Below are positions 1-64,000 of a DNA stretch of 64,000 nt, in pieces. Position numbers and translations under genes: made by a program. This stretch comes from Patescibacteria group bacterium (lineage in GTDB: Bacteria; Patescibacteriota; Patescibacteriia; PEXW01), in assembly GCA_041665345.1 (NCBI GenBank), contig JBAYJA010000001.1, positions 329,206-393,205 of the forward strand, given 5' to 3'. The notes below the pieces were generated by a model, which was not told the origin of the DNA, did no database searches, and worked only from the letters and a program-made list of their open reading frames with translations. Each line of letters begins with the position of its first letter. Positions within the stretch are counted from its first letter, which is position 1.

Positions 1-1
1 A

Positions 2-367
2 AACACCACCTTACGCAGCGGCGAGAAAATCATAGAAATCAGTTGGCCGGGCACCGAAGGCCCGACGCCACCTGCAGGCATTCGCGAGGTTGAAGATGCG
101 TTTCGCCAGATGGCAGGCTATGTTGTTGAACATCCGGAGATAAAAGCCGTGATCGCCGTGTCCTGGATGATGTCTCGTGGTATTGCGAAGCGGTTGGGTT
201 TTCAAGTGCATCCTGAGGTGTCCATTCAGCCAGACCAGCAGAAAAGTGTCGTTGATTGGGCGACGAAAGCACGCCAAGATAAACCATACGTGAAAGGGGT
301 TGAACCAAAAGACGTGCAGCTTGGGGTCATTGCGCGGGAGGAATTTTTGCAACGGTACAACGTGTAA
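2..367 (+). CDS. GNAT-like N-acetyltransferase, C-terminal part (5' end outside window)
   Basis: Frame is open from the window edge to stop at 367; C-terminal ...AVIAVSWMMSRGIAKRLGF... resembles the acetyl-CoA binding/C-terminal region of GNAT enzymes. Confidence 0.35.
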   Translation, partial: NTTLRSGEKIIEISWPGTEGPTPPAGIREVEDAFRQMAGYVVEHPEIKAVIAVSWMMSRGIAKRLGFQVHPEVSIQPDQQKSVVDWATKARQDKPYVKGVEPKDVQLGVIAREEFLQRYNV

Positions 368-460
368 CGAGACGCACTCTCAATGCATATGAGGGCAACC
401 TAGCAGCACGGTTCCCACTTCTCAGAGAACGAGCTATACTTCTCCTAACTCGTACTAAGA

Positions 461-1000
461 ATGAGAAGTATGCACAGAATCCTAAAAAACACAGCCATTT
501 GTGTGCTTGGCCTGGTTTTTGTCGTTGGTTTGGCTGGGTGCAAATCAGCGGCGGATAACGCGGTTGAGAAGGCAATTGAGCAAACCACGGGCACGGACGC
601 TGAGGTAGATGCTAGTCAAAACAAGGTGGCAATTAACGTCAATGGAACCAGTTGGGTAACGGGTGATGCAGTGAGTTTACCCACGAATTTTCCGGAGGAT
701 ATTTACGTTGCGGAAGGAACCATCAAAGTTGCAATTGCTAGTAATGAAACCCAGGGATTTACCGTCTCACTGGAGAGCACGCAGAGTGTGGCTGATTTGA
801 AGGCTGCGTACCTTAAAGAATTGGTGGCAGATGGTTGGACAATCACCGGTTCCTACGATATCCAAGGGGCGTCTTCTGTCATGGCCACGAAAGCCAAGCG
901 GTCTACGACTATCACGCTGGGTGCAAACGAAGATAAGTCCAAAACCGTGGTGGGCATTAATACGTACACAGACACGAGCCCCGCAGCGCCGAGTAATTAG
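461..1000 (+). CDS. putative lipoprotein (signal peptide with lipobox LAGC)
   Basis: N-terminal hydrophobic segment followed by L-A-G-C lipobox; no recognisable catalytic motif. Confidence 0.55.
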   Translation: MRSMHRILKNTAICVLGLVFVVGLAGCKSAADNAVEKAIEQTTGTDAEVDASQNKVAINVNGTSWVTGDAVSLPTNFPEDIYVAEGTIKVAIASNETQGFTVSLESTQSVADLKAAYLKELVADGWTITGSYDIQGASSVMATKAKRSTTITLGANEDKSKTVVGINTYTDTSPAAPSN

Positions 1001-1024
1001 CATTCTCCAAAATACAGTACATAT

Positions 1025-1702
1025 ATGCAGAAACGCATTACTATCCCAGTCGTCATCATATGTGCAATGTTCCTCACTACCGGCATTGCCCTAGCGGCTC
1101 CGCGAGACATTACCAGCAAAATTGGTGGTAAGGCGAATGAAGTCTTCAAGATTGTTGGTGGGCTCATTACCAAATCGTTGCAAGTTGATGGAAATATTCA
1201 GGTCAACGGAAATATTTACCGTGGCAAGCGAGCTGGAGCAGGGGACAAAAATCCACTAACAGTTGCTGATGATTTGAAAGTAACCGGGACTATCACCAGC
1301 GCTGGTTTAAACGTCCCCGCCACGAAGCGGTACGCTGGGACCATTGACATTGCTGCAGCTGGGGAGGTTGTGACGGAGTCATACACCACTGGTGACTGTG
1401 CGTTATTGCCCGTCACTTACCCAAAGGTGCAGCGTTTTCACTGGAAGAAAATTGCTGTCCCTGAAGCAAAAGTTGCAGCGTATCCTGACATTCGCATGTA
1501 CGTAAAAGCAAGCATTACGGCACCAGTTGCTCCGTCGGTCAATCCATTCACCGGAGTTGCGGATCTCTGGATGCCCGCAGGCAGTATCTACATGAGCCCA
1601 GGGTATGTGTACTACTTCTTCAAAGCTGTACAAGAAGCCTGCAACGGCACGCTGACGCCAAGTTATTTCACTTCGGGCGAGTATCAGATCGTGGTGCAGT
1701 AA
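1025..1702 (+). CDS. secreted hypothetical protein (signal peptide ...ALA|AP)
   Basis: ORF with N-terminal signal peptide; Gly/Thr-rich, no recognised domain. Confidence 0.5.
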   Translation: MQKRITIPVVIICAMFLTTGIALAAPRDITSKIGGKANEVFKIVGGLITKSLQVDGNIQVNGNIYRGKRAGAGDKNPLTVADDLKVTGTITSAGLNVPATKRYAGTIDIAAAGEVVTESYTTGDCALLPVTYPKVQRFHWKKIAVPEAKVAAYPDIRMYVKASITAPVAPSVNPFTGVADLWMPAGSIYMSPGYVYYFFKAVQEACNGTLTPSYFTSGEYQIVVQ

Positions 1703-1717
1703 ATAGGGGATGTAAAA

Positions 1718-1752
1718 AAAGACGCTTGGGTAGCAGCCCTGGCGCCTTTTTT
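1718..1752 (+). terminator. putative rho-independent terminator
   Basis: GC-rich imperfect hairpin followed by TTTTTT just after stop at 1702. Confidence 0.4.
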
Positions 1753-1846
1753 GGAATGACGTATTTCCGTACCTTGACGCCACGGGTAAGTTACGTAGAC
1801 TAAGAGTAAGCAAAAGAAAAATGAGTACTTCAACAAGGAGTTTCCT

Positions 1847-2524
1847 TTGAAAAAATGGATAGGTTTTATCGCCGTTGTCTGGTTCGTATGGCCCGTGATG
1901 CTTTTTGCAGATTTACGCATCGTCACGGTGGCAGACGATGAAACACAGGTCGACAGTACCATGGGCGTATTTGTTGCTCGAAAAATTCACCTTGAGAAGA
2001 CGCTTTGGCTAAACTTGGAGAAGCGCTGCGCACAAGTTGATACTAAACTTGGGAGTAAGGATGAGGGGTCAAGTCTCATTTTTGCAGATTCTCTGCTGGT
2101 GCAATACAGAAAATTTCAACAGTTTGAAGTCTACACTCGGACCGTCGAGCCACCATCTCAGCCCGCTCCCGAAGAGTTTTCAGGTGGTTTAGGTATACTT
2201 TCTGAGGTTACCTTTACTGTAGATACAACTGACTCGCAACAAATCATTTGCTCCTTTCTGTGTCAGCAAATCATTTCCACAAGAATTGAGGCTGAGGATA
2301 CGCTGACGCACACCGTATGGGTCACCGATGAGATTTGCCTACCTGCTTGGGTGAGCAATTTGCTTGATGTCGGACTGAAGCACCGTACGAAAGGCTTACC
2401 CCTGCGTACGATATACATTTCAAAACATCAGTACATTTTGCAAGAGGTAATCTCAGTGACGGAAGATGTGCCCCCACCCGATACATACGTCATCCCCGTA
2501 CACTACTCCGATTTTACGCAGTAA
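1847..2524 (+). CDS. hypothetical membrane-anchored protein (TTG start)
   Basis: ORF with N-terminal TM helix (WIGFIAVVWFVWPVMLF); no recognised domain. Confidence 0.45.
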   Translation: MKKWIGFIAVVWFVWPVMLFADLRIVTVADDETQVDSTMGVFVARKIHLEKTLWLNLEKRCAQVDTKLGSKDEGSSLIFADSLLVQYRKFQQFEVYTRTVEPPSQPAPEEFSGGLGILSEVTFTVDTTDSQQIICSFLCQQIISTRIEAEDTLTHTVWVTDEICLPAWVSNLLDVGLKHRTKGLPLRTIYISKHQYILQEVISVTEDVPPPDTYVIPVHYSDFTQ

Positions 2525-2530
2525 TTTTAT

Positions 2531-2559
2531 ACCCCGCACATTCTTGTGTGGGGTTTTTT
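2531..2559 (+). terminator. rho-independent terminator
   Basis: ccccgcaca-ttctt-gtgtgggg hairpin followed by TTTTTT. Confidence 0.75.
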
Positions 2560-2575
2560 AAACTTTACCTTTGGG

Positions 2576-2583
2576 TGTATAAT
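2576..2583 (+). promoter_or_regulatory. extended -10 (TGTATAAT) promoter element upstream of heliorhodopsin
   Basis: TG immediately 5' of TATAAT, about 33 nt upstream of the ATG at 2616. Confidence 0.45.
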
Positions 2584-2615
2584 TCTGTTATTCAAAAATT
2601 CTAACACCAACGTCC

Positions 2616-3407
2616 ATGAAAATGCCAAGCCTCACCACCCAAGCAACCAAACTCCATCGCCTTCGCCGGTTTAACGGCGTCATGGCCATTTTGCACTTGG
2701 CGCAGGGTTTCCTCATGCTCTTCCTCAGCAGCGACTTTAGCTTGCCCCTGACCACGGCGTACGTGGAGATGGACAGGACGACAAACCTGCTGACCCCAGT
2801 ACTGAAGACTATTGGAGAGTGGCGCATTGGGCCGCTTGTCGCAGGCTTCTTGTTTTTGTCAGCGATCGCGCACGCGCTCATTGCCTTTGTGCCAGGAATC
2901 AACAAGTGGTACAACGAGAATCTCGCAAAGGGCATTAATCCTGCCCGATGGATTGAGTATGCCTTTTCTAGTTCACTGATGATGGTTGTGGTGGTCATGC
3001 TCACAGGCATGTACGACGTGAGTAGTCTGTTGCTCATCTTCTTCCTGAACATGATGATGATCCTCTTCGGCTGGGTTATGGAACTACACAACCAGACCAC
3101 GAAGAAAACAGATTGGACCAGTTACATCTTTGGATGTCTCGCCGGTGCAATCCCGTGGATTGTCGTGGCGCTCTATTTATTCAACGCCGGCGGAGAAGCT
3201 GGACGTGCCCCAACCTTCGTGTACTGGATTTTCTTCTCCATCTTCCTGTTCTTCAATGTCTTTGCGGTGAACATGATTTTGCAGTACAAAAAAGTTGGGA
3301 AGTGGAAAGACTACCTCTACGGCGAGCGAGCCTACATCATCTTGAGTTTGGTCGCCAAGTCCCTGCTGGCCTGGCAGGTCTTTGCTGGTACCCTGCGACC
3401 AGTGTGA
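2616..3407 (+). CDS. heliorhodopsin (7-TM retinal protein, inverted topology family)
   Basis: 263 aa. Strong similarity to heliorhodopsin 48C12 along the whole length: FNGVMAILHLAQGFLM, WIEYAFSSSLMMVVV, MMMILFGWVMELH, FGCLAGAIPWIVV, and the C-terminal GERAYIILSLVAKSLLAWQVFAGTL containing the retinal Schiff-base lysine. Confidence 0.85.
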   Translation: MKMPSLTTQATKLHRLRRFNGVMAILHLAQGFLMLFLSSDFSLPLTTAYVEMDRTTNLLTPVLKTIGEWRIGPLVAGFLFLSAIAHALIAFVPGINKWYNENLAKGINPARWIEYAFSSSLMMVVVVMLTGMYDVSSLLLIFFLNMMMILFGWVMELHNQTTKKTDWTSYIFGCLAGAIPWIVVALYLFNAGGEAGRAPTFVYWIFFSIFLFFNVFAVNMILQYKKVGKWKDYLYGERAYIILSLVAKSLLAWQVFAGTLRPV

Positions 3408-3419
3408 TAATAGTTTTCT

Positions 3420-3788
3420 ATGGATGATCTTCAACCTGTCCAATCTTTACCAAAAAAGAGACATCTGCTCCGCTTACTATTCCTCAGTATTCTTGGAGTT
3501 GTTTGTATTGCCGCATTGCTGGGGGTAATGTATTGGAAGGATGTTTTTCCTTTCAACCTGCGCAATAGCATAGATGTAACAATTTTTGGTTTTGGGAATA
3601 ATCAAGAAATATCGACAACTTTGGGCTTAGGTGAAACAACGTGTAGTTTTTTACAAGGCGTTAGTCCCACATCACCAGTAACAACTTTTGATATTCAGGC
3701 ACAGTACGGCACAATTGGACCCAATGAATGCAGTGATAAGAACAAATTTTGCGTGCCAGGATGCGTGGCTTCGTTGGTTCAGCAGTAG
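3420..3788 (+). CDS. small membrane-anchored protein; possibly continues in another frame to 3934 (frameshift?)
   Basis: Starts 12 nt after heliorhodopsin stop; N-terminal TM (LLFLSILGVVCIAALLGV). A second frame is open 3737-3934 and its stop overlaps the start of the next gene (GTGA). Confidence 0.45.
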   Translation: MDDLQPVQSLPKKRHLLRLLFLSILGVVCIAALLGVMYWKDVFPFNLRNSIDVTIFGFGNNQEISTTLGLGETTCSFLQGVSPTSPVTTFDIQAQYGTIGPNECSDKNKFCVPGCVASLVQQ

Positions 3789-3930
3789 TAACACAAAATG
3801 AATTTGTCCATCCTTTCAAGTACACGGCACCTATGGAAATGCCGGCATCTGGTAGCGATACAGTACAAGTAGTGCTCCAAGATGAACGCGGCCATGAAGT
3901 ACGTCGGGAGTTAACTGTGCAGTTGCAGCA

Positions 3931-4569
3931 GTGAATTTTCCTACAAAACTCAGCCGGTACCCTGCGGCCGGGGTAACCACACTCCCGATACTCATCGGGG
4001 GTGCACCCTGCGCTGGGAAATCGACGCTGGCAAAAGCCCTTGCCACTGAACGTGGTTGTGAAGTTGGGCACGTCGATGATTTGAGCGACGCCTTCAAGAC
4101 GGCCAAGGAAAATGAACGCCATAAGTACCCGTGGATGTTTTCGACGTACAAAACTACGGCGGAAGAATTTTGGGAAAATCGAACACCACGTGATCTCATT
4201 GCGGTTGAAGTTGCTCAGGCGAAGGAGTACTGGCCAGAACTCAAAAGAGTTATGCAAACCGGGACGTTTGGAATTCTGGAAGGTGTCTCTATCTTGCCAG
4301 AACTTGTGTGGAAGGAGTTTGGAGCTGCTATCCGTATGGTTGTCCTTATTGATACGGATTTATTGAGAGTGCGGCAGACAATCTTTACCCGGGGGATTTG
4401 GGACGATGCCAACACCTACAGTGACTGGGTGAAAGAGAAAGAGTTAGAGTGGGTGGAATTGCACAACGCTTGGTTTCGGGAGCAAGCAAAAAAGTATCCT
4501 TACCCACTTTTTGAAGTAGGGGATCGGGGACAACTACTTGAGCAAGCAAAGACATACTTTGCTGGATGA
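3931..4569 (+). CDS. P-loop kinase/ATPase (2-phosphoglycerate-kinase-like / AAA_33-like)
   Basis: Walker A ILIGGAPCAGKST followed by ...HVDDL...; GTG start overlapping the upstream stop. Confidence 0.45.
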   Translation: MNFPTKLSRYPAAGVTTLPILIGGAPCAGKSTLAKALATERGCEVGHVDDLSDAFKTAKENERHKYPWMFSTYKTTAEEFWENRTPRDLIAVEVAQAKEYWPELKRVMQTGTFGILEGVSILPELVWKEFGAAIRMVVLIDTDLLRVRQTIFTRGIWDDANTYSDWVKEKELEWVELHNAWFREQAKKYPYPLFEVGDRGQLLEQAKTYFAG

Positions 4570-4636
4570 ATAATTGACACTGGGTAAAGCGTGAGCTAGG
4601 ATGGACGGAAAGACAAAAAAAGCGTAGGAGGAAAAC

Positions 4637-5122
4637 GTGAATAAATTACTGCTGACGTTTGATTTTTCGGAACGCTCGTACCAGCGCCTTGAAAAATTAG
4701 TTGAAATGAGCCAGAGTTCCAGTCTGTCATCAAGTTCGGAGAAGAAAGTTGCCGTTTTAGAAAAAGCGCTTTTCTGCTTGGATGAATTCCTGGATCGAAC
4801 ATTCGACGGGTGGGAGCTAATTGAAACGCAGAATGGCCAAGAGACGCAGATTGTGCTTAGCGATGAGAGCTTAGGGGAAACCTTCACTCTGGAAGAAGTT
4901 TTCCAGAACGGAGAGGGCCGACCCTGGCGCTGTACGCTGGGGCTTGCTCCAGAAGGCGCTCGTTTCCTTGCCGACCTCACCGTCGAGTCTAGTAGTGCGA
5001 ACCGAGCAGAGATGCTCATGAAAGCTTTGAACCTGCTTGACCATCTGCTGAATGGTCAGCTCGATGGCAAACGCTATGACTTCCGGCTGAATGATGAGCG
5101 TGCCAATTTCGAAAATCTGTAA
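4637..5122 (+). CDS. hypothetical protein
   Basis: GTG start 7 nt after an AGGAGG RBS; Ser-rich N-terminal region, no recognised domain. Confidence 0.45.
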   Translation: MNKLLLTFDFSERSYQRLEKLVEMSQSSSLSSSSEKKVAVLEKALFCLDEFLDRTFDGWELIETQNGQETQIVLSDESLGETFTLEEVFQNGEGRPWRCTLGLAPEGARFLADLTVESSSANRAEMLMKALNLLDHLLNGQLDGKRYDFRLNDERANFENL

Positions 5123-5270
5123 GTACTTTACTCAGTCACCATGAACCGTCCACCTAGGGCGGTTCTTTTATACACCAACGTGCGGACTTGACATACTACA
5201 TTGGCAGTGGTAGGTTTCTTCATTACAACAAGAAGTAGTCAAAAAGAAACTTAAAAACCTAGGAGGATGT

Positions 5271-5525
5271 ATGGCATTAACCCAAATCTTGATTGCCCAC
5301 GAAACAGAACAGGGAGAAAAGGTTGAAGTGCCAGGGCGCATTTCAATTGAAAATGGAGCGATCTTTATCAGAATCGATGTGCCTAAGGAGGATGCAACGT
5401 TCCCAGATCGTTCTAAGGCGATCGAGAAACTGGCCAAAGACTGTGAGGCAAATGGTATCGAGCATGAGCTCCTTTTCGTCGGCCGTCTTAAGCTCCCAGA
5501 TTGCATCAAGATTTTTTGCAAGTAG
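5271..5525 (+). CDS. hypothetical small protein
   Basis: AGGAGG RBS before ATG; followed by a perfect terminator. Confidence 0.5.
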   Translation: MALTQILIAHETEQGEKVEVPGRISIENGAIFIRIDVPKEDATFPDRSKAIEKLAKDCEANGIEHELLFVGRLKLPDCIKIFCK

Positions 5526-5538
5526 TTCGGGCCAACAT

Positions 5539-5569
5539 ACCGAGGAACGTACGTTCCTCGGCTTTTTTT
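5539..5569 (+). terminator. rho-independent terminator
   Basis: ccgaggaacgt/acgttcctcgg perfect 11-bp stem followed by TTTTTTT. Confidence 0.85.
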
Positions 5570-5602
5570 GTTTGCACGGGTCTGAAGTAGAGATGACTAC
5601 CC

Positions 5603-5631
5603 TTGACAAAAAGCCGGTTTTGCTGTAGTAT
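5603..5631 (+). promoter_or_regulatory. sigma70-like promoter TTGACA-N17-TAGTAT
   Basis: Consensus -35 and near-consensus -10 with 17-nt spacer; about 100-nt leader before the GGAG-ATG at 5737. Confidence 0.5.
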
Positions 5632-5736
5632 CTGGGGTTAGAGAAAAATAGGCGTCTGGGATTATCTGTCTTGCCCGGACCGCCGCCATGCGTCAAAAGA
5701 CAGCCAACACCAACAGCGCATGGCACGGAGTCTTTC

Positions 5737-6210
5737 ATGTTCCTTTCAAACCTATTTAATCGCCAACGCTTCGCAGCGTTGCCTGGTAGAGTCATATTAA
5801 CAATCAGGAATTGGGCAAAGCTCGTGTTGCTCAAGTCGTTAGGCGCTGAGCGTCTAAGTAAGCTCGGTTTCTGGTTTACAAAGCTGAGCGGCATATCTGA
5901 AGACCGGCCATTTGGCTGGGATTCGAATTTACGCATCACTGAGAGATTCTGGGCTTCCCCAACAGTAACTGACGGTCGGTTCTTTGAGGTGAGCGAGCCG
6001 GTGACAACATTGGCAATTCTTTCATTTTCAGCGCCCTCCACGCAGCTGGACAAGCAAACACCATTGGTGAAGGAACTCTTCAAAATCCAGGGAGTGAAGT
6101 CCATTACTATCACTCCTTATCAGATTTTAGTTCAGTGGTCAGCGGTTTTTGGGCTTAAGGAGATGTGTCCGAAAATCCATGCCGTACTTCATAAGCACCT
6201 TTCCGTCTAA
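5737..6210 (+). CDS. Nfu_N (NifU N-terminal-like scaffold) domain protein
   Basis: C-terminal ELFKIQGVKSITITPYQILVQ...W..VFGLKE matches Nfu_N motif LFxIxGVxSVFFGPDFITV; start chosen at the ATG with GGAG RBS (the ORF is open from 5671). Confidence 0.5.
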   Translation: MFLSNLFNRQRFAALPGRVILTIRNWAKLVLLKSLGAERLSKLGFWFTKLSGISEDRPFGWDSNLRITERFWASPTVTDGRFFEVSEPVTTLAILSFSAPSTQLDKQTPLVKELFKIQGVKSITITPYQILVQWSAVFGLKEMCPKIHAVLHKHLSV

Positions 6211-6222
6211 GTAGACAAGCAA

Positions 6223-6254
6223 ACCCGTGTAGCCTCCTGCTGCACGGGTTTTTT
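6223..6254 (+). terminator. rho-independent terminator
   Basis: cccgtg...cacggg hairpin followed by TTTTTT. Confidence 0.75.
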
Positions 6255-6322
6255 CGTACTGCAAATTTTTTTCACACCCCCTTCACAGTGAAGGCGTACG
6301 CTTAGGGTATTCGCAATTCATT

Positions 6323-7006
6323 TTGACACGCATGGCTGACATCATACAGGTGCACCAGGTTTCCAAAGTGTACCAGGACGGGGATCGACAGATTAAGGCG
6401 TTAGATAACATAAGCTTGAAGGTAGCAGAAGGGGAGAGTGTAGCGATTGTGGGTTCATCCGGCAGTGGGAAGTCCACCCTGCTGCAGCTGGTAGGTGGGT
6501 TGGATACGCCAACCAGCGGGGAGATTACCGTGGGTGGGCAGCAGTTAGCTGAACTCTCGGACGACAGTCTATCCACCTTCCGGAACAAGACCATTGGGTT
6601 TGTCTTCCAGTTTTTTCATTTACATGATTACCTGACTGCGCAGGAGAACGTGGCACTGCCGTTGCAACTGGGCGGGGTGCACAGCGGAGAAGCCATGCGG
6701 CAGGCCAAAGTGATGCTGCAGAAAGTGCACCTGGAAGACCGGGCCAACCACAAACCCAAGATGATGAGCGGGGGTGAAATGCAGCGGGTGGCGATTGCTC
6801 GCGCATTGGTGAACAATCCGCAGGTAATTTTGGCAGACGAGCCAACCGGGAATTTGGACAAGCAGAATGCACTCTCGGTTTTGGATGCCTTTGACGAAAT
6901 TGCGCGCTCCGGGGTGAGCGTGGTTATTATTACGCACGATGAATCTATCAAGCAGCGATTCAGCCGGGTGATCCGCTTGGACAAGGGAGCGCTGGTAAAA
7001 TTCTAA
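6323..7006 (+). CDS. ABC transporter ATP-binding protein (MacB/LolD/FtsE-type)
   Basis: Walker A GSSGSGKST, signature LSGGEMQRVAIARAL, Walker B ILADEPTGNLD. Confidence 0.9.
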   Translation: MTRMADIIQVHQVSKVYQDGDRQIKALDNISLKVAEGESVAIVGSSGSGKSTLLQLVGGLDTPTSGEITVGGQQLAELSDDSLSTFRNKTIGFVFQFFHLHDYLTAQENVALPLQLGGVHSGEAMRQAKVMLQKVHLEDRANHKPKMMSGGEMQRVAIARALVNNPQVILADEPTGNLDKQNALSVLDAFDEIARSGVSVVIITHDESIKQRFSRVIRLDKGALVKF

Positions 7007-7010
7007 ATCT

Positions 7011-8849
7011 ATGATCTGGTCAACCATTGTTTCCCTAAACTTCAAGAAACTTCGGACGTACAAAGGCAAAGCCTTGTTTCTCATCTTGCCTGTGGCAATG
7101 CTCATGGTCGTGGGCGTAACTGTCACCAGCCAAGCCACGAATTTGTTGCACGCGGCTGAACAGCGTATCCTGGGGACTGCAAAAGAAGCAGCGCGTCTCA
7201 TTCAGCTGAGCCCCGCAGTGCAGCAGAGAACCACGTCAGGCGCGGGGGGCGGGCAGGCACAGTTCATTGGTGGTTTTGGAGAAGAGTACACGGCGAGTGA
7301 CGTGGACAAAGTTTCGGCTATCCCAAATGTATCCGCAGCCGAACTTGCGGTGGATGTGCCTGCTGGCCAAGCAACGACCAGTGATTTGCAGAACGGAAAA
7401 ACCCTTACCCTGGGTCAGCTAAAAAGCGTGGGGACAGAGGTGGCGAAGCTCTACACCAATCAAGACTTTTCCTATACAGCGGGGCAACCCATTCCTATTG
7501 TCCTCACCACCAGCAGTCTCATCCACCAGTACACAGATTGGGGCGGGAAGACGGAGGTGACGTTGGAGCTGGGTCGGCCTGGGCAGGGTCGGGGGCCGGA
7601 GCAAGCCTTGGCTTCATCGCCAATCAAGTTTGAAGCCGTGGAGCTGACCAAGGACGAGCTCATGGGCAAGGAATTTACCGTCCAGTTTGGCACCTTGGAA
7701 ACCATTCAAGACTACACGCAAGAGTTCACTGATTCGGGTTTGAAGTTTACAAAGCTCACGGACGCTGAGTTGAAAACCAAAGAAGCAGACCGAAAATCCG
7801 CGCTGAGCACGTACTGGAACTACGATGCACTAGCAAAGCCCCTGACGTATACCTTCAAAGTTGTAGGGGTGGTAGAAGTGGAAGGCAGGGGCGCGTCGTA
7901 CGTGCCCACGAACTTCGTGAATGCGTTGATGCACGATCTTATCCAAAAGCAGCTGAGCGCTCGGACGAAAACCGCTCTCCCAACAGACAAGCTGAACTCT
8001 ACCTTCACGGGCATGACCTACGACGGAGTGGAACTCGGGGGTGGCCAAGGCGGGCTCATGGGCGGTGGCATCCGCGTGGCTTTTGGCCAGCTTCGGAATG
8101 GTGCGCAGGAAACCACAGCGAGTTACGCGGTGCCTGGTTTGGTCATAAGCACCGAACGTGAGACCGGAGACGCTGATGCTTTTGCTCGCAGGTTCAGCGG
8201 AAGCGGTGGGACGGTCAAAGGTGTGGTGACGGATGCGGACGTTTTCACCAAGGCCACAGTTGCTTCGGACACCATGCTGGTGCAAATTGCCAGTGCAGAA
8301 AAACGGGCTGAGGTGGTGAAGGCCTTGAACAACGCTGGGTATGCGTACACTGATGTGAACGACTTGGAAGTGTACACGTCACTCCAAAATACCCTGTCCC
8401 GAACCGTGACCTGCGTGCTCCTTGGTTTCATTCTCATTACCGCGCTAGTGATCATTTTCACCATGGGAAAGTTCGTGGCCGAGAGCCGGAAGGAGATTGG
8501 GGTGTTCCGCGCCCTGGGCGCAACCAAGGCTAGCATCAAACAGCTGTTCCTTTCCCAAGCCGTGCTCTACACTGGGTTGGCGTATGTCGCCGGGGCGTTG
8601 CTGGGTATTGGGGTGACGCTTGGGCTTGCCAAAGCCGTGCAACTCTGGTTTGATAGGTTCGTTGGTGAGACCGTGCAGCAGACGTTCACCGTGGTGCAGC
8701 AATCCAGTGCCAACTCCTTTGCCGCGGTTGATTGGGCACGGTTTGGCTTACTCACCGGGTTGCTGTTCGTCACCACGATTATCGTGGCAATCATCCCAGC
8801 TGTCCGTGCGTCCAATGTCTCGCCAGTGCAAGCCATGAAGAGCGAATAA
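7011..8849 (+). CDS. ABC transporter permease, FtsX/MacB-type with large extracytoplasmic domain
   Basis: N-terminal TM1, about 400-aa extracytoplasmic domain, C-terminal FtsX-like 3 TM (VLLGFILITALVIIFTMG...GVFRALGATK...). Confidence 0.8.
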   Translation: MIWSTIVSLNFKKLRTYKGKALFLILPVAMLMVVGVTVTSQATNLLHAAEQRILGTAKEAARLIQLSPAVQQRTTSGAGGGQAQFIGGFGEEYTASDVDKVSAIPNVSAAELAVDVPAGQATTSDLQNGKTLTLGQLKSVGTEVAKLYTNQDFSYTAGQPIPIVLTTSSLIHQYTDWGGKTEVTLELGRPGQGRGPEQALASSPIKFEAVELTKDELMGKEFTVQFGTLETIQDYTQEFTDSGLKFTKLTDAELKTKEADRKSALSTYWNYDALAKPLTYTFKVVGVVEVEGRGASYVPTNFVNALMHDLIQKQLSARTKTALPTDKLNSTFTGMTYDGVELGGGQGGLMGGGIRVAFGQLRNGAQETTASYAVPGLVISTERETGDADAFARRFSGSGGTVKGVVTDADVFTKATVASDTMLVQIASAEKRAEVVKALNNAGYAYTDVNDLEVYTSLQNTLSRTVTCVLLGFILITALVIIFTMGKFVAESRKEIGVFRALGATKASIKQLFLSQAVLYTGLAYVAGALLGIGVTLGLAKAVQLWFDRFVGETVQQTFTVVQQSSANSFAAVDWARFGLLTGLLFVTTIIVAIIPAVRASNVSPVQAMKSE

Positions 8850-8854
8850 CCCAC

Positions 8855-9526
8855 ATGAAAATTCTCCTGGTGGAAGATGAAGAGAGTATCCGCGAAGTGG
8901 TGAAACGCTACTTGGAGCGCGCGGGTTTTCAGGTGGACGAAGCCGGGAGCGGACCCGTGGCTCTACTGAAAGCCAAGCAGGGATTTGATCTCATTATTTT
9001 AGATTTGAACCTGCCGAATTTGGACGGCGTGGAAGTGTGCAAGAAGATCCGTGAGACATCCAACGTCCCAATCCTCATGGCCACGGCACGGGTGGAAGAA
9101 GGCCAGGAACTTACTGGCTTGTCCGTAGGTGCGGATGACTACATCAAGAAGCCGTACTCACCCAAAGTGTTGGTGGCGCACGTCCAAGCTTTGCTCCGTC
9201 GGGCTAGCCAGCCGGGCAGCCGCAGCCGCGGGCAGGGGAGCATTACCTGTGATGACGAGCAAATGGCTTTGCGCCGCGGCGACGAAACCATTGGGCTTAC
9301 GGCCACGCAGTACCGCATTGCGCGGGCTCTGTTTACAAGCCCGGGCCGGATTTTTTCCCGCACCGAGTTGTTGGAAGCCAGCCGGAATGGGGACAGCGTA
9401 GGGGAGACCGATGAGCGGGTGATTGACGCGCATATCAAAAGTTTGCGTCGCCGCATTGAGGCAGACCAAGAGCAGCCCAAGCACATTCTCACTGTCGTGG
9501 GCGTCGGTTACAAAGCAGCTGTATGA
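8855..9526 (+). CDS. OmpR-family response regulator
   Basis: MKILLVEDEESIRE...DLIILDLNLP receiver domain plus winged-helix C-terminus; ATG at 8855 preferred over the longer ORF from 8732. Confidence 0.85.
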   Translation: MKILLVEDEESIREVVKRYLERAGFQVDEAGSGPVALLKAKQGFDLIILDLNLPNLDGVEVCKKIRETSNVPILMATARVEEGQELTGLSVGADDYIKKPYSPKVLVAHVQALLRRASQPGSRSRGQGSITCDDEQMALRRGDETIGLTATQYRIARALFTSPGRIFSRTELLEASRNGDSVGETDERVIDAHIKSLRRRIEADQEQPKHILTVVGVGYKAAV

Positions 9527-10644
9527 CATTCCAAATCTTCATTCGATCCATAGCATTCCGCGTTGGGGTGAGCGTTGCCCTGCTCTTCATTGTGCTGTTT
9601 GGGAGTTTGTACTTCTTCGTGGAGCGGCGCGGTGAACGAGCGTTTACCGATGTGGTGACCACCTGGAATGGCCGCTTTGGCATCATCACCCCGTTTGATG
9701 ATCCGCAGATGCCGTGGTCAAACCGCATTGCCGAGCCGCGCCAGGAGTTCCGCGCACGTTTCCGCAATTCACTCCTGTTCATTGGCGGGCTTGGTGTTTT
9801 GGGATCAGTGGCTATTGGTGCACTGGTCGCTTCCATGATCACCCGGCCGTTGCGGAAAGTGGGGGAGGGCATGCAGAAGTTGCGAGCCAGTGACTACAAC
9901 CACAAGCTTGCACCAGCTCCTGCTGCGGAAGTGGATGCCTTGGTCACAGAGTTCAACGCATTGACCGATGAATTGCGCCGGACCGATGAATTACGAAAAA
10001 CCATGATCTCCGACGTGTCGCATGAATTGGCAACGCCCATCACCAGTCTCATGGCGCAGCTGGAAGCCATAAGTGACCAAGTGGTTCCTTTGGACGTTGT
10101 GCGCATAGGGAAGTTGCGCACGCAGCTAGACCGGCTGCACAGCATGGTGGATGGCTTGCAAGAGTACACGCGTTTGCGCAGCCGGGCAGTGTCTTTGCAG
10201 CGGCAGATGGTTGACCTCCGACAAGTGGTGGACGCCGTGCTCAATACGCACGAGCAGACGATACGCACTGCACGCATGGCAGTCCATGTGGACATTGCGG
10301 CCGGTGCCACCCTGCAGGCTGACCCCAAATTGCTGGAGCATGTGCTGAACAATTTGGTTGCGAATGCATTGCGGTATAGCCAGGGGAAAACCCTTGCCAT
10401 TCGGCATACTCCCAACCAATTGGTGGTTGAAGATGACGGTGTGGGGATTCCCGCTGAGCACCGGCAAAATATTTTTGAACGTTTCTTCCGCATGGAGAAA
10501 AGCCGCAGCCGGGAAACTGGTGGGCTTGGTTTGGGGCTGGCAATAGTGAAGGAAATTGTGGAAGCGCACGGTTGGCGCATTCGGGCTGAGCAAAGCCAGT
10601 ACTCAACTGGCGCGGCTTTTGTTATTACTACACATCTTGGGTAA
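9523..10644 (+). CDS. sensor histidine kinase (2 TM, HAMP, HisKA, HATPase)
   Basis: H-box MISDVSHELATPITSL, N/G boxes in the C-terminus; start overlaps response-regulator stop (ATGA). Confidence 0.85.
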   Translation: MTFQIFIRSIAFRVGVSVALLFIVLFGSLYFFVERRGERAFTDVVTTWNGRFGIITPFDDPQMPWSNRIAEPRQEFRARFRNSLLFIGGLGVLGSVAIGALVASMITRPLRKVGEGMQKLRASDYNHKLAPAPAAEVDALVTEFNALTDELRRTDELRKTMISDVSHELATPITSLMAQLEAISDQVVPLDVVRIGKLRTQLDRLHSMVDGLQEYTRLRSRAVSLQRQMVDLRQVVDAVLNTHEQTIRTARMAVHVDIAAGATLQADPKLLEHVLNNLVANALRYSQGKTLAIRHTPNQLVVEDDGVGIPAEHRQNIFERFFRMEKSRSRETGGLGLGLAIVKEIVEAHGWRIRAEQSQYSTGAAFVITTHLG

Positions 10645-10674
10645 GAAAAAGCAGCTCGGTATAGACGAGCTGCT
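10645..10674 (-). terminator. rho-independent terminator for the minus-strand gene
   Basis: agcagctcg-gtatagac-gagctgct hairpin; T-run on the minus strand. Confidence 0.7.
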
Positions 10675-10682
10675 GATGGAGG

Positions 10683-11333
10683 CTAGTACTGTTCGACACA
10701 GAACATGGCTCTGCAAAGGTGCAGTACATCCTGGGTAGGTTTCACCAGAATGTCTTGGGTTACATTGAGCAGTAAGGCTTCACTCACCACGGCTTGGGTC
10801 AAGTCTTTGGCATGGGCAATATCCGCTTCTCCATGCATTTGAGTGTAGGTGAAGTCTGTCAGTTGCAGTTTGCGTCCCGCATCCGCAAGCCAGGGCATGA
10901 ATGCTGCTGATGTGTGTTCCAAAAGTGCGAGCACAGAAACGCCGTAGAGCGCACTTTTTTCCGCATAGCTGAGGAGCACGCCAGCTCGCTGCTTTGCCTG
11001 CATTCGCCGGGAGTGGTCTATCCGCTCTTCCCATAGCGGAGTAACGAAGCGGTCAAGCATTGCCGGGTGGTCTTCACCCACTTCACACTCCAAGTTGCTG
11101 CGACACGCATGTATAGCTTCAGGGCTTTGCACGCGGAGCCAGGTGAGACTCAGCAGGGGAATGAACGTTGGTCGAATGGTGTCGGCGTAGGTGAGGACAA
11201 TGTCCGCCAATTGCTCAGGAGTAAGCGATGCAACGGATGGCAGCATTCTTCCCACAGTGTTGGCAACCATCCGAAGTTCATGCTGTGTTTTGCCAAGCAG
11301 CTGTCGTTCGTCCAAGACTTGTAGTTCTGACAT
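10683..11333 (-). CDS. heme-oxygenase-like fold protein (TenA/PqqC / iron-containing redox enzyme family-like)
   Basis: All-helical 216-aa protein with E...H-containing segments (GEDHPAML, HGEADIAHAKD) reminiscent of HO-like di-iron enzymes; assignment tentative. Confidence 0.35.
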   Translation of the reverse strand: MSELQVLDERQLLGKTQHELRMVANTVGRMLPSVASLTPEQLADIVLTYADTIRPTFIPLLSLTWLRVQSPEAIHACRSNLECEVGEDHPAMLDRFVTPLWEERIDHSRRMQAKQRAGVLLSYAEKSALYGVSVLALLEHTSAAFMPWLADAGRKLQLTDFTYTQMHGEADIAHAKDLTQAVVSEALLLNVTQDILVKPTQDVLHLCRAMFCVEQY

Positions 11334-11819
11334 TTGGAAAGGTCTCCTTTCTGGTTTTTGCGTTTCAGCTGAGCTTACTCTTGTACGTAGTACCCGTCAA
11401 GAAAAAAAAATGACGGCAGGGTTGGGAGACCATGCCGCCGTTGTGTCGGGCTTTTTTGGGACCGCAGAACCCATTGTTTGTCCTGCAGCTTTCAAAGAGC
11501 TAGCCGATGACACTACCCGACGTAATGCAGGCAGAAGAAGGGTACAGGGAGCAGGGGAAAAGCGTCAAGAAAAAGACGGTAGTTTCTGGGAACTACCGTC
11601 CGTAGATGATTGAGTGTTAGCCGAAACGTGGTCTATTACTGCATCGGCTTTCAAAGAGCGAGCTCAGCGCCTACTCAATCAAGACGCAAGCAAGGGGAGT
11701 GTAGAATGGGATGCGAAGTGGGTCAATAAACAGTGGGGGTTGACTTCTTGGGAAAAACGTGTACGCTGACTTCTTCGGAAATGGAATTGTACATTATACA
11801 TGGTCAATATGGAGGTTCG

Positions 11820-12422
11820 ATGCTCAAGAAGGAGTTTCTCTCACAGCAGGAAATGGAATTCATTTATGAGAATATCCGCATTGCGTGGGAGCTGAAGGAA
11901 AAAGGACTTTTCGTCCCGATCAACCAAAAGCGAATGCATGAGCTGGTAGGGCGGGGTATTGCAGTGCCCGTATGCCCAGATGGTGACCACAGTCATGACA
12001 TGTTTAACCATCTCACTTCGTTCACTCGTCGGGTGCATGCTCCCGCATTGAACGGGGGAGCGGTTATGATGTCACCTCACCATCCGAAGTATCAGATTGA
12101 GGGGCAAGCGCTTTTCAACAGCCTTGACGGTGCACGTCAGGCCGGCAAACGCTATGGGAATGAGTATGGACTGTTTGGTTTTGAAACGCATCTTGTGTGC
12201 AAAGCAATGCTTGAGGAAATGCGAGGTATTGCTTCTTGTACGCAGTGCATTCTTGAAGGGAAAGATGACTTTATTACGCGGACGGGAATTTCTCCCAAAG
12301 CAACAATGGTTTTCATTCGAATCGACTGGACTCCCTTTGAGCAAAGGGAGGAGAAGAAGAAACGCCGTACCTATATAGTCAAGGGTAGTCGACGTGAGCT
12401 TCTGCGGCCGTATTTGCAGTAG
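11820..12422 (+). CDS. hypothetical protein
   Basis: ATG preceded by GGAGG (ORF open from 11733); no recognised domain. Confidence 0.45.
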   Translation: MLKKEFLSQQEMEFIYENIRIAWELKEKGLFVPINQKRMHELVGRGIAVPVCPDGDHSHDMFNHLTSFTRRVHAPALNGGAVMMSPHHPKYQIEGQALFNSLDGARQAGKRYGNEYGLFGFETHLVCKAMLEEMRGIASCTQCILEGKDDFITRTGISPKATMVFIRIDWTPFEQREEKKKRRTYIVKGSRRELLRPYLQ

Positions 12423-12436
12423 TTGATCTTTTGTTT

Positions 12437-12464
12437 GGACTGGTCATTGTGCCAGTCCTTTTCT
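12437..12464 (+). terminator. rho-independent terminator
   Basis: ggactgg-tcattgtg-ccagtcc hairpin followed by TTTTCT. Confidence 0.7.
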
Positions 12465-12475
12465 ACATTTCAATA

Positions 12476-12504
12476 TTGACAGGTAGCTGTGTGTTCCCTA
12501 CACT
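12476..12504 (+). promoter_or_regulatory. sigma70-like promoter TTGACA-N17-TACACT upstream of the Ehr-like operon
   Basis: Consensus -35, 17-nt spacer. Confidence 0.45.
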
Positions 12505-12610
12505 TGATGCGTCCCGGGCATCATTTCGGCCATCGTAACTACGTTTATCAGTTTTGCTATCCGCTTGCATTTTTTTGCAGGCATCATTCAATCTGGGTTG
12601 ATGTACGTCT

Positions 12611-13150
12611 ATGTTCACACTTTTTTTGAAGATATTTAGCACGCCGAAGACTGTCATCCCCGTCCAGGATTTTGACCGTGAGCAGGCGGCCATTCTGGCG
12701 GTCGGTGAGCGGTTACAGGAGCAGGTGAAACGCCTCTTCCGTGGTTCTTTGGCTATTCGGCAGGTGGACGCTGGTTCAGACAATGCGTGCGAGCAAGAAC
12801 TCGTCGCCCTTGGGAATGCTTTCTACGATGTAGAGCGTTTCGGTATCCACTTTGTGGCGTCGCCGAAGCATGCGGATATGCTTTTGGTGACTGGCCCCGT
12901 AACCCGGAACATGGCTGAAGCATTGCGGCGAGCGTACGCAGCCACGCCAGAGCCAAAAATTGTGGTGGCCGTTGGCGATGATGCAATCAACGGTGGGATT
13001 TTCAAAGGGTCATATGCGACGCATGATGGCGTTGGGAATGTCATCCCCGTGCACTACCAGATTCCGGGTGATCCACCTACGCCAAAGGTTATTATTTACC
13101 ACCTTCTCAAAATTTTGGAAGGACTCGAAAGAAAACCCACACGCACCTGA
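12611..13150 (+). CDS. NuoB / [NiFe]-hydrogenase small-subunit homolog lacking all Fe-S cysteine ligands
   Basis: Clear NuoB-type alignment (FYDVERFGIHFVASPKHADMLLVTGPVTRNMAEALRRAYAATPEPKIVVAVGDDAINGGIF...PGDPPTP). The conserved CC, SMGxCA and PGCPP positions read ...DNACEQ..., AVGDDA and PGDPP. Confidence 0.8.
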   Translation: MFTLFLKIFSTPKTVIPVQDFDREQAAILAVGERLQEQVKRLFRGSLAIRQVDAGSDNACEQELVALGNAFYDVERFGIHFVASPKHADMLLVTGPVTRNMAEALRRAYAATPEPKIVVAVGDDAINGGIFKGSYATHDGVGNVIPVHYQIPGDPPTPKVIIYHLLKILEGLERKPTRT

Positions 13151-13155
13151 GCACT

Positions 13156-15204
13156 ATGCTAGCTAACATTGCTACACCACTGGGTTTCGTCGCGCTCCTC
13201 CTCCTCTTCACCGTTGGGGCTATCGGTGCTTTGCTCCTTCATCGGCATGACCACCGAGCGAATGTGTGGGGTAGTCTTTTCGCAATCGCTGGTTCGGTGT
13301 GGGGCGTGCTTTTCGCCATTGCGGTACTCGTGGGCGGAAATGACATTGCTGCGGCAGTGCAGCTTTCTCCTTTCCCTTTGTTCACCTTCTCCGTGCACAT
13401 CGACAAGCTTTCCGCTTTCTTCCTTGCGGTCATTTCGCTCATCGCGCTGTTCTCCTCTACCTATGGCATAGGCTACGTGAAGCACTACTACAAGCAGTAC
13501 AGCATTGGCGCCCTAGGTTTTTTCTACAACCTGTTCATCGCAGGCATGCTCCTGGTCGTTTCCGCGTCAAACGGGATTTTTTTTCTCGTCGCCTGGGAAC
13601 TCATGTCCCTTGCTTCGTACTTCTTGGTGGTGTACGACCGTAAGGATGCACAGAACGTGAAAGCCGGGTTCCTCTACCTGGTCATGACGCATGTGGGGAC
13701 GGCCTTCATTATCATCGCATTCCTCTTGCTCTATACCCACACTGGGTCGTTTGACTTTGCGGCTATAAAGGCTGGCGCCGTGCTCATCCCGGCATCTATG
13801 AAGAATGCTATTTTCATTCTGGCAATGGTAGGCTTTGGCACGAAGGCTGGCATCATTCCATTCCACATTTGGCTGCCGAGCGCTCACCCCGCGGCACCTT
13901 CACACGTCTCCGCCTTGATGTCTGGCGTGATGATAAAGACCGGCATCTTCATGATGATCAGGCTTTTCCTGGACATTCTCCAGCCTGTCCCGGCATGGTG
14001 GGGGCTGACCGTCGTGGTGATCGGACTTGTTTCGACATTGCTGGGCGTGCTCTACGCATTGACCGAGCACGATATTAAACGTTTGTTGGCGTACTCTAGT
14101 ATCGAGAATATTGGCATCATCCTCCTGGGCGTGGGGAGCGCCCTCACATTCACCGCTCTGGGCATGCAGCCCCTGGCGCTCATCGGCCTGGTTGCGGCGC
14201 TCTTCCATACGCTCAATCATGCAACATTCAAGTCCTTACTCTTCCTCAGCGCTGGATCAGTCATCAACCAGACACATACGCGCAATATGGAAGAGTATGG
14301 TGGGCTGATGAAATATATGCCACAGACAGCGTTGTTCTTTTTGGTTGGCGCAATGGCTATTTCCGCTTTGCCGCCCTTCAATGGTTTCTTCAGCGAATGG
14401 CTGACCTTCCAAGCACTTTTTCAGGGGATTGCGGCGTTAGATTTTTACGCAAAGTGGATTTTCATTCTTGCCGCTGGTTCTCTGGCATTCACCGGTGGGT
14501 TAGCATTAGCATGTTTTGTAAAAGCCTTTGGTGCAACCTTCCTGGCCCGGCCGAGGAGTATTGCAGTGACGCACACGAAAGAATCTTCCCTCTCCCTGCG
14601 TGTCGGTATGGCTGCCCTCGCAGTATTCGCCCTGGTGTTCGGCGTATTCTCCGGACGTCTAACTTCATTCCTCAATGGTGTTGGTCGTGACCTGCAGGTG
14701 TTTCATTCCTCGACCTCCTTCATTTCCATAAATACTCACCAAAATTTGTCGGCTGGGCATTTTGCCTTCGTGTCTCCACTTGCGCTCTTCGTCTACCTCC
14801 TCATTGCACTGGTCATCGTCGTGCTCGGGGTAAAGTACCTGGTGAACCGCAAGCAGAAAGTGCACCTTGGCGCCACGTGGGATTGCGGGACAGATTTGAG
14901 CCCGCGCATGGAGGTTACTGCTACCGGTTTTTCGCATTCTATTGTTACCATCTTTCAGCGAGTGCTCCGGCCCAGCATCCAGCACGACATTGAGTACCGT
15001 GATGACCAGAGTCGCTACTTGCCGAAATCCAGAACGGTGACGCTTGGGGTGAGCGATCTCTACCATACGTACATCTACAACCCAATTCACACATTAGTGA
15101 CTACTCTTTCCGAACGGACGAAGCATGTCCAAGGTGGGAATATCAACGTCTACCTCCTGTACATCTTCATTGCGCTGCTCGCCGCTCTCGTCGTGATTCG
15201 ATAA
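13156..15204 (+). CDS. NuoL/MrpA/HyfB-like antiporter-type membrane subunit
   Basis: 682 aa, about 16 TM, complex I subunit L/M/N family motifs (…GFGTKAGIIPFHIWLPSAH…). Confidence 0.8.
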   Translation: MLANIATPLGFVALLLLFTVGAIGALLLHRHDHRANVWGSLFAIAGSVWGVLFAIAVLVGGNDIAAAVQLSPFPLFTFSVHIDKLSAFFLAVISLIALFSSTYGIGYVKHYYKQYSIGALGFFYNLFIAGMLLVVSASNGIFFLVAWELMSLASYFLVVYDRKDAQNVKAGFLYLVMTHVGTAFIIIAFLLLYTHTGSFDFAAIKAGAVLIPASMKNAIFILAMVGFGTKAGIIPFHIWLPSAHPAAPSHVSALMSGVMIKTGIFMMIRLFLDILQPVPAWWGLTVVVIGLVSTLLGVLYALTEHDIKRLLAYSSIENIGIILLGVGSALTFTALGMQPLALIGLVAALFHTLNHATFKSLLFLSAGSVINQTHTRNMEEYGGLMKYMPQTALFFLVGAMAISALPPFNGFFSEWLTFQALFQGIAALDFYAKWIFILAAGSLAFTGGLALACFVKAFGATFLARPRSIAVTHTKESSLSLRVGMAALAVFALVFGVFSGRLTSFLNGVGRDLQVFHSSTSFISINTHQNLSAGHFAFVSPLALFVYLLIALVIVVLGVKYLVNRKQKVHLGATWDCGTDLSPRMEVTATGFSHSIVTIFQRVLRPSIQHDIEYRDDQSRYLPKSRTVTLGVSDLYHTYIYNPIHTLVTTLSERTKHVQGGNINVYLLYIFIALLAALVVIR

Positions 15205-15206
15205 CC

Positions 15207-16133
15207 GTGACCATTTTTTTCTCCATACTCCAGGCCATCCTCATTCCTGCACTCTCGCCGTTGGGTGTTGGCTTGGTGAGGAAGCTGAAAGCAAGGTTGC
15301 AGAACCGTCAAGGGGCAAGTGTCCTGCAGCCGTATCGGGATTTGTGGAAGCTTTTTCACAAAGATGAAATTATCAGCACTGACGCGTCGTGGATTTTTCG
15401 TTACGCGCCGTTCATCCTCTTCGCGGTTACCCTGGTGGTGAGCGCGAGCATCCCATTCCTCACGGCCATTCCCGGCAGCACATTGACGAGCGACGTACTG
15501 GTTGTCATCTACACCCTAGCCATTGGGACATTTTTCTTGGCCTTGGCGGGGATGGATACCGGTGGGCCGTTCGGCGGTTTTGGCGCCAGCCGCGAAATGA
15601 CCGTATCCGCGTTGGCCGAAGGTGGGCTTATTTTTTCGCTCCTCACCATAGCTTTGCGGAGCGGTACCACCGACCTTTTTGCCATGTCGAGCGCCTCACT
15701 CATCTCCACTACCAGCTCGTACGTGCCTGTGGCCATGGCATTTGTCGGCTTCTTCATTGTGCTGCTGGCGGAAACTGCCCGGTTTCCATTTGACAATCCA
15801 GCCACACACCTGGAACTCACCATGATTCACGAAGCCATGATTCTGGAACACTCTGGAAAGCGGCTGGCGCTCATGGAGTGGGCCTCAGCAAACAAGCTTC
15901 TCATCTTCCTCTCGCTGGGCGCAAACATATTCTTTCCTTGGGGCATCGCACATAGCTTTGGGTTCGCCGAAATGCTTGTGAGTATTTTGGTTTTTGCGGT
16001 CAAGATGCTCATACTCTACACAGCAATTGCAGTACTGGAGTCGAGCATTGCGAAATTTCGTTTCTTCCGCCTCCCTGATCTACTCATGGTTTCTTTCATT
16101 TTGAACAGTGTGGCTATCGCTTTTCTAAAATAG
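15207..16133 (+). CDS. NuoH/HyfC/HycD-like membrane subunit (GTG start)
   Basis: 308-aa polytopic protein with the complex I subunit 1 pattern; adjacent to antiporter-like subunits. Confidence 0.7.
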   Translation: MTIFFSILQAILIPALSPLGVGLVRKLKARLQNRQGASVLQPYRDLWKLFHKDEIISTDASWIFRYAPFILFAVTLVVSASIPFLTAIPGSTLTSDVLVVIYTLAIGTFFLALAGMDTGGPFGGFGASREMTVSALAEGGLIFSLLTIALRSGTTDLFAMSSASLISTTSSYVPVAMAFVGFFIVLLAETARFPFDNPATHLELTMIHEAMILEHSGKRLALMEWASANKLLIFLSLGANIFFPWGIAHSFGFAEMLVSILVFAVKMLILYTAIAVLESSIAKFRFFRLPDLLMVSFILNSVAIAFLK

Positions 16134-16134
16134 T

Positions 16135-16782
16135 ATGGACACTACCCCTGAGCAAATCCTCCTGACGATATTCTTCCTCACGATTGTGATGCTGCACATC
16201 GTGAAGAAAAACTCTGGCACAGCCATCCTCTACGGCCTACAATCTCTCACTGTCGTTCTGCTGCTCGTGCATACGTTTGCGGCTACCAGGGATATTTCCA
16301 TTCTCATTATTGCCGCCCTTCTACTTATTGTGAAAGTCATTCTTGCACCAAGTTTCTTCCTGCGTCTCATTCGGAAGCACGAGCTAAAATTTTCAGTCAG
16401 CACGTACGTGAACCTACCGTTGACACTTGTCATGGTAACCGTTCTGACAGCCATTGCGCATTCCCAGGTTTTTGGCCCACTCATCAACCACATCCCTGCC
16501 AATCAGCAGTACTTGTCCTTGTCCCTGGCTGCGCTGTTCATCTCTCTCTTCCTCATTGTGAATCGGAAGGGTGCGCTTTCACAAATTGTTGGCATCCTCT
16601 CGCTGGAGAACTGCATCGTTGCCTTTGCACTTTTTGCCGGTTTGGAGCAGTCACCCGCATTGCAAATTGGCGTCCTCTTCGACATTTCAGTGTGGATTAT
16701 TATTGCCAGCGTGTTCATCACCATGATTCACAGGCATTTTGGCACGTTGGACGTGACGGAAATGCGGCACTTAAAAGAGTAA
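16135..16782 (+). CDS. HyfE/NuoK-like membrane subunit
   Basis: 215 aa, 6-7 TM; size and position typical for hydrogenase-4 component E. Confidence 0.6.
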   Translation: MDTTPEQILLTIFFLTIVMLHIVKKNSGTAILYGLQSLTVVLLLVHTFAATRDISILIIAALLLIVKVILAPSFFLRLIRKHELKFSVSTYVNLPLTLVMVTVLTAIAHSQVFGPLINHIPANQQYLSLSLAALFISLFLIVNRKGALSQIVGILSLENCIVAFALFAGLEQSPALQIGVLFDISVWIIIASVFITMIHRHFGTLDVTEMRHLKE

Positions 16783-16786
16783 CCGT

Positions 16787-18229
16787 ATGGAATTGGCACT
16801 CATATTTATCCCACTTCTGCTTGCAACCGCAATTGGCCTGCTCATAAAACGCCAGCGGGTCATTGAGTGGGTTTCGGTTGTCGCAACCGTGGTCGCGTTC
16901 ACCGCAAGTCTCTTGGTCGCCCGCCAGGTGGCTGTGCGTGGTGTGTACGCGGTTGGACAATTTTTTTCGGTGGATGCCCTTGGCGCAATTGTCATGCTCA
17001 TCATTGCGTTCGTTGGTCTGGCGGTAACTGCATACGCGGTATTCTACCTTCGCACGGAAATGACACATGGGATCATCGGTTTTCGTCGGGTGCGCCAGTT
17101 GTACGTGTTGCTCAGTCTTTTCTTAGTGGCAATGTTTTTGGCAGCCACCTCCAGCAGCCCCATTTTTACCTGGCTATCTATTGAGGCCACCACGCTGGCT
17201 ACTGCGTTCCTCATTAGTTTCTACAACAAGCCCACCGCAATGGAGGCGGCCTGGAAGTACCTGATCATTAATTCCGTTGGTCTGCTACTGGCATTTTTTG
17301 GCACGCTGCTGTACCTCACGGTGCTGGAAGGTTCAGGTGGGGCAGATTTTCCAACCTGGAGCAGCCTCCTTGCGAATGCTGCACACCTTGACCCGTTGAT
17401 TGCGAAAATCGCTTTCGTCTTCGCGCTCATTGGCTACGGGACGAAGATGGGTTTAGCCCCAATGCACACCTGGTTGCCAGATGCGCATAGCAAAGCCCCG
17501 GTGCCGATTAGCGCGCTCCTCTCGGGTGTGTTGCTCAACGTTGCGTTCTTCGCAGTCATCAAGTGCAAAGGGGTTACTGACCTCGCCGTGGGTCCAGATT
17601 TTTCTCAGAAGCTCCTCATCGCGTTTGGGGTGCTGACGATTGGGATTGCCGCGCTCATAGTCGTCATCCAAAAAAATTACAAGCGTTTGCTGGCATACTC
17701 AAGCATGGAGAATATGGGGATTCTGGCGCTTGGGTTTGGCTTCGGTGGGCTTGGCATTTTTGCGGCACTGCTCCACACCTTGTACCATGCTCTCCTGAAA
17801 TCCGCCTTCTTCCTGACCGTGGGGAACGTTTTCCTGAAGTACGGCACCACGAAAATTCACCAAGTGCAAGGTGCCCTTCGGATCCTTCCGGTAACGAGTG
17901 TGCTCTTGCTCATTGGTTTCTTGGCCATTACCGGCGCGCCACCGTTTGGGATATTCTTTACGAAAATATACATTCTGTCCGCTGGTATGCAGCAGCACCC
18001 TTTCGTCAGCATCATCGTGTTGCTTTTCATGGCCGTGCTCTTCTACGGCTTCTTCAAGCACATTACCAGTATGGTGTTTGGTACGGCCCCAGCAGACATG
18101 CAACCAGGTCAGCAAAGCGCATGGCTCACAATTCCACCCCTTGTCCTCGTCGTCATTGCGCTCTACCTGAGCCTCCACCTGCCAGCATTCCTCAACACCC
18201 TCGTCCATGCAGCGGCGGCAAAATACTAG
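16787..18229 (+). CDS. NuoN/NuoM/HyfF-like antiporter-type membrane subunit
   Basis: 480 aa, proton-conducting membrane transporter family motifs (…GYGTKMGLAPMHTWLPDAH…). Confidence 0.8.
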   Translation: MELALIFIPLLLATAIGLLIKRQRVIEWVSVVATVVAFTASLLVARQVAVRGVYAVGQFFSVDALGAIVMLIIAFVGLAVTAYAVFYLRTEMTHGIIGFRRVRQLYVLLSLFLVAMFLAATSSSPIFTWLSIEATTLATAFLISFYNKPTAMEAAWKYLIINSVGLLLAFFGTLLYLTVLEGSGGADFPTWSSLLANAAHLDPLIAKIAFVFALIGYGTKMGLAPMHTWLPDAHSKAPVPISALLSGVLLNVAFFAVIKCKGVTDLAVGPDFSQKLLIAFGVLTIGIAALIVVIQKNYKRLLAYSSMENMGILALGFGFGGLGIFAALLHTLYHALLKSAFFLTVGNVFLKYGTTKIHQVQGALRILPVTSVLLLIGFLAITGAPPFGIFFTKIYILSAGMQQHPFVSIIVLLFMAVLFYGFFKHITSMVFGTAPADMQPGQQSAWLTIPPLVLVVIALYLSLHLPAFLNTLVHAAAAKY

Positions 18230-18230
18230 T

Positions 18231-19808
18231 ATGCACGAACTCTTACCAGCCATGGAAAAGTATATCCCAAACGGTACTCGAGCAACGCAATATGGGAACG
18301 CATCGGCATTTGCGGTTCCCGTCGGGGACATTGTTCGCGTTGCTACAGACTTGCAGAAACGGCATGGGTTGACCTTCAAGTGCATTACCGCGACTGACGA
18401 CCGAAACGAAGGTGGGGGATTTACCTTGTGGTACATTTTTAGTGCACGGAACGAGCAAGCATTCGTCATCCCATACATTACCCTGAAGGATACCGATGTA
18501 TTTCCTTCATTGGCGAAGGTCATGCAAAGTGCATGGAACTTTGAAAAGCGAATTCGAAGCTTCTTTGGCCTGCAACTGAGTGGTCATCCAGATGGTCGCC
18601 AAACTGTACTCCATGAGAATTGGCCCACGAATCTTTTCCCGTTACGAAAAGATTTTCAGTGGCAGACCCGTCCTGCAACTGCGCAGGGTGCGTACCCCTT
18701 CCAAGTAGTGGAAGGTGAAGGGATCTACGAAATTCCCGTTGGTCCTATTCATGCTGGGATTATTGAGCCGGGACACTTCCGCTTTAGCGTGGCCGGGGAA
18801 GAGATCGTGCTCCTGGAGCCACGGCTTGGGTTTGTCCATAAGGGCAGTGAAAAGCTTTTTGAGCAAGTCTCACTGGCGGACAAAGTCCGGCTTGCAGAAA
18901 AAATTTCTGGCGATAGTTCATTCAGTCACTCGCTAGCCTTCTGCCTAGCAGTGGAACAACTAGGGAATATCATCGTACCAGAACGAGCAAGTTACCTACG
19001 CGTGATCTTTGCTGAACTGGAGCGGCTGGCCAACCACTTTGGGGATATTGGCGCGATGATGCTGGATACGGGTTTTAACTTTGGTGGGAGTAACGGTGCT
19101 CGCCTGCGAGAAATGGTCATGCAGCTCAACGAGCGCTTAACCGGCAGTCGATTCTTACGTGGTACCAACGTGGTCGGCGGGGTCACCAAGGATATTGCTC
19201 ACGATGCGCAGCAGCAACTCGCGAGTGACTTGCAGGCCATGAAGGAGGATTTTGAGGAAGTTATTGCCATTGCGGAGGGCAGCGTTTCGCTCACCAACCG
19301 TTTGAAAGGTACGGGTGTTTTGACGAACGCCGTTGCTGCAGAGCACGGGATTGTGGGCGTGTCAGCTCGCGCAGCGGGGATTGCCATAGATACGCGCATT
19401 GACTTCCCATACGCGGCGTACGCGAAACTTACTCTTGGTGACATCCCAGTGGAGCAGGCTGGTGATGCTCACGCCCGATTCCAAGTTCGGATAGCGGAAG
19501 CGCGGTCCGCAATGGAGATCATCCAGCAAGCACTTCGGGCTCTGCCCGTCGGCCCCATCGTTACTTCAGTTAACCATGTGGTATTGCAAAAAAGTACCAT
19601 AGCCGTTAGCGCCGTTGAGGGCTGGCGCGGCGAAATTGTATACTTCCTCCAGACTGATACCCAGGGGAATATCAGCCGCGTTGCACCACGGGATCCGTCA
19701 ATCCTCAATTGGGTCGCATTGAGCCATGCTGGGGTAGGCAATGTGGTGCCAGACTTCCCGCTCATCAACAAGAGTTTTAACCTCTCGTACGCCGGGTATG
19801 ACTTGTAA
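18231..19808 (+). CDS. fused NuoC-NuoD / HycE-like large subunit lacking NiFe-binding cysteines
   Basis: N-terminal NuoC-like part (GGGFTLWYIF), then the large-subunit core (PVGPIHAGIIEPGHFRFSV...LGFVHKGSEKL). The L1 motif position reads ISGDSSFSHSLA instead of RxCGxCxxxH; the C-terminus (…KSFNLSYAGYDL) has no DPCxxC. Confidence 0.8.
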   Translation: MHELLPAMEKYIPNGTRATQYGNASAFAVPVGDIVRVATDLQKRHGLTFKCITATDDRNEGGGFTLWYIFSARNEQAFVIPYITLKDTDVFPSLAKVMQSAWNFEKRIRSFFGLQLSGHPDGRQTVLHENWPTNLFPLRKDFQWQTRPATAQGAYPFQVVEGEGIYEIPVGPIHAGIIEPGHFRFSVAGEEIVLLEPRLGFVHKGSEKLFEQVSLADKVRLAEKISGDSSFSHSLAFCLAVEQLGNIIVPERASYLRVIFAELERLANHFGDIGAMMLDTGFNFGGSNGARLREMVMQLNERLTGSRFLRGTNVVGGVTKDIAHDAQQQLASDLQAMKEDFEEVIAIAEGSVSLTNRLKGTGVLTNAVAAEHGIVGVSARAAGIAIDTRIDFPYAAYAKLTLGDIPVEQAGDAHARFQVRIAEARSAMEIIQQALRALPVGPIVTSVNHVVLQKSTIAVSAVEGWRGEIVYFLQTDTQGNISRVAPRDPSILNWVALSHAGVGNVVPDFPLINKSFNLSYAGYDL

Positions 19809-20018
19809 GTATTTTCCAGTTCGCCTTTTCAGGTTGTCCACAGGTCCTTGGTACGCCAGGCTGGCAGGGGTGCAATTGTCTGTCAAAACTTTGGCAAAAT
19901 GCTGATCAGATAGGCATGGAGTCCACTTCTGCTTTTCTGCGTCCGGTGGTAGAATACGGGCATGGAGCGCCAATTGTTCCAGCCAAAAAAGCTGAATTTC
20001 AGGAGGCCCTGTTAGTCG

Positions 20019-20044
20019 CGCCCGCGTTCACCCGCGGGTTTTTT
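20019..20044 (+). terminator. rho-independent terminator
   Basis: cccgcg-ttcacc-cgcggg hairpin followed by TTTTTT, about 210 nt after the large-subunit stop. Confidence 0.7.
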
Positions 20045-20060
20045 GTAAACACTAAGTTCG

Positions 20061-20588
20061 TTGACAATTCGTTCAGCCAGAAAGGAGGTTGCCTTCCAAG
20101 ACCTACAACACACCATATGTCCTCACTTCGACATATTCTTTTTTGAGCCGGTTGGCATTGAGATTAATGGGCAGCTTTTCTGTCAGTTACCGCACAGGGT
20201 GCAGAAGACGTACCGGCACAAACACTTTGAGCTTGCCGGCATGCTTTTTGAGACCGTAGAAGAGGTCCTCATGGCTCGTTTGCTCATTGCCATGCGGATT
20301 CGCTTCATGCATCACATTCGTTTTCCCATAGCTGACAGCGCCGTCTGTCCGGATTTCACCTTAGACAAGATGTTCAAGTGGGAAACGAACGTTGGTGACC
20401 CACACCACGGCAAGATTTTTTTGAATATTGAAGTGAAGCGAACAAATGCTGCCATCCAGCGACATAGTGGAAAGTACACAACGCTTGAAGAAGCGTACGG
20501 TGTGCCAACACTCCTTTTGTCTGCTGTCGAAATCACAAAGTACCTTCATACTGGTGCATTACCAATTGTTGCCCTGCAGGCTGCATAA
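20061..20588 (+). CDS. PD-(D/E)xK nuclease-fold protein (DUF559/Vsr-like), paralog 1; start uncertain
   Basis: ...FPIADSAVCPDF... then ...IFLNIEVKR... gives a D...E-x-K arrangement; paralogous to the next gene; true start may be internal (possible GTG about 20209). Confidence 0.5.
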   Translation: MTIRSARKEVAFQDLQHTICPHFDIFFFEPVGIEINGQLFCQLPHRVQKTYRHKHFELAGMLFETVEEVLMARLLIAMRIRFMHHIRFPIADSAVCPDFTLDKMFKWETNVGDPHHGKIFLNIEVKRTNAAIQRHSGKYTTLEEAYGVPTLLLSAVEITKYLHTGALPIVALQAA

Positions 20589-20685
20589 CCAAACAACCGA
20601 GAACTGGAGGTCCGTCTTCCTTACCAAAAAAGCAAAAAGAGAATTTGAAAATCAGAAAAACGTTGCACTTTGCCCAACGTTACCT

Positions 20686-21144
20686 ATGTCGCGGAGTGGC
20701 TTTGAATTCCGCGGTGTGGTGTACACCCCACGCTGTAACCCAGAAAACCATCTTGGGAAACCATGTACCTGTGGTTTTCTAGAAACAGAAGAGGAGTTCC
20801 TCATTCAGGAGCTGCTCATTAGTATGGGTATTGAATCCATTCATCACATCCATTTCCCCATGGGAGATGACTGGGGAGTTAGCCCCGATTTCGTCTTCGA
20901 CACGCTCTTTGTGTGGGATGGAGGACGGGGCGATCCGTACAATGGTCAAATCCTTCTGGGTATTGAAGCAAAGTGCTCAGAAGGTGGCCGATCCACGAGT
21001 TACAAACGCTACCGCTTGCTAGCCATGAAACTCCGAGTTCCCATTCTCATTCTCACCCGAAGTGAAATTGAGAAATGGTTCAGCTATGGTCGTTTGCCAT
21101 TAAAGCGTGCAACCAGAGAGCAGTACGAAAAGTTGGTTGCGTAA
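20686..21144 (+). CDS. PD-(D/E)xK nuclease-fold protein (DUF559/Vsr-like), paralog 2
   Basis: ...FPMGDDWGVSPDF... and ...ILLGIEAKC...; ATG at 20686 (ORF open from 20446 but overlapping the previous gene). Confidence 0.55.
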   Translation: MSRSGFEFRGVVYTPRCNPENHLGKPCTCGFLETEEEFLIQELLISMGIESIHHIHFPMGDDWGVSPDFVFDTLFVWDGGRGDPYNGQILLGIEAKCSEGGRSTSYKRYRLLAMKLRVPILILTRSEIEKWFSYGRLPLKRATREQYEKLVA

Positions 21145-21151
21145 TTCTTTT

Positions 21152-21187
21152 GGCCTGTCACATCTCGTGACAGGCCTTCTTTTTTTG
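21152..21187 (+). terminator. rho-independent terminator
   Basis: ggcctgtcac-atctc-gtgacaggcc perfect hairpin followed by a T-run. Confidence 0.85.
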
Positions 21188-21199
21188 CTATACTCTCCA

Positions 21200-21330
21200 T
21201 GCAGGCATTTACGGAACTGAAGTGCCAAGGATGGGTTAGCCTGTTGGGCGTATGGGGATGTGAACAAACTCCTTGGAAAAGGAGAGCTAAGAACCTTGAG
21301 CAGGGCAACCCATCGCCCTGCTTTTTTTCA
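21200..21330 (+). ncRNA. candidate small structured RNA or cis-regulatory leader ending in an intrinsic terminator
   Basis: Non-coding stretch with internal stem (ccaagga...tccttgg) and terminal cagggc-aacccatc-gccctg hairpin plus T7; a promoter-like TTGACG-N17-TAGGGT follows for the next gene. Confidence 0.3.
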
Positions 21331-21394
21331 GCTTGACGAAGCTTTGGATTCTGCATAGGGTGGAGAGAGAAAAACTGAAAACCAAGGAGGCAAT

Positions 21395-21757
21395 GTGCCA
21401 GGTGTGTACTACGAATATGTACGACGATTGAAGATTGAAATGTTAAAAGCTGGAAAACTGAATATCTTTTACGTGAAGGTGTACTACTGCGTTGGGTTCA
21501 ATGGTGACGAAGAAACGTGCGATGCGTGGTACCAACCTTGCGCGCACTGTGGTCTGCAGAAGAAAAAGCAGCGGACGTACCGGCCGTACGTGGAGATGGT
21601 GAAAGTTGAAGTAGAAGCTACTCCAGAAAAAATCATCAAAGACCATTCAGCCATTTGGCAATTAGCAACGGTCGCGTTCTTCCAGGAGCCGGACATTAAA
21701 GATCGTCCAGCATACTGCAAGGATTGTCCAAAGACACCCGCAAAATCCAAGACCTGA
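21395..21757 (+). CDS. Cys-rich (zinc-ribbon-like) small protein
   Basis: AGGAGG RBS; CDAWYQPCAHCG ... CKDCP cysteine pairs. Confidence 0.45.
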   Translation: MPGVYYEYVRRLKIEMLKAGKLNIFYVKVYYCVGFNGDEETCDAWYQPCAHCGLQKKKQRTYRPYVEMVKVEVEATPEKIIKDHSAIWQLATVAFFQEPDIKDRPAYCKDCPKTPAKSKT

Positions 21758-21769
21758 AAATGTGTAGTT

Positions 21770-21800
21770 GGCGACCCCCCCAAAGGTCGCCATTTTTTTT
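21770..21800 (+). terminator. rho-independent terminator
   Basis: ggcgaccccccc-aaa-ggtcgcc hairpin followed by T8. Confidence 0.75.
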
Positions 21801-21866
21801 GACAGCCGCAGGGTTATCGCCTAGGCTGGAGGCAAAGCATGTACTCATTCCCGTGAAGGAGGGAAT

Positions 21867-22136
21867 ATGAAAAGATCCTTTGCTTGCTCAGACCAACATG
21901 ATGTTATCGCCATTGATCGTGATGACCCGGATCTGCTGCAAATCGGCCACCTCGTTGGGGTGCATGAAGTGTGCGGTGGTACCGTCTTCTGCCGAGCGAG
22001 CTCACAGACGCATCATGCAATGTGCTGCAACACCTGTGGTTTACGGGTAGTGGTACCAAACACCATTGACACCTTTGGAGAGCTGCTCGAGCACTTTCAA
22101 ATTCTGGGTTTCCCAAAGCTCCGTCCATTTGAGTAG
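21867..22136 (+). CDS. Cys-rich small protein
   Basis: AAGGAGGG RBS; CGGTVFC...CCNTCG cysteine pairs. Confidence 0.45.
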   Translation: MKRSFACSDQHDVIAIDRDDPDLLQIGHLVGVHEVCGGTVFCRASSQTHHAMCCNTCGLRVVVPNTIDTFGELLEHFQILGFPKLRPFE

Positions 22137-22144
22137 CACCATCA

Positions 22145-22174
22145 CAGGACTCCATCTGGGGTCCTGTTTCTTTT
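22145..22174 (+). terminator. rho-independent terminator
   Basis: caggac-tccatctggg-gtcctg hairpin followed by TTTCTTTT. Confidence 0.7.
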
Positions 22175-22241
22175 GTCTTGACAACGCGTCAGGCTGGTTG
22201 TAGGGTGATGAGAAATAAAAACCATCAAACATGGAGGGTTC

Positions 22242-22568
22242 ATGGCACATTTGCACTATGATAACGAGTTAGTGGTTGACGTGGAGGGGGTTGACTACCG
22301 GGTGCTCTACACAACCTCAATGGAGCCGGTGGATGATTACTGCGCTGACTGTCGGCAGTATACGGATCCAAAAAATACGGTTTTCCAAGGAAGGGTAATA
22401 ATCGTACACATTGAGGACACCAGTGCGGGAAATGAGCCGGTAGAACTCACGAGCGATCAGGGGAAAGCGGTACGCGAGGCCTTTTTGGAGGAGGATGAAA
22501 TTATCCAAAAACGGCAGATCCGGTGTCAGGAATGCTTAGAGGAAATGGGAAGGTCGGCCAGCAGTTGA
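22242..22568 (+). CDS. hypothetical small protein with CxxC pairs
   Basis: GGAGGG RBS; YCADC ... RCQEC. Confidence 0.45.
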   Translation: MAHLHYDNELVVDVEGVDYRVLYTTSMEPVDDYCADCRQYTDPKNTVFQGRVIIVHIEDTSAGNEPVELTSDQGKAVREAFLEEDEIIQKRQIRCQECLEEMGRSASS

Positions 22569-22577
22569 TCATTTTTT

Positions 22578-22609
22578 CCCCCACCTGGTGTCAGGTGGGG
22601 TTTTGTTTT
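22578..22609 (+). terminator. rho-independent terminator
   Basis: cccccacctgg-tgtc-aggtgggg hairpin followed by a T-run. Confidence 0.75.
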
Positions 22610-22687
22610 GTCTTGACCTTTTTGCTGATTGTGTTAGGCTCCAGGGAAACCGAAAATTGCACTTCACAATTATACCAAGGAGGGAAA

Positions 22688-23425
22688 ATGCAGAAGTGTT
22701 TCATTTCTCTGCTCGTGGTGATGTTTGCCATGATCCAACCCGCGGCCGCACAACGGAAAGCCCCAGTAACCGATGCTAAGATGTTTGAAGTCTCGTTTGC
22801 CTGGGGTCGTTCGCAGACATTTGCGTTTCAAACATTCCCCGGCAGTGCGCGAACCGCAAATGGCGCCTTGCTTACGGACACGACGCTTATCCTGCGTCGG
22901 CAACCCAGCTTTACGGCCATGGCCTCGTACCAGCCATTCAAGGTCATGCACGTTGGTGTCCAACTCACCAGTACGCCGGATGCACGGGCAATAGAAAGCC
23001 AGTACCCCGGCCACGCCGCCGCGGACGATTCCTGGTACAGCATTACGGCCACCGAAGTCCAGTGGGGGATTGTTGGGTTCATTACCACCCCCTGGAGCAA
23101 CCCGTCCAGCCGCGCCAGCTGGCTCATGTACCGCGCAAAGATTGGTGGAACGTTTGACTTGAGTGGTTATAGCATTGATGCCCTGGTGAGCCAGAGCAAC
23201 GGTTCGGTTGTGGAACAGCAGCTTGGCCGGATGCACGAGCATCGGTTCTTCGTCTCCCTGGAGACGGGTTTCAAAAATCCTTTTGGTCGGGCTGGCGCCG
23301 TCTTTGGTCACATTGGCTACGCCTACTCGTTGTACCAATTTGCGCACGAGGACGCTCCGGGTTTACGTTTTGCACCAAACACCCGCCACCGCCTCACTCT
23401 CGGCGTGGGTATCTCCATCTCCTGA
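22688..23425 (+). CDS. secreted hypothetical protein
   Basis: AAGGAGGG RBS then ATG; signal peptide ...QPAAA|QRKAP; beta-rich composition. Confidence 0.5.
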   Translation: MQKCFISLLVVMFAMIQPAAAQRKAPVTDAKMFEVSFAWGRSQTFAFQTFPGSARTANGALLTDTTLILRRQPSFTAMASYQPFKVMHVGVQLTSTPDARAIESQYPGHAAADDSWYSITATEVQWGIVGFITTPWSNPSSRASWLMYRAKIGGTFDLSGYSIDALVSQSNGSVVEQQLGRMHEHRFFVSLETGFKNPFGRAGAVFGHIGYAYSLYQFAHEDAPGLRFAPNTRHRLTLGVGISIS

Positions 23426-23440
23426 TCCTTCGTTTTTTAA

Positions 23441-23466
23441 CCCCAGCAGACGTGCTGGGGTTTTTG
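23441..23466 (+). terminator. rho-independent terminator
   Basis: ccccagcag-acgt-gctgggg followed by TTTTT. Confidence 0.8.
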
Positions 23467-23547
23467 ACATTCGCATTGGCTTTGGGTAGGCTTGGGGCTC
23501 GATGGAAAAAAGAAAAATAACAATAGACATAGACAACAGGAGGTTGC

Positions 23548-24282
23548 ATGCAGAAATACGAGGTTTTGGTGTTTTGCGCCCACCCGGATGATGCCGAACG
23601 GCACATGGGTGGTACCCTTGCCCACTTGGCGCGTAGCGGCAGGCAAGTGCTGATGATCTCCCTGACCTCGGGTGAAATGGGGACGCATGGTGATTCGGTA
23701 ACGCGGAAGCAAGAATTTCAGGCTTCTGCCAAGGTATTGGGCGTTGACGGATTGTTGATGCACTTCATGGATACCGGTGTTGAGAATACTCGTACCGGCC
23801 AGCTAGAGATTGCCAGGTTGATGAGAGCGCATCAGCCAAGCGTGGTATTTGCCCCGTTCCCGGTGTGCGGTTCAATATTGCACGGCGTCTCCGCGCACAC
23901 GGACCACTACACGACCGGCGAACTTGTTACGCAGTCCATTCTCCTGGCGAAACTTGCAAAGGTGGATGCTACTCCTCCTCACCGTGTGGAGCACTTGCTC
24001 TACTACATGCTGCCGCCGGATGTTGCGCCAAATGTGCTCATTGGCATTTCGGATGAGGATCTGCGTGTCGGTATGCAAGCCATTGCGTGCCACGAATCGC
24101 AGCTGGCAAGTTACACCGGTGATGTACCACTGGCGGAGTACCTCACCTCAGTGCGGCGGGTGCAGTGCCGGCAGTACGGTGTTCGTTTGCCAAATGGGTG
24201 CCACGTGGCTGAAGGTTTTCTCCACCTTGGTCCGCTGGTGCTCCGCGGCAATTCTCTAAACGTCCTTTTTGGAAAGGTATAA
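23548..24282 (+). CDS. PIG-L/LmbE-family N-acetylglucosaminyl deacetylase
   Basis: VLVFCAHPDDAE zinc-binding motif near the N-terminus, about 244 aa. Confidence 0.7.
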   Translation: MQKYEVLVFCAHPDDAERHMGGTLAHLARSGRQVLMISLTSGEMGTHGDSVTRKQEFQASAKVLGVDGLLMHFMDTGVENTRTGQLEIARLMRAHQPSVVFAPFPVCGSILHGVSAHTDHYTTGELVTQSILLAKLAKVDATPPHRVEHLLYYMLPPDVAPNVLIGISDEDLRVGMQAIACHESQLASYTGDVPLAEYLTSVRRVQCRQYGVRLPNGCHVAEGFLHLGPLVLRGNSLNVLFGKV

Positions 24283-24290
24283 ATGTAAAA

Positions 24291-24322
24291 ACCCCAGGGC
24301 GAATGTTCTGGGGTTTGACTTT
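24291..24322 (+). terminator. rho-independent terminator
   Basis: ccccag-ggcgaatgtt-ctgggg hairpin followed by TTTGACTTT. Confidence 0.6.
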
Positions 24323-24405
24323 GCGTACAAACTGCAGTACACTGCATTTCGACGATTGACAAACGTCCTCATCTGAGGGGGAGTTTGTGCCATTTCCTTT
24401 TCTCT

Positions 24406-26199
24406 ATGTCGCAACATACATCCGCAACATTACGTATATACTGGCAGCACGTGAAACGGTATCCCTGGGTTACCGGCATTGCGTTGGCTGCAATCATTCT
24501 CGCTACAAGTGAGGGTGTGGTTTTACCGTTGCTGTTCAAGAAGTTTTTCGACACATTGGCGAATGCTGGTTTTGATCGGAACAGCGTTGCACAGCAGTTA
24601 CTTCACGCGCTGCTCGCCATTGGTGCCTTGGAATTGTTTGGCTGGGCTATGTACCGGGTTGCCACCTTTGCATCGATCATTGTGCAAGGCAAAGTAATGT
24701 TCGACGTGAGTACCATGTCCTTTGCCACACTGCACCGGCACGCCGTGAGTTTTTTCGCCAATAACTTTGTGGGCTCACTGGTGAAAAAGGTGAAGTGGTT
24801 TTCTCGTGCGTTTGAAAAAGTGTCTGACGACATTTTCTGGCGCATTATTCCCATGATTGTCAGCTTGGTGGCAATTACCGCCGTGCTCTTTCAGCGTAAC
24901 GCTACGTTGGGACTCGTCATTTTCATTTGGCTCGTCATCTTCCTTGGCGCGCAGGTGTTCTTCATTCGGTACAAACTCAAGTACGATCTGGCGCGTTCCG
25001 CAGCGGAGACCAAGTCCACCGCAATTCTGGCGGATTCCATAACCAACTACAGTACGATTACGCTCTTTGGTGGCTTCCTGCGAGAAGTGCGGCGGTTCAG
25101 CCGAGCGATGGATAACCAACGACGGCTGTACATGCTGAGCTGGAATATCAGCGGCATTTTTGACTCGGTCCAAGGCTTCCTGATGATTTGCCTGGAGATA
25201 GGTGGTTTCATTTTGGTCATCCACCTGTGGAAGCAGGGGACACTCACGCTGGGAGACTTCGTACTCTTCCAGTCGTACGTGTTGGTGCTCTTCAACCGGC
25301 TATGGGATTTTGGCCGTGTGGCTCGGGACGTGTATGAAAGTTTGGCAGACGCCGATGAAATGACCGTGGTGCTGCAAACACCCCTAGAAGTAACGGACGT
25401 CGCCACAGCCAAACCCTTGGTTGTTTCGAGCGGTGCCGTACGCTTTTCTACTGTCGACTTCAATTACCGGCGAACCCGGCGCGTGCTCCATGGCTTCAGT
25501 CTGGACATTGCACCAGGAGAGCACGTGGCACTGGTTGGCCCATCCGGGGCGGGGAAATCAACGGTCGTCAAAATTTTGCTTCGGTTGCATGACGTTTCGG
25601 GTGGCACCATTACCATTGATGGTCAGGATGTTTCCAAAGTCACGCAGGAGAGTTTGCGTCAGAACATTAGTTTGGTGCCGCAAGATCCGGTACTGTTCCA
25701 CCGTTCGCTCATGGAGAACATTCGGTACGGCAAGCCGGAGGCTACGGATCAGGAAGTTATTGCGGCAGCCACCGCGGCTCACTGTCATGAGTTCATTCAG
25801 ACTTTCCCTGAGCAGTACAACACTTTTGTGGGTGAGCGCGGGGTGAAACTCTCCGGGGGCGAGCGCCAGCGCGTGGCCATTGCCCGGGCAATGCTCGCGA
25901 ATACACCCATTCTCGTCTTGGATGAAGCGACATCCAGTTTGGATTCCGAATCTGAACAGCTGGTGCAGGCCGCCTTGGCGAAGCTTATGGCCGGGAAGAC
26001 AGTCTTAGCAATTGCCCACCGTCTTTCAACGATCCGCGCGATGGACCGCATTGTGGTCATGGACAATGGTCGCATTACGGAAACCGGTACGCACGATCAG
26101 CTGCTGGCTATGGAGCTGAGCCTGTACGGCAAACTTTGGAACCTCCAAGTTGCGGGTACGGGGGTGTTACCGCAGGTTGCAGAAGAAGACGAAGCATAG
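24406..26199 (+). CDS. ABC exporter, fused permease-ATPase (MsbA/type I exporter family)
   Basis: 6-TM N-terminal half, then Walker A GPSGAGKST, signature LSGGERQRVAIARA, Walker B LVLDEATSSLD; start may be TTG at 24385. Confidence 0.85.
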   Translation: MSQHTSATLRIYWQHVKRYPWVTGIALAAIILATSEGVVLPLLFKKFFDTLANAGFDRNSVAQQLLHALLAIGALELFGWAMYRVATFASIIVQGKVMFDVSTMSFATLHRHAVSFFANNFVGSLVKKVKWFSRAFEKVSDDIFWRIIPMIVSLVAITAVLFQRNATLGLVIFIWLVIFLGAQVFFIRYKLKYDLARSAAETKSTAILADSITNYSTITLFGGFLREVRRFSRAMDNQRRLYMLSWNISGIFDSVQGFLMICLEIGGFILVIHLWKQGTLTLGDFVLFQSYVLVLFNRLWDFGRVARDVYESLADADEMTVVLQTPLEVTDVATAKPLVVSSGAVRFSTVDFNYRRTRRVLHGFSLDIAPGEHVALVGPSGAGKSTVVKILLRLHDVSGGTITIDGQDVSKVTQESLRQNISLVPQDPVLFHRSLMENIRYGKPEATDQEVIAAATAAHCHEFIQTFPEQYNTFVGERGVKLSGGERQRVAIARAMLANTPILVLDEATSSLDSESEQLVQAALAKLMAGKTVLAIAHRLSTIRAMDRIVVMDNGRITETGTHDQLLAMELSLYGKLWNLQVAGTGVLPQVAEEDEA

Positions 26200-26228
26200 T
26201 GCAAGCAAGGTGCACTTGTAGTTCAGAA

Positions 26229-26257
26229 ACCCCAGCACGCACATGCTGGGGTTTTTC
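26229..26257 (+). terminator. rho-independent terminator
   Basis: ccccagcacgc-acat-gctgggg followed by TTTTT. Confidence 0.8.
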
Positions 26258-26280
26258 CTGAGAATCTAACTTTTTGTAGA

Positions 26281-26306
26281 CAAAAGGGCGCTTGGAAAAG
26301 CGCCCT
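26281..26306 (-). terminator. terminator for the minus-strand small gene
   Basis: agggcgctt-ggaa-aagcgccct hairpin with T4 on the minus strand. Confidence 0.5.
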
Positions 26307-26337
26307 AAAAAAATGTGATAAAAACGAAATGGGAATG

Positions 26338-26541
26338 TTACTGTTTTTTGATAGTTTCTTCCGCTCGTTGCACTCCATACACAAAAATGGCAATGAGCGA
26401 AACGAACTCGATCAATACAAGTCCCGGAAACAAAACTTTATGAACGAGTGGCGTGTCTATTTGTGTTCTTATGCACAAACTAACAATCCCAACAATAGCC
26501 CATGCGGCTACAAAAAGCATAATCTTCATTTTCTTTTTCAC
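26338..26541 (-). CDS. small 2-TM membrane protein
   Basis: GGAGG RBS and GTG start on the minus strand; 67 aa, two hydrophobic helices. Confidence 0.5.
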   Translation of the reverse strand: MKKKMKIMLFVAAWAIVGIVSLCIRTQIDTPLVHKVLFPGLVLIEFVSLIAIFVYGVQRAEETIKKQ

Positions 26542-26836
26542 TAGAACCTCCGAGTATCATTTGTAATGTACTTTTCCAATTTGTATACCTAGTATAACAA
26601 AAAGAGCGTCAACGTAAACATTTGCGGTTTTGATTGCATCTTGGAAAAGCTAGGTACACTGGGTGACTACTCTGTAGTTACCTTTTTGACCCCCCCTTAC
26701 TCCCTGGAGTGTCTTGTAGGTCCCGTTTCCCTAACGGCGCTTTATCCCCCCACATAGCCAAAGCGCTATACTTATTCTATAAACACGTACTATAATAGAG
26801 GAGTTCAGTCCGTCTTTCCCCCTTTTGACCAACCGT

Positions 26837-27322
26837 ATGGAAACCTACGACCCCAAGAAAGAGTGCTGCCCCAAGTTTGACCCCACACCCTGGGACGGCA
26901 AGAAATTTGCGTGGCAGAACAAGAAATTTATCAAGGGCAAAGTGTTCACTATTTTCCATATGCCCCTAAATTTTGGCAGCACCATGAAGCAGTTAACGAC
27001 GAGGGTGGAAAAGGCCGGGGCGCAGATGCCAGACATGCTGACACTTTCCGATCACACGTCCAAGTGGAACATGGATTTGTACTTAGCCGTGGACAAGGAA
27101 ATTGTGGGTGCGAACAATGTGACCCTTAGTGGGACGTTCCTGAGTAAGGTCTACGAAGGAAAATTTCAGGATACTCGGAAGTGGTGCCAAGACTTCACCA
27201 CCTATGCAAAACAGCAGGGGTATGCTGAAATAGAGAAGCAGTATATGTGGTACACCACCTGTCCCAAGTGCGCCAAGAAGTACGGGAAAAACTACGTGGT
27301 CATTATCGCTCAAGTAACCTAA
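26837..27322 (+). CDS. hypothetical protein (CC...CPKC cysteine pairs)
   Basis: ATG at 26837 (ORF open from TTG 26825); TATAAT box about 35 nt upstream; no recognised domain. Confidence 0.45.
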   Translation: METYDPKKECCPKFDPTPWDGKKFAWQNKKFIKGKVFTIFHMPLNFGSTMKQLTTRVEKAGAQMPDMLTLSDHTSKWNMDLYLAVDKEIVGANNVTLSGTFLSKVYEGKFQDTRKWCQDFTTYAKQQGYAEIEKQYMWYTTCPKCAKKYGKNYVVIIAQVT

Positions 27323-27328
27323 AAGCCT

Positions 27329-27514
27329 ATGTTTGACCTCCACGTCAGCAAACGCACCAGTGAAGCCTTCTACGGTTTGGGTTTCGTGGGCGCGGTCATC
27401 TACTTCATCTCCACGGCCACGGGCTTCTGGGACGGCGTGCTGGGTGTGCTCCAAGCGATTGTCTGGCCTGTGTTCTTTGTCTACGAAGCGTTGCAATTTT
27501 TTTACAGTCGATAG
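27329..27514 (+). CDS. small 2-TM membrane protein
   Basis: Starts 7 nt after the previous stop; 61 aa, hydrophobic. Confidence 0.4.
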   Translation: MFDLHVSKRTSEAFYGLGFVGAVIYFISTATGFWDGVLGVLQAIVWPVFFVYEALQFFYSR

Positions 27515-27529
27515 TTTTTGTCTTCCTAC

Positions 27530-27943
27530 ATGCAGGATATCAATTCAAACGTTGTTAAGAAAAGCAGTATTGTAAAGCGGGTTGGTATTGTATTTGCAAT
27601 ATTCATAATTCTTGTTGGCGTCGTAGCTTTTGTTATTATCCCATTTGTACAGACTGATAGTAAAGAAGGTGTAGGTATTTGGGGCGATGCGCCAGTCATT
27701 GGATGGGCAGTGCAAATTGCTTATAAAATAAAATGCGAACGCGATGGTGGAGAAGTTTTTGAAATAGCTGAAAAGAATTATTGCGGAATTGGCAAAACGC
27801 AGGATGCTTATAAAAAGTGTTCTTCATCAACTGAATGTGAAATATTTTGCGGGTTTGAAGGCGGTTTTATAACCCATGATGCAGCGTTCTGTGTGCCGTA
27901 CCAAAAAGGTTGGGTTGGTGTGAAATATGAAGATTATTTGTAG
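27530..27943 (+). CDS. membrane-anchored Cys-rich hypothetical protein in an AT-rich segment
   Basis: N-terminal TM, 8 Cys in the ectodomain; local GC clearly lower than surroundings. Confidence 0.45.
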   Translation: MQDINSNVVKKSSIVKRVGIVFAIFIILVGVVAFVIIPFVQTDSKEGVGIWGDAPVIGWAVQIAYKIKCERDGGEVFEIAEKNYCGIGKTQDAYKKCSSSTECEIFCGFEGGFITHDAAFCVPYQKGWVGVKYEDYL

Positions 27944-28006
27944 CGTCATTAACAGTATCCGTTCGATTTAAGTATCTTTCTTCAGTTTTTTTAACCCCGT
28001 ATACCT

Positions 28007-28627
28007 ATGGAAACGAAAATGATAACCACCGGCGCGGCCTTCCGCTACGGCTGGGAAACGCTCAAGAAGGATTTCTGGTACTTCATTGGGATCTCCGTGT
28101 TGTACGGAGTCATCACCAATATTCCAAATTCTAAAGGGACCAGAAGTGGTTTTAGCATCCTCGGCATTTTCATCAGCGCTTGGCTTATGGGCGGCCTGTA
28201 CCGCCTGTTGCTTGACTACAAAGACGGCAAGAAGCAAGAGTTTAGCGTTCTGTTCACTCAGTTGAAGCACTACTGGCGGATTTTGGGCGGTTCAATTTTG
28301 GTGGGGCTCATTGTCATTGGTGGGCTCATCCTCCTGATTGTGCCCGGCATCATCTGGGGTTTGCGCTACATGTTCACCATCATGCTCATCGTGGACAAAA
28401 ACATGGATGTTGGAACGGCCATGCACGCCAGTGCGGAAATGACCCGGGGGATTAAAGGCAAACTCTTCGTCTTCGCTTTGGCCTGCCTTGGCACCATGGT
28501 CCTGGGTGTCATCTGCTTGGGTGTGGGTGTGTTTGTGGCCATGCCCGTGGTGTGGTTGGCTTTCGTCTACCTGTACCGCAGTCTGCCAAACACCAACGCG
28601 GTGCAAGTCCAAGAGCCAACAGTTTAA
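28007..28627 (+). CDS. polytopic membrane protein (DUF975-like)
   Basis: 206 aa, about 5 TM, pattern similar to DUF975 integral membrane proteins. Confidence 0.45.
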   Translation: METKMITTGAAFRYGWETLKKDFWYFIGISVLYGVITNIPNSKGTRSGFSILGIFISAWLMGGLYRLLLDYKDGKKQEFSVLFTQLKHYWRILGGSILVGLIVIGGLILLIVPGIIWGLRYMFTIMLIVDKNMDVGTAMHASAEMTRGIKGKLFVFALACLGTMVLGVICLGVGVFVAMPVVWLAFVYLYRSLPNTNAVQVQEPTV

Positions 28628-28645
28628 ATTTTTAACGATTCGCAA

Positions 28646-28669
28646 AACCCGCAGCAGTGCGGGTTTTTG
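28646..28669 (+). terminator. rho-independent terminator
   Basis: cccgca-gcag-tgcggg followed by TTTTT. Confidence 0.75.
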
Positions 28670-28702
28670 CTTTGTAGCGAGTAGAAGCCGTGGTGCCACT
28701 AT

Positions 28703-28730
28703 TGACACATTCTCGATTGTGTGTAGAATT
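28703..28730 (+). promoter_or_regulatory. sigma70-like promoter TTGACA-N16-TAGAAT
   Basis: Consensus hexamers about 30 nt upstream of the ATG at 28762. Confidence 0.55.
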
Positions 28731-28761
28731 GGTATCAACAAAACATTTGGAGGAAAAAAGA

Positions 28762-28974
28762 ATGTTAAATCGGATCATTTTCATCATCATTGTTACAGCT
28801 CTTGCGCTCATTCCCACCTGGTTCTTTCTCCTCTTGCGGAGCATCGCCAATCCTACAGGATTCTGGCAGAACATCGTCACGTTTGGAGTAGGCATCTGGT
28901 TACTTGGAGGATTGCAGCTCATCTTCCTTGTTGTAGGGGTATTTGTCCTCTTCGCTGGGCTGTCCAAAAACTAA
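28762..28974 (+). CDS. small 2-TM membrane protein
   Basis: GGAGG RBS; 70 aa hydrophobic. Confidence 0.5.
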   Translation: MLNRIIFIIIVTALALIPTWFFLLLRSIANPTGFWQNIVTFGVGIWLLGGLQLIFLVVGVFVLFAGLSKN

Positions 28975-28984
28975 TCTCAACGTA

Positions 28985-29017
28985 GACCGGCAGAAATGTC
29001 GGTCTTTTCTTATTTTT
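28985..29017 (+). terminator. rho-independent terminator
   Basis: gaccggcag-aaa-tgtcggtc hairpin followed by a T-rich run. Confidence 0.7.
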
Positions 29018-29048
29018 GCATTTTCACCAGGGAGCGTACACTGGCTGC

Positions 29049-29714
29049 ATGACCCAGCGCAGAATACATCAAGACGAGTGCCCGTACTTCGTCACCTTCA
29101 ACACGCGGGGAGGGGAGCCGGTGTTTGAAGATGTGCGATTTGCAAAGTTACTCCAGGAGGAAATGTTTACCTCGGCCAGGTTGAAGGGTTTTGATATCTT
29201 GGCATACCAAATAATACCAAACCACGTTCACCTTTTAACCGGCACGCGCACGTTGGAGGAGGATGGTAAAAATATTGTTGGTGGTGATGCACCCACCTCC
29301 GAGGTTGATCCCGTCCCCGTCGAGCGCACGCTTGAGAGCATGCGCTCGGGGGAATTTAAAAGGATTGATAATAATAATTTCCCCGAACCCACTCCGATTC
29401 ACGAACGCGCCTCCCTTGAACGCGCCTCCCCCGAGCGTACCTTCTCTAAGGTGCGCTCGTCCCCGGCGCGTACACCCAAGCCATTCACCATCTCCGACCT
29501 TATACAATCCATCAAAGGGAATTTCTCATACAAGCACAAACTTGGAGCAATTTGGCAACGCCGGTTCTACACTAAAATCGTTAATACCCCGGAGTATTTG
29601 GAAACCGTGGTGGAGTACATCCGCTACAATCCCACCAAAGACGGTTTACCCAAACGTTTCACCCAACCGCCGTACCAATATTTTGATTGGGGGAAGATTC
29701 GGAAGTTGTTTTAA
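29049..29714 (+). CDS. IS200/IS605-like HUH tyrosine transposase (REP-associated tyrosine transposase-like) with an internal low-complexity insertion
   Basis: YFVTFNTRGG..., HUH motif NHVHLL, catalytic-Tyr region AIWQRRFY; about 60-aa insert (ERASLERASPERTFSKVRSSP...) between the motifs, encoded by a tandem repeat plus a palindrome. Confidence 0.65.
   Translation: MTQRRIHQDECPYFVTFNTRGGEPVFEDVRFAKLLQEEMFTSARLKGFDILAYQIIPNHVHLLTGTRTLEEDGKNIVGGDAPTSEVDPVPVERTLESMRSGEFKRIDNNNFPEPTPIHERASLERASPERTFSKVRSSPARTPKPFTISDLIQSIKGNFSYKHKLGAIWQRRFYTKIVNTPEYLETVVEYIRYNPTKDGLPKRFTQPPYQYFDWGKIRKLF
29403..29430 (+). repeat. tandem direct repeat (2 x gaacgcgcctccc) inside the transposase ORF
   Basis: 13-nt unit at 29403-29415 and 29418-29430. 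Confidence 0.8.
29432..29458 (+). repeat. REP-like imperfect palindrome, copy 1 (inside the transposase ORF)
   Basis: cgagcgtacctt-ctct-aaggtgcgctc; 27 nt identical to 29779-29805. Confidence 0.8.
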
Positions 29715-29778
29715 GTCCATTTAATGCATAACAAGCGCAAGTTTGGTCATAACAGTGTAAACGGTGAAAATAATTCCT

Positions 29779-29805
29779 CGAGCGTACCTTCTCTAAGGTG
29801 CGCTC
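29779..29805 (+). repeat. REP-like imperfect palindrome, copy 2 (downstream of the transposase)
   Basis: Exact 27-nt match to 29432-29458. Confidence 0.8.
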
Positions 29806-29837
29806 ACCCAAGTTTATATTATTCATTGTTAATGAAA

Positions 29838-29870
29838 AATGCTCTCCCCGAAGAGAGAGCATTACTTTTT
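29838..29870 (+). terminator. bidirectional hairpin terminator
   Basis: aatgctctc-cccgaa-gagagcatt 9-bp stem followed by ACTTTTT; on the minus strand followed by TTTCATT. Confidence 0.6.
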
Positions 29871-30285
29871 AGAGCATTTTCATTACCGCTTGAATTGCGT
29901 ACTCAATGAATTCTGGTTTTGGGTTACCACTGGTATAGATTGCTGCAGAACGGTCACACTGGCTGCCGTCGATATTATCCCAATCTTGTGACCACGGCAT
30001 GAGGACAAGAACCGTGCGTTTCCAGAACAAGATGCCGGTTTCAAACCAAAAGGTTGCAAACCAGTAGTAACCGTCACTTGTGGTTAGTCCAAGGGGAATA
30101 TCCATGATCGTACTCGCAGTTCCCCTGTAATGTGGGAGCCGCTTGCAGCGGATACGGAGGTCATCCTGGTTTAGTAGTGCGCGATTTGGGTCAGCCAGTT
30201 TCTCGTTAAACTTTTCAATGATCGGCGGGAAAAATGGACCATCGAATTTTTGCAGTTTTGCTTTAGCGTGCCTTCTTTTACTCAT
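29869..30285 (-). CDS. hypothetical protein
   Basis: AAAGGAG RBS before the internal ATG (ORF open to 30318); no recognised domain. Confidence 0.45.
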   Translation of the reverse strand: MSKRRHAKAKLQKFDGPFFPPIIEKFNEKLADPNRALLNQDDLRIRCKRLPHYRGTASTIMDIPLGLTTSDGYYWFATFWFETGILFWKRTVLVLMPWSQDWDNIDGSQCDRSAAIYTSGNPKPEFIEYAIQAVMKML

Positions 30286-30402
30286 ATTTACTCCTTTGTG
30301 TGTATTTTTAATAGCCAATCGTAAATCAGAACTTGCTTTTTGTCAAGCCGCGCGCCAGATCAATAGTTTGGCCACCATGCAGTAGCCCTTTGCAACAAAG
30401 TA

Positions 30403-30430
30403 AACCCCGAGCATCTTGCCCGGGGTTTTT
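30403..30430 (+). terminator. orphan plus-strand terminator (possible small-RNA 3' end)
   Basis: ccccgagca-tctt-gcccgggg hairpin plus TTTTT with no plus-strand CDS upstream. Confidence 0.4.
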
Positions 30431-30450
30431 GTATGCATCGGAAGCAATTT

Positions 30451-30480
30451 AGAAATAAAAAAGCGCTGGTAACAGCGCTT
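30451..30480 (-). terminator. terminator for the minus-strand gene 30497-30829
   Basis: aagcgctg-gtaa-cagcgctt hairpin with a T-run on the minus strand. Confidence 0.7.
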
Positions 30481-30496
30481 TAGGTTTTGTCGTACT

Positions 30497-30829
30497 TCAT
30501 TTGCTTGTAGATCGAAGCATGGTAACGAACATGAGTCGTTCATCTGCCACCCCGCCGTAGTGTTCCGCGACGAGCGCCCTGAGCTTTTCTCGTTGGTAAG
30601 TTGTGGGCAGATGCTGCACGGCAATGGACCGCAGGTGACAGCTCAAGCAAACGTGGATGTACACATTACCGCACGTCTGTAGCTCTTCGGGCAGCTCCTC
30701 TTTGAGGAATGCGCGGGTGGAGTCGCTGCTCCCTTTGTGGTTGCAAAACGGGCAACCGGATGTGTTGAGGGTCTTCCCAGTGACGATTTTTGTACTTCCG
30801 GGGGCGAAACGTATGTTATGAATATCCAT
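30497..30829 (-). CDS. zinc-finger / HNH-like small protein
   Basis: CPFCNH ... CGNVYIHVCLSCH cysteine/histidine clusters; tentative. Confidence 0.35.
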   Translation of the reverse strand: MDIHNIRFAPGSTKIVTGKTLNTSGCPFCNHKGSSDSTRAFLKEELPEELQTCGNVYIHVCLSCHLRSIAVQHLPTTYQREKLRALVAEHYGGVADERLMFVTMLRSTSK

Positions 30830-30924
30830 CGTACCTCCAAACTGGTATGTTTTGTGTTTACGCCATCTTAGTCTGCCGGCACTCTACTGTCAAACCTAAG
30901 CTCAAGCCAGCAAGTGAAAGGGGA

Positions 30925-30953
30925 TTGACAGTTTTTCTTTTTTTTCGTAAGGT
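30925..30953 (+). promoter_or_regulatory. sigma70-like promoter TTGACA-N17-TAAGGT
   Basis: Upstream of the GYD gene. Confidence 0.45.
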
Positions 30954-30988
30954 AGACACACAAAAAAATACAAAGAGAAGGAGGAAAA

Positions 30989-31276
30989 ATGGCAACGTAC
31001 ATTTTGCTTACAAATTTAGGCATTGAGGCGTGTGGATCAAACGAGCAAATGAAAAGCACTTTGCATTTGGTAGAGAAACGTCTGAAGGAAGAATGCCGAG
31101 GTGTCACTTTTGTTGAAGGCTATGGTTGCATGGGGACATATGACCTCGTCTATATTCTTGAGAGTGAGGAACCTCAAACGATTGAAAAAGTAGTTCCGAT
31201 TTTACGGGAATTAGGCCACTCCACAATTCAGACCATGTTAGCTACGCCATTCGAGCAATTTATCAAGGCGTTATAG
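30989..31276 (+). CDS. GYD-domain protein
   Basis: 95 aa; TNLGIEACGS ... EGYGCMGTYDLVYILE matches the GYD family pattern; AAGGAGG RBS. Confidence 0.65.
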   Translation: MATYILLTNLGIEACGSNEQMKSTLHLVEKRLKEECRGVTFVEGYGCMGTYDLVYILESEEPQTIEKVVPILRELGHSTIQTMLATPFEQFIKAL

Positions 31277-31288
31277 GTCCTTTATAAA

Positions 31289-31321
31289 AATCCACCTCCA
31301 TATCGGACGGTGGATTTTCTT
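31289..31321 (+). terminator. rho-independent terminator
   Basis: atccacc...ggtggat hairpin followed by TTTCTT. Confidence 0.6.
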
Positions 31322-31393
31322 ATACCCCATACACTTTTTTTACCTACCAGACTGGGTAAAAGTCTTTTTTAGCTGCGCTAAAGAATTTTGATT

Positions 31394-31423
31394 TACAAAA
31401 AGAGCCACCAATGTTGGTAGCTC
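31394..31423 (-). terminator. terminator for the minus-strand gene 31441-31662
   Basis: gagccaccaa-tg-ttggtagctc hairpin with T-run on the minus strand. Confidence 0.55.
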
Positions 31424-31440
31424 GAGAAATTTTTGGTTGT

Positions 31441-31662
31441 TTAGAGTACCTGTAGTGCATGTAAGCCGGCGAGGATGAGGAGGATAAGTGATATGGCGAC
31501 TATAGCGCCTGATACCGCCATACACACTTCAATGAACCGCATCTCCTTACGTGTGCCTCCTAGCATGACCAAGAAACCAGGAAACATAATTGCAAAGAAA
31601 CTCAGAACACCAATGATTAGTGTGAGTATCCACACCCACCAATGCGCAACAATAAATTCCAT
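31441..31662 (-). CDS. small 2-TM membrane protein
   Basis: GGAGGG RBS; 73 aa hydrophobic. Confidence 0.5.
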   Translation of the reverse strand: MEFIVAHWWVWILTLIIGVLSFFAIMFPGFLVMLGGTRKEMRFIEVCMAVSGAIVAISLILLILAGLHALQVL

Positions 31663-31769
31663 TTTCCCTCCAAATTTCTTAGGATCAATTTTGGCTTCAC
31701 CTTAGGCAGGGCAGGAGAGATTGTCAATGGCTGGTGCCCTACATTTTTCCAGGTTGCTAGAATACCCCC

Positions 31770-31797
31770 ATGCCCCTCCTGGAAACCCTGAACCAAC
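31770..31797 (+). repeat. remnant copy A of the helicase gene 5' end (atgcccct...aaccctgaacc)
   Basis: Shares atgcccct and aaccctgaacc with the helicase start at 33407 and the upstream aataccccc context with copy B. Confidence 0.6.
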
Positions 31798-31872
31798 CAA
31801 GGTTTAGGATTTAGATGAAAAGTTAACCCCACACAAGTACTGTGCGGGGTTAAGGTACTGACAGGAATGCAT

Positions 31873-32163
31873 TTACTTTGTTCCGAAGTACACACTGTTG
31901 TAGTTCGGGGACAAGTCGGCGTTCAGGCCTGGAACGAATTTTTCCCCTCCATTCAGGCCGGTATGGAAGAAGCGGAAGCCGTTTGCTTCATCGGTAACGG
32001 TGAGTTCGCCTGCCACCGGGGAGATAATGGCGGTTTTGCCCGTGGAAAATCTTCCTCTACTGTCACGCTTCTGCGTGAAGTGGTGTTTTCCAAGTTCCAC
32101 GAGTTCACAATGAAGTGGGCACTGTTGCGCGATTTTGGACCAGGACATGAAATTACAATCCAT
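31873..32163 (-). CDS. hypothetical protein inside the inserted segment
   Basis: GGAGG RBS on the minus strand; 96 aa (ORF open to 32214). Confidence 0.4.
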   Translation of the reverse strand: MDCNFMSWSKIAQQCPLHCELVELGKHHFTQKRDSRGRFSTGKTAIISPVAGELTVTDEANGFRFFHTGLNGGEKFVPGLNADLSPNYNSVYFGTK

Positions 32164-32269
32164 TTTAAACCTCCAGTTTGTTTTACCTTTTTGCAATGGC
32201 TTAATGTAGCACATTTCTGTTTCTTGTCAAGTCTTGGCTCTTGTATGCGGAACCTCCTACAATACCCCC

Positions 32270-32352
32270 ATGCCCCTTCTGCCAACTCTCAACCCTGCCC
32301 AAAAGCAAGCGATAACCCACACGGCTGGGCCGCATTTGATTGTGGCTGGCGC
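32270..32352 (+). repeat. duplicated copy B of the helicase gene 5' end (about 83 nt)
   Basis: atgccccttctgccaactctcaaccctgcccaaaagcaagcgataacccacacggctgggccgcatttgattgtggctggcgcggg is near-identical to 33407-33489. Confidence 0.85.
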
Positions 32353-32460
32353 GGGGTGCTCAGTTGGTAATGAGGAGGTTTACCTGGTTTGCATTTGACA
32401 TTATTTTGTAGGTGTGGCAAAGTCTTAGGTCTTCATGTATACTCAAGTACATATTAAGAA

Positions 32461-32667
32461 ATGAGCAAAAATATGGAAAAGGGAACGGAGAAACAATTAT
32501 TTACGGCTATTAAAATAGCCCGTAAGCAACTTTCTGAACTTAGTGTACATCAACGATCAACTCTAGAAAAAACTTGGGATATTGAGCATGCATATTATTC
32601 AAGCACGCTTGAAGGAAGTAAGCTGGATCGATCAGAGTTCAATCGGCTTGGTGAAGAGGTTCAATGA
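32461..32667 (+). CDS. FicA/VbhA-like antitoxin carrying the Fic inhibitory motif
   Basis: 68 aa containing SSTLEG, which fits the (S/T)xxxE(G/N) inhibitory-helix motif; stop overlaps the Fic start (ATGA). Confidence 0.55.
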   Translation: MSKNMEKGTEKQLFTAIKIARKQLSELSVHQRSTLEKTWDIEHAYYSSTLEGSKLDRSEFNRLGEEVQ

Positions 32668-33344
32668 TGGTAAGTTCTGATTTTCGTCGTCCACTAGACG
32701 AGGAAGAACTTCAAAAACGATCAGCGCTTGGAGTAATCCGAGCGTCACGTTTTATTAGAAAATTTGCTCACCAGCATCAACCGATAAACGTTGATGTATT
32801 TTGTGAAATACACAAGAAAATTTTTTTTGATGTGTGGCCTGAAATAGCGGGAACATACAGGCGTGAAAATTTAGAAATCACAGATTCTAAGCTTGTGCTA
32901 CCCCATTATTCAGAAGTTCCTCAATTAATGCACAAAATGAACGAAGACCTAAAGGACAAATTATCCTCCTTAGGCCAGGTTGAAGGAATTATAAATACCT
33001 CTAAAACACATACTGAAGATGAGGAAAAAATAATTGAAGCAACCGAACATGTTATTGGAGTTGCAGCTTGGGCGCATCATCGTATTACCTATATTCACCC
33101 TTTCCGAGAGGGGAATGGTAGAACAGGAAGGTTAGCCGCAAATTTGATTCTAGAAAGGTATGGGCTGGTTGGTATTTCGGTAAAGGTTGAAAAGGAAAAC
33201 AAAAATCGATATCGGAAAGCTTTAGCACAGATTGATGCGGAAAGTGATTATGAACCTTTGATAAGTATTATTTATGAAGGCTTGATTGACCGATATCAAG
33301 GGGTGAGTATTAAGTACTATGAGTATAAGGGAAAGACTCGGTAA
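32664..33344 (+). CDS. Fic-family protein (class I FicT-like AMPylator/toxin)
   Basis: Canonical Fic motif HPFREGNGRTGR; 226 aa without an inhibitory helix of its own. Confidence 0.8.
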   Translation: MMVSSDFRRPLDEEELQKRSALGVIRASRFIRKFAHQHQPINVDVFCEIHKKIFFDVWPEIAGTYRRENLEITDSKLVLPHYSEVPQLMHKMNEDLKDKLSSLGQVEGIINTSKTHTEDEEKIIEATEHVIGVAAWAHHRITYIHPFREGNGRTGRLAANLILERYGLVGISVKVEKENKNRYRKALAQIDAESDYEPLISIIYEGLIDRYQGVSIKYYEYKGKTR

Positions 33345-33406
33345 ACGGATTTTTTAAGACAGAAATAGAATTAGTACATCTGTGAGCAGATTGGTAGACT
33401 AGCATT

Positions 33407-36400
33407 ATGCCCCTGTTGCCAACCCTGAACCCTGCCCAAAAGCAAGCGATAACCCACACGGCTGGGCCGCTTTTGATTGTGGCAGGCGCGGGCACGGGCA
33501 AGACGACGGTGGTGACCCAGCGCATTGCCTGGCTCATTACCGAGCAGAAGGTCAAGCCGGACCACATTCTGGCCCTCACCTTCACGGACAAGGCGGCTGG
33601 GGAAATGGAGGAGCGGGTGGACAAGCTGCTGCCCATGGGCTACGTGGATTTGTGGGTGAGCACGTTCCACAGCTATTGCGAGCGGGTGCTGCGGGACCAC
33701 GCCTTGGATATTGGTCTGAGCCCGGACTTCACTTTGCTGGATGAAACTGACCAAGCGATTCTGATGCGGGAGAATTTGGAGAAGTTTGAACTCAACTACT
33801 ACCGACCGCTGGGCAATCCCACCAAATTTGTGACGAGTTTGATTTCCCATTTTTCACGGTGCAAGGATGAAGCTATTCGACCTGAGGAATACTTGAAGTT
33901 TGCGGAGAAGGTGAAACTTGATTTGGATCAGGTGCATGGCCGCAAAAAGAAATCAGAGGATGATGCCGCGCAGATAGTAGAAGCGGAGAGGATAAACGAA
34001 GTAGCAAATGCGTATCATACATATCAACAGTTATTGTTTGAAAAAAGCTGCTTGGATTTTGGTGACCTTATCACACAGACGCTGTATCTGTTCCAGCAGC
34101 GGCCAAAGATTTTGCAGCGGTACCAGGAGCAGTTCCAGTACGTGCTGGTGGATGAATTCCAAGACACCAACTGGGCGCAGTACGAGCTGGTGAAGATGCT
34201 GGCCGCGCCCAAGAACAATTTGACCGTGGTGGGGGATGATGACCAGAGCATTTACAAATTCCGTGGCGCCAGCGTGGCCAACATTCTGGCGTTCAAGAAA
34301 GACTACCCCAAGGCAAAGGAAGTGGTGCTGACTGAAAATTACCGCAGCACGCAGAACATTCTGGATTTGGCGTATAAATTTATCCAGCACAATAATCCGA
34401 ATCGATTGGAAGTACAGATGCAGAGCCGTAAAGCCGTAAGCCGTAGAGCTGTAAGTTCTGAGGGGAAGAAGGGACAGGGGATAAGTAAAAAACTCGTCGC
34501 ACAGTCAGAAGACACTGGCGAAATTGGGGTGTGGCAAATGCCGACGTTGGAGCAGGAGGCGAGTGCGGTGGTGGAAAAAATAATCGAACTTAAGAAAAAA
34601 AATGCTGAGAGCTCGTACAATGATTTTGCCGTGCTGGTGCGCGCCAATGACCATGCCACGCCGTTTCTGCAGCGGCTAAAGGCGGCAAATGTGCCGTTCC
34701 AGTTTTTGGCCTCGGCTGGGCTGTACCGCCAACCAATTATTTTGGACATTCTGAATTACCTGAAGCTCTTGGACAACTACCACGAGACTGCGAGCTTGTA
34801 CCGGATTCTCACCTTGCCCTTGCTAGCCATTCCTTTGCCAGATGTGATGCACATGCTGGCAGTGGCCAAGCGGGAAACCAAGTCCTTGTTCGACATTACT
34901 AAGCAAGCGCGGGCGCTCACCAGTTTGCAGCCGGCCACCATTGCATCGGTGGAAATTTTGCACGGGTGGTTGGAAGCGCACAGCCAGCTGGCGCGCACGC
35001 AGCCAGTGGGGGAAGTCACCCTGAAGTTCTTGGAAGACTCCGGCATGCTGCAGCAAATTACCGGCACCACGGATGCGGAGCATTTGGAGCAGGTGGGTTT
35101 TGTGAACCAGCTCTTCCAAGTGTTCCACAGTTTCCAGAGCCGGCACGCAGACCCTACGGTGGCTAATTTTTTGCGGGAGCTGGCTTTTGCCCAGGATGCT
35201 GGCGATGCTGGAACACTCAAGCCCCCGGAATGGGAGCAGGGGCCAGAGGCCGTGAAAGTCATGACTGTGCACGGGGCTAAGGGCTTGGAATTTCCGTACG
35301 TGTTCATTGTGAATTTAGTGGACAAGCGTTTCCCAACCGTGGAGCGGCGCGAACCCATTGCCATACCAGATCCGCTGGTGCGAGAAAAAGTACCGGAGGG
35401 GGACTGGCATGTGCAGGAAGAGCGCCGGTTGTTTTACGTGGGTATCACCCGGGCCAAGCGCGGCGTCTTCTTCCTGATGGCGGAGGACTACGGCGGCAGT
35501 CGAAAGAAAAAGCCTTCGCGTTTCATTCCAGAACTCGGAGTGCAGATTGTGTCGAAGCAGGTCCAAGGCAAACTCACCGAAGCACCCACGCAAGCACCGG
35601 GCCGCGTGGATGATGATCACGCCTTGCTGCGCCAGGCCATTCCGGCGGCATTCAGCTTCACACAAATTAAAGCGTTTGAAAATTGCCCTAAGCAGTACAA
35701 GTACGCGCACCTGCTGAAAATCCCGGTGCCGGGCCACGCGTCTTTAAGCTTTGGCCAAACCATCCACAACACTTTGCTCAACTTCTTCAAACTGGCGCGG
35801 GAGCGGAGCATCACTGGCCAAGCAGATTTGTTTGGGACCAAGCCAACGGTCGCGTCAGACAAGCCAGCTGTGAGTTGGGCTGAGCTGCAAGAGTTGTACA
35901 AAGCCGCGTGGATTGACCAGTGGTATGCGAATGTGAAGCAGAAGCAGGAGTACAAGCAGCGCGGCGTGCAGTTTCTCAAAAACTTCTACGACAGTTTGCC
36001 CACGCCCTGGCCGCAGCCTGTGGAACTGGAAAAAGGTTTTACCATTGCCATTGGCGGGCACAAACTACGCGGAAAAATTGACCGCATTGACCCAGCCAGT
36101 GGGGGCATTGCCATTCTGGATTACAAGACCAGCGAGAAACCGCCAACGGATCCAAGCAAAGCAGACCTGGAGCAGCTTCACCTGTACGCCATTGCCGCGC
36201 GGGAAGCCCTGGGCAAAAATCCGGTGAGCTTATCGTACATCTACCTAGCCACGGACAAACCCTACACCTACCCAATTGATGAGGCAGCCATTGCGAAAAC
36301 TAAGGCCAAGGTGGAGGGGACCATTGCCGCAATCCTGGCTAGTAACTTCAAAGCCACCCCAGCCAAGCACATTTGCGACCACTGTGATTTCCGGAATATT

Positions 36401-36424
36401 TGCGAGGATCGGTGGCGGGGATGA
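33407..36424 (+). CDS. UvrD/PcrA-type helicase fused to a C-terminal PD-(D/E)xK Cas4/AddB-like nuclease (AddA/RecB-like)
   Basis: N-terminal LNPAQKQAITHTAGPLLIVAGAGTGKTT (helicase motif I), further UvrD motifs, C-terminal ILDYKTSEKP...HLYAIAA...CDHCDFRNIC (nuclease with Cys cluster). Confidence 0.85.
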   Translation: MPLLPTLNPAQKQAITHTAGPLLIVAGAGTGKTTVVTQRIAWLITEQKVKPDHILALTFTDKAAGEMEERVDKLLPMGYVDLWVSTFHSYCERVLRDHALDIGLSPDFTLLDETDQAILMRENLEKFELNYYRPLGNPTKFVTSLISHFSRCKDEAIRPEEYLKFAEKVKLDLDQVHGRKKKSEDDAAQIVEAERINEVANAYHTYQQLLFEKSCLDFGDLITQTLYLFQQRPKILQRYQEQFQYVLVDEFQDTNWAQYELVKMLAAPKNNLTVVGDDDQSIYKFRGASVANILAFKKDYPKAKEVVLTENYRSTQNILDLAYKFIQHNNPNRLEVQMQSRKAVSRRAVSSEGKKGQGISKKLVAQSEDTGEIGVWQMPTLEQEASAVVEKIIELKKKNAESSYNDFAVLVRANDHATPFLQRLKAANVPFQFLASAGLYRQPIILDILNYLKLLDNYHETASLYRILTLPLLAIPLPDVMHMLAVAKRETKSLFDITKQARALTSLQPATIASVEILHGWLEAHSQLARTQPVGEVTLKFLEDSGMLQQITGTTDAEHLEQVGFVNQLFQVFHSFQSRHADPTVANFLRELAFAQDAGDAGTLKPPEWEQGPEAVKVMTVHGAKGLEFPYVFIVNLVDKRFPTVERREPIAIPDPLVREKVPEGDWHVQEERRLFYVGITRAKRGVFFLMAEDYGGSRKKKPSRFIPELGVQIVSKQVQGKLTEAPTQAPGRVDDDHALLRQAIPAAFSFTQIKAFENCPKQYKYAHLLKIPVPGHASLSFGQTIHNTLLNFFKLARERSITGQADLFGTKPTVASDKPAVSWAELQELYKAAWIDQWYANVKQKQEYKQRGVQFLKNFYDSLPTPWPQPVELEKGFTIAIGGHKLRGKIDRIDPASGGIAILDYKTSEKPPTDPSKADLEQLHLYAIAAREALGKNPVSLSYIYLATDKPYTYPIDEAAIAKTKAKVEGTIAAILASNFKATPAKHICDHCDFRNICEDRWRG

Positions 36425-36565
36425 AGCGGCAATCGGAATAGGTGGTCGCAGCCCGTATCGGTTCACGTTTTCGTAGGACGATATACGATACCTGCCTGCG
36501 CGAAGCCGCTTCGGCGAAGGCGGGCGGGTGGCGAAACCGTTCACCGTATGCCGAATTAGTATCAG

Positions 36566-36653
36566 TAGGGGAGGTGCAGGGTTTGGGTGTGGCGGCGTGT
36601 GGGGTTTGAGAGTGTAGATTGAAGTATGGATGGAGGGTTTGGAGGGAGGGTAG
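36566..36653 (+). repeat. G+T-rich, C-poor low-complexity tract (about 90 nt)
   Basis: gtaggggaggtgcagggtttgggtgtgg...ggagggtttggagggagggtag; strong strand compositional skew. Confidence 0.6.
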
Positions 36654-36675
36654 TCAAAGAATAATTATGACAAAG

Positions 36676-36705
36676 TGGGTAGCCCGGGTCCCTTGACCCG
36701 GGCAG
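36676..36705 (+). repeat. 30-nt palindromic repeat, copy 1
   Basis: gtgggtagcccgggtc-cctt-gacccgggca with a perfect 9-bp stem; second copy at 51388. Confidence 0.8.
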
Positions 36706-36802
36706 ATATCAGACGAAGGAGCTCTTGTTTGAACCCTACAATAGAGCTACCGTTATATTGGTAATTGACAGCACTGTGCGTTCTTACGCTTAACTGAAAA
36801 GT

Positions 36803-37639
36803 ATGGAAAACGAGCGATTTATTCCAGGAGAAGCAAAACCCAGAGATAAAGAGCTACGTGTGCCACTGGAAGACGAGGCTGCACAGTTGCAGGCGGTTGC
36901 CGAACGCGTGGGCATGTTACGGAAGTTCCGAGAGAGTAAGTGGGTGAAGCGGCTTATCCTCATTGCCGGCTTGCTTGCAGGTGGCGAAGGTGCACTGGCC
37001 AGTAGCACAACTGAGCGTGGGGCTGCCCCGGATACGGCAAAGGTAGAGCAACTGCAGAGTCAGGTGAAGGAATCCATTGCTGAAGCAAAGGAGTCAGTTG
37101 CAGTTATTGACCAGTACGTTCGTGCGCATCCAGATCAGAAATTTCAAGCAGAGTATTTAGGTAAAGCATCAGCGGAATTTCGTAAGCAAATTGGAAATGT
37201 GGAAGTGACTGTTAACGACTTCTTCACCATGGCGGTAATGGTGGATACCAGTGCTACGGGTGAGATCAAGACGAAGTACGCCTTTGACAAAGGGAGTGAT
37301 GGCTCACTGGAAAGTGTGGTCATGGTACCCGGGGAGTTATCCAAGGATGATCGTGCGATGGCGGTGTTAGATATCGATGCAGATCCGAATTCCCTAGAGA
37401 CCAAGGTTGGTATGGCTGATTTGATGTTCGAAGATGAACGGGGTACGCCTTTCAACAATCGTGGCATCTTTGTGGTCAACCCAAATGCTTCTGAAGGGCG
37501 ACGAGTCTTCGTTGGTTCATACAGGGATGGCAACTCTGGGTACATGGATGATGCCACAGAACTGAAACTGCAGCATTTGTGGGAGGGCATGACACATGCT
37601 ATTCGTGCGGATATTGAAACAGCTCAGCCTGGAAAATAA
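36803..37639 (+). CDS. hypothetical protein with N-terminal coiled-coil and one TM
   Basis: 278-aa ORF, no recognised domain. Confidence 0.45.
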   Translation: MENERFIPGEAKPRDKELRVPLEDEAAQLQAVAERVGMLRKFRESKWVKRLILIAGLLAGGEGALASSTTERGAAPDTAKVEQLQSQVKESIAEAKESVAVIDQYVRAHPDQKFQAEYLGKASAEFRKQIGNVEVTVNDFFTMAVMVDTSATGEIKTKYAFDKGSDGSLESVVMVPGELSKDDRAMAVLDIDADPNSLETKVGMADLMFEDERGTPFNNRGIFVVNPNASEGRRVFVGSYRDGNSGYMDDATELKLQHLWEGMTHAIRADIETAQPGK

Positions 37640-37718
37640 CCAGAATATATAGCCTGTCATTAAGGAGCAAGTTTATATTTACAACAGTTGTTAGTTTCAA
37701 TCTTTAACCAACAAGCAT

Positions 37719-38066
37719 ATGGGTGGAGAAGGCGAAACAGGGTACGTGCCAGAAAACGAAGACGTAAAAGCAGGTGGGTACATGACGGCGAAACGAGCGG
37801 TAGAGCAAATCGTCAACGCGGATCAGAGTATAAATATGAAGCCGTTTCAGTACGACGCAGAGAACGTGCAAGCGCGGTTGATTGAAATGGTGAACCATGA
37901 CCTTGCAGATAAAGGCCGGGGTGAGCTTGATCAAGACTCGCAGGATGCCATGGGGAATGCAGTCTCTGCTGCACTGGAGGACGGCAAGCTGAATGTGGAA
38001 ACCTTGCAGGCAAAAGTCGCAGAAGTGGTGAGCGCACACCTGGAAAAAGCTGGGGGAGCGGAGTAA
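37719..38066 (+). CDS. hypothetical acidic protein
   Basis: 115-aa ORF followed by a terminator. Confidence 0.4.
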   Translation: MGGEGETGYVPENEDVKAGGYMTAKRAVEQIVNADQSINMKPFQYDAENVQARLIEMVNHDLADKGRGELDQDSQDAMGNAVSAALEDGKLNVETLQAKVAEVVSAHLEKAGGAE

Positions 38067-38090
38067 GGACAATTTTGTATATATCAACAA

Positions 38091-38119
38091 AACCCACCTT
38101 TCCAAAGGCGGGTTTTTGG
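38091..38119 (+). terminator. rho-independent terminator
   Basis: cccacc-tttccaaa-ggcggg hairpin followed by TTTTT. Confidence 0.65.
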
Positions 38120-38168
38120 AACTCCTACCGTATCTGTGCTACTGTAGGGATGAAAGGAGGCGGGGCAT

Positions 38169-38468
38169 ATGTCTGGTTTTACCCCAATAAAATACACGTT
38201 GAATCGCAATATCCAGTCTTCCGGGATGCAAGATCAAGTGGACGCCGCCAGGAGCCTGGAGGTCTTTTCTGAGGTGTTAAAAGACATCATGGGTGAGGAT
38301 TTTGTGGATAAGGGGAAGGCGCTGTATTTGAAGAACCGGACCCTGACCATCTCCGTTACGTCGGCCGTGTACGGCCAGGAAATTAAACTCCAGGAGAAGA
38401 AAATTGTGGACGCCATGAATGCAAAATTGCAGGGTACCTTGGTGGAACGGCTGCGCTTTTTGGCCTAG
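38169..38468 (+). CDS. DUF721 (DciA-like) protein
   Basis: About 100 aa; pattern resembles DUF721 proteins, which are often found near gyrB/dnaN. Confidence 0.45.
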   Translation: MSGFTPIKYTLNRNIQSSGMQDQVDAARSLEVFSEVLKDIMGEDFVDKGKALYLKNRTLTISVTSAVYGQEIKLQEKKIVDAMNAKLQGTLVERLRFLA

Positions 38469-38525
38469 GAAAAACTGCCAGAATGTGGTATATTTTTAGG
38501 GACGAACGTCCCATTTTTTGTATCT

Positions 38526-38921
38526 ATGAGTCTTCAGAAATACTTGCTTTTTTTCTGCTTGGCCACCCTGTTTTCCTGGCTGGCCTGGCTCATCGTCCTC
38601 ACGCAGCTTAACCCGGATGTAAACCGGAGCATCACGGTCATGGCATTTAGCCTGTCCTTGGGTTTTGCCGTGGCTGGAACCGTGACGCTCTTTGGCTTTG
38701 GGGTGCGCGCGTGGTTTGGGAAAAACGTGGTGCTCTTCCGCGCTTTGCAAACCTCGGTGCGGCAGGGTGTCATTGTTGCGGTTTTCGTGGAAGCCCTGCT
38801 GGTACTGCAAGCCATGCGCTGGTTTGCCTGGTGGAATGCGGTTCCACTCACCCTGTTTTTCATTCTGCTAGAAGCGTTCTTCCTGGCGCAGGAAAATGCT
38901 GGTGAACGGCAAACCCGATGA
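38526..38921 (+). CDS. 4-TM membrane protein
   Basis: 131 aa hydrophobic; stop overlaps the pheS start. Confidence 0.5.
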   Translation: MSLQKYLLFFCLATLFSWLAWLIVLTQLNPDVNRSITVMAFSLSLGFAVAGTVTLFGFGVRAWFGKNVVLFRALQTSVRQGVIVAVFVEALLVLQAMRWFAWWNAVPLTLFFILLEAFFLAQENAGERQTR

Positions 38922-39940
38922 AAGACCAACTAGAAAAACTGCAAGCAGACATGCTGCAAGCCTTGAGCAAGGCTGCGGACGCAAAAACCGTGGATGCCTT
39001 GGAAGTGCAGGCTTTGGGCCGGAAAGGCGCCTTGGCGCAGCTGCTGGCCAAGATTCCTGACCTGCAACCAGAGGAGCGTGCGGGGGTTGGAACCCTCGCT
39101 AGTAAGGTGCGCGCTGCACTCACCCAGGCCATCATTGCTGCACGGTCTCGGCTTGCAGCAGTGCAACCCGCGCAAACGCAGTTTGACCCAACCTGGCCCG
39201 GGGTCATGCCCAGCATTGGCCATGCGCACCCGGTTGCCGCCTTTGTGGACACCGCGGTGGAGTTTTTCACGCGTCTGGGCTACGACGTGGCCGACGGCCC
39301 GGAAGTGGAAACTGCTGCGTACAATTTTGACAAGCTCAACATTCCCGCAGACCACCCCAGCCGGGATTTGTGGGACACGTACTACGTGCAGTCCAAAGGC
39401 GCAAACCCGCTTCTGCTCCGCACGCACACGTCGCCGGTGCAGCTGCGGTACCTGGAAAGCCATAAACCTCCTGTGTACGTCATGTGCCCAGGCCGGGTCT
39501 ACCGCCACGAAGCCACTGACGCCGGGCACGAGACCACCTTCACCCAAATTGAAGGTTTGGCCATTGACCGCAACCTGCACGTGACAGACTTGATTGGTAC
39601 GCTCACGGCTTTTCTGCGGCACACCTTTGGCAAAGTCAAAACTCGCGTGCGGCCACACTACTACCCCTTCGTGGAACCAGGGATGGACGTGGACATGTCC
39701 TGCCTGCTCTGCGGCGGCAAAGGCTGCGCCGTGTGCAAGCAATCTGGCTGGTTGGAAATGCTGGGTGCGGGTATGGTGCATCCTACAGTCCTGCGTATCA
39801 TGCATGTGGATCCCAAGAAATTCTCCGGCTTCGCCTTTGGCATGGGCGTGGAACGCTTGGTCATGCTCAAGCATGGCATTTCCGATGTCCGCCAGTTCCT
39901 CAGCGGTGACCTACGCTTTCTCCAGCAGTTTCACTCTTAA
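38918..39940 (+). CDS. pheS: phenylalanine--tRNA ligase alpha subunit
   Basis: Class II aaRS motifs: ...LRTHTSPVQ..., ...RPHYYPFVEPGMDVD..., GAGMVHPTVL, FAFGMGVERL. Confidence 0.92.
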   Translation: MKDQLEKLQADMLQALSKAADAKTVDALEVQALGRKGALAQLLAKIPDLQPEERAGVGTLASKVRAALTQAIIAARSRLAAVQPAQTQFDPTWPGVMPSIGHAHPVAAFVDTAVEFFTRLGYDVADGPEVETAAYNFDKLNIPADHPSRDLWDTYYVQSKGANPLLLRTHTSPVQLRYLESHKPPVYVMCPGRVYRHEATDAGHETTFTQIEGLAIDRNLHVTDLIGTLTAFLRHTFGKVKTRVRPHYYPFVEPGMDVDMSCLLCGGKGCAVCKQSGWLEMLGAGMVHPTVLRIMHVDPKKFSGFAFGMGVERLVMLKHGISDVRQFLSGDLRFLQQFHS

Positions 39941-39951
39941 GCACGCACTGT

Positions 39952-40374
39952 ATGCACGATCCAAAAGAATTCACCGCAGAGGAATCCTTGAGCCACGTTG
40001 AAGCTATTGAAGAAGCAGAAGAAGAATTACCCCCAGATGAGAAAGATTTGGAGCTTGAAAAGGAAATGGAGCTCACGGGCAAAGAGCAGGAGTGGGAGGA
40101 GCATCTCTTGCATGATTTAAAAGACTGGAAAGCTGCACGGTCTTCTCAACCTGTTGAGGCACAAGATGCAATTTTGCACATGAAAGCAAAGTTTGACCGG
40201 GATGATATTGTGCTCTACCACGCCTGGCAACAAGTGAAGAAGTCGCCCAGCCCGTACTTCCGGCAGAAATTTGGCAAACTCTTGCGGCATCGTTTGGAAA
40301 AATTTGACGATAAGCGAGATTCGAATGAGTACCGCTTGGCAAAGACGCTCCGGGCTATGCAGCCTGAAGAATAA
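39952..40374 (+). CDS. highly acidic hypothetical protein between pheS and pheT
   Basis: 140 aa, E/D-rich N-terminal half. Confidence 0.4.
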   Translation: MHDPKEFTAEESLSHVEAIEEAEEELPPDEKDLELEKEMELTGKEQEWEEHLLHDLKDWKAARSSQPVEAQDAILHMKAKFDRDDIVLYHAWQQVKKSPSPYFRQKFGKLLRHRLEKFDDKRDSNEYRLAKTLRAMQPEE

Positions 40375-40380
40375 TTTTTC

Positions 40381-42699
40381 ATGAAGCTCCCACTTTCCTG
40401 GCTCAAAGATTTCGTCTCGGTCCGGCTCTCGGTTGAGAAGCTGGCCGAAGCTTTGACGTTGTCTGGCTCGGAGGTGGAGAAAATTGAGCGCGGGCCAAAG
40501 TTGGACGGTGTGGTGGTTGGCCATGTGCTGAAAGTGGAGAAGCACCCAAATGCGGACCGGCTCCGCGTGTGTCAGGTGCAGGTGGACAGCAACGCACCCA
40601 AAACTATTGTCTGCGGTGCGCCCAACATTGCTGTGGGGCAGAAGGTACCCGTGGCGCAGCCAGGCACAACCTTGCCCAATGGACTGACTTTGGAAAAAGC
40701 CACCATCCGTGGGGTTGCTTCGGAGGGGATGGTATGCGCGGCGGACGAACTAGGTCTGGGTGAAGACCACACTGGTATACTCGTCCTCAACCCAGCGGCG
40801 AAGGTTGGTGCCCCAGCTGGCCAGTGGCTGGGGAGTGGGGATACGGTGCTGGATTTGGACATTACTCCCAACCGGGGTGACTGCTTGTCCATTCGCGGTC
40901 TGGCACGGGAAGTGGCTGCGCTCACTGGGCAGAAGGTGCACACTCCCGCGGTCACGTTCAAGGAAGGGAAAGGAAAAGCTGACGTGAAAGTGAAAATTGC
41001 TGACACCCGTGCCTGCCCAGAGTACATTGTTCGGGTTATTGATGGTGTACAAGTAGGGGAGTCACCAATGAAAATCCAAGACCGTTTACGCGCAGCTGGG
41101 CTCCGGCCAGTGAACGCAGTGGTGGATGCTACCAACTACGTGATGTTAGAACTTGGCCAGCCCTTGCACGCTTTTGATGGAAAGCATATCCAATCCATTG
41201 CTGTCCGCCGCGCCCAATCCAATGAATCCCTCACCACGCTGGATGGTATTCGGCGTTCGCTGGTGCAAAATGACATAGTCATCACTGATGGGAAAAAGCC
41301 CATTGCGCTGGCTGGGGTCATGGGCGCCGCGGAAACCAGCGTGAGTGATACTACTACAAGAATTATTTTGGAATCCGCGCGGTTTGACGCAATCAGCGTC
41401 CGGAAAACTGCACAGCGTTTAAGTTTGCGGTCTGATGCGTCCACCCGGTTTGAAAAAGGGATTGACCCCGCTCTGGCCGCGGAAGCCGTGGACCGCGCCG
41501 CTGCGTACATTGCAGAATGGTGCGGGGGTACTGTGCTGCGTGGCCGGGTACGCGCTGGGAAAACCAGCCTGGCTCCAAAACGCATTAGCGTTTCACTGGA
41601 TGCCATAAAAAAACTTTTGGGCGTAACAGTCTCTGCCAGTCAAGCCAAGAAATTGCTGGTCAGCCTCGGCTGCAAAGTTGCGGGCACCACCAAGCTGCTG
41701 CAAGTCACGCCGCCAACGTGGCGTTTGGATCTAGTCATCCCTGAGGATGTGATTGAAGAAATTGGTCGGTTGCTTGATTACAATACGTTTACCCCATCTT
41801 TACCCGTGATGCAGCAGCGCACGCCCACCTTCCCGCCTGAGTACCAGCTGGTGCGCGCAACCCGGCGGCGATTGGTTGCGGCCGGTTGCACCGAAGTTTC
41901 CACCTACAGTTTCTACGGCCAGCACTTGGCCCAAGCCTTTGCCTTGGCTGATGAGCCGCACATGGCCGTGGCCAACCCACTGAATCCAGACCAAGCCTTA
42001 CTCCGCCGTTCGCTCATGCCTTTGCTGCTCAGCGTTGCTGGGAAGCAGAGTGCAGACCGCGGCCAGCTCAGCATCTTTGACGTTGGCCGGGTGTTCTGGC
42101 CAACCTCCAGCAACCGGCCGCCAGAAGAGCGGCGCATGCTGGGCATGGTCGTTGTCGATCAAAAAGCCGACGCGTTCTTGCGGGTCAAAGGTTTAGTTGC
42201 GGATTTGTGCCACGCCATTGGTTTGCCAGATGTTCGCATCCACGCTTCCACCAATCGCTCCGCACGTATCCTGGCCGGGGCAGAACCCATTGGCATCATT
42301 GGCTGGGTGGGGGAGAAGTACGCCGCGGCAGCCAAACTGAAGCGACCCGCAGCGTTCTGCGAAATTGACCTGAGTTTGGTTGCAACCTTGCCCACGAATG
42401 GCCTGAAGGTGAAACCTGTCCCGCTGTACCCATCGGTCGAGCGGGACATTGCCTTGGTCTTGCCGGCAGGCAAGCTGGTCTCGCACGTTGACCTGGCCAG
42501 AACCATCCGCGCCGTGGACCCGCTCATCCTCTCGGTCAAGGGTTTTGACCGCTTCACCTTGCCGGATCAGCGCCTGAGCGTCGCCCTCCATATCACCTTC
42601 CAATCACCCGGAAAAAGCTTGACCGGACATGAAGTGCAGGCTATTCTGGACACAGTAACCCGCGCCGTTCGGGACGCATTTGGTGCTGAACTTCGGTAG
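40381..42699 (+). CDS. pheT: phenylalanine--tRNA ligase beta subunit
   Basis: MKLPLSWLKDFV start, tRNA-binding and B3/4 domains, 772 aa. Confidence 0.92.
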   Translation: MKLPLSWLKDFVSVRLSVEKLAEALTLSGSEVEKIERGPKLDGVVVGHVLKVEKHPNADRLRVCQVQVDSNAPKTIVCGAPNIAVGQKVPVAQPGTTLPNGLTLEKATIRGVASEGMVCAADELGLGEDHTGILVLNPAAKVGAPAGQWLGSGDTVLDLDITPNRGDCLSIRGLAREVAALTGQKVHTPAVTFKEGKGKADVKVKIADTRACPEYIVRVIDGVQVGESPMKIQDRLRAAGLRPVNAVVDATNYVMLELGQPLHAFDGKHIQSIAVRRAQSNESLTTLDGIRRSLVQNDIVITDGKKPIALAGVMGAAETSVSDTTTRIILESARFDAISVRKTAQRLSLRSDASTRFEKGIDPALAAEAVDRAAAYIAEWCGGTVLRGRVRAGKTSLAPKRISVSLDAIKKLLGVTVSASQAKKLLVSLGCKVAGTTKLLQVTPPTWRLDLVIPEDVIEEIGRLLDYNTFTPSLPVMQQRTPTFPPEYQLVRATRRRLVAAGCTEVSTYSFYGQHLAQAFALADEPHMAVANPLNPDQALLRRSLMPLLLSVAGKQSADRGQLSIFDVGRVFWPTSSNRPPEERRMLGMVVVDQKADAFLRVKGLVADLCHAIGLPDVRIHASTNRSARILAGAEPIGIIGWVGEKYAAAAKLKRPAAFCEIDLSLVATLPTNGLKVKPVPLYPSVERDIALVLPAGKLVSHVDLARTIRAVDPLILSVKGFDRFTLPDQRLSVALHITFQSPGKSLTGHEVQAILDTVTRAVRDAFGAELR

Positions 42700-42795
42700 T
42701 TACGAATTACGAAAATGGATACGAATGTACGAATTACGAATACCGTTGCGCCCCTCTCCCGCAAGGGGGAGAGGAGGCAATAAGCTTATAAATAT

Positions 42796-43152
42796 ATGAA
42801 GAAATGCCCATACTGTAAGGAAGACATTCAAGATGATGCCATCAAGTGTAAGCATTGCGGTAGCATGTTTAAAATTGATGCAGAGAAAGCTTCTATTTCT
42901 ACCAAAGAAGTTCCAAATTGTGGTCTATGTGGTAGTGTGATGAAGAAGTCCAAAGAGGCAAAATCTGGTGGTATGGGCTGTCTTCTGCTTATTATTGGTG
43001 TGCTACTTTGTCTGACGTTATACGGTGCCATTATTGGTATCCCACTAATTATCTATGCCCTCCATCTTGGAAGTAAGCGACGTGGTTTGTGGGTCTGCAC
43101 AAAATGCGGGCACCAGGTTGAACGTAAGATTAAATGGAACGAGTGGGGGTAG
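42796..43152 (+). CDS. double zinc-ribbon membrane protein (AT-rich gene)
   Basis: CPYC...CKHCG and CGLCG...CTKCG pairs flanking a TM helix; low GC. Confidence 0.5.
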   Translation: MKKCPYCKEDIQDDAIKCKHCGSMFKIDAEKASISTKEVPNCGLCGSVMKKSKEAKSGGMGCLLLIIGVLLCLTLYGAIIGIPLIIYALHLGSKRRGLWVCTKCGHQVERKIKWNEWG

Positions 43153-43170
43153 AGTAGTGTCATTTTATAA

Positions 43171-45222
<2,052 letters not shown>

Positions 45223-45294
45223 TTACGTTCTGAGCTTGTGTGAGAGATGAGATATTAAGTTCTGTACAAGTTAGTATTTTTGTTAGTTAGATAT

Positions 45295-45322
45295 TGACAT
45301 CTTGAAATGGAATCTATACTAT
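45295..45322 (+). promoter_or_regulatory. sigma70-like promoter TTGACA-N16-TACTAT
   Basis: Upstream of the hicB-like gene in an AT-rich islet. Confidence 0.45.
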
Positions 45323-45370
45323 GAGATACTCTCCATAAGGAATGAGAATAGTCGAAAGAAGGATAATTTT

Positions 45371-45730
45371 ATGAATATTTTTAGCTTATTCAAGCCTAAA
45401 AAACTCGATCAAGAAGCTTTTGAGGCCTATTGGCATAGGCTTCCAAATAATCTTGCGATTCAGTGGTTTCGAGATGGTAAATATATTGTTGGCAACATTC
45501 AAGCCGAAGGAGAGGTATTTATGACCCAGGGACGTACTGCTGATGAATTCATTGATATGGTCAATGAAACTGTTTACGCTGTTTACAATATTCCCAAAGA
45601 ATATTTTAGTCTTTTGAAACTTTCTAAAGAGTTTAAACCAGTACCGGAGGAGTATGCAAAATTACATAATGCTAGCATTCATGAATCTTCACTTTCTTTG
45701 AAGAAATCGATCAAACCCCAACTAGCATGA
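45371..45730 (+). CDS. HicB-like antitoxin (UPF0150 / RNase H-like fold)
   Basis: KYIVGNIQAEGEVFMTQGRTADEFIDMVNETV matches the HicB N-domain pattern (...G.V..PELPG..TQG.T.EEA...). Confidence 0.45.
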   Translation: MNIFSLFKPKKLDQEAFEAYWHRLPNNLAIQWFRDGKYIVGNIQAEGEVFMTQGRTADEFIDMVNETVYAVYNIPKEYFSLLKLSKEFKPVPEEYAKLHNASIHESSLSLKKSIKPQLA

Positions 45731-45736
45731 TAAGGT

Positions 45737-45988
45737 ATGGGGACGTATGCAAATGTGAAATATAGGAAGCTTGCAGGTGGACTACTTCGGTGGCTTGCAA
45801 GTAAAGAAAATGTAGAAGTGCTCACTGGCGGGAAACATGTTATTGTAGTTCGGCATGCATTTGCGGAACGGCCTTTCCCTATACCGAAGCTAGGTAATGA
45901 AGTAAATAAGCACATTATTGCAAGTTTCCAAAAGTGGTTAGAAAAACTTGGAGTCTGTTCGAAAGAAGAGTTTGACGAAAGATTGTGA
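45737..45988 (+). CDS. HicA/YcfA-like toxin
   Basis: GGKHVIVVRH...IPKLGNEVNKHIIASFQKWLEKLGV resembles the YcfA/HicA pattern GSHHI...P.H..dl..gtl..ilkqaGl. Confidence 0.45.
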   Translation: MGTYANVKYRKLAGGLLRWLASKENVEVLTGGKHVIVVRHAFAERPFPIPKLGNEVNKHIIASFQKWLEKLGVCSKEEFDERL

Positions 45989-46074
45989 ATAAAAAAACAC
46001 CACTTGAAGACAGTACATCAAGAGGTATTTTTCGTCGTGATTCACTAAGAGTATACACCATAAAACAGTTATAG

Positions 46075-46869
46075 ATGACTTATTCCACTGTACTGGATAT
46101 ACGCGCTCTCCGGACGCCCGCCCCTCGTTCCCACAAGTGGCAGAACGGGGCGGTCTTGGTGATTGGTGGGTCTCACCGGTACCACGGTGCGCTCATGCTG
46201 GCGGCGCAGACGGCTAGTGCGTTTGTGGACATGGTGCACGTTGCTTCACCAGAGGACTATGGTTACTTGCTGCCCAAACTCCGCAAGCAGAGTATGACCT
46301 TCATTCCGGTGTTCCGGAAAGAGCTGGGGACGTACATTGGGCATGTGGACGTAGTACTCATGGGTCCGGGCTTGGAAGTGAACCCAGTAAATCGTACATT
46401 GGTTAACCAACTCCTGCGGAAGTATCCTGAGAAACGCTTTGTGCTGGATGCTGGAGCATTCCGCATGGCAAATCTCAAGTACATTGGACCGCACTGCATA
46501 TGCACACCCAACGCGCGGGAGTTCATAGATGTGTTTGACCTACAGCCAACCGCTACCAATGTGCGCCGGGTTGCAAAAACCTACCAGACCAATATCCTGG
46601 CCAAGAGTGCAGTGAGCTTTATTTCTACACCCACAAAGTTTGCCGAGAATCACGCAGGTCATCCAGGTCTGACCAAAGGCGGGACAGGGGATATTCTGGC
46701 TGCCCTGGTCACCTCGTTCTACACCAAGAATGATGCCTTCCTAAGCATGAAAGCCGCTTCTTTCCTTCTGGGCACAACAGCTGAGCAGCTAGCCAAAAAG
46801 CGTTCGTATGCGTACTCGGCTGAGGATTTACTGAAAGCCGTACCCGAAGTGTTTGGACAGCTCCGGTAG
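46075..46869 (+). CDS. nnrD: ADP-dependent NAD(P)H-hydrate dehydratase (YjeF C-terminal domain)
   Basis: HKWQNGAVLVIGGSHRYHGALMLA, GPGLEV, LTKGGTGDILAALV motifs. Confidence 0.8.
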   Translation: MTYSTVLDIRALRTPAPRSHKWQNGAVLVIGGSHRYHGALMLAAQTASAFVDMVHVASPEDYGYLLPKLRKQSMTFIPVFRKELGTYIGHVDVVLMGPGLEVNPVNRTLVNQLLRKYPEKRFVLDAGAFRMANLKYIGPHCICTPNAREFIDVFDLQPTATNVRRVAKTYQTNILAKSAVSFISTPTKFAENHAGHPGLTKGGTGDILAALVTSFYTKNDAFLSMKAASFLLGTTAEQLAKKRSYAYSAEDLLKAVPEVFGQLR

Positions 46870-46879
46870 AATCCTGGAT

Positions 46880-46908
46880 TTGACAGGGTAGTTTGAAGGT
46901 TGTATAGT
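46880..46908 (+). promoter_or_regulatory. sigma70-like promoter TTGACA-N17-TATAGT upstream of secE-nusG-rplKA
   Basis: Consensus -35 and good -10. Confidence 0.55.
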
Positions 46909-46993
46909 CACCCCATCACGTCCCGCCCGGGCCGATTTTAGAAATCGAGAATGCTGGGTGTGTGGACGACATCGCATTTTTCCTAAGGATTCT

Positions 46994-47179
46994 ATGGCAT
47001 TTTTGCCAAAATACTTCCGTGAGAGCTACGAGGAACTGAAGAAGGTTTCTTGGCCTTCACGTAAGCAAACCATCAACGACACCCTCTTGGTCATCGCCGT
47101 TTCTGTGGGCGTTGCAGCTTTCCTGGGCGCTCTGGATATTGGTCTTACCTCCGCTCTCAACAAGCTCGTTATCCGATAA
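46994..47179 (+). CDS. secE: preprotein translocase subunit SecE
   Basis: 61 aa, single C-terminal TM, conserved position before nusG. Confidence 0.8.
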   Translation: MAFLPKYFRESYEELKKVSWPSRKQTINDTLLVIAVSVGVAAFLGALDIGLTSALNKLVIR

Positions 47180-47183
47180 GTGT

Positions 47184-47729
47184 ATGCCAAAACAAACCGT
47201 CCAACATGGTCGCAAGTGGTACGTGCTGCACACCTACTCTGGGTACGAAGAGAACGTGGCGCGGAACCTACGCCAGCGTATTGAATCCATGGACATGCAG
47301 GACAAAATTTTCAGTGTCCTGATTCCCACGGAGAACAAGATTAAAATCCGGAATGGCAAGCGCCGTGTGGTTACGGAGAAGATTTTTCCGGGGTACGTGC
47401 TGGTGGAAATGATTGTCACCGACGACTCCTGGTACGTCATCCGCAATACGCCGAACGTTACCGGGTTTGTGGGTTCGGGAACTACGCCAACGCCAATTTC
47501 CGAAGAAGAGGTGAAGGAAATTCAGAAGCGCATGGGTGTGGCTGAGCCGAAGTTCAAGATTGATATCATGGTGAACACACCCGTGAAGATTACTGACGGG
47601 CCGTTCAAAGACTACGAAGGCAAAGTGTCTGAAGTTGATGAAGCGCGCGGTAAGGTCAAAGTGCTGGTTTCCATGTTCGGCCGGGAAACGCCGGTTGAAC
47701 TCGACTTCCTCCAGGTTAAGAAGATATAG
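47184..47729 (+). CDS. nusG: transcription termination/antitermination factor NusG
   Basis: NGN domain (KWYVLHTYSGYE) and C-terminal KOW motif (GPFKDYEGKV). Confidence 0.92.
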   Translation: MPKQTVQHGRKWYVLHTYSGYEENVARNLRQRIESMDMQDKIFSVLIPTENKIKIRNGKRRVVTEKIFPGYVLVEMIVTDDSWYVIRNTPNVTGFVGSGTTPTPISEEEVKEIQKRMGVAEPKFKIDIMVNTPVKITDGPFKDYEGKVSEVDEARGKVKVLVSMFGRETPVELDFLQVKKI

Positions 47730-47735
47730 AATTTT

Positions 47736-48161
47736 ATGGCGAAGAAGATTAAGACAGTTGTCAAACTCCAAATTGTGGGTGGCCAGGCAAACCCGGCCCC
47801 TCCAGTGGGTACAGCCCTTGGGCCCCACGGCTTGAACCTTGCAGAATTCTGCAAGCGGTTCAACGATGCCACCAAAGATCGCATGGGTGAAGTTACCCCA
47901 GCAGAAATTACCATCTACGAAGACCGAACCTACGAGTTCATTCTGAAGACCGCACCCGCGGCTGACCTGTTGAAGAAGGCGGCGAAGATTGAGAAGGGTT
48001 CAGCCAAGCCATTGCAGGATAAGGTTGGCAAAGTGACCAAGGCACAGATCAAGGAAATTGCGGAAAAGAAAATGCCTGACCTGAACGCCAAGGATTTGGA
48101 AGGCGCCATGCGGATTATTGAAGGCACGGCCCGCAACATGGGTTTGACTGTTGTAGACTAA
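47736..48161 (+). CDS. rplK: 50S ribosomal protein L11
   Basis: [32 protein letters not shown]... Confidence 0.95.
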
Positions 48162-48165
48162 TTCC

Positions 48166-49023
48166 ATGTCTGACCAGAGTTCCAGCATTCGGCACCTGTA
48201 CTTCTACCTCGTCGCGTTCATCGCGCTGGGTTTTGTGGTGGGTGCTTCGGTGTACATTCTCAACTTCGTGGGAAAGGTGAGTGTCTTCCCAGAAGCAGAA
48301 GTTTCGTTCCGTGGAACACCGCCTGGACTCTTCTTCAACCCAAGTAAAGATGGAGCAGCCCCCATTCTCACGGTTACCTGTACTGATACCTGCTCGCTGA
48401 CGGAAGCTGACCGCACGAGTATTCGTGACTGGCAAGCAAACTACACGTCGTGGCAAGACCAACCTTCACGTTCTACCAACCGCAATCGAGGGTTGGTGAA
48501 TGCATTGTCATTCCTCATTGTTGCCTTGCCGATTTTCTGGTTCCACTTCCGCACCGCACAACGTGATTTCAAAGCAGAGGCGCAGCAACCACAGCCGGAT
48601 CCCAAACGAGCAGGCCGGACTATCCGAACATTTTACTTCTACTTGGTTGCCTTTGCGGCCATTGTCATGTTCATCATTTCCGCAGGGGTGACCATCAACA
48701 CAAGTCTGCGTACCTGGCTACTTGCTGAGGGGTCAACGACGAATGAAATTGCAAAGCCATTTGCTAGTAGTGGAACGTCGGACACGGAAGGCGTAACCTC
48801 GCTGGCTGCATGTGCGGAGAAGTGTAAGCTGGATACAACGCTTGTTACACAGCTTGCAGACTGGCAAGTAGACTACGATCAAGCAAAAGCGGAGATGGAA
48901 CAGCAGCGCACAAAAGATTGGCAGCGGACCCTCGCCATGTCCATTCCTTTCCTGCTCGCGAGCATCCCGCTTTTCTGGTTGCATTGGCTGGTGATTCAGC
49001 GCGAGCGCAAACAACTTACCTAA
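48166..49023 (+). CDS. internally duplicated membrane protein inserted between rplK and rplA
   Basis: Two homologous halves (IRHLYFYLVAFIALGF...PIFWFHF and IRTFYFYLVAFAAIVMF...PLFWLHW) each with a Cys-pair ectodomain. Confidence 0.55.
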   Translation: MSDQSSSIRHLYFYLVAFIALGFVVGASVYILNFVGKVSVFPEAEVSFRGTPPGLFFNPSKDGAAPILTVTCTDTCSLTEADRTSIRDWQANYTSWQDQPSRSTNRNRGLVNALSFLIVALPIFWFHFRTAQRDFKAEAQQPQPDPKRAGRTIRTFYFYLVAFAAIVMFIISAGVTINTSLRTWLLAEGSTTNEIAKPFASSGTSDTEGVTSLAACAEKCKLDTTLVTQLADWQVDYDQAKAEMEQQRTKDWQRTLAMSIPFLLASIPLFWLHWLVIQRERKQLT

Positions 49024-49085
49024 CTATTTCTATGTGGGAGTCCTCCTCGTCGGCGGACGTTAACACCACGTAACACTTCATCCGT

Positions 49086-49769
49086 ATGGCACAGCACAGT
49101 AAGCGCTACCGCGAGGTAGCCAAGAAAATCGACTCGACCAAGACGTACCCGCTCGCCGAGGCCGTAGCTTTGGCACAGGAAACCGCAACCACCAAGTTTA
49201 CGGGCAGCGTGGAACTGCACATTCGTCTGGGGATTGACCCCAAGAAAGCAGATCAGCTTGTCCGCGGATCCGTGGTTTTGCCGCATGGGACAGGCAAGAG
49301 CAAGCGCGTGGCTGTCTTTGCCACAGGCCCAGCCGCAGAAGCCGCGAAGAAAGCCGGTGCGGCCGTGGTGGGTGGGGAGGAGCTCATTGCTCAGGTGAAG
49401 CAGAAGAATGGCATTGATGCGGACGTCGTGGTCGCTACGCCAGACATGATGAAACTGTTGAGCGGGGTGGCAAAAATTTTGGGCCCCCGCGGTCTCATGC
49501 CAAACCCCAAGAACGAGACCGTGACCCCAGACGTGGCCAAGGCTGTGAAAGAACTTGCCGGTGGCAAAGCAACCTTCCGCAATGATGAATCTGGGAATCT
49601 GCACCAAGCAGTTGGGAAAACGAATTTTACCGCCGAGCAAATTGCGGCAAATGCTCAAGCCTTCTTGGATGCGGTTCGGCGCGTGAAACCCGCTGCGGTG
49701 AAGGGAACCTACCTTCGCACGGTCACCCTGACCACCAGCATGGGGCCAGGGGTGAGAGTGCAGGTGTAG
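49086..49769 (+). CDS. rplA: 50S ribosomal protein L1
   Basis: Canonical L1 sequence (…GSVELHIRLGIDPKKADQ…). Confidence 0.95.
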   Translation: MAQHSKRYREVAKKIDSTKTYPLAEAVALAQETATTKFTGSVELHIRLGIDPKKADQLVRGSVVLPHGTGKSKRVAVFATGPAAEAAKKAGAAVVGGEELIAQVKQKNGIDADVVVATPDMMKLLSGVAKILGPRGLMPNPKNETVTPDVAKAVKELAGGKATFRNDESGNLHQAVGKTNFTAEQIAANAQAFLDAVRRVKPAAVKGTYLRTVTLTTSMGPGVRVQV

Positions 49770-49884
49770 TTTTTCGGTTTTGGTGGGGCAGCGAGTATGG
49801 TGAATGGTTGTTGTTGAAGTCAGCCCAAACCCAAACCTCCAACCATACGAGCGTCCACACCCAAACCATGTAACCCACCAAACT

Positions 49885-50358
49885 ATGCCCAAGCGCGAAA
49901 ACTACCTTTCCTGGGATGAGTGCTTCATGCAAATGGCGCACCTCATTGCCGAACGTTCCAAAGACCCCAGCACCCAAGCTGGAGCAGTGATTGTGAATGA
50001 CAACAAGATTGTGGTGGGTTTGGGCTACAATGGCTTTCCCCGTGGCATTAAAGACGATGAACTGCCATGGGAACGGGAAGGCGCCATGCTGGACACGAAG
50101 TACGCCTACGTGGTGCACGCTGAGGAAAATGCCGTGTACAACGCCAATGCCAGCACCAAAGGCTGCACGCTCTACACCACGCTTTTCCCCTGTAACGAAT
50201 GTGCAAAAACCATTATCCAGAATGGAATTACCGAAGTGGTGTACACCTCTGACAAGTACAGCGACACGGATATTTGGAAAGCGTCCCGGAAGTTACTCTC
50301 CCTAGCAGGGGTAACCTGCCGATTATTCAACCCACAATTCAAACTCAAATTAGTATAG
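49885..50358 (+). CDS. deoxycytidylate (dCMP) deaminase
   Basis: HAEENAV and PCNECAK zinc-binding motifs; ATG at 49885 preferred (ORF open from 49804). Confidence 0.85.
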   Translation: MPKRENYLSWDECFMQMAHLIAERSKDPSTQAGAVIVNDNKIVVGLGYNGFPRGIKDDELPWEREGAMLDTKYAYVVHAEENAVYNANASTKGCTLYTTLFPCNECAKTIIQNGITEVVYTSDKYSDTDIWKASRKLLSLAGVTCRLFNPQFKLKLV

Positions 50359-50359
50359 T

Positions 50360-50917
50360 ATGGTCATTGGCATTACTGGTTTACCCGGCGCAGGGAAGGG
50401 GACGGCTGCAGCGTACCTGGTGGAAAAGTACGGCGGCGTGTCCAAGCAGTTTTCTGGGCCCTTGCGGGACATTGTGAAGCGCTTGCACCAGTCTGTGACG
50501 CGGGAGCACTTGCAGGAGCTTGCCAAAGCTTTGCGCGGGATTTTTGGGAATAATGTGCTGGCCGAGACGCTGCTCGGGGATCTGAAAGCCGATACCACGC
50601 CGCTGGTGGTTATGGAGGGTTTTCGGTACCACGATGAGTACAAAATATTGCGGCAACACCCAGACTTCCAATTTGTGGCAATTGAAGCTTCGTTTGAAAC
50701 CCGGCTGGGGCGTATCCAGCAACGCACGGAAAATGTGGGTGATGGGCAAATCACAGCCGAGTCTTTTGCCAAGCAGCATGAGCACGAAACCGAGAAAGCC
50801 ATTCCAGAGCTCATTGCTTTGGCTGACCATCACATTGATAACAGTGGCAATGTTACCCAGCTTTACGCACAGCTTGATGCGCTGATGACCAAACTCGGCC
50901 ATGCACCTAAGAGTTAA
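50360..50917 (+). CDS. P-loop nucleoside/nucleotide kinase-like protein (paralog A of three)
   Basis: GITGLPGAGKGT Walker A; shares ...DGFR..DE....R..PDF..V.I.A....RL.RI..R... with the genes at 55322 and 55892. Confidence 0.55.
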   Translation: MVIGITGLPGAGKGTAAAYLVEKYGGVSKQFSGPLRDIVKRLHQSVTREHLQELAKALRGIFGNNVLAETLLGDLKADTTPLVVMEGFRYHDEYKILRQHPDFQFVAIEASFETRLGRIQQRTENVGDGQITAESFAKQHEHETEKAIPELIALADHHIDNSGNVTQLYAQLDALMTKLGHAPKS

Positions 50918-51323
50918 ACTTCTGCACCCAGACGCAACCCTGCCCAAGTACGCCCACGACGGCGATGCGGGGTTTGATGTGTTTGCGAAAGAGGATGTCA
51001 CCATCCCAGTTGGTGAGCGTCGGGCGATCTACCTTGGCTTTTCCGCGGAAATCCCCGACGGAACAGTCGCGCTAGTTTGGGACAAAGGGGGGATTGCCGC
51101 TAAGCAAGGTATAACCTCACTGGCCGGTGTTATTGATGCCGGGTACCGGGGGGAGTGGTTGGTGGTGTTGCATAACCTTGGTTCTGAGCCGTTCACTTTT
51201 GCCAAAGGCATGAAGGTTGCACAAGTACTCATTCAGCAGGTGGAGCGCCCAACCATTGAAGTTGCTCAGGAACTTTCCGAAACCGCCCGCGGGGCAGGGA
51301 AGTTCGGCAGTACAGGCCAATAA
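50901..51323 (+). CDS. dut: dUTP diphosphatase
   Basis: GFDVFA, AGVIDAGYRGE, C-terminal RGAGKFGSTG motifs. Confidence 0.9.
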   Translation: MHLRVKLLHPDATLPKYAHDGDAGFDVFAKEDVTIPVGERRAIYLGFSAEIPDGTVALVWDKGGIAAKQGITSLAGVIDAGYRGEWLVVLHNLGSEPFTFAKGMKVAQVLIQQVERPTIEVAQELSETARGAGKFGSTGQ

Positions 51324-51387
51324 GATGATCGAAACGTGGGTAGCCAAAGCCCTCGCTTTGGCAGTATTGGCGTACGTTTTTTACCAA

Positions 51388-51417
51388 GTGGGTAGCCCGG
51401 GTCCTTTGACCCGGGCA
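51388..51417 (+). repeat. 30-nt palindromic repeat, copy 2
   Basis: gtgggtagcccgggtc-cttt-gacccgggca; differs from copy 1 only in the loop. Confidence 0.8.
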
Positions 51418-51483
51418 TTTGGCCTCCCGCCTTGACTAGCTTCAGACATAGCGTTAGGGTCAAAGCAAACTGAAGGAGGTTTT

Positions 51484-51771
51484 GTGGTAAAAGCAGTTCT
51501 TTGCAAGCTCGTTTCCTCGAATGATACCGGGGAGCACGAATGTCCTGATGGCTCAATGGTTGGCGATCTCATTCGGCAAGCCAAAATACCTTTTGACCTT
51601 GATTCCGAAAAGGTGATTCGGGTGCACCTCCCGGAAGATGGGCGAGCTGCATGGGTTGAAACCGTAGGAATGAGTGATGAAGTTGACTATGGTGACTTTG
51701 TGGGCTACATCATTGTGCCAAAGACCTTTATTCTCTACGAACATTTGAGTAAGCCCATAAACGAGACCTAG
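51484..51771 (+). CDS. hypothetical small protein
   Basis: GAAGGAGG RBS plus GTG; 95 aa; followed by a terminator. Confidence 0.45.
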   Translation: MVKAVLCKLVSSNDTGEHECPDGSMVGDLIRQAKIPFDLDSEKVIRVHLPEDGRAAWVETVGMSDEVDYGDFVGYIIVPKTFILYEHLSKPINET

Positions 51772-51787
51772 TTGCTATCCTGGCATG

Positions 51788-51816
51788 AGCCGACATTCTT
51801 CTAGTGTCGGCTTTTG
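51788..51816 (+). terminator. rho-independent terminator
   Basis: gccgaca-ttcttctag-tgtcggc followed by TTTTG. Confidence 0.7.
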
Positions 51817-51819
51817 ATC

Positions 51820-51847
51820 TTGCCAAATTCTTCAAACATGCTAAGGT
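51820..51847 (+). promoter_or_regulatory. promoter TTGCCA-N16-TAAGGT (copy 1 of a duplicated promoter module)
   Basis: attgccaaattcttcaaacatgctaaggta; near-identical module at 52821. Confidence 0.5.
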
Positions 51848-51953
51848 ACATCCTTCTTTGAAAACTAAAGAAATCCACGCGCATTTTTGTGTAATTGTTG
51901 TAACCCGGCCAGCCCAGCATGGGCCAGCCACAACCACGAAAGGTAGGCCAGTC

Positions 51954-52757
51954 ATGAAAAATGACAAGCCAACTTTGACTTCAGGGATTCCACGCGGAGT
52001 GGAAACGCAAACCCTTTTGGCGCTACAAAAGCAAGGAGTCTCAATTGCTGACTATGCTGCCATAGGTACAAATTTTGCCCTGCGTGTCGAAATCGTTGCG
52101 ACGCTCATGAAACACCGATTGTTCGCCACGCCAGAAGAGCAAATGACTAGTCTGCTTCGTATTAACGAACAGGTCTGGAAAGACCCGACTATCACTATGG
52201 CGGCAATGAAAGCCATTGGCGATCCTCCGCCGTGTCCAATGCTAGATGAAATACACCTGTATTGCGTCGTCCTGCTATCGGAAACCGGGGATCCAATCCG
52301 GACCTTTGCACGTAATTGGGCAGCCTGCGAGTTCGTCCATAGTGGCAACACGTGGAAGTACGATGGTCTGGTCTTCACCCCTCAGATTGTGCGTGTTCGG
52401 GAGAAAGCCATCCCTCGTCCCGTTGGCCTCCGTTGGGCGATTGCCGAACTGGGTCGCACGTATCTATACGACGACAAAATACCAGATGTGTTAGCAGAAC
52501 TCGATCGAACCCAAACCATGGTTATGGGTCAGGAATTACCACTCATTGCAGCATTGCATCCAAAATGGGTAACGCAAATGAACACGACAGATATTCCTCC
52601 CGTATTTGCGCCTGACCTTGAGGTTTCACTCATCGGGGAGAGTCATTACGACCATCGGCCGTTACTCTTTTTCAGGAACCGTGGTGATGGAGTGGGGCTT
52701 ATTCCGGACCTCATTGGCCGTACAAACGACGGCTATAGCTTTGGCTTCTTCCGCTAG
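51954..52757 (+). CDS. hypothetical protein
   Basis: 267 aa from the internal ATG (ORF open from 51804); no recognised domain. Confidence 0.45.
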   Translation: MKNDKPTLTSGIPRGVETQTLLALQKQGVSIADYAAIGTNFALRVEIVATLMKHRLFATPEEQMTSLLRINEQVWKDPTITMAAMKAIGDPPPCPMLDEIHLYCVVLLSETGDPIRTFARNWAACEFVHSGNTWKYDGLVFTPQIVRVREKAIPRPVGLRWAIAELGRTYLYDDKIPDVLAELDRTQTMVMGQELPLIAALHPKWVTQMNTTDIPPVFAPDLEVSLIGESHYDHRPLLFFRNRGDGVGLIPDLIGRTNDGYSFGFFR

Positions 52758-52820
52758 TTTGAAATGTATTCCGCCGATCCTTTTCGAGGCAGCACATACC
52801 CGTGTTGCCTCTTTTTCATA

Positions 52821-52848
52821 TTGCCAAATTTCTAAAACGTGCTAAGGT
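52821..52848 (+). promoter_or_regulatory. promoter TTGCCA-N16-TAAGGT (copy 2)
   Basis: attgccaaatttctaaaacgtgctaaggta immediately upstream of the ThyX-like gene. Confidence 0.5.
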
Positions 52849-52857
52849 AGTTCCGCC

Positions 52858-54441
52858 ATGCCAAAGGAAATCCTGTCCAACGAGCGCGACATCTTTGCCA
52901 TTACCGGCCTGCCCCCGGAGGTCTTGGCTGTGGGTATGGCCAAGTACTCCCGGTCTGCCGCCTCCATTAAAGACACCATTGCCGAGCTGACCGAGGAGAA
53001 ATCTGCCGAATTCCACGAGAAGTGGGTTATTGGCTATGGGGACGCGTCTGTGGCGGATATGGCTGTCATTGCCCTGGCCTGTGAAAACGTCTCTATATTG
53101 GCAAGTAAAGCCATTGAGGACCACCGTTTGGCCAGCTACCAGGAGAAGTCCACCCGGTATATCAGCTTTGAGCGGCAGGTCCAGCCAGATGGCTCTGCCT
53201 TGCCCCGGCGCTACTACCGGCCCACACCCATTGCAGAGTCTGCGCATGCTGGTTTGTACGAACGAACCTGCGAGCAGATGTTTGACGCGTACAGCGATTT
53301 GACGCAAACCATGGTGGAGTACTACCGACGGGAATACCCCATGCCGGCGGATGGCAAGGAAAAACTGTACACGGCGAAGTTGAAAGCGCGAGCCTTGGAC
53401 ATTGCACGGTACGTCCTGCCTGCAGCTACCCTGACGAATTTGGGCTGGATTACGTCGGCCCGTAGTTTGCGGCGGGCGATTTTCAAAATGGGTCAGTCAG
53501 ATTTGGATGAAGTGCGAAAAATTGCCAGTGAGGTGCAGCACGCAGCCACGAGCCCAGCGCACAACCCACAAGCGCAGAAAGTGGAACCCTTACTCTGGAA
53601 AGCGGAAGAGCAAACCGACCCTATTGTCCAAGAGCTTGTCCAGAATTTGCGCGCCAATCTCAACCTCACAGTGAAAGGTGCACCTACCCTTATCAAGCAC
53701 ACAGAGCCCACACCCTTTGCAGCCGCGCGCCGCCGGCGTATTCGGGCTATGGCCGCCACACTCCTGGGTGACCTGCATGTACTGGACAATGAACCCCGTG
53801 TTACCTTCCACCCACATGTCCATCCCGAAGTGGAATTGGCTACGTCCCTCCTCTACGAAGAGACGCAGTTTAGCTACGGGCAAATTCAAGAGGTGGTCAT
53901 GGGTCTCAGTGCTGCGGAACGGGCTGAAGTCATTGCGGCAGGAACCGCAGACCGTGGATCGCATGATTTGATTGGCCGGCCATTTGAAGTGGGAAACTTG
54001 GTCTTTGACACGCTCATGGACTATGGTGCCTTCCGGGATTTACAACGGCATCGCATGTGCACGCAAATCAACCAGCCACTGACGGCAGAGCATGGGTTTG
54101 AAAAACCGCCCGCACCCATGGGTATGGAAGCCGCAGGTGCCTTGGACATTTTTGAAACCGTTTTCCAAGAAGTCCAAAGTGCGTACCGCATTCTGGCAGC
54201 TGACTTCCCGCACGAAGCAGCGTACGTCTTGCCTTTGGCTACCCGCAAGCGCACGCTCTTTAGCATGAATGCGCGGGAGCTGACCCATTTGGTAGAATTA
54301 CGTTCGCGCTCCGGTGGCCATGTCTCCTACCGGTGGATTGTGCGGGACATGTTGGAGCAAGCCAAAGCGCACTACCCAGAGTTGGTTCGGCATATTCGCA
54401 TTGCGGACATTGACTTCGTAGCGGATTTTCACAAACGGTAA
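52858..54441 (+). CDS. thyX: tandem-duplicated flavin-dependent thymidylate synthase (ThyX-ThyX fusion)
   Basis: Domain 1 has EDHRLASYQEKSTRY (ThyX RHR-x7-S motif with DHR but Ser retained); domain 2 has DLQRHRMCTQINQP (RHR retained, Ser position is Pro). Confidence 0.65.
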   Translation: MPKEILSNERDIFAITGLPPEVLAVGMAKYSRSAASIKDTIAELTEEKSAEFHEKWVIGYGDASVADMAVIALACENVSILASKAIEDHRLASYQEKSTRYISFERQVQPDGSALPRRYYRPTPIAESAHAGLYERTCEQMFDAYSDLTQTMVEYYRREYPMPADGKEKLYTAKLKARALDIARYVLPAATLTNLGWITSARSLRRAIFKMGQSDLDEVRKIASEVQHAATSPAHNPQAQKVEPLLWKAEEQTDPIVQELVQNLRANLNLTVKGAPTLIKHTEPTPFAAARRRRIRAMAATLLGDLHVLDNEPRVTFHPHVHPEVELATSLLYEETQFSYGQIQEVVMGLSAAERAEVIAAGTADRGSHDLIGRPFEVGNLVFDTLMDYGAFRDLQRHRMCTQINQPLTAEHGFEKPPAPMGMEAAGALDIFETVFQEVQSAYRILAADFPHEAAYVLPLATRKRTLFSMNARELTHLVELRSRSGGHVSYRWIVRDMLEQAKAHYPELVRHIRIADIDFVADFHKR

Positions 54442-54476
54442 AGCAGACTGGGAGAAGCAGCTAGCGCCAATTTTTC

Positions 54477-55232
54477 CTATTCAAATTTACCAATCAACGC
54501 GCTCCATACCACTTTCAGGATGTGGCGGTTTTGACGTTTGTAGTATCGGTGGAGGTAGACGTAGCCAATAATGAGCCCAATGGCTACGGGGATACTAAAG
54601 GGCCAGTACTGCAGGAAGAACGGTTTTAGTTCCAGGGGGTAGTACCCAATGCCAAACCACAGGAAAGACCAGATGATCTCTCCAAACAGTGCGAGCCAGA
54701 AGAAACTCCAGAACGGCATTTTTAGCATGCCTGCGGCGTAGTTCACAAAACCTAAGATGCCGGCGAACAGAAATCGAGTAACAAAAACCAAGCGCTTGCC
54801 GCCGTGCTGAATGTAGTGGTAGGCCTTTTGGTAGTCTGGGTCATCTTCGGAAACCCCAAGCCACGCCAAGAAGGTATGGCGGAATCGGCGAGCCAGCGCG
54901 TAGGCAATAACATCACCGAGGATGGAAGCAATGGTGATAATCGCAATGGAAATGGCAGGCTGAAATTCCCCGCGTGATGCCGCTAAGCCAATGCCAATAG
55001 GAAGGAAGCTTGATGGCAGGCCAGCCAGAATATTCGCCGCCACAATCCACAGGAAAATAATGGGGTAGCCGTAGCGTTGAGTCCAGGCCAGCACGTGGAC
55101 TTGCACCACGTCACTGAAAATGAAGCTCAGCACCCAGATAACAAAAAAGACCGTGAGGATCTTTATGGTAATTTTCCACCATTTTTTGGAGCGGATTTTT
55201 TTCGCCTGCATGTGGTCATTCAGCGAGTGCAT
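54477..55232 (-). CDS. DedA/TVP38 family membrane protein
   Basis: Polytopic; ...GGKRLVFVTRFLFAGILGFVNYAAGM... DedA signature. Confidence 0.7.
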   Translation of the reverse strand: MHSLNDHMQAKKIRSKKWWKITIKILTVFFVIWVLSFIFSDVVQVHVLAWTQRYGYPIIFLWIVAANILAGLPSSFLPIGIGLAASRGEFQPAISIAIITIASILGDVIAYALARRFRHTFLAWLGVSEDDPDYQKAYHYIQHGGKRLVFVTRFLFAGILGFVNYAAGMLKMPFWSFFWLALFGEIIWSFLWFGIGYYPLELKPFFLQYWPFSIPVAIGLIIGYVYLHRYYKRQNRHILKVVWSALIGKFE

Positions 55233-55321
55233 ACCTCCATATAGTACTGTTTTCCTCAGGCTTTGCCTAGGTAAAAGAAAACTGCCCTTTTGGAAAAGAG
55301 CAGTTTGAAAAGTTCGGGGCG

Positions 55322-55876
55322 CTAGGCTACGCGATGTCGTTTGAGAATGTGTCGGAGAACTGACTGTACTTCTTCGGTAAACTCAGCTACGGTGCCGTTA
55401 TTCACAATAATGTCGCTTGCGCTGGAGAGCAGAAAGGGAATGTCTCTTTCTGTGGGCTGTTTATCTTGCTGTCGCAAGTCATCCACGCCCAGGTTGCTTT
55501 CAGAAGCATCGCGGTTTCTACTCCGTATGCGTTCTAGGCGCATGGCAAGGTGGGTTTGCAAACCAACGAGCACAAAGTCTGGTCGCTGAGCCAGCCAGGT
55601 GAGTTCCTCTGCATATCGCACTGCATCAATGACGGTGAGCTGGCTCTCCCGAGCCTTCCGGAGAAGGCTGCAGATTATGGATGTTGGCCCCTCGGTGTCG
55701 TGGATTTTTGCTCCCAGGGCTTGGAGGGTTCCGCGGCTGATCGGCTCACCACGTTCCTCTAAGATTTTTCTCAGTAGCGTTGAGGCAGAAAGAATTTGAG
55801 CATCGAATTGTTCCGCGGCAATTTTGCAGAACATGCTTTTCCCGCAGGCAGAATGCCCTGTTAGTCCAATAATCAC
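55322..55876 (-). CDS. P-loop kinase-like protein (paralog B)
   Basis: MIIGLTGHSACGKS...; aligns with paralogs A and C across the full length. Confidence 0.55.
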   Translation of the reverse strand: MIIGLTGHSACGKSMFCKIAAEQFDAQILSASTLLRKILEERGEPISRGTLQALGAKIHDTEGPTSIICSLLRKARESQLTVIDAVRYAEELTWLAQRPDFVLVGLQTHLAMRLERIRSRNRDASESNLGVDDLRQQDKQPTERDIPFLLSSASDIIVNNGTVAEFTEEVQSVLRHILKRHRVA

Positions 55877-55891
55877 ATTTCCTCCTTTGGG

Positions 55892-56440
55892 TTAGGTTTT
55901 TTGCTGAAACGTCTTCAGGTAGTGGCTGACCAAATTTTCCAGGTGTTGCCGTGTGTCATTGTTCAAAATCGTGTACGCACATTTGGACAGGAGTGTTGGC
56001 ACCTCGCTTTCATTGGGGTGCATATCCTGTTGGTGCAGGGTTTTCGGTGTCAGCCTGCCTTCCATGGGGTCTCGGCGCCGGCGCCGAAGTCGTTCTAGCC
56101 GCATGGTGAAAGGTGCTTGCACTCCAACGAGATGGAAATCTGGTCGGCTCCGTATTGGCGCAATATCTGCAAGGCGCCGAATGCCGTCAATGACGAGTAG
56201 GGGTTTGGCTGTTGCCACATGGAGGCGTAGTGCCTCAGCCAGAAAGTACTCACCACCATTTTGCTTTATGGACAAGCTGAGCGCCGCAACGTGTTCGCGG
56301 GTTGGTTCAAGCTGCAGCGCCTTGAGGATTTTCCAGAGTGGGTCTGACATGAGGTAGACTTCTGCGTCAAATTTTTTTCGCAAAATCTCCGCTATTGTCC
56401 CCTTGCCTGTGCCGGGTAGGCCAATGAGACCAAGAATCAT
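55892..56440 (-). CDS. P-loop kinase-like protein (paralog C)
   Basis: MILGLIGLPGTGKGT...LVIDGIRRL...PDFHLVGVQAPFTMRLERLRRR... Confidence 0.55.
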   Translation of the reverse strand: MILGLIGLPGTGKGTIAEILRKKFDAEVYLMSDPLWKILKALQLEPTREHVAALSLSIKQNGGEYFLAEALRLHVATAKPLLVIDGIRRLADIAPIRSRPDFHLVGVQAPFTMRLERLRRRRRDPMEGRLTPKTLHQQDMHPNESEVPTLLSKCAYTILNNDTRQHLENLVSHYLKTFQQKT

Positions 56441-56549
56441 GCGCTCTCCTTTGGGTTGTTCAGGTACTTGTTTTCTGGCCGTACCTTAGCATTTTTGTAT
56501 ATCAGGTCAAGGTTGTTTCCAGGCCCAGGAGACTGCTACACTACAGCAT

Positions 56550-57281
56550 ATGACCAAAGTCAAACGGGGCGCATTTATTATGGTGGATGGCATTGACGGC
56601 TCTGGCAAAGGTACGGTGGTGGATGCCTACGGTGCCTGGGCAAAGCAGAAGCAATTGACGGTATTTGACGTGCGCGCGTACGCCAAGGGGTCTGGGAAAT
56701 TGCCCCAGCCAGCTGATTGGCAGGATGCGGATTTGCTCCTTTCTGCTGAACCAACCCATGCCGGGGTGGGCCGGGTGATCCGGGAAGAGATTGTGCACGA
56801 CAATGGTCGAGACTACTCGGGGTACGTTACCGCTGAAGCTTTTAGTCTGGACAGACTCATTCTCTACAAGTCTGTCATTCTCCCTGCACTTGCAGCCGGG
56901 AAAACAGTCGTGCAAGAACGGGGCGTTTCCTCATCCATTGCTTACCAGCCAGCCCAAGGCAAGGTGACATTGCAACAATTACTGAAGTTGGAAGGGAATG
57001 CGTTTGCCCTTAAGTTTCGGCCTGACTTACTGTTAATCACGGTCTGCCCGCCCGACGTCTGCATGCGCCGCTTGCAAGCACGAACGAAGAAGCAGGACAA
57101 GGCAATTTTTGAAAAGCGCGCGTTCCTGGCCAAGCTCGATAAGCGTTACCGCAGCCCGTGGTTCATTAATCTCTTTCAGAAGCGGGGGAGTGTGGTGGGA
57201 TTTTTGGACACCAATGATACTTTCCAGGAGACGCAGCAGGAGAGCGTGGGATACATTAACGACTTCTTGACCAAAGTATGA
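56550..57281 (+). CDS. thymidylate-kinase-family protein (dTMP kinase-like)
   Basis: VDGIDGSGKGT P-loop in Tmk-like context, about 243 aa; substrate specificity not certain. Confidence 0.55.
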   Translation: MTKVKRGAFIMVDGIDGSGKGTVVDAYGAWAKQKQLTVFDVRAYAKGSGKLPQPADWQDADLLLSAEPTHAGVGRVIREEIVHDNGRDYSGYVTAEAFSLDRLILYKSVILPALAAGKTVVQERGVSSSIAYQPAQGKVTLQQLLKLEGNAFALKFRPDLLLITVCPPDVCMRRLQARTKKQDKAIFEKRAFLAKLDKRYRSPWFINLFQKRGSVVGFLDTNDTFQETQQESVGYINDFLTKV

Positions 57282-58819
57282 AGTTAGAAACCATCATTGG
57301 TTTGGAAATGCACATTCAGCTGAAGACGGAGAGTAAAATGTTTTGCCGGTGTGCAAATGTGGATACGAATGTCCCAGCGAACAGTGCAGTCTGCCCCATC
57401 TGCCTGGGCCACCCTGGTACCTTACCTGTCCCAAACGCGCAGGCTTTGGCGTTTGCTGTGCGGTTTGCCCAAGCGCTGGATTTCAAAATCCCCATGATCA
57501 CCAAGTTTGACCGGAAGCACTACGCGTATCCAGACTTGCCCAAGGGGTACCAAATTTCGCAGTTCGACGAACCCATTGGTCAGCAGGGTCACTTACTCCT
57601 GGATGTGCAAGGGGAAGAGCGCCGTGTGCAATTTGAGCGGGTACACCTGGAAGAAGATGCAGCAAAAAATCTCCACACCCCAGAAGGTGAGGTGCTGGTA
57701 GATTTCAACCGAGCAGGTACGCCATTGCTTGAAATTGTCACCACGCCGTGCCTGACGACGCCGCAAGAAGCAAAACTTCTGCTACAGGAAATGCAACGCA
57801 TTGCTCGCGCCTTGGGTATTTCTGATGCAGATATGGAGCTGGGGCATTTGCGGTGCGATGCAAACATTTCCCTACGGCCGGTGCCAGAAGAACTGGACAA
57901 GGCGCCTTTTCCTCCCAGTGCCCATGGCTACTACCCCAAGACGGAAGTGAAGAACCTGAATTCCTTCCGCCACGTGGAGCGCGCCTTGGCGTACGAGATT
58001 ACCCGGCAAACGGAGCTGTGGGAAAAAGGCGAACCACCCAAGTTGGATTCCACTCGTGGTTGGGATGAGCGGCGGGGGAGCACGACCTTGCAGCGAGAAA
58101 AAGAAGCGAGCCATGACTACCGGTACTTCCCAGAACCAGACATTCCGGCAATTGAACTGACTGATGCATTTTTGACAACAACCCTGAAGGATGTTGTGGA
58201 ATTACCCCGAGCAAAGCGGCAGCGCTTCCAAGAACAGTACGCCCTGACGCCAATGGACGCCGCCCTGCTGACGGAGAATTTGGACGTTGCCGATTGGTTT
58301 GAGAGCGTGGTCTCCGAATTGCAGAAGTGGTTTTCCACGCGGGAAGGAACTGCAGAAATGAGTGAGGAAGACTGGACGATAGCAAATCACAAAGTCATTC
58401 GCCAGGCAGCGAATTGGGTGACCACCCGCTTGTTCGCGACGCTGTCGGAGAAGAACCAAGAATTTAGCCAGTTACACATTTCACCTGAAGACTACGCAGA
58501 GTTTATTGTCATGCTCGTGGAGCGCCGGATGAACACGACCACCGCGCAGACAGTGCTTGCAACTATGGCGAATACGGGTGAAGACCCGCACCACATTTTG
58601 GAAGCTGGTGGCTTGCACCAGGTGAGCGATCCCAAAGACCTGGTTGTCCTGGTTGACCAAGTGCTGCGCGAGCAAACTGAGATTGTAGCTGATATCAAAG
58701 CCGGCAAAATTGCCAAAGCCCAGTTCCTCATTGGCCAGGTGATGAAGCTCAGCAAAGGCAAGGCTGACCCAGCTATTCTCCGTGAGCTTATTGCGGGGAA
58801 GTTGGGGATTACCCTGTAA
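57278..58819 (+). CDS. gatB: aspartyl/glutamyl-tRNA(Asn/Gln) amidotransferase subunit B
   Basis: IGLEMHIQL...SKMFCRC N-terminus and C-terminal GatB/YqeY domain; start overlaps upstream stop. Confidence 0.92.
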   Translation: MKLETIIGLEMHIQLKTESKMFCRCANVDTNVPANSAVCPICLGHPGTLPVPNAQALAFAVRFAQALDFKIPMITKFDRKHYAYPDLPKGYQISQFDEPIGQQGHLLLDVQGEERRVQFERVHLEEDAAKNLHTPEGEVLVDFNRAGTPLLEIVTTPCLTTPQEAKLLLQEMQRIARALGISDADMELGHLRCDANISLRPVPEELDKAPFPPSAHGYYPKTEVKNLNSFRHVERALAYEITRQTELWEKGEPPKLDSTRGWDERRGSTTLQREKEASHDYRYFPEPDIPAIELTDAFLTTTLKDVVELPRAKRQRFQEQYALTPMDAALLTENLDVADWFESVVSELQKWFSTREGTAEMSEEDWTIANHKVIRQAANWVTTRLFATLSEKNQEFSQLHISPEDYAEFIVMLVERRMNTTTAQTVLATMANTGEDPHHILEAGGLHQVSDPKDLVVLVDQVLREQTEIVADIKAGKIAKAQFLIGQVMKLSKGKADPAILRELIAGKLGITL

Positions 58820-58930
58820 CTTCTTGGCGACTTTAGTCGCGTTCCGCCATAGTCATGTGAAGATAGGGATGCTTGCTTGAAGCAATCAAACCGGACTAAA
58901 GTCCGTGAGAAGAAGGGGGGAGCCTTGGTC

Positions 58931-58958
58931 TTGACATAGACAAAGGTTTACGTTAAGT
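58931..58958 (+). promoter_or_regulatory. sigma70-like promoter TTGACA-N16-TTAAGT
   Basis: Upstream of the gene at 59034. Confidence 0.4.
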
Positions 58959-59033
58959 TTTGTTGCTAAAAGAAAAGTCAATGTGAAAAAGAAATATTGA
59001 AAAACGCAGCAAAATGGCTGCAAAGGAGGAAGT

Positions 59034-59909
59034 GTGCATAAACAGAAAGCTGAACAGCTTGACCAGCTCTGGGCGGAATTATTGAAGCGGGTTGCGACAG
59101 AGCGGCCACATTCGCTGTATCCCATTGTGCAAGTCATGGCTGGAGTACCTGCTTTGCGTCAGAGAGCTTGGAATTATTATGTTCAAGCAATCCAGGCAGC
59201 GCTTGGGCAAAATGCAGGTAACGCGAAGTCGCGTTATACTTGGTATCAAGCCATGTCCGTTGTTATGGCAAATGTACCAAGTTTATTCACTGCGGCGTGG
59301 AAATTGCTCCAGCCGAAGTGCACAAGAAGAAATCTCGTTCAGTTACTCATCAGGTTTGATAGCAAACTTGCTTTTCGGCAGGAAGTTTGGGATCGACTCA
59401 CAGGAAATCATCAGCTATCCAATCTTGAATGGTGGTTGATTATCCGCGGGTGTTCGCCAATGCGAGCTGAGGTGTGGAAGCATATCCCACCCAATTTCCC
59501 TAAGCGGAGACTCGTTAACCTTGTCAATGACGAACCTAGTCTGCGCAAAGTAGGTATGTCAGTGTTGTGGGAATATCATTTAAACAGCTATGAAGTTGCG
59601 CAGCTGCTTATCTACGATGCTAAAGGGAAATTACCGGGTGGTTGGCGACGACTGCGAGAGCTTCAGCCAAGTAAGAGCTTGCTATGGGATGTCATTCAGT
59701 GTGCACCGGGGTACAAAAAAAGTGCCGCGGCCCACCTGTTACGGAATTACAAGCTTACCCCAGACGAATTGCGTAATTTGCAATTGTTAGTTCCGGATCT
59801 GCGTAAAAAAATTTCATCGCGACTTCCAAAAGCAAAAACTCCAACAAAGCCGAAGCGTACTTCCATGAGTATCGCTACGGAGATAATCAAGATTAGTAAC
59901 AGTGCGTAG
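59034..59909 (+). CDS. hypothetical helical protein
   Basis: AAGGAGGAAG RBS plus GTG; 291 aa, basic C-terminus. Confidence 0.45.
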   Translation: MHKQKAEQLDQLWAELLKRVATERPHSLYPIVQVMAGVPALRQRAWNYYVQAIQAALGQNAGNAKSRYTWYQAMSVVMANVPSLFTAAWKLLQPKCTRRNLVQLLIRFDSKLAFRQEVWDRLTGNHQLSNLEWWLIIRGCSPMRAEVWKHIPPNFPKRRLVNLVNDEPSLRKVGMSVLWEYHLNSYEVAQLLIYDAKGKLPGGWRRLRELQPSKSLLWDVIQCAPGYKKSAAAHLLRNYKLTPDELRNLQLLVPDLRKKISSRLPKAKTPTKPKRTSMSIATEIIKISNSA

Positions 59910-59935
59910 GAAATGATTCAAAAAATTGTTTCCTG

Positions 59936-59967
59936 CAACAGGGTGTCATTTGATACCCTGTTTTTTC
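59936..59967 (+). terminator. rho-independent terminator (overlaps the 3' end of miaA on the other strand)
   Basis: cagggt-gtcatttgat-accctg followed by TTTTTT. Confidence 0.7.
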
Positions 59968-60848
59968 ATCCACACTTTTACCAACCGCAAAGCCTGGACG
60001 GGGGAGTGGATCCAGTGGATCTCCTGGTTCCGCTTGAACCAGGTTCGCTGGCGTTTGGCATAATGCTGAATTTCATGCTCCAATTTTTTCACCATCTCAT
60101 GCTTCGTCAGATTGCCTTGGAGGAAGAGGGTAATGTAGCGGTACTCCAAGCCTAAATCGAGTAAACGTTTTTTAGGTACGCCAGCTTTGAGCAGTTTTTT
60201 CACTTCCGCCACCATCCCTTGCTTGAAGCGTGCGTGTAAGCGCCGGTGAATATTCTTGTGGAGCTTTCCTTTGCCAGGATCAATTCCCAACCACAGTACA
60301 TTGTATACTCGAGTTTGCTTTTGCTGAGGCACTGGCTTACCCGTTTGCATGACAATCTCCAGGGCGCGGATCAACCGTACGCGATTTTTTGTATCAATAT
60401 TTTTTGCACGTTCAGGATCGAGCTTCTGTAACGTGCGCACCAGCGCTTGCGTGGTCCATTTCGCTAACTTTTTTCTAAGAACAGGATTTGGTGGAACCGA
60501 TGGTAGGGTTTGTCCGTTGAGTAGCGAGTCAATCCAAAAGCCTGTCCCGCCAACAACCACGGGAATGTTACCCCGTTGGTAGATTTCTTTGAGCTTTCGA
60601 TTTCCATTACGAACAAAATCAGCCACCGTGAATACCTGCTTTGGATTTGCAACATCCAGCAGGTGGTGGGGGACAAGTCGCTGTTCAGCCTTTGTTACCT
60701 TCCCAGTGCCAATATCCATTCCACGGTACACCTGCCTTGAATCAGCAGACACAATCTCACCACGGAGTTTTGTGGCTAGGCGAATAGCCAGGCTGGATTT
60801 TCCTGAGGCGGTGGGGCCAACAACTGCGATGATGGGTGGGTAGGGCAT
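59946..60848 (-). CDS. miaA: tRNA dimethylallyltransferase
   Basis: IIAVVGPTASGKSSLAI P-loop, ...SADSRQVYRGMDIGT... Confidence 0.9.
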   Translation of the reverse strand: MPYPPIIAVVGPTASGKSSLAIRLATKLRGEIVSADSRQVYRGMDIGTGKVTKAEQRLVPHHLLDVANPKQVFTVADFVRNGNRKLKEIYQRGNIPVVVGGTGFWIDSLLNGQTLPSVPPNPVLRKKLAKWTTQALVRTLQKLDPERAKNIDTKNRVRLIRALEIVMQTGKPVPQQKQTRVYNVLWLGIDPGKGKLHKNIHRRLHARFKQGMVAEVKKLLKAGVPKKRLLDLGLEYRYITLFLQGNLTKHEMVKKLEHEIQHYAKRQRTWFKRNQEIHWIHSPVQALRLVKVWMKKQGIK

Positions 60849-61051
60849 AGAGTGATTGGAGTATGATTTGCTTTTTTTGTCAAACTATGGTACAATATCC
60901 TTAGAATATCAAAAAAAGCGGAGAAATCATGCAGAATCACTTGAAGGGTACCATGCAACCACTTCAGTATCGTTTCCGGATCTAAGAACTCCGACGCTGT
61001 GCCGTCGGCTTTTTTCATTTTTTCCTTCACCATTTCCTAACCCCCAGGCAT

Positions 61052-64000
61052 ATGCCAGAACCAGTCAATCCAGCGCCGCAGAAGCGCGCAACCGCCGTTC
61101 GCACGCAGACCCCAACGAACACGGTTGTTCGGTCGTCGCTCCTCCTCATGACTGTGGCCGCCACGGTGAGTGCTGGCGTTTTGCTGGCCGCTTTGGTCAT
61201 TCAGTCTTTGCCTAAGCGAGTGTTTGAAGTCAAGAAAGTTGCGGCGGTGACGTCGCCTGCGGGGTATGAAGGGAATATTCTCTTGGTGAAATTTGCAGAT
61301 GCAAAATTAACAGACAAGCAACGGCTATCGGCTGTGAATGCCGCCCTGAAAAAGCCTGTGCAATGCACGCGAACGGAGACAGTGCGCGTGCGCCAAGGGT
61401 GGCGAAGAGTGAATAAGCAGGTGGACGTCAGTTACAACTGCACCGTGAAAGTGCAGCGCATGACGCCCGTAGTTCCAGCCAAGGAAGCAAGCACCGTATT
61501 GGCAGCGAACCGAGCAAGCAAAGTTGAGACAGCCGCTGCGAAGACTGCATATGCAACGCTACAACAGTACAGCATTATTACTCTCACCGGGACGCGGGTG
61601 AACGTTCCTTCAGCCATTGCGGTGTTGAAAGCAGCAGGTATTACCGCAGACGCAAATGGTGCCATGGGTATTGCAGCCTTGGCCAGCGATCCACGGGTTA
61701 CCTCAGCCTTGCAGACGTTGGGAGTAAGTGATGCGCAGACAAACGCCTATGGGGTGCAAGGCGATGCAAATGGCGATGGTGGCCTGACCTGGGCTGACCC
61801 AGAAGTGATGGTGCAGTACATCTTCAATGGTGGTGCCGCACCAACGAATCGCACTGGGGCAGATATGAATGCAGACGGTTTGCTGAATATCAGCGACGTT
61901 GTGCAGATGGTGCAGTCCTTGGTTGCCACTATGTCCGCGCCAAATGATTTGACTAGCGATGCGAAAGTGAACATGGATGACGTGCACTTCCTGCAGCGGT
62001 ACATCTTCAGCAATGGTGCGGCGCCAGTTCCCTTGGCAAGCGCAGACTACTCTGCTGATGGACAGGTGAACGTTTCCGATCTCGTGGGGTACGGGGTGTA
62101 CGTGCAAACCCATCCCGCGGCTCCTGTTGCTGCTTGCACCCGGGGTGACGCAAACGCAGATGGAAAAGTTGACCTCGCAGACGTCACAGCAATTTCTGAT
62201 TACATCTTCCAAGGTGCAACGCTGGCTGGTCTGCCTTGCGCTGACGTCAATAGTGATGGCAAGGTGAATATTAGCGACGCGGTTGCATTGGTTGCCTTAC
62301 TCCAAAATCCAGTTGCGACAACGCAAACCAATGGACGTTCTGCAGTACTTGGCGACACAATTCCTGCAACCGACACGCCCACAGATGGTGATCCTGGGTA
62401 CCTCCTGGGTGATGTTGATGCATCGAACCGAGTGAACAGCCAGGATGTCACCGCTCTTCTCAATTACATATTCCAAGGCGCGGCAGCGCCCAGCCCCTTG
62501 GCCCGCGCGGATTTGAATAGTGATGGACTGGTGAACATTTCCGACGGTGTAACACTAACCAATCTGATTTCTGCGAGCCAGAAAAACCGCTGCCAGGTTG
62601 CAGACCTGAACAATGATGGCCAGGTTGACGCGAAAGATCCATCCGTTATTGTTGACTACATTTTCAGTGGCGGGGCTGCTCCTGACACCACGAAAGCGGA
62701 TATTGATAACGATGGCCGCATTACCATAAGTGATGCTGTGGCGCTGACGAACTGCATTCAGCTAGCCGCAGCACCCCTTGCTGATTACAATAAAGTAAAC
62801 ACCAATGGTGCAGGGACGGAATTTTTGTTAGGTGATGCAAACAACAATGGTGCACGGAATTTGGATGATGCACAGTACATCATTGATTACATTTTCAACA
62901 ATGGCTCCGCGCCGGTGCCTATGGAAGCTGGTGACATTGATGGCAACGGGATAGTCAATATTAGCGACGTTGTTGCCTTGGTCAACCTTCTAGATATTCT
63001 GGCCAATAATCCAGCTGACCTGCCCGTGCTCTACGGTGATGCCAACAAAGATGGCGCGGTGGACAGCAAGGATATTGAAGCGCTTACTGCAGCGTTGATT
63101 GCCAAGCAGACAGACGCACAATTGGATGTGAATCGAGATGGGAAAGCCAATATTGTAGACGCCTACTACTTGCCCCAGCTTCTGAATGTTGACGGCGCAT
63201 CAAAGCCATTGCCTGACGTGAATGGTGACGGCAAGGTGAATTTTGGTGATGTGGATTACCTTTTGGCATACATTTTTGCTGGTGGTCCTGCGCCTGCCAA
63301 TATGAGTACGGCTGACGTGAACGGTGATGGTAAGGTGAACATTAGTGATGTTGTCGCAATCACCAATGCGCTGACGCAACAAGGCGTTCTGCAGTACATG
63401 ACCGGTGATGCAAACCGAGACGGACAAGTGACAATGGCTGACGCGCAGTACCTCATTGCCTACATTTTTGCCGGCGGCCCTGCACCAGACCCACTGCTCC
63501 GCGGTGACGTCAGCGGCGATGGCGCGGTGAATATTACGGACGTGGTGATCCTGGTGCAGCGTTTCAACCAAGTTCTCGCACCCGTGGGAACCCCAGAAGC
63601 CTCGGTTGCCGTGCTGGATACGGGCGTGAAAACCAGTGGCACGGTGCTGAAAGCAGCTGCTGTGACCACAAAGGATATCCCCGGTAATAAGAAGGACGAC
63701 GATAAGAACGGGTACGTTGATGATGCGTACGGTTGGAATACCTTGGTGGCTGGTGGCTCCACGATGGATACCAATGGGCACGGTACCACGGTCGCTACGG
63801 CGATTCTCCAAGTCGCACCAAAAGCACAAATTCTGCCGGTCGCAGTATTAGATCGGTCGGGTATGGGTACCTGCTTGTCGGTCGCGCGCGGGCTCATCTA
63901 CGCCACGCAGCAAGGTGCTGACGTCGCCAACATCAGCGCCAGCGGCAAGGGAACCTGCACGCTTCTGAGCGATGTTGCGGTGTACGCGCAAGCGCGAGGC
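61052..64000 (+). CDS. secreted subtilisin-like (S8) serine protease with about nine tandem dockerin-type modules (3' end outside window)
   Basis: N-terminal signal/anchor; repeated modules GDANxDGxVxxxD...YIFxGGAAP...ADxNxDGxVNISDVVAL (paired Ca-binding loops typical of type I dockerins) about 9 times; then S8 catalytic Asp (VAVLDTGV) and His (DTNGHGTTVA) regions; ORF runs off the window. Confidence 0.75.
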   Translation, partial: MPEPVNPAPQKRATAVRTQTPTNTVVRSSLLLMTVAATVSAGVLLAALVIQSLPKRVFEVKKVAAVTSPAGYEGNILLVKFADAKLTDKQRLSAVNAALKKPVQCTRTETVRVRQGWRRVNKQVDVSYNCTVKVQRMTPVVPAKEASTVLAANRASKVETAAAKTAYATLQQYSIITLTGTRVNVPSAIAVLKAAGITADANGAMGIAALASDPRVTSALQTLGVSDAQTNAYGVQGDANGDGGLTWADPEVMVQYIFNGGAAPTNRTGADMNADGLLNISDVVQMVQSLVATMSAPNDLTSDAKVNMDDVHFLQRYIFSNGAAPVPLASADYSADGQVNVSDLVGYGVYVQTHPAAPVAACTRGDANADGKVDLADVTAISDYIFQGATLAGLPCADVNSDGKVNISDAVALVALLQNPVATTQTNGRSAVLGDTIPATDTPTDGDPGYLLGDVDASNRVNSQDVTALLNYIFQGAAAPSPLARADLNSDGLVNISDGVTLTNLISASQKNRCQVADLNNDGQVDAKDPSVIVDYIFSGGAAPDTTKADIDNDGRITISDAVALTNCIQLAAAPLADYNKVNTNGAGTEFLLGDANNNGARNLDDAQYIIDYIFNNGSAPVPMEAGDIDGNGIVNISDVVALVNLLDILANNPADLPVLYGDANKDGAVDSKDIEALTAALIAKQTDAQLDVNRDGKANIVDAYYLPQLLNVDGASKPLPDVNGDGKVNFGDVDYLLAYIFAGGPAPANMSTADVNGDGKVNISDVVAITNALTQQGVLQYMTGDANRDGQVTMADAQYLIAYIFAGGPAPDPLLRGDVSGDGAVNITDVVILVQRFNQVLAPVGTPEASVAVLDTGVKTSGTVLKAAAVTTKDIPGNKKDDDKNGYVDDAYGWNTLVAGGSTMDTNGHGTTVATAILQVAPKAQILPVAVLDRSGMGTCLSVARGLIYATQQGADVANISASGKGTCTLLSDVAVYAQARG

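What the first reader, a model, noticed from the sequence alone, without database searches (positions are those of the whole stretch)
61052..64000. Subtilase preceded by about nine tandem dockerin-type modules
Enzymes destined for cohesin-bearing scaffolds normally carry one dockerin. Here roughly nine consecutive modules of about 55 aa each precede the S8 catalytic domain. Each has two Ca-binding-loop-like segments (DxNxDGxVNxxD) and a conserved YIFxGG[AP]AP linker. Either the protein binds many cohesin-like partners (a reverse scaffoldin), or the modules are a lineage-specific Ca-binding stalk.
Basis: partly seen in the sequence, partly recalled or inferred. Interest (0 to 1): 0.6.

Follow-up and report, generated by a model that had tools for sequence, protein, structure and literature searches.

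The report
Subtilase carrying nine inserted dockerin modules
An uncultured ultra-small bacterium (Parcubacteria) encodes a membrane-anchored protease with exactly nine calcium-binding "dockerin" docking modules spliced into it, probably to fasten the protease by many equal contacts to an unidentified surface partner.

Summary
The ORF from 61052 runs off the window. An identical 1.07-Mb contig supplies the full 1088-aa protein. Pfam finds nine Dockerin_1 stretches (229 bits) and Peptidase_S8.

The modules do not simply precede the enzyme. The layout is N-terminal membrane anchor, subtilase prodomain, first helix of the mature enzyme, nine dockerins, then the catalytic core. The array is therefore a loop insertion. 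Metagenomic relatives carry one dockerin at the same site, and it is most like module 9.

All 12 full-length family members (34-91% identity) have exactly nine modules, with positional orthology and conserved spacing. Only about seven 50%-identity clusters exist among 1.84 billion proteins.

Within each protein, the residues matching the cohesin-contact face of canonical dockerins are alike across modules but differ between lineages (IS, IG, IL, LS, IA). The symmetric face shows no such pattern. Serine codons there come from both codon families, which argues for protein-level selection. This favours nine like-specificity binding sites over a passive stalk.

No cohesin was found, but only about 170 kb was examined. 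Tandem dockerin arrays and double-dockerin S8 proteases are already described, so this is a new variant of a known kind.

The parts
61052..64000 (+). Subtilase gene carrying nine dockerin modules. It is truncated by the window end. The full gene is 3264 nt plus stop (1088 aa) and would end at about 64318.
   Evidence: Open frame. Full length read from L001:6531-9797(-), which is 100% identical over the overlap. The exact protein is NCBI MFA6042080.1 / MFA6473645.1, 'dockerin type I domain-containing protein [Patescibacteria group bacterium]'.
61052..61210 (+). Basic cytoplasmic tail (aa 1-27) and one transmembrane helix (aa 28-53). I read it as a signal anchor.
   Evidence: The sequence itself. 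AF2 predicts a helix at 29-51. The segment is conserved across the family and in the single-dockerin relatives. That it is an anchor and not a cleaved signal peptide is an inference from the 27-residue n-region.
61214..61681 (+). Subtilase prodomain (aa 55-210). It is an alpha/beta fold with an inserted beta-hairpin that carries a conserved Cys pair.
   Evidence: hhalign against the N-terminal regions of single-dockerin S8 relatives gives 99.1% probability, E=7e-19, over 208 columns. Of 17 aligned N-terminal regions, 12 match Pfam Fervidolysin_NPro-like (best E 2.8e-8) and 10 match Peptidase_S8_N. The AF2 domain model has pLDDT 86-96 over residues 20-150. The target sequence alone does not reach these Pfam models.
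61697..61756 (+). First helix of the mature subtilase (aa 216-235, TSALQTLGVSDAQTNAYGVQ). It corresponds to the WGLxxIxAxxAW motif.
   Evidence: It aligns to ...DLWGLKAIxxxxAWDxxYAxRG of the relatives, directly before their dockerin. Family member P0008 keeps ...YALAQMHVDDAWDEV.
61757..61936 (+). Dockerin module 1 (aa 236-295)
61940..62119 (+). Dockerin module 2 (aa 297-356). Its first Ca loop is degenerate.
62141..62317 (+). Dockerin module 3 (aa 364-422). It has a conserved Cys pair and is followed by the longest linker in the array (29 aa).
62405..62584 (+). Dockerin module 4 (aa 452-511)
62597..62773 (+). Dockerin module 5 (aa 516-574)
62828..63007 (+). Dockerin module 6 (aa 593-652)
63032..63199 (+). 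Dockerin module 7 (aa 661-716). It is short and atypical, with no YIFxGG motif. It is positionally conserved in the family members compared, except P0008.
63209..63388 (+). Dockerin module 8 (aa 720-779). It shows the strongest orthologous signal in several comparisons.
63401..63580 (+). Dockerin module 9 (aa 784-843). It is the module most like the single inserted dockerin of relatives and is probably the ancestral insert.
63599..64000 (+). Catalytic core of the S8 subtilase, window part (aa 850-983). Asp856 lies at 63617-63619 and His910 at 63779-63781. Asn992 and Ser1042 lie beyond the window.
   Evidence: Pfam Peptidase_S8. Alignment to AK.1 protease and subtilisin BPN' places strand beta1 VAVLDTG opposite BPN' residues 26-34. 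Triad table across the family.

Best explanation
The gene encodes a pro-subtilase of a narrow Parcubacteria (Patescibacteria) lineage.

Shown:
- The chain order is N-terminal membrane anchor, subtilase prodomain, first helix of the mature enzyme, nine type-I dockerin modules, then a minimal S8 catalytic core.
- The core has an intact Asp-His-Ser triad and oxyanion Asn. It lacks the loop that forms calcium site A in subtilisin BPN'.
- The dockerin array is an insertion in a surface loop of the subtilase fold, around BPN' residues 20-26. It grew from a single inserted dockerin still seen in relatives.
- The number, order and spacing of the nine modules are fixed across the family.

Inferred:
- The N- and C-termini of a dockerin touch each other. 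The nine modules should therefore hang as pendants around the protease and should not form a rod.
- Autocatalytic removal of the prodomain would cut the enzyme loose from its membrane anchor. The Ca2+-folded dockerins would then hold it in place.
- Most modules of one protein share a lineage-specific residue code on the face that canonical dockerins use to contact cohesin in one of their two binding orientations. The array would then offer up to nine equivalent sites for one kind of partner. The partner could be a repeated or oligomeric cohesin-like protein, or another envelope component, on the bacterium's own surface or on a host cell. Many equal sites would give high-avidity tethering of the protease.

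The gene forms a conserved cassette with a 39-44-aa single-pass membrane peptide and, usually, a stand-alone C39 cysteine-peptidase domain. The roles of both are unknown.
For: Architecture:
- Pfam finds 9 Dockerin_1 stretches and S8. The full-length protein came from an identical contig.
- The N-terminal region aligns with TM-prodomain-helix regions of S8 relatives at 99.1% probability, E 7e-19.
- 12 of 17 such regions hit Fervidolysin_NPro-like and 10 of 17 hit Peptidase_S8_N (P0025 scores 28 bits against a cut-off of 21).
- Relatives P0025, P0036, P0039, P0045, P0057, P0063, P0065, P0073 and P0094 read ...WGLKAIxAxxAWDxxYAxRG-[one dockerin]-VxIAVxDTGVD. Their dockerin is most like module 9.
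- The core aligns to BPN' from residue 26 on, and the top PDB hits include the 266-aa loop-deleted BPN' variants.

Fixed array:
- All 12 full-length members (34-91% identity) have exactly 9 modules.
- Scores are highest between same-position modules in comparisons with P0002-P0007.
- Periods are conserved at about 61, 65, 82-97, 64, 76, 65-69, 51-63 and 64 aa.

Binding face (column-wise shuffle test):
- Within-protein identity exceeds shuffled orthologs at segment-2 loop positions 9, 11, 13 and 14 (z = 6.7, 13.8, 6.6, 10.5) and at segment-1 positions 20-23 (z = 5-8.5).
- The symmetric positions show nothing (segment 1 p9-11 z <= 2; segment 2 p21-22 z <= 1.4).
- Motifs per lineage are NISDVV (target), NIGDAI (P0005, 8 of 9 modules have Gly at p11), NILDLT (P0015, 6 of 9 have Ile-Leu at p10-11), DLSDLS (P0006, P0016) and DIADVT (P0007).
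- These positions largely coincide with the mode-I cohesin contacts L22, R23, N44, S45 and T46 of the C. thermocellum Xyn10B dockerin (PMC5864761).
- Ser at p11 is encoded by both AGY and TCN codons in the target and in P0008. That argues for selection on the protein and against gene conversion.

Non-catalytic value of the array: P0002 and P0003 (81% identical to each other, from different sources, JGI and Logan) have Gln for the catalytic His yet keep all nine modules.

Pendant geometry: the dockerin termini form a clasp in all intact structures (PMC3821032).

Cassette and synteny: the sites with upstream sequence and annotation lie next to miaA, and all six lie upstream of thrS. The micropeptide starts 3-17 nt after the stop in 6 of 6 contexts. 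C39 is present in 5 of 6.
Against: - No cohesin (Pfam PF00963) or other candidate partner was found. Only the larger and predicted-secreted proteins of the 64-kb window were scanned against Pfam. The roughly 100 kb of flanks of related loci was checked only through precomputed Pfam annotations. The rest of the about 1.07-Mb genome could not be scanned.
- The shared code could equally reflect module-to-module packing inside a compact array.
- In the P0006, P0007, P0015 and P0016 clade, several of modules 6-9 depart from the shared code. Not all nine sites need be equivalent.
- The shuffle test assumes that the nine-fold duplication predates the lineages. That is supported by positional orthology, but only weakly for P0008.
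- The full-length AF2 model is poor (pLDDT 63.7, pTM 0.43) and gives no information on the arrangement of the modules.
- The target's own N-terminal region does not reach any prodomain Pfam model. The domain model has no significant Foldseek match in the PDB (best E 0.36).
- Autoprocessing, release from the anchor and protease activity are all untested.
Confidence: 0.5

Rival explanations
1. Passive calcium-stiffened spacer. In this reading the nine modules bind no partner. They only hold the catalytic domain away from the membrane, or add bulk and stability in a Ca2+-rich environment.
For: - No cohesin was found in the sequence examined (and the locus tables).
- The best-conserved columns are the Ca ligands and core hydrophobics.
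- The organism has a small genome, and the locus holds no cellulosome-type carbohydrate-active enzymes.
Against: - A spacer should tolerate changes in copy number, yet all 12 members have exactly nine modules with conserved spacing.
- A spacer does not predict lineage-specific uniformity confined to one helix face that coincides with the canonical cohesin-contact positions (PMC5864761).
- Dockerin termini are adjacent (PMC3821032), so tandem dockerins add little length per module.
- The array is a loop insertion whose two ends must both meet the S8 fold.
- After prodomain removal the array would no longer connect the enzyme to the membrane.
Confidence: 0.15
2. Self-packing regulatory array. 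In this reading the nine modules pack on one another, as the two modules of the C. thermocellum double dockerin do. They form one compact Ca2+-dependent body that controls folding, activation or substrate access of the protease. The shared residue code would then be an internal packing interface.
For: - The two dockerins of dDoc_0689 form a stable interface (PMC12484212).
- Fixed number, order and linker lengths are what a defined quaternary-like arrangement requires.
- Both ends of the array must return to the same point on the S8 surface.
- Coordinated change of the same position in many modules is expected for a repeated internal interface.
Against: - The homogenised positions match the outward cohesin-binding face of known dockerins (PMC5864761).
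- The His-to-Gln members keep the array, which is hard to explain if its only role is to regulate catalysis.
- AF2 gave no confident inter-module arrangement (pTM 0.43), although the alignment was shallow.
Confidence: 0.2
3. Host-surface adhesin-protease. In this reading the dockerin-like modules bind glycans or envelope polymers of a host or prey cell instead of a cohesin. The protease would then act on the host surface during an episymbiotic life.
For: - Dockerin arrays in ultra-small, host-dependent bacteria have been proposed as adhesins: a nine-dockerin giant ORF in Omnitrophota (PMC10066038) and the dockerin-type giant proteins (bioRxiv 10.1101/2023.11.21.568195).
- An essential dockerin-domain envelope protein in a Saccharibacterium was proposed to target host glycans (PMC10633639).
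- A Parcubacteria protein joins 12 dockerins to what its source annotates as a peptidoglycan-binding protein (P0021).
- The protein evolves faster than its syntenic neighbours (40% identity against 46-66%).
Against: - No dockerin has been shown here, or in the papers read, to bind a glycan directly.
- The lineage-specific code sits on the protein-protein interface of canonical dockerins.
- Nothing in the data identifies a host.
Confidence: 0.15

Closest known systems
Double-dockerin S8 protease of Clostridium thermocellum (dDoc_0689; PDB 8X39/8X3A)
   Same: A subtilase family S8 enzyme joined to more than one type-I dockerin in tandem. The review reads it as anchoring a protease to a cell-surface cohesin and not as part of the cellulose-degrading enzyme set (PMC12484212). 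Two modules of the target match the 8X39 chain over both of its dockerins (E 0.0097).
   Different: The clostridial protein has two modules, not nine, and its organism has a full cellulosome with known cohesins. In the target the array is inserted between the prodomain plus first helix and the catalytic core. The organism is a roughly 1-Mb Patescibacterium with no cohesin identified. I could not read the primary paper, so the domain order of the clostridial protein was not checked.
Single-dockerin-insert S8 proteases from metagenomes (P0025, P0036, P0039, P0045, P0057, P0063, P0065, P0073, P0094)
   Same: They share the membrane anchor, the prodomain, the WGLxxIxAxxAW helix and a dockerin at the identical insertion point before VAVxDTG. 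Several also share the Y[IL]FxGGxAP motif. Their dockerin is closest to module 9.
   Different: They have one dockerin, not nine. The catalytic domain is larger and, at least in P0025, keeps the calcium-site-A loop region. Several carry long C-terminal FG-GAP/beta-propeller regions. Their organisms are unnamed in the sources.
Tandem dockerin arrays in non-cellulosomal proteins of ultra-small or uncultured bacteria (Omnitrophota giant ORFs; Parcubacteria P0021)
   Same: Arrays of 8-33 dockerin modules in predicted extracellular proteins. One published case has exactly nine (PMC10066038). They have been proposed to mediate adhesion.
   Different: None of those examined is joined to an S8 protease. 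Among the 160 proteins retrieved, only this family combines nine dockerins with S8. For those arrays nothing has been reported on fixed copy number or positional orthology.
Calcium-loop-deleted subtilisin BPN' (delta75-83, e.g. PDB 1DUI, 1GNV, 1SPB chain S)
   Same: Apart from P0008, the family members aligned lack the segment corresponding to the site-A calcium loop between the catalytic His and strand e3. The engineered 266-aa BPN' variants are among the best PDB matches.
   Different: The deletion here is natural. Calcium dependence has in effect moved to the up to 18 dockerin loops. Identity to BPN' is low, and the match is partial for the first 60 residues of the core.

Membership tests
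Type I dockerin (Pfam PF00404) | Profile match above the curated threshold | tested here: met
   229.2 bits against a cut-off of 22.9, with 9 stretches. P0008 scores 223.6 bits. EF-hand_7 reaches only 49 bits, and no thrombospondin type 3 family is among the hits listed.
Type I dockerin (Pfam PF00404) | Duplicated segment of about 22 residues: a 12-residue Ca-binding loop (D1, D/N3, D/N5, D12) followed by a helix, two per module | tested here: met
   17 of 18 loops are found by a loose loop pattern, and 15 fit the strict D1, D/N3, D/N/S5, D12 pattern. D1 and D12 are nearly invariant in 108 modules. AF2 predicts helices after each loop.
Type I dockerin (Pfam PF00404) | Closest solved structures are dockerins | tested here: met
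   Best PDB sequence matches are 2Y3N_B, 4FL4_A, 1DAQ, 2MTE, 1OHZ_B and 2CCL_B.
Type I dockerin (Pfam PF00404) | Ca2+-dependent binding to a cohesin module | not testable with these tools
   This needs binding assays. Indirect support comes from a lineage-specific code on the positions equivalent to the mode-I cohesin contacts (PMC5864761).
Cohesin-dockerin (cellulosome-like) system | A cohesin-bearing partner encoded in the same genome | tested here: inconclusive
   No Cohesin hit among 20 large or predicted-secreted window proteins, nor in the precomputed Pfam annotation of about 100 kb around six related loci. Most of the 1.07-Mb contig could not be read.
Cohesin-dockerin (cellulosome-like) system | Association with carbohydrate-active enzymes or a polysaccharide-degrading lifestyle | tested here: not met
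   The neighbours are housekeeping genes (gatB, tmk, thyX, miaA, thrS, dnaE) in the loci with annotation. No glycoside hydrolase was seen in the window proteins scanned.
Subtilase, MEROPS family S8 (subtilisin-like) | Catalytic Asp, His and Ser in that order, plus the oxyanion Asn, in the motifs DTG, HGT, GTS and GN | tested here: met
   Asp856, His910, Asn992 and Ser1042. They are intact in 10 of 12 family members. P0002 and P0003 have Gln for His.
Subtilase, MEROPS family S8 (subtilisin-like) | Profile match above the curated threshold | tested here: met
   Peptidase_S8 scores 47.2 bits against a cut-off of 21.8 on the window-truncated domain. The PDB best match is AK.1 protease at E 7.9e-18.
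Subtilase, MEROPS family S8 (subtilisin-like) | N-terminal prodomain (intramolecular chaperone/inhibitor) ahead of the mature enzyme | tested here: met
   Met through homologues: hhalign 99.1% to the relatives' N-terminal regions; 12 of 17 aligned regions hit Fervidolysin_NPro-like and 10 of 17 hit Peptidase_S8_N. The target alone is below threshold, and Foldseek against the PDB is not significant.
Subtilase, MEROPS family S8 (subtilisin-like) | Autocatalytic removal of the prodomain, and proteolytic activity | not testable with these tools
   This requires expression and N-terminal sequencing.
Stand-alone C39 peptidase (neighbour gene) | Pfam Peptidase_C39 above threshold, with the Cys motif | tested here: met
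   With a GTG start the product is MPYRHQEREDSCGPACVQMLL..., scoring 54 bits against a cut-off of 22. It lies outside the window, on L001.

The most novel reading that the evidence does not exclude
The nine inserted dockerins would be a fixed-valency docking device with a lineage-specific recognition code, read through a single binding orientation. In each Parcubacteria lineage the code would co-evolve with one partner that is not a canonical cohesin, for example a repeated envelope or host-surface protein. This would give a cohesin-dockerin-like 'species code' working in host attachment or surface organisation of ultra-small episymbionts, entirely outside polysaccharide degradation. The strict number nine would then reflect the stoichiometry or symmetry of that partner.
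Probability: 0.2. Interest if true: 0.75.

Novelty: new variant of a known kind. Interest (0 to 1): 0.5.

Why it matters
How Patescibacteria organise their surface and hold on to partners is largely unknown, and dockerin domains in them have only been noted in passing. This family offers a compact, testable case.

- It is a protease whose nine docking modules have a fixed number and order.
- The modules carry a shared, lineage-specific code on the face that classical dockerins use for cohesin.
- The code predicts which residues of an unknown partner should co-vary, which gives a computational handle for finding that partner.
- It shows that a dockerin can be used as a loop insertion inside an enzyme fold and then multiplied there. 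That is of interest for protein engineering with cohesin-dockerin parts.

If the array turns out to be a self-packing or passive element, the finding is a curiosity of domain architecture.

Tried and rejected
- Rfam and tRNA scans of the window, run to place the organism, found nothing.
- Tandem Repeats Finder found no DNA-level repeat, so the array is not a recent expansion.
- My first reading was that 'DAQTNAYGV' equals the mature N-terminus AQSVPYGV of BPN'. I dropped it once hhalign placed it on the ...AWDxxY... end of the first helix.
- The conserved R-x-K-R-like motif in the prodomain (RAKR in several members, RASK in the target) looked like a processing site. It lies in a family-specific insert with no counterpart in the relatives, so I make no claim about it.
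- The full-length AF2 model was too uncertain to read domain packing (pLDDT 63.7, pTM 0.43). Coordinates are not exposed in any case.
- Foldseek of the N-terminal domain model against the PDB gave only generic alpha/beta plaits at E >= 0.36.
- A profile search of the PDB with the N-terminal alignment found nothing relevant.
It was rerun with the 91%-identical P0001.
- Orthologous conservation of helix-surface positions is not higher than paralogous conservation. This rejects the idea that each module has its own conserved specificity, and it led to the shared-code result.
- The genome-collection scan returned mostly unrelated S8 domains. The S8 genes of cultured Minisyncoccus archaeiphilus and of another Patescibacterium have no dockerin insert.
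- Chen et al. 2024, Peer et al. 2009 and Carvalho et al. 2003 are not in the held library.
- No whole-genome cohesin search was possible.


Full report
**1. The observation.**
The +1 frame from 61052 is open to the end of the window (983 codons). Pfam reports Dockerin_1 at E=3.8e-69 (229 bits, cut-off 22.9) in nine stretches. It reports Peptidase_S8 at 47 bits, and weaker EF-hand models overlap the dockerins. NCBIfam hits are to dockerin-containing models only.

A look-up of the neighbouring miaA product returned four contigs. One is a 1,075,605-bp ENA contig that is 100% identical to the window over the 14,055 nt they share. It supplies the missing 105 codons, so the product is 1088 aa. The exact protein is in NCBI as 'MAG: dockerin type I domain-containing protein [Patescibacteria group bacterium]'. 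The window is therefore from a Parcubacteria/Patescibacteria genome.

I place nine modules at residues 236-295, 297-356, 364-422, 452-511, 516-574, 593-652, 661-716, 720-779 and 784-843. A loose Ca-loop pattern finds 17 of the 18 loops, and 15 fit the strict ligand pattern. Module 7 is short and lacks the YIFxGG motif.

There is no DNA-level repeat, and modules are 21-55% identical to each other.

**2. Where the array sits.**
Residues 1-53 are a basic tail plus one TM helix. Residues 55-235 have no Pfam match of their own.

An exhaustive HMMER search of 1.84 billion representatives brought in a set of S8 proteins: P0025, P0036, P0039, P0045, P0057, P0063, P0065, P0073 and P0094. They read: TM helix, ELLVKF...VEYAEPNY...SWGQxYxDLWGLKAIxAxxAWDxxYAxRG, one dockerin, VxIAVxDTGVD....

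- A profile-profile comparison of the target family's N-terminal regions with theirs gives 99.1% probability, E=7e-19, over 208 columns. It aligns the target's ...LQTLGVSDAQTNAYGVQG with ...LKAINIERAWDEIYAQRG.
- Of the 17 aligned N-terminal regions, 12 match Pfam Fervidolysin_NPro-like (best E 2.8e-8) and 10 match Peptidase_S8_N. P0025 passes the curated cut-off.
- An AF2 model of the region is confident for residues 20-150 (pLDDT 86-96). It has no significant PDB neighbour.
- The catalytic core aligns to AK.1 protease and subtilisin BPN' from BPN' residue 26 on (VAVLDTG opposite VAVIDSG). His, Asn and Ser fall in their motifs.

The chain order is therefore anchor, prodomain, first helix of the mature enzyme, nine dockerins, catalytic core. 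The array occupies the loop that in ordinary subtilases links the WGLxxIxAxxAW helix to strand beta1.

The single dockerin of the relatives scores best against module 9 and then module 8. This fits growth of the array from one ancestral insert next to the core.

Apart from P0008, the family members aligned also lack the segment that forms calcium site A in BPN'. Engineered loop-deleted BPN' variants are among the best PDB matches.

**3. A small family with a fixed design.**
The word-indexed search found eight full-length homologues of 1073-1107 aa at 34-91% identity, labelled Patescibacteria or Parcubacteria where named. The exhaustive search added three more, plus fragments. Only about seven 50%-identity clusters have the full architecture.

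- All 12 full-length sequences have exactly nine modules.
- Module-by-module scores are highest between same-position modules for most modules in comparisons with P0002-P0007, less so with the most distant member, P0008.
- The spacing pattern is conserved at about 61, 65, 82-97, 64, 76, 65-69, 51-63 and 64 aa.
- Among species-representative genomes, at least two carry it. One is a Ca. Parcubacteria MAG. The other is a third-party MAG labelled Gammaproteobacteria, which is almost certainly a mislabel. The scan method finds close relatives only, so two is a lower bound.
- The gene is syntenic. Every site with upstream sequence and annotation lies next to miaA, and all six lie upstream of thrS. 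It evolves somewhat faster than its neighbours (40% identity against 46-66%).

**4. Evidence on function.**
*(a) A shared, lineage-specific residue code.* I aligned all 108 modules to one profile and compared conservation between orthologues with conservation between the nine modules of one protein. Surface positions are not better conserved among orthologues. At some positions the nine modules of one protein are more alike than orthologues are.

I then ran a column-wise test. It shuffles orthologues among proteins within each module position.

| Region | Positions | z |
|---|---|---|
| Segment 2, start of helix 3 | 9, 11, 13, 14 | 6.7, 13.8, 6.6, 10.5 |
| Segment 1, end of helix 1 | 20-23 | 5.0-8.5 |
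| Segment 1, symmetric positions | 9-11 | <= 2.0 |
| Segment 2, symmetric positions | 21-22 | <= 1.4 |

A few other columns also exceed z = 4 (segment 1 positions 2 and 13, and three linker columns), but less strongly.

In sequence terms, the segment-2 loop reads as follows:
- NISDVV in the target, and similar Ile/Val-Ser forms in P0008 and P0017
- NIGDAI in P0005 (Gly at position 11 in 8 of 9 modules)
- NILDLT in P0015 (Ile-Leu at positions 10-11 in 6 of 9)
- DLSDLS in P0006 and P0016
- DIADVT in P0007

The C. thermocellum Xyn10B dockerin contacts cohesin in binding mode I through L22, R23, N44, S45, T46 and R53 (PMC5864761). In my numbering these are segment-1 positions 21-22 and segment-2 positions 9-11 and 18. 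The homogenised positions largely coincide with that face. Segment-2 position 10 is weaker (z 3.8) and position 18 is not significant.

In the target and in P0008, the Ser at position 11 is encoded by both AGY and TCN codons. The uniformity is therefore maintained at the protein level, not by gene conversion.

*(b) Members without the catalytic His.* P0002 and P0003 are 81% identical to each other and come from different sources (JGI and Logan). Both have Gln in place of the catalytic His, yet both keep all nine modules.

*(c) Module geometry.* In all intact dockerin structures the N- and C-termini touch (PMC3821032). A dockerin can therefore sit in a loop, and tandem copies add little end-to-end length. 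This is established knowledge applied here by inference.

**5. Most likely mechanism.**
Steps shown: the architecture, the fixed nine-module design, the intact triad and the shared code.

Steps inferred:
- The pro-enzyme is exported and held by its N-terminal helix.
- The prodomain is removed autocatalytically, as in other subtilases, which severs the link to the membrane.
- The Ca2+-folded dockerins then tether the enzyme through up to nine like-specificity sites to one kind of partner.

I give this about 0.5. The rivals are a self-packing regulatory body (0.2), a passive calcium-stiffened spacer (0.15) and direct binding to host envelope polymers without a cohesin (0.15).

The main weakness is that no partner was found. 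No Cohesin domain appears among 20 large or predicted-secreted window proteins, nor in the precomputed annotation of about 100 kb around related loci. Most of the genome was out of reach.

**6. Gene neighbourhood.**
- A 39-44-aa single-pass membrane peptide starts 3-17 nt after the stop codon in all six contexts examined. The consensus is ...TK[VI]GI...LGV..GYA.Y.GGF...
- A stand-alone C39 peptidase domain follows in five of six. In the target's genome it needs a GTG start to include its Cys motif, and it then scores 54 bits.
- The roles of both are unknown.

**7. Comparison with what is known.**
Double-dockerin S8 proteases exist in C. thermocellum. The first module of one prefers a cell-surface cohesin, and triple to septuple dockerins are noted in other cellulosome producers (PMC12484212). 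Two modules of the target weakly match the solved double dockerin 8X39.

A nine-dockerin giant ORF in Omnitrophota was proposed to be an adhesin (PMC10066038), as were the dockerin-type giant proteins (bioRxiv 10.1101/2023.11.21.568195). A dockerin-domain envelope protein is essential in a cultured Saccharibacterium (PMC10633639).

In my own search, proteins with 8-33 tandem dockerins are frequent among the top hits. One is a Parcubacteria protein with 12. Many dockerins in one protein is therefore not new.

What is new here:
- the loop-insertion topology inside a subtilase
- the strictly conserved number and order of the modules
- the one-sided, lineage-specific code

I found no paper on dockerins of Parcubacteria.

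**8. Verdict.**
This is a real feature, correctly spotted, and a new variant of a known kind. Interest is moderate at 0.5. The architecture and the co-variation pattern would catch a specialist's eye and they give a concrete route to the partner. The function remains inferred.

Noticed in passing
window 2616-3407 (+): A heliorhodopsin gene (Pfam PF18761, 336 bits, full-length match) in this Patescibacteria genome.
   Followed up: no
window 12611-19808 (+): A cluster resembling a membrane-bound group-4 [NiFe]-hydrogenase or a complex-I module. It comprises a NuoB-like subunit (12611-13150), two antiporter-like Proton_antipo_M subunits (13156-15204 and 16787-18229) and a fused 30-kDa + 49-kDa subunit (18207-19808). 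This is unexpected in a lineage usually described as lacking respiratory chains.
   Followed up: partly
L001 6391-6525 (-), just beyond the window end; also L005 13226-13360, L007 10736-10870, L008 8119-8253, L076 5658-5792: A conserved 39-44-aa single-pass membrane peptide starts 3-17 nt after the stop of the protease gene in all six genomic contexts. Most copies end in GYAxYxGGF followed by two more residues. No family match.
   Followed up: partly
L001 5898-6359 (-), beyond the window end: A stand-alone C39 cysteine-peptidase domain protein lies downstream in 5 of 6 contexts. In this genome the gene callers start it at an ATG that cuts off the catalytic Cys motif. A GTG start 18 codons upstream restores it (Peptidase_C39, 54 bits).
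   Followed up: partly
P0002 and P0003 (family members from other samples): The catalytic His of the subtilase is replaced by Gln (ETGQGSS) in two sequences that are 81% identical and come from different sources (JGI and Logan). Asp, Asn, Ser and all nine dockerins are kept. These may be pseudo-proteases.
   Followed up: partly
L009 (CAZBMC010000009.1): The genome-collection record holding the 90%-identical orthologue is titled 'uncultured Gammaproteobacteria bacterium'. The gene content and the other records point to Patescibacteria, so the taxonomic label of that third-party MAG looks wrong.
   Followed up: no
L001 1150-2298 (+), also L008 12880-14073 (-): A protein of about 380-400 aa with a Baseplate_J-like match sits directly next to dnaE (weak in L001, above the listing threshold in L008). 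L005 and L007 have an unannotated 415-417-aa protein in the same position. This is an odd neighbour for a replication gene.
   Followed up: no
window 59034-59909 (+): A 291-aa protein lies between gatB and miaA with no Pfam match. It is present in this genome's contigs (L001-L003) but absent from the syntenic position in L005 and L008.
   Followed up: no
window 33407-36424 (+): A 1005-aa UvrD-type helicase fused to a PD-(D/E)XK nuclease (AddA/PcrA-like). It is ordinary and is recorded only as part of the window survey.
   Followed up: no
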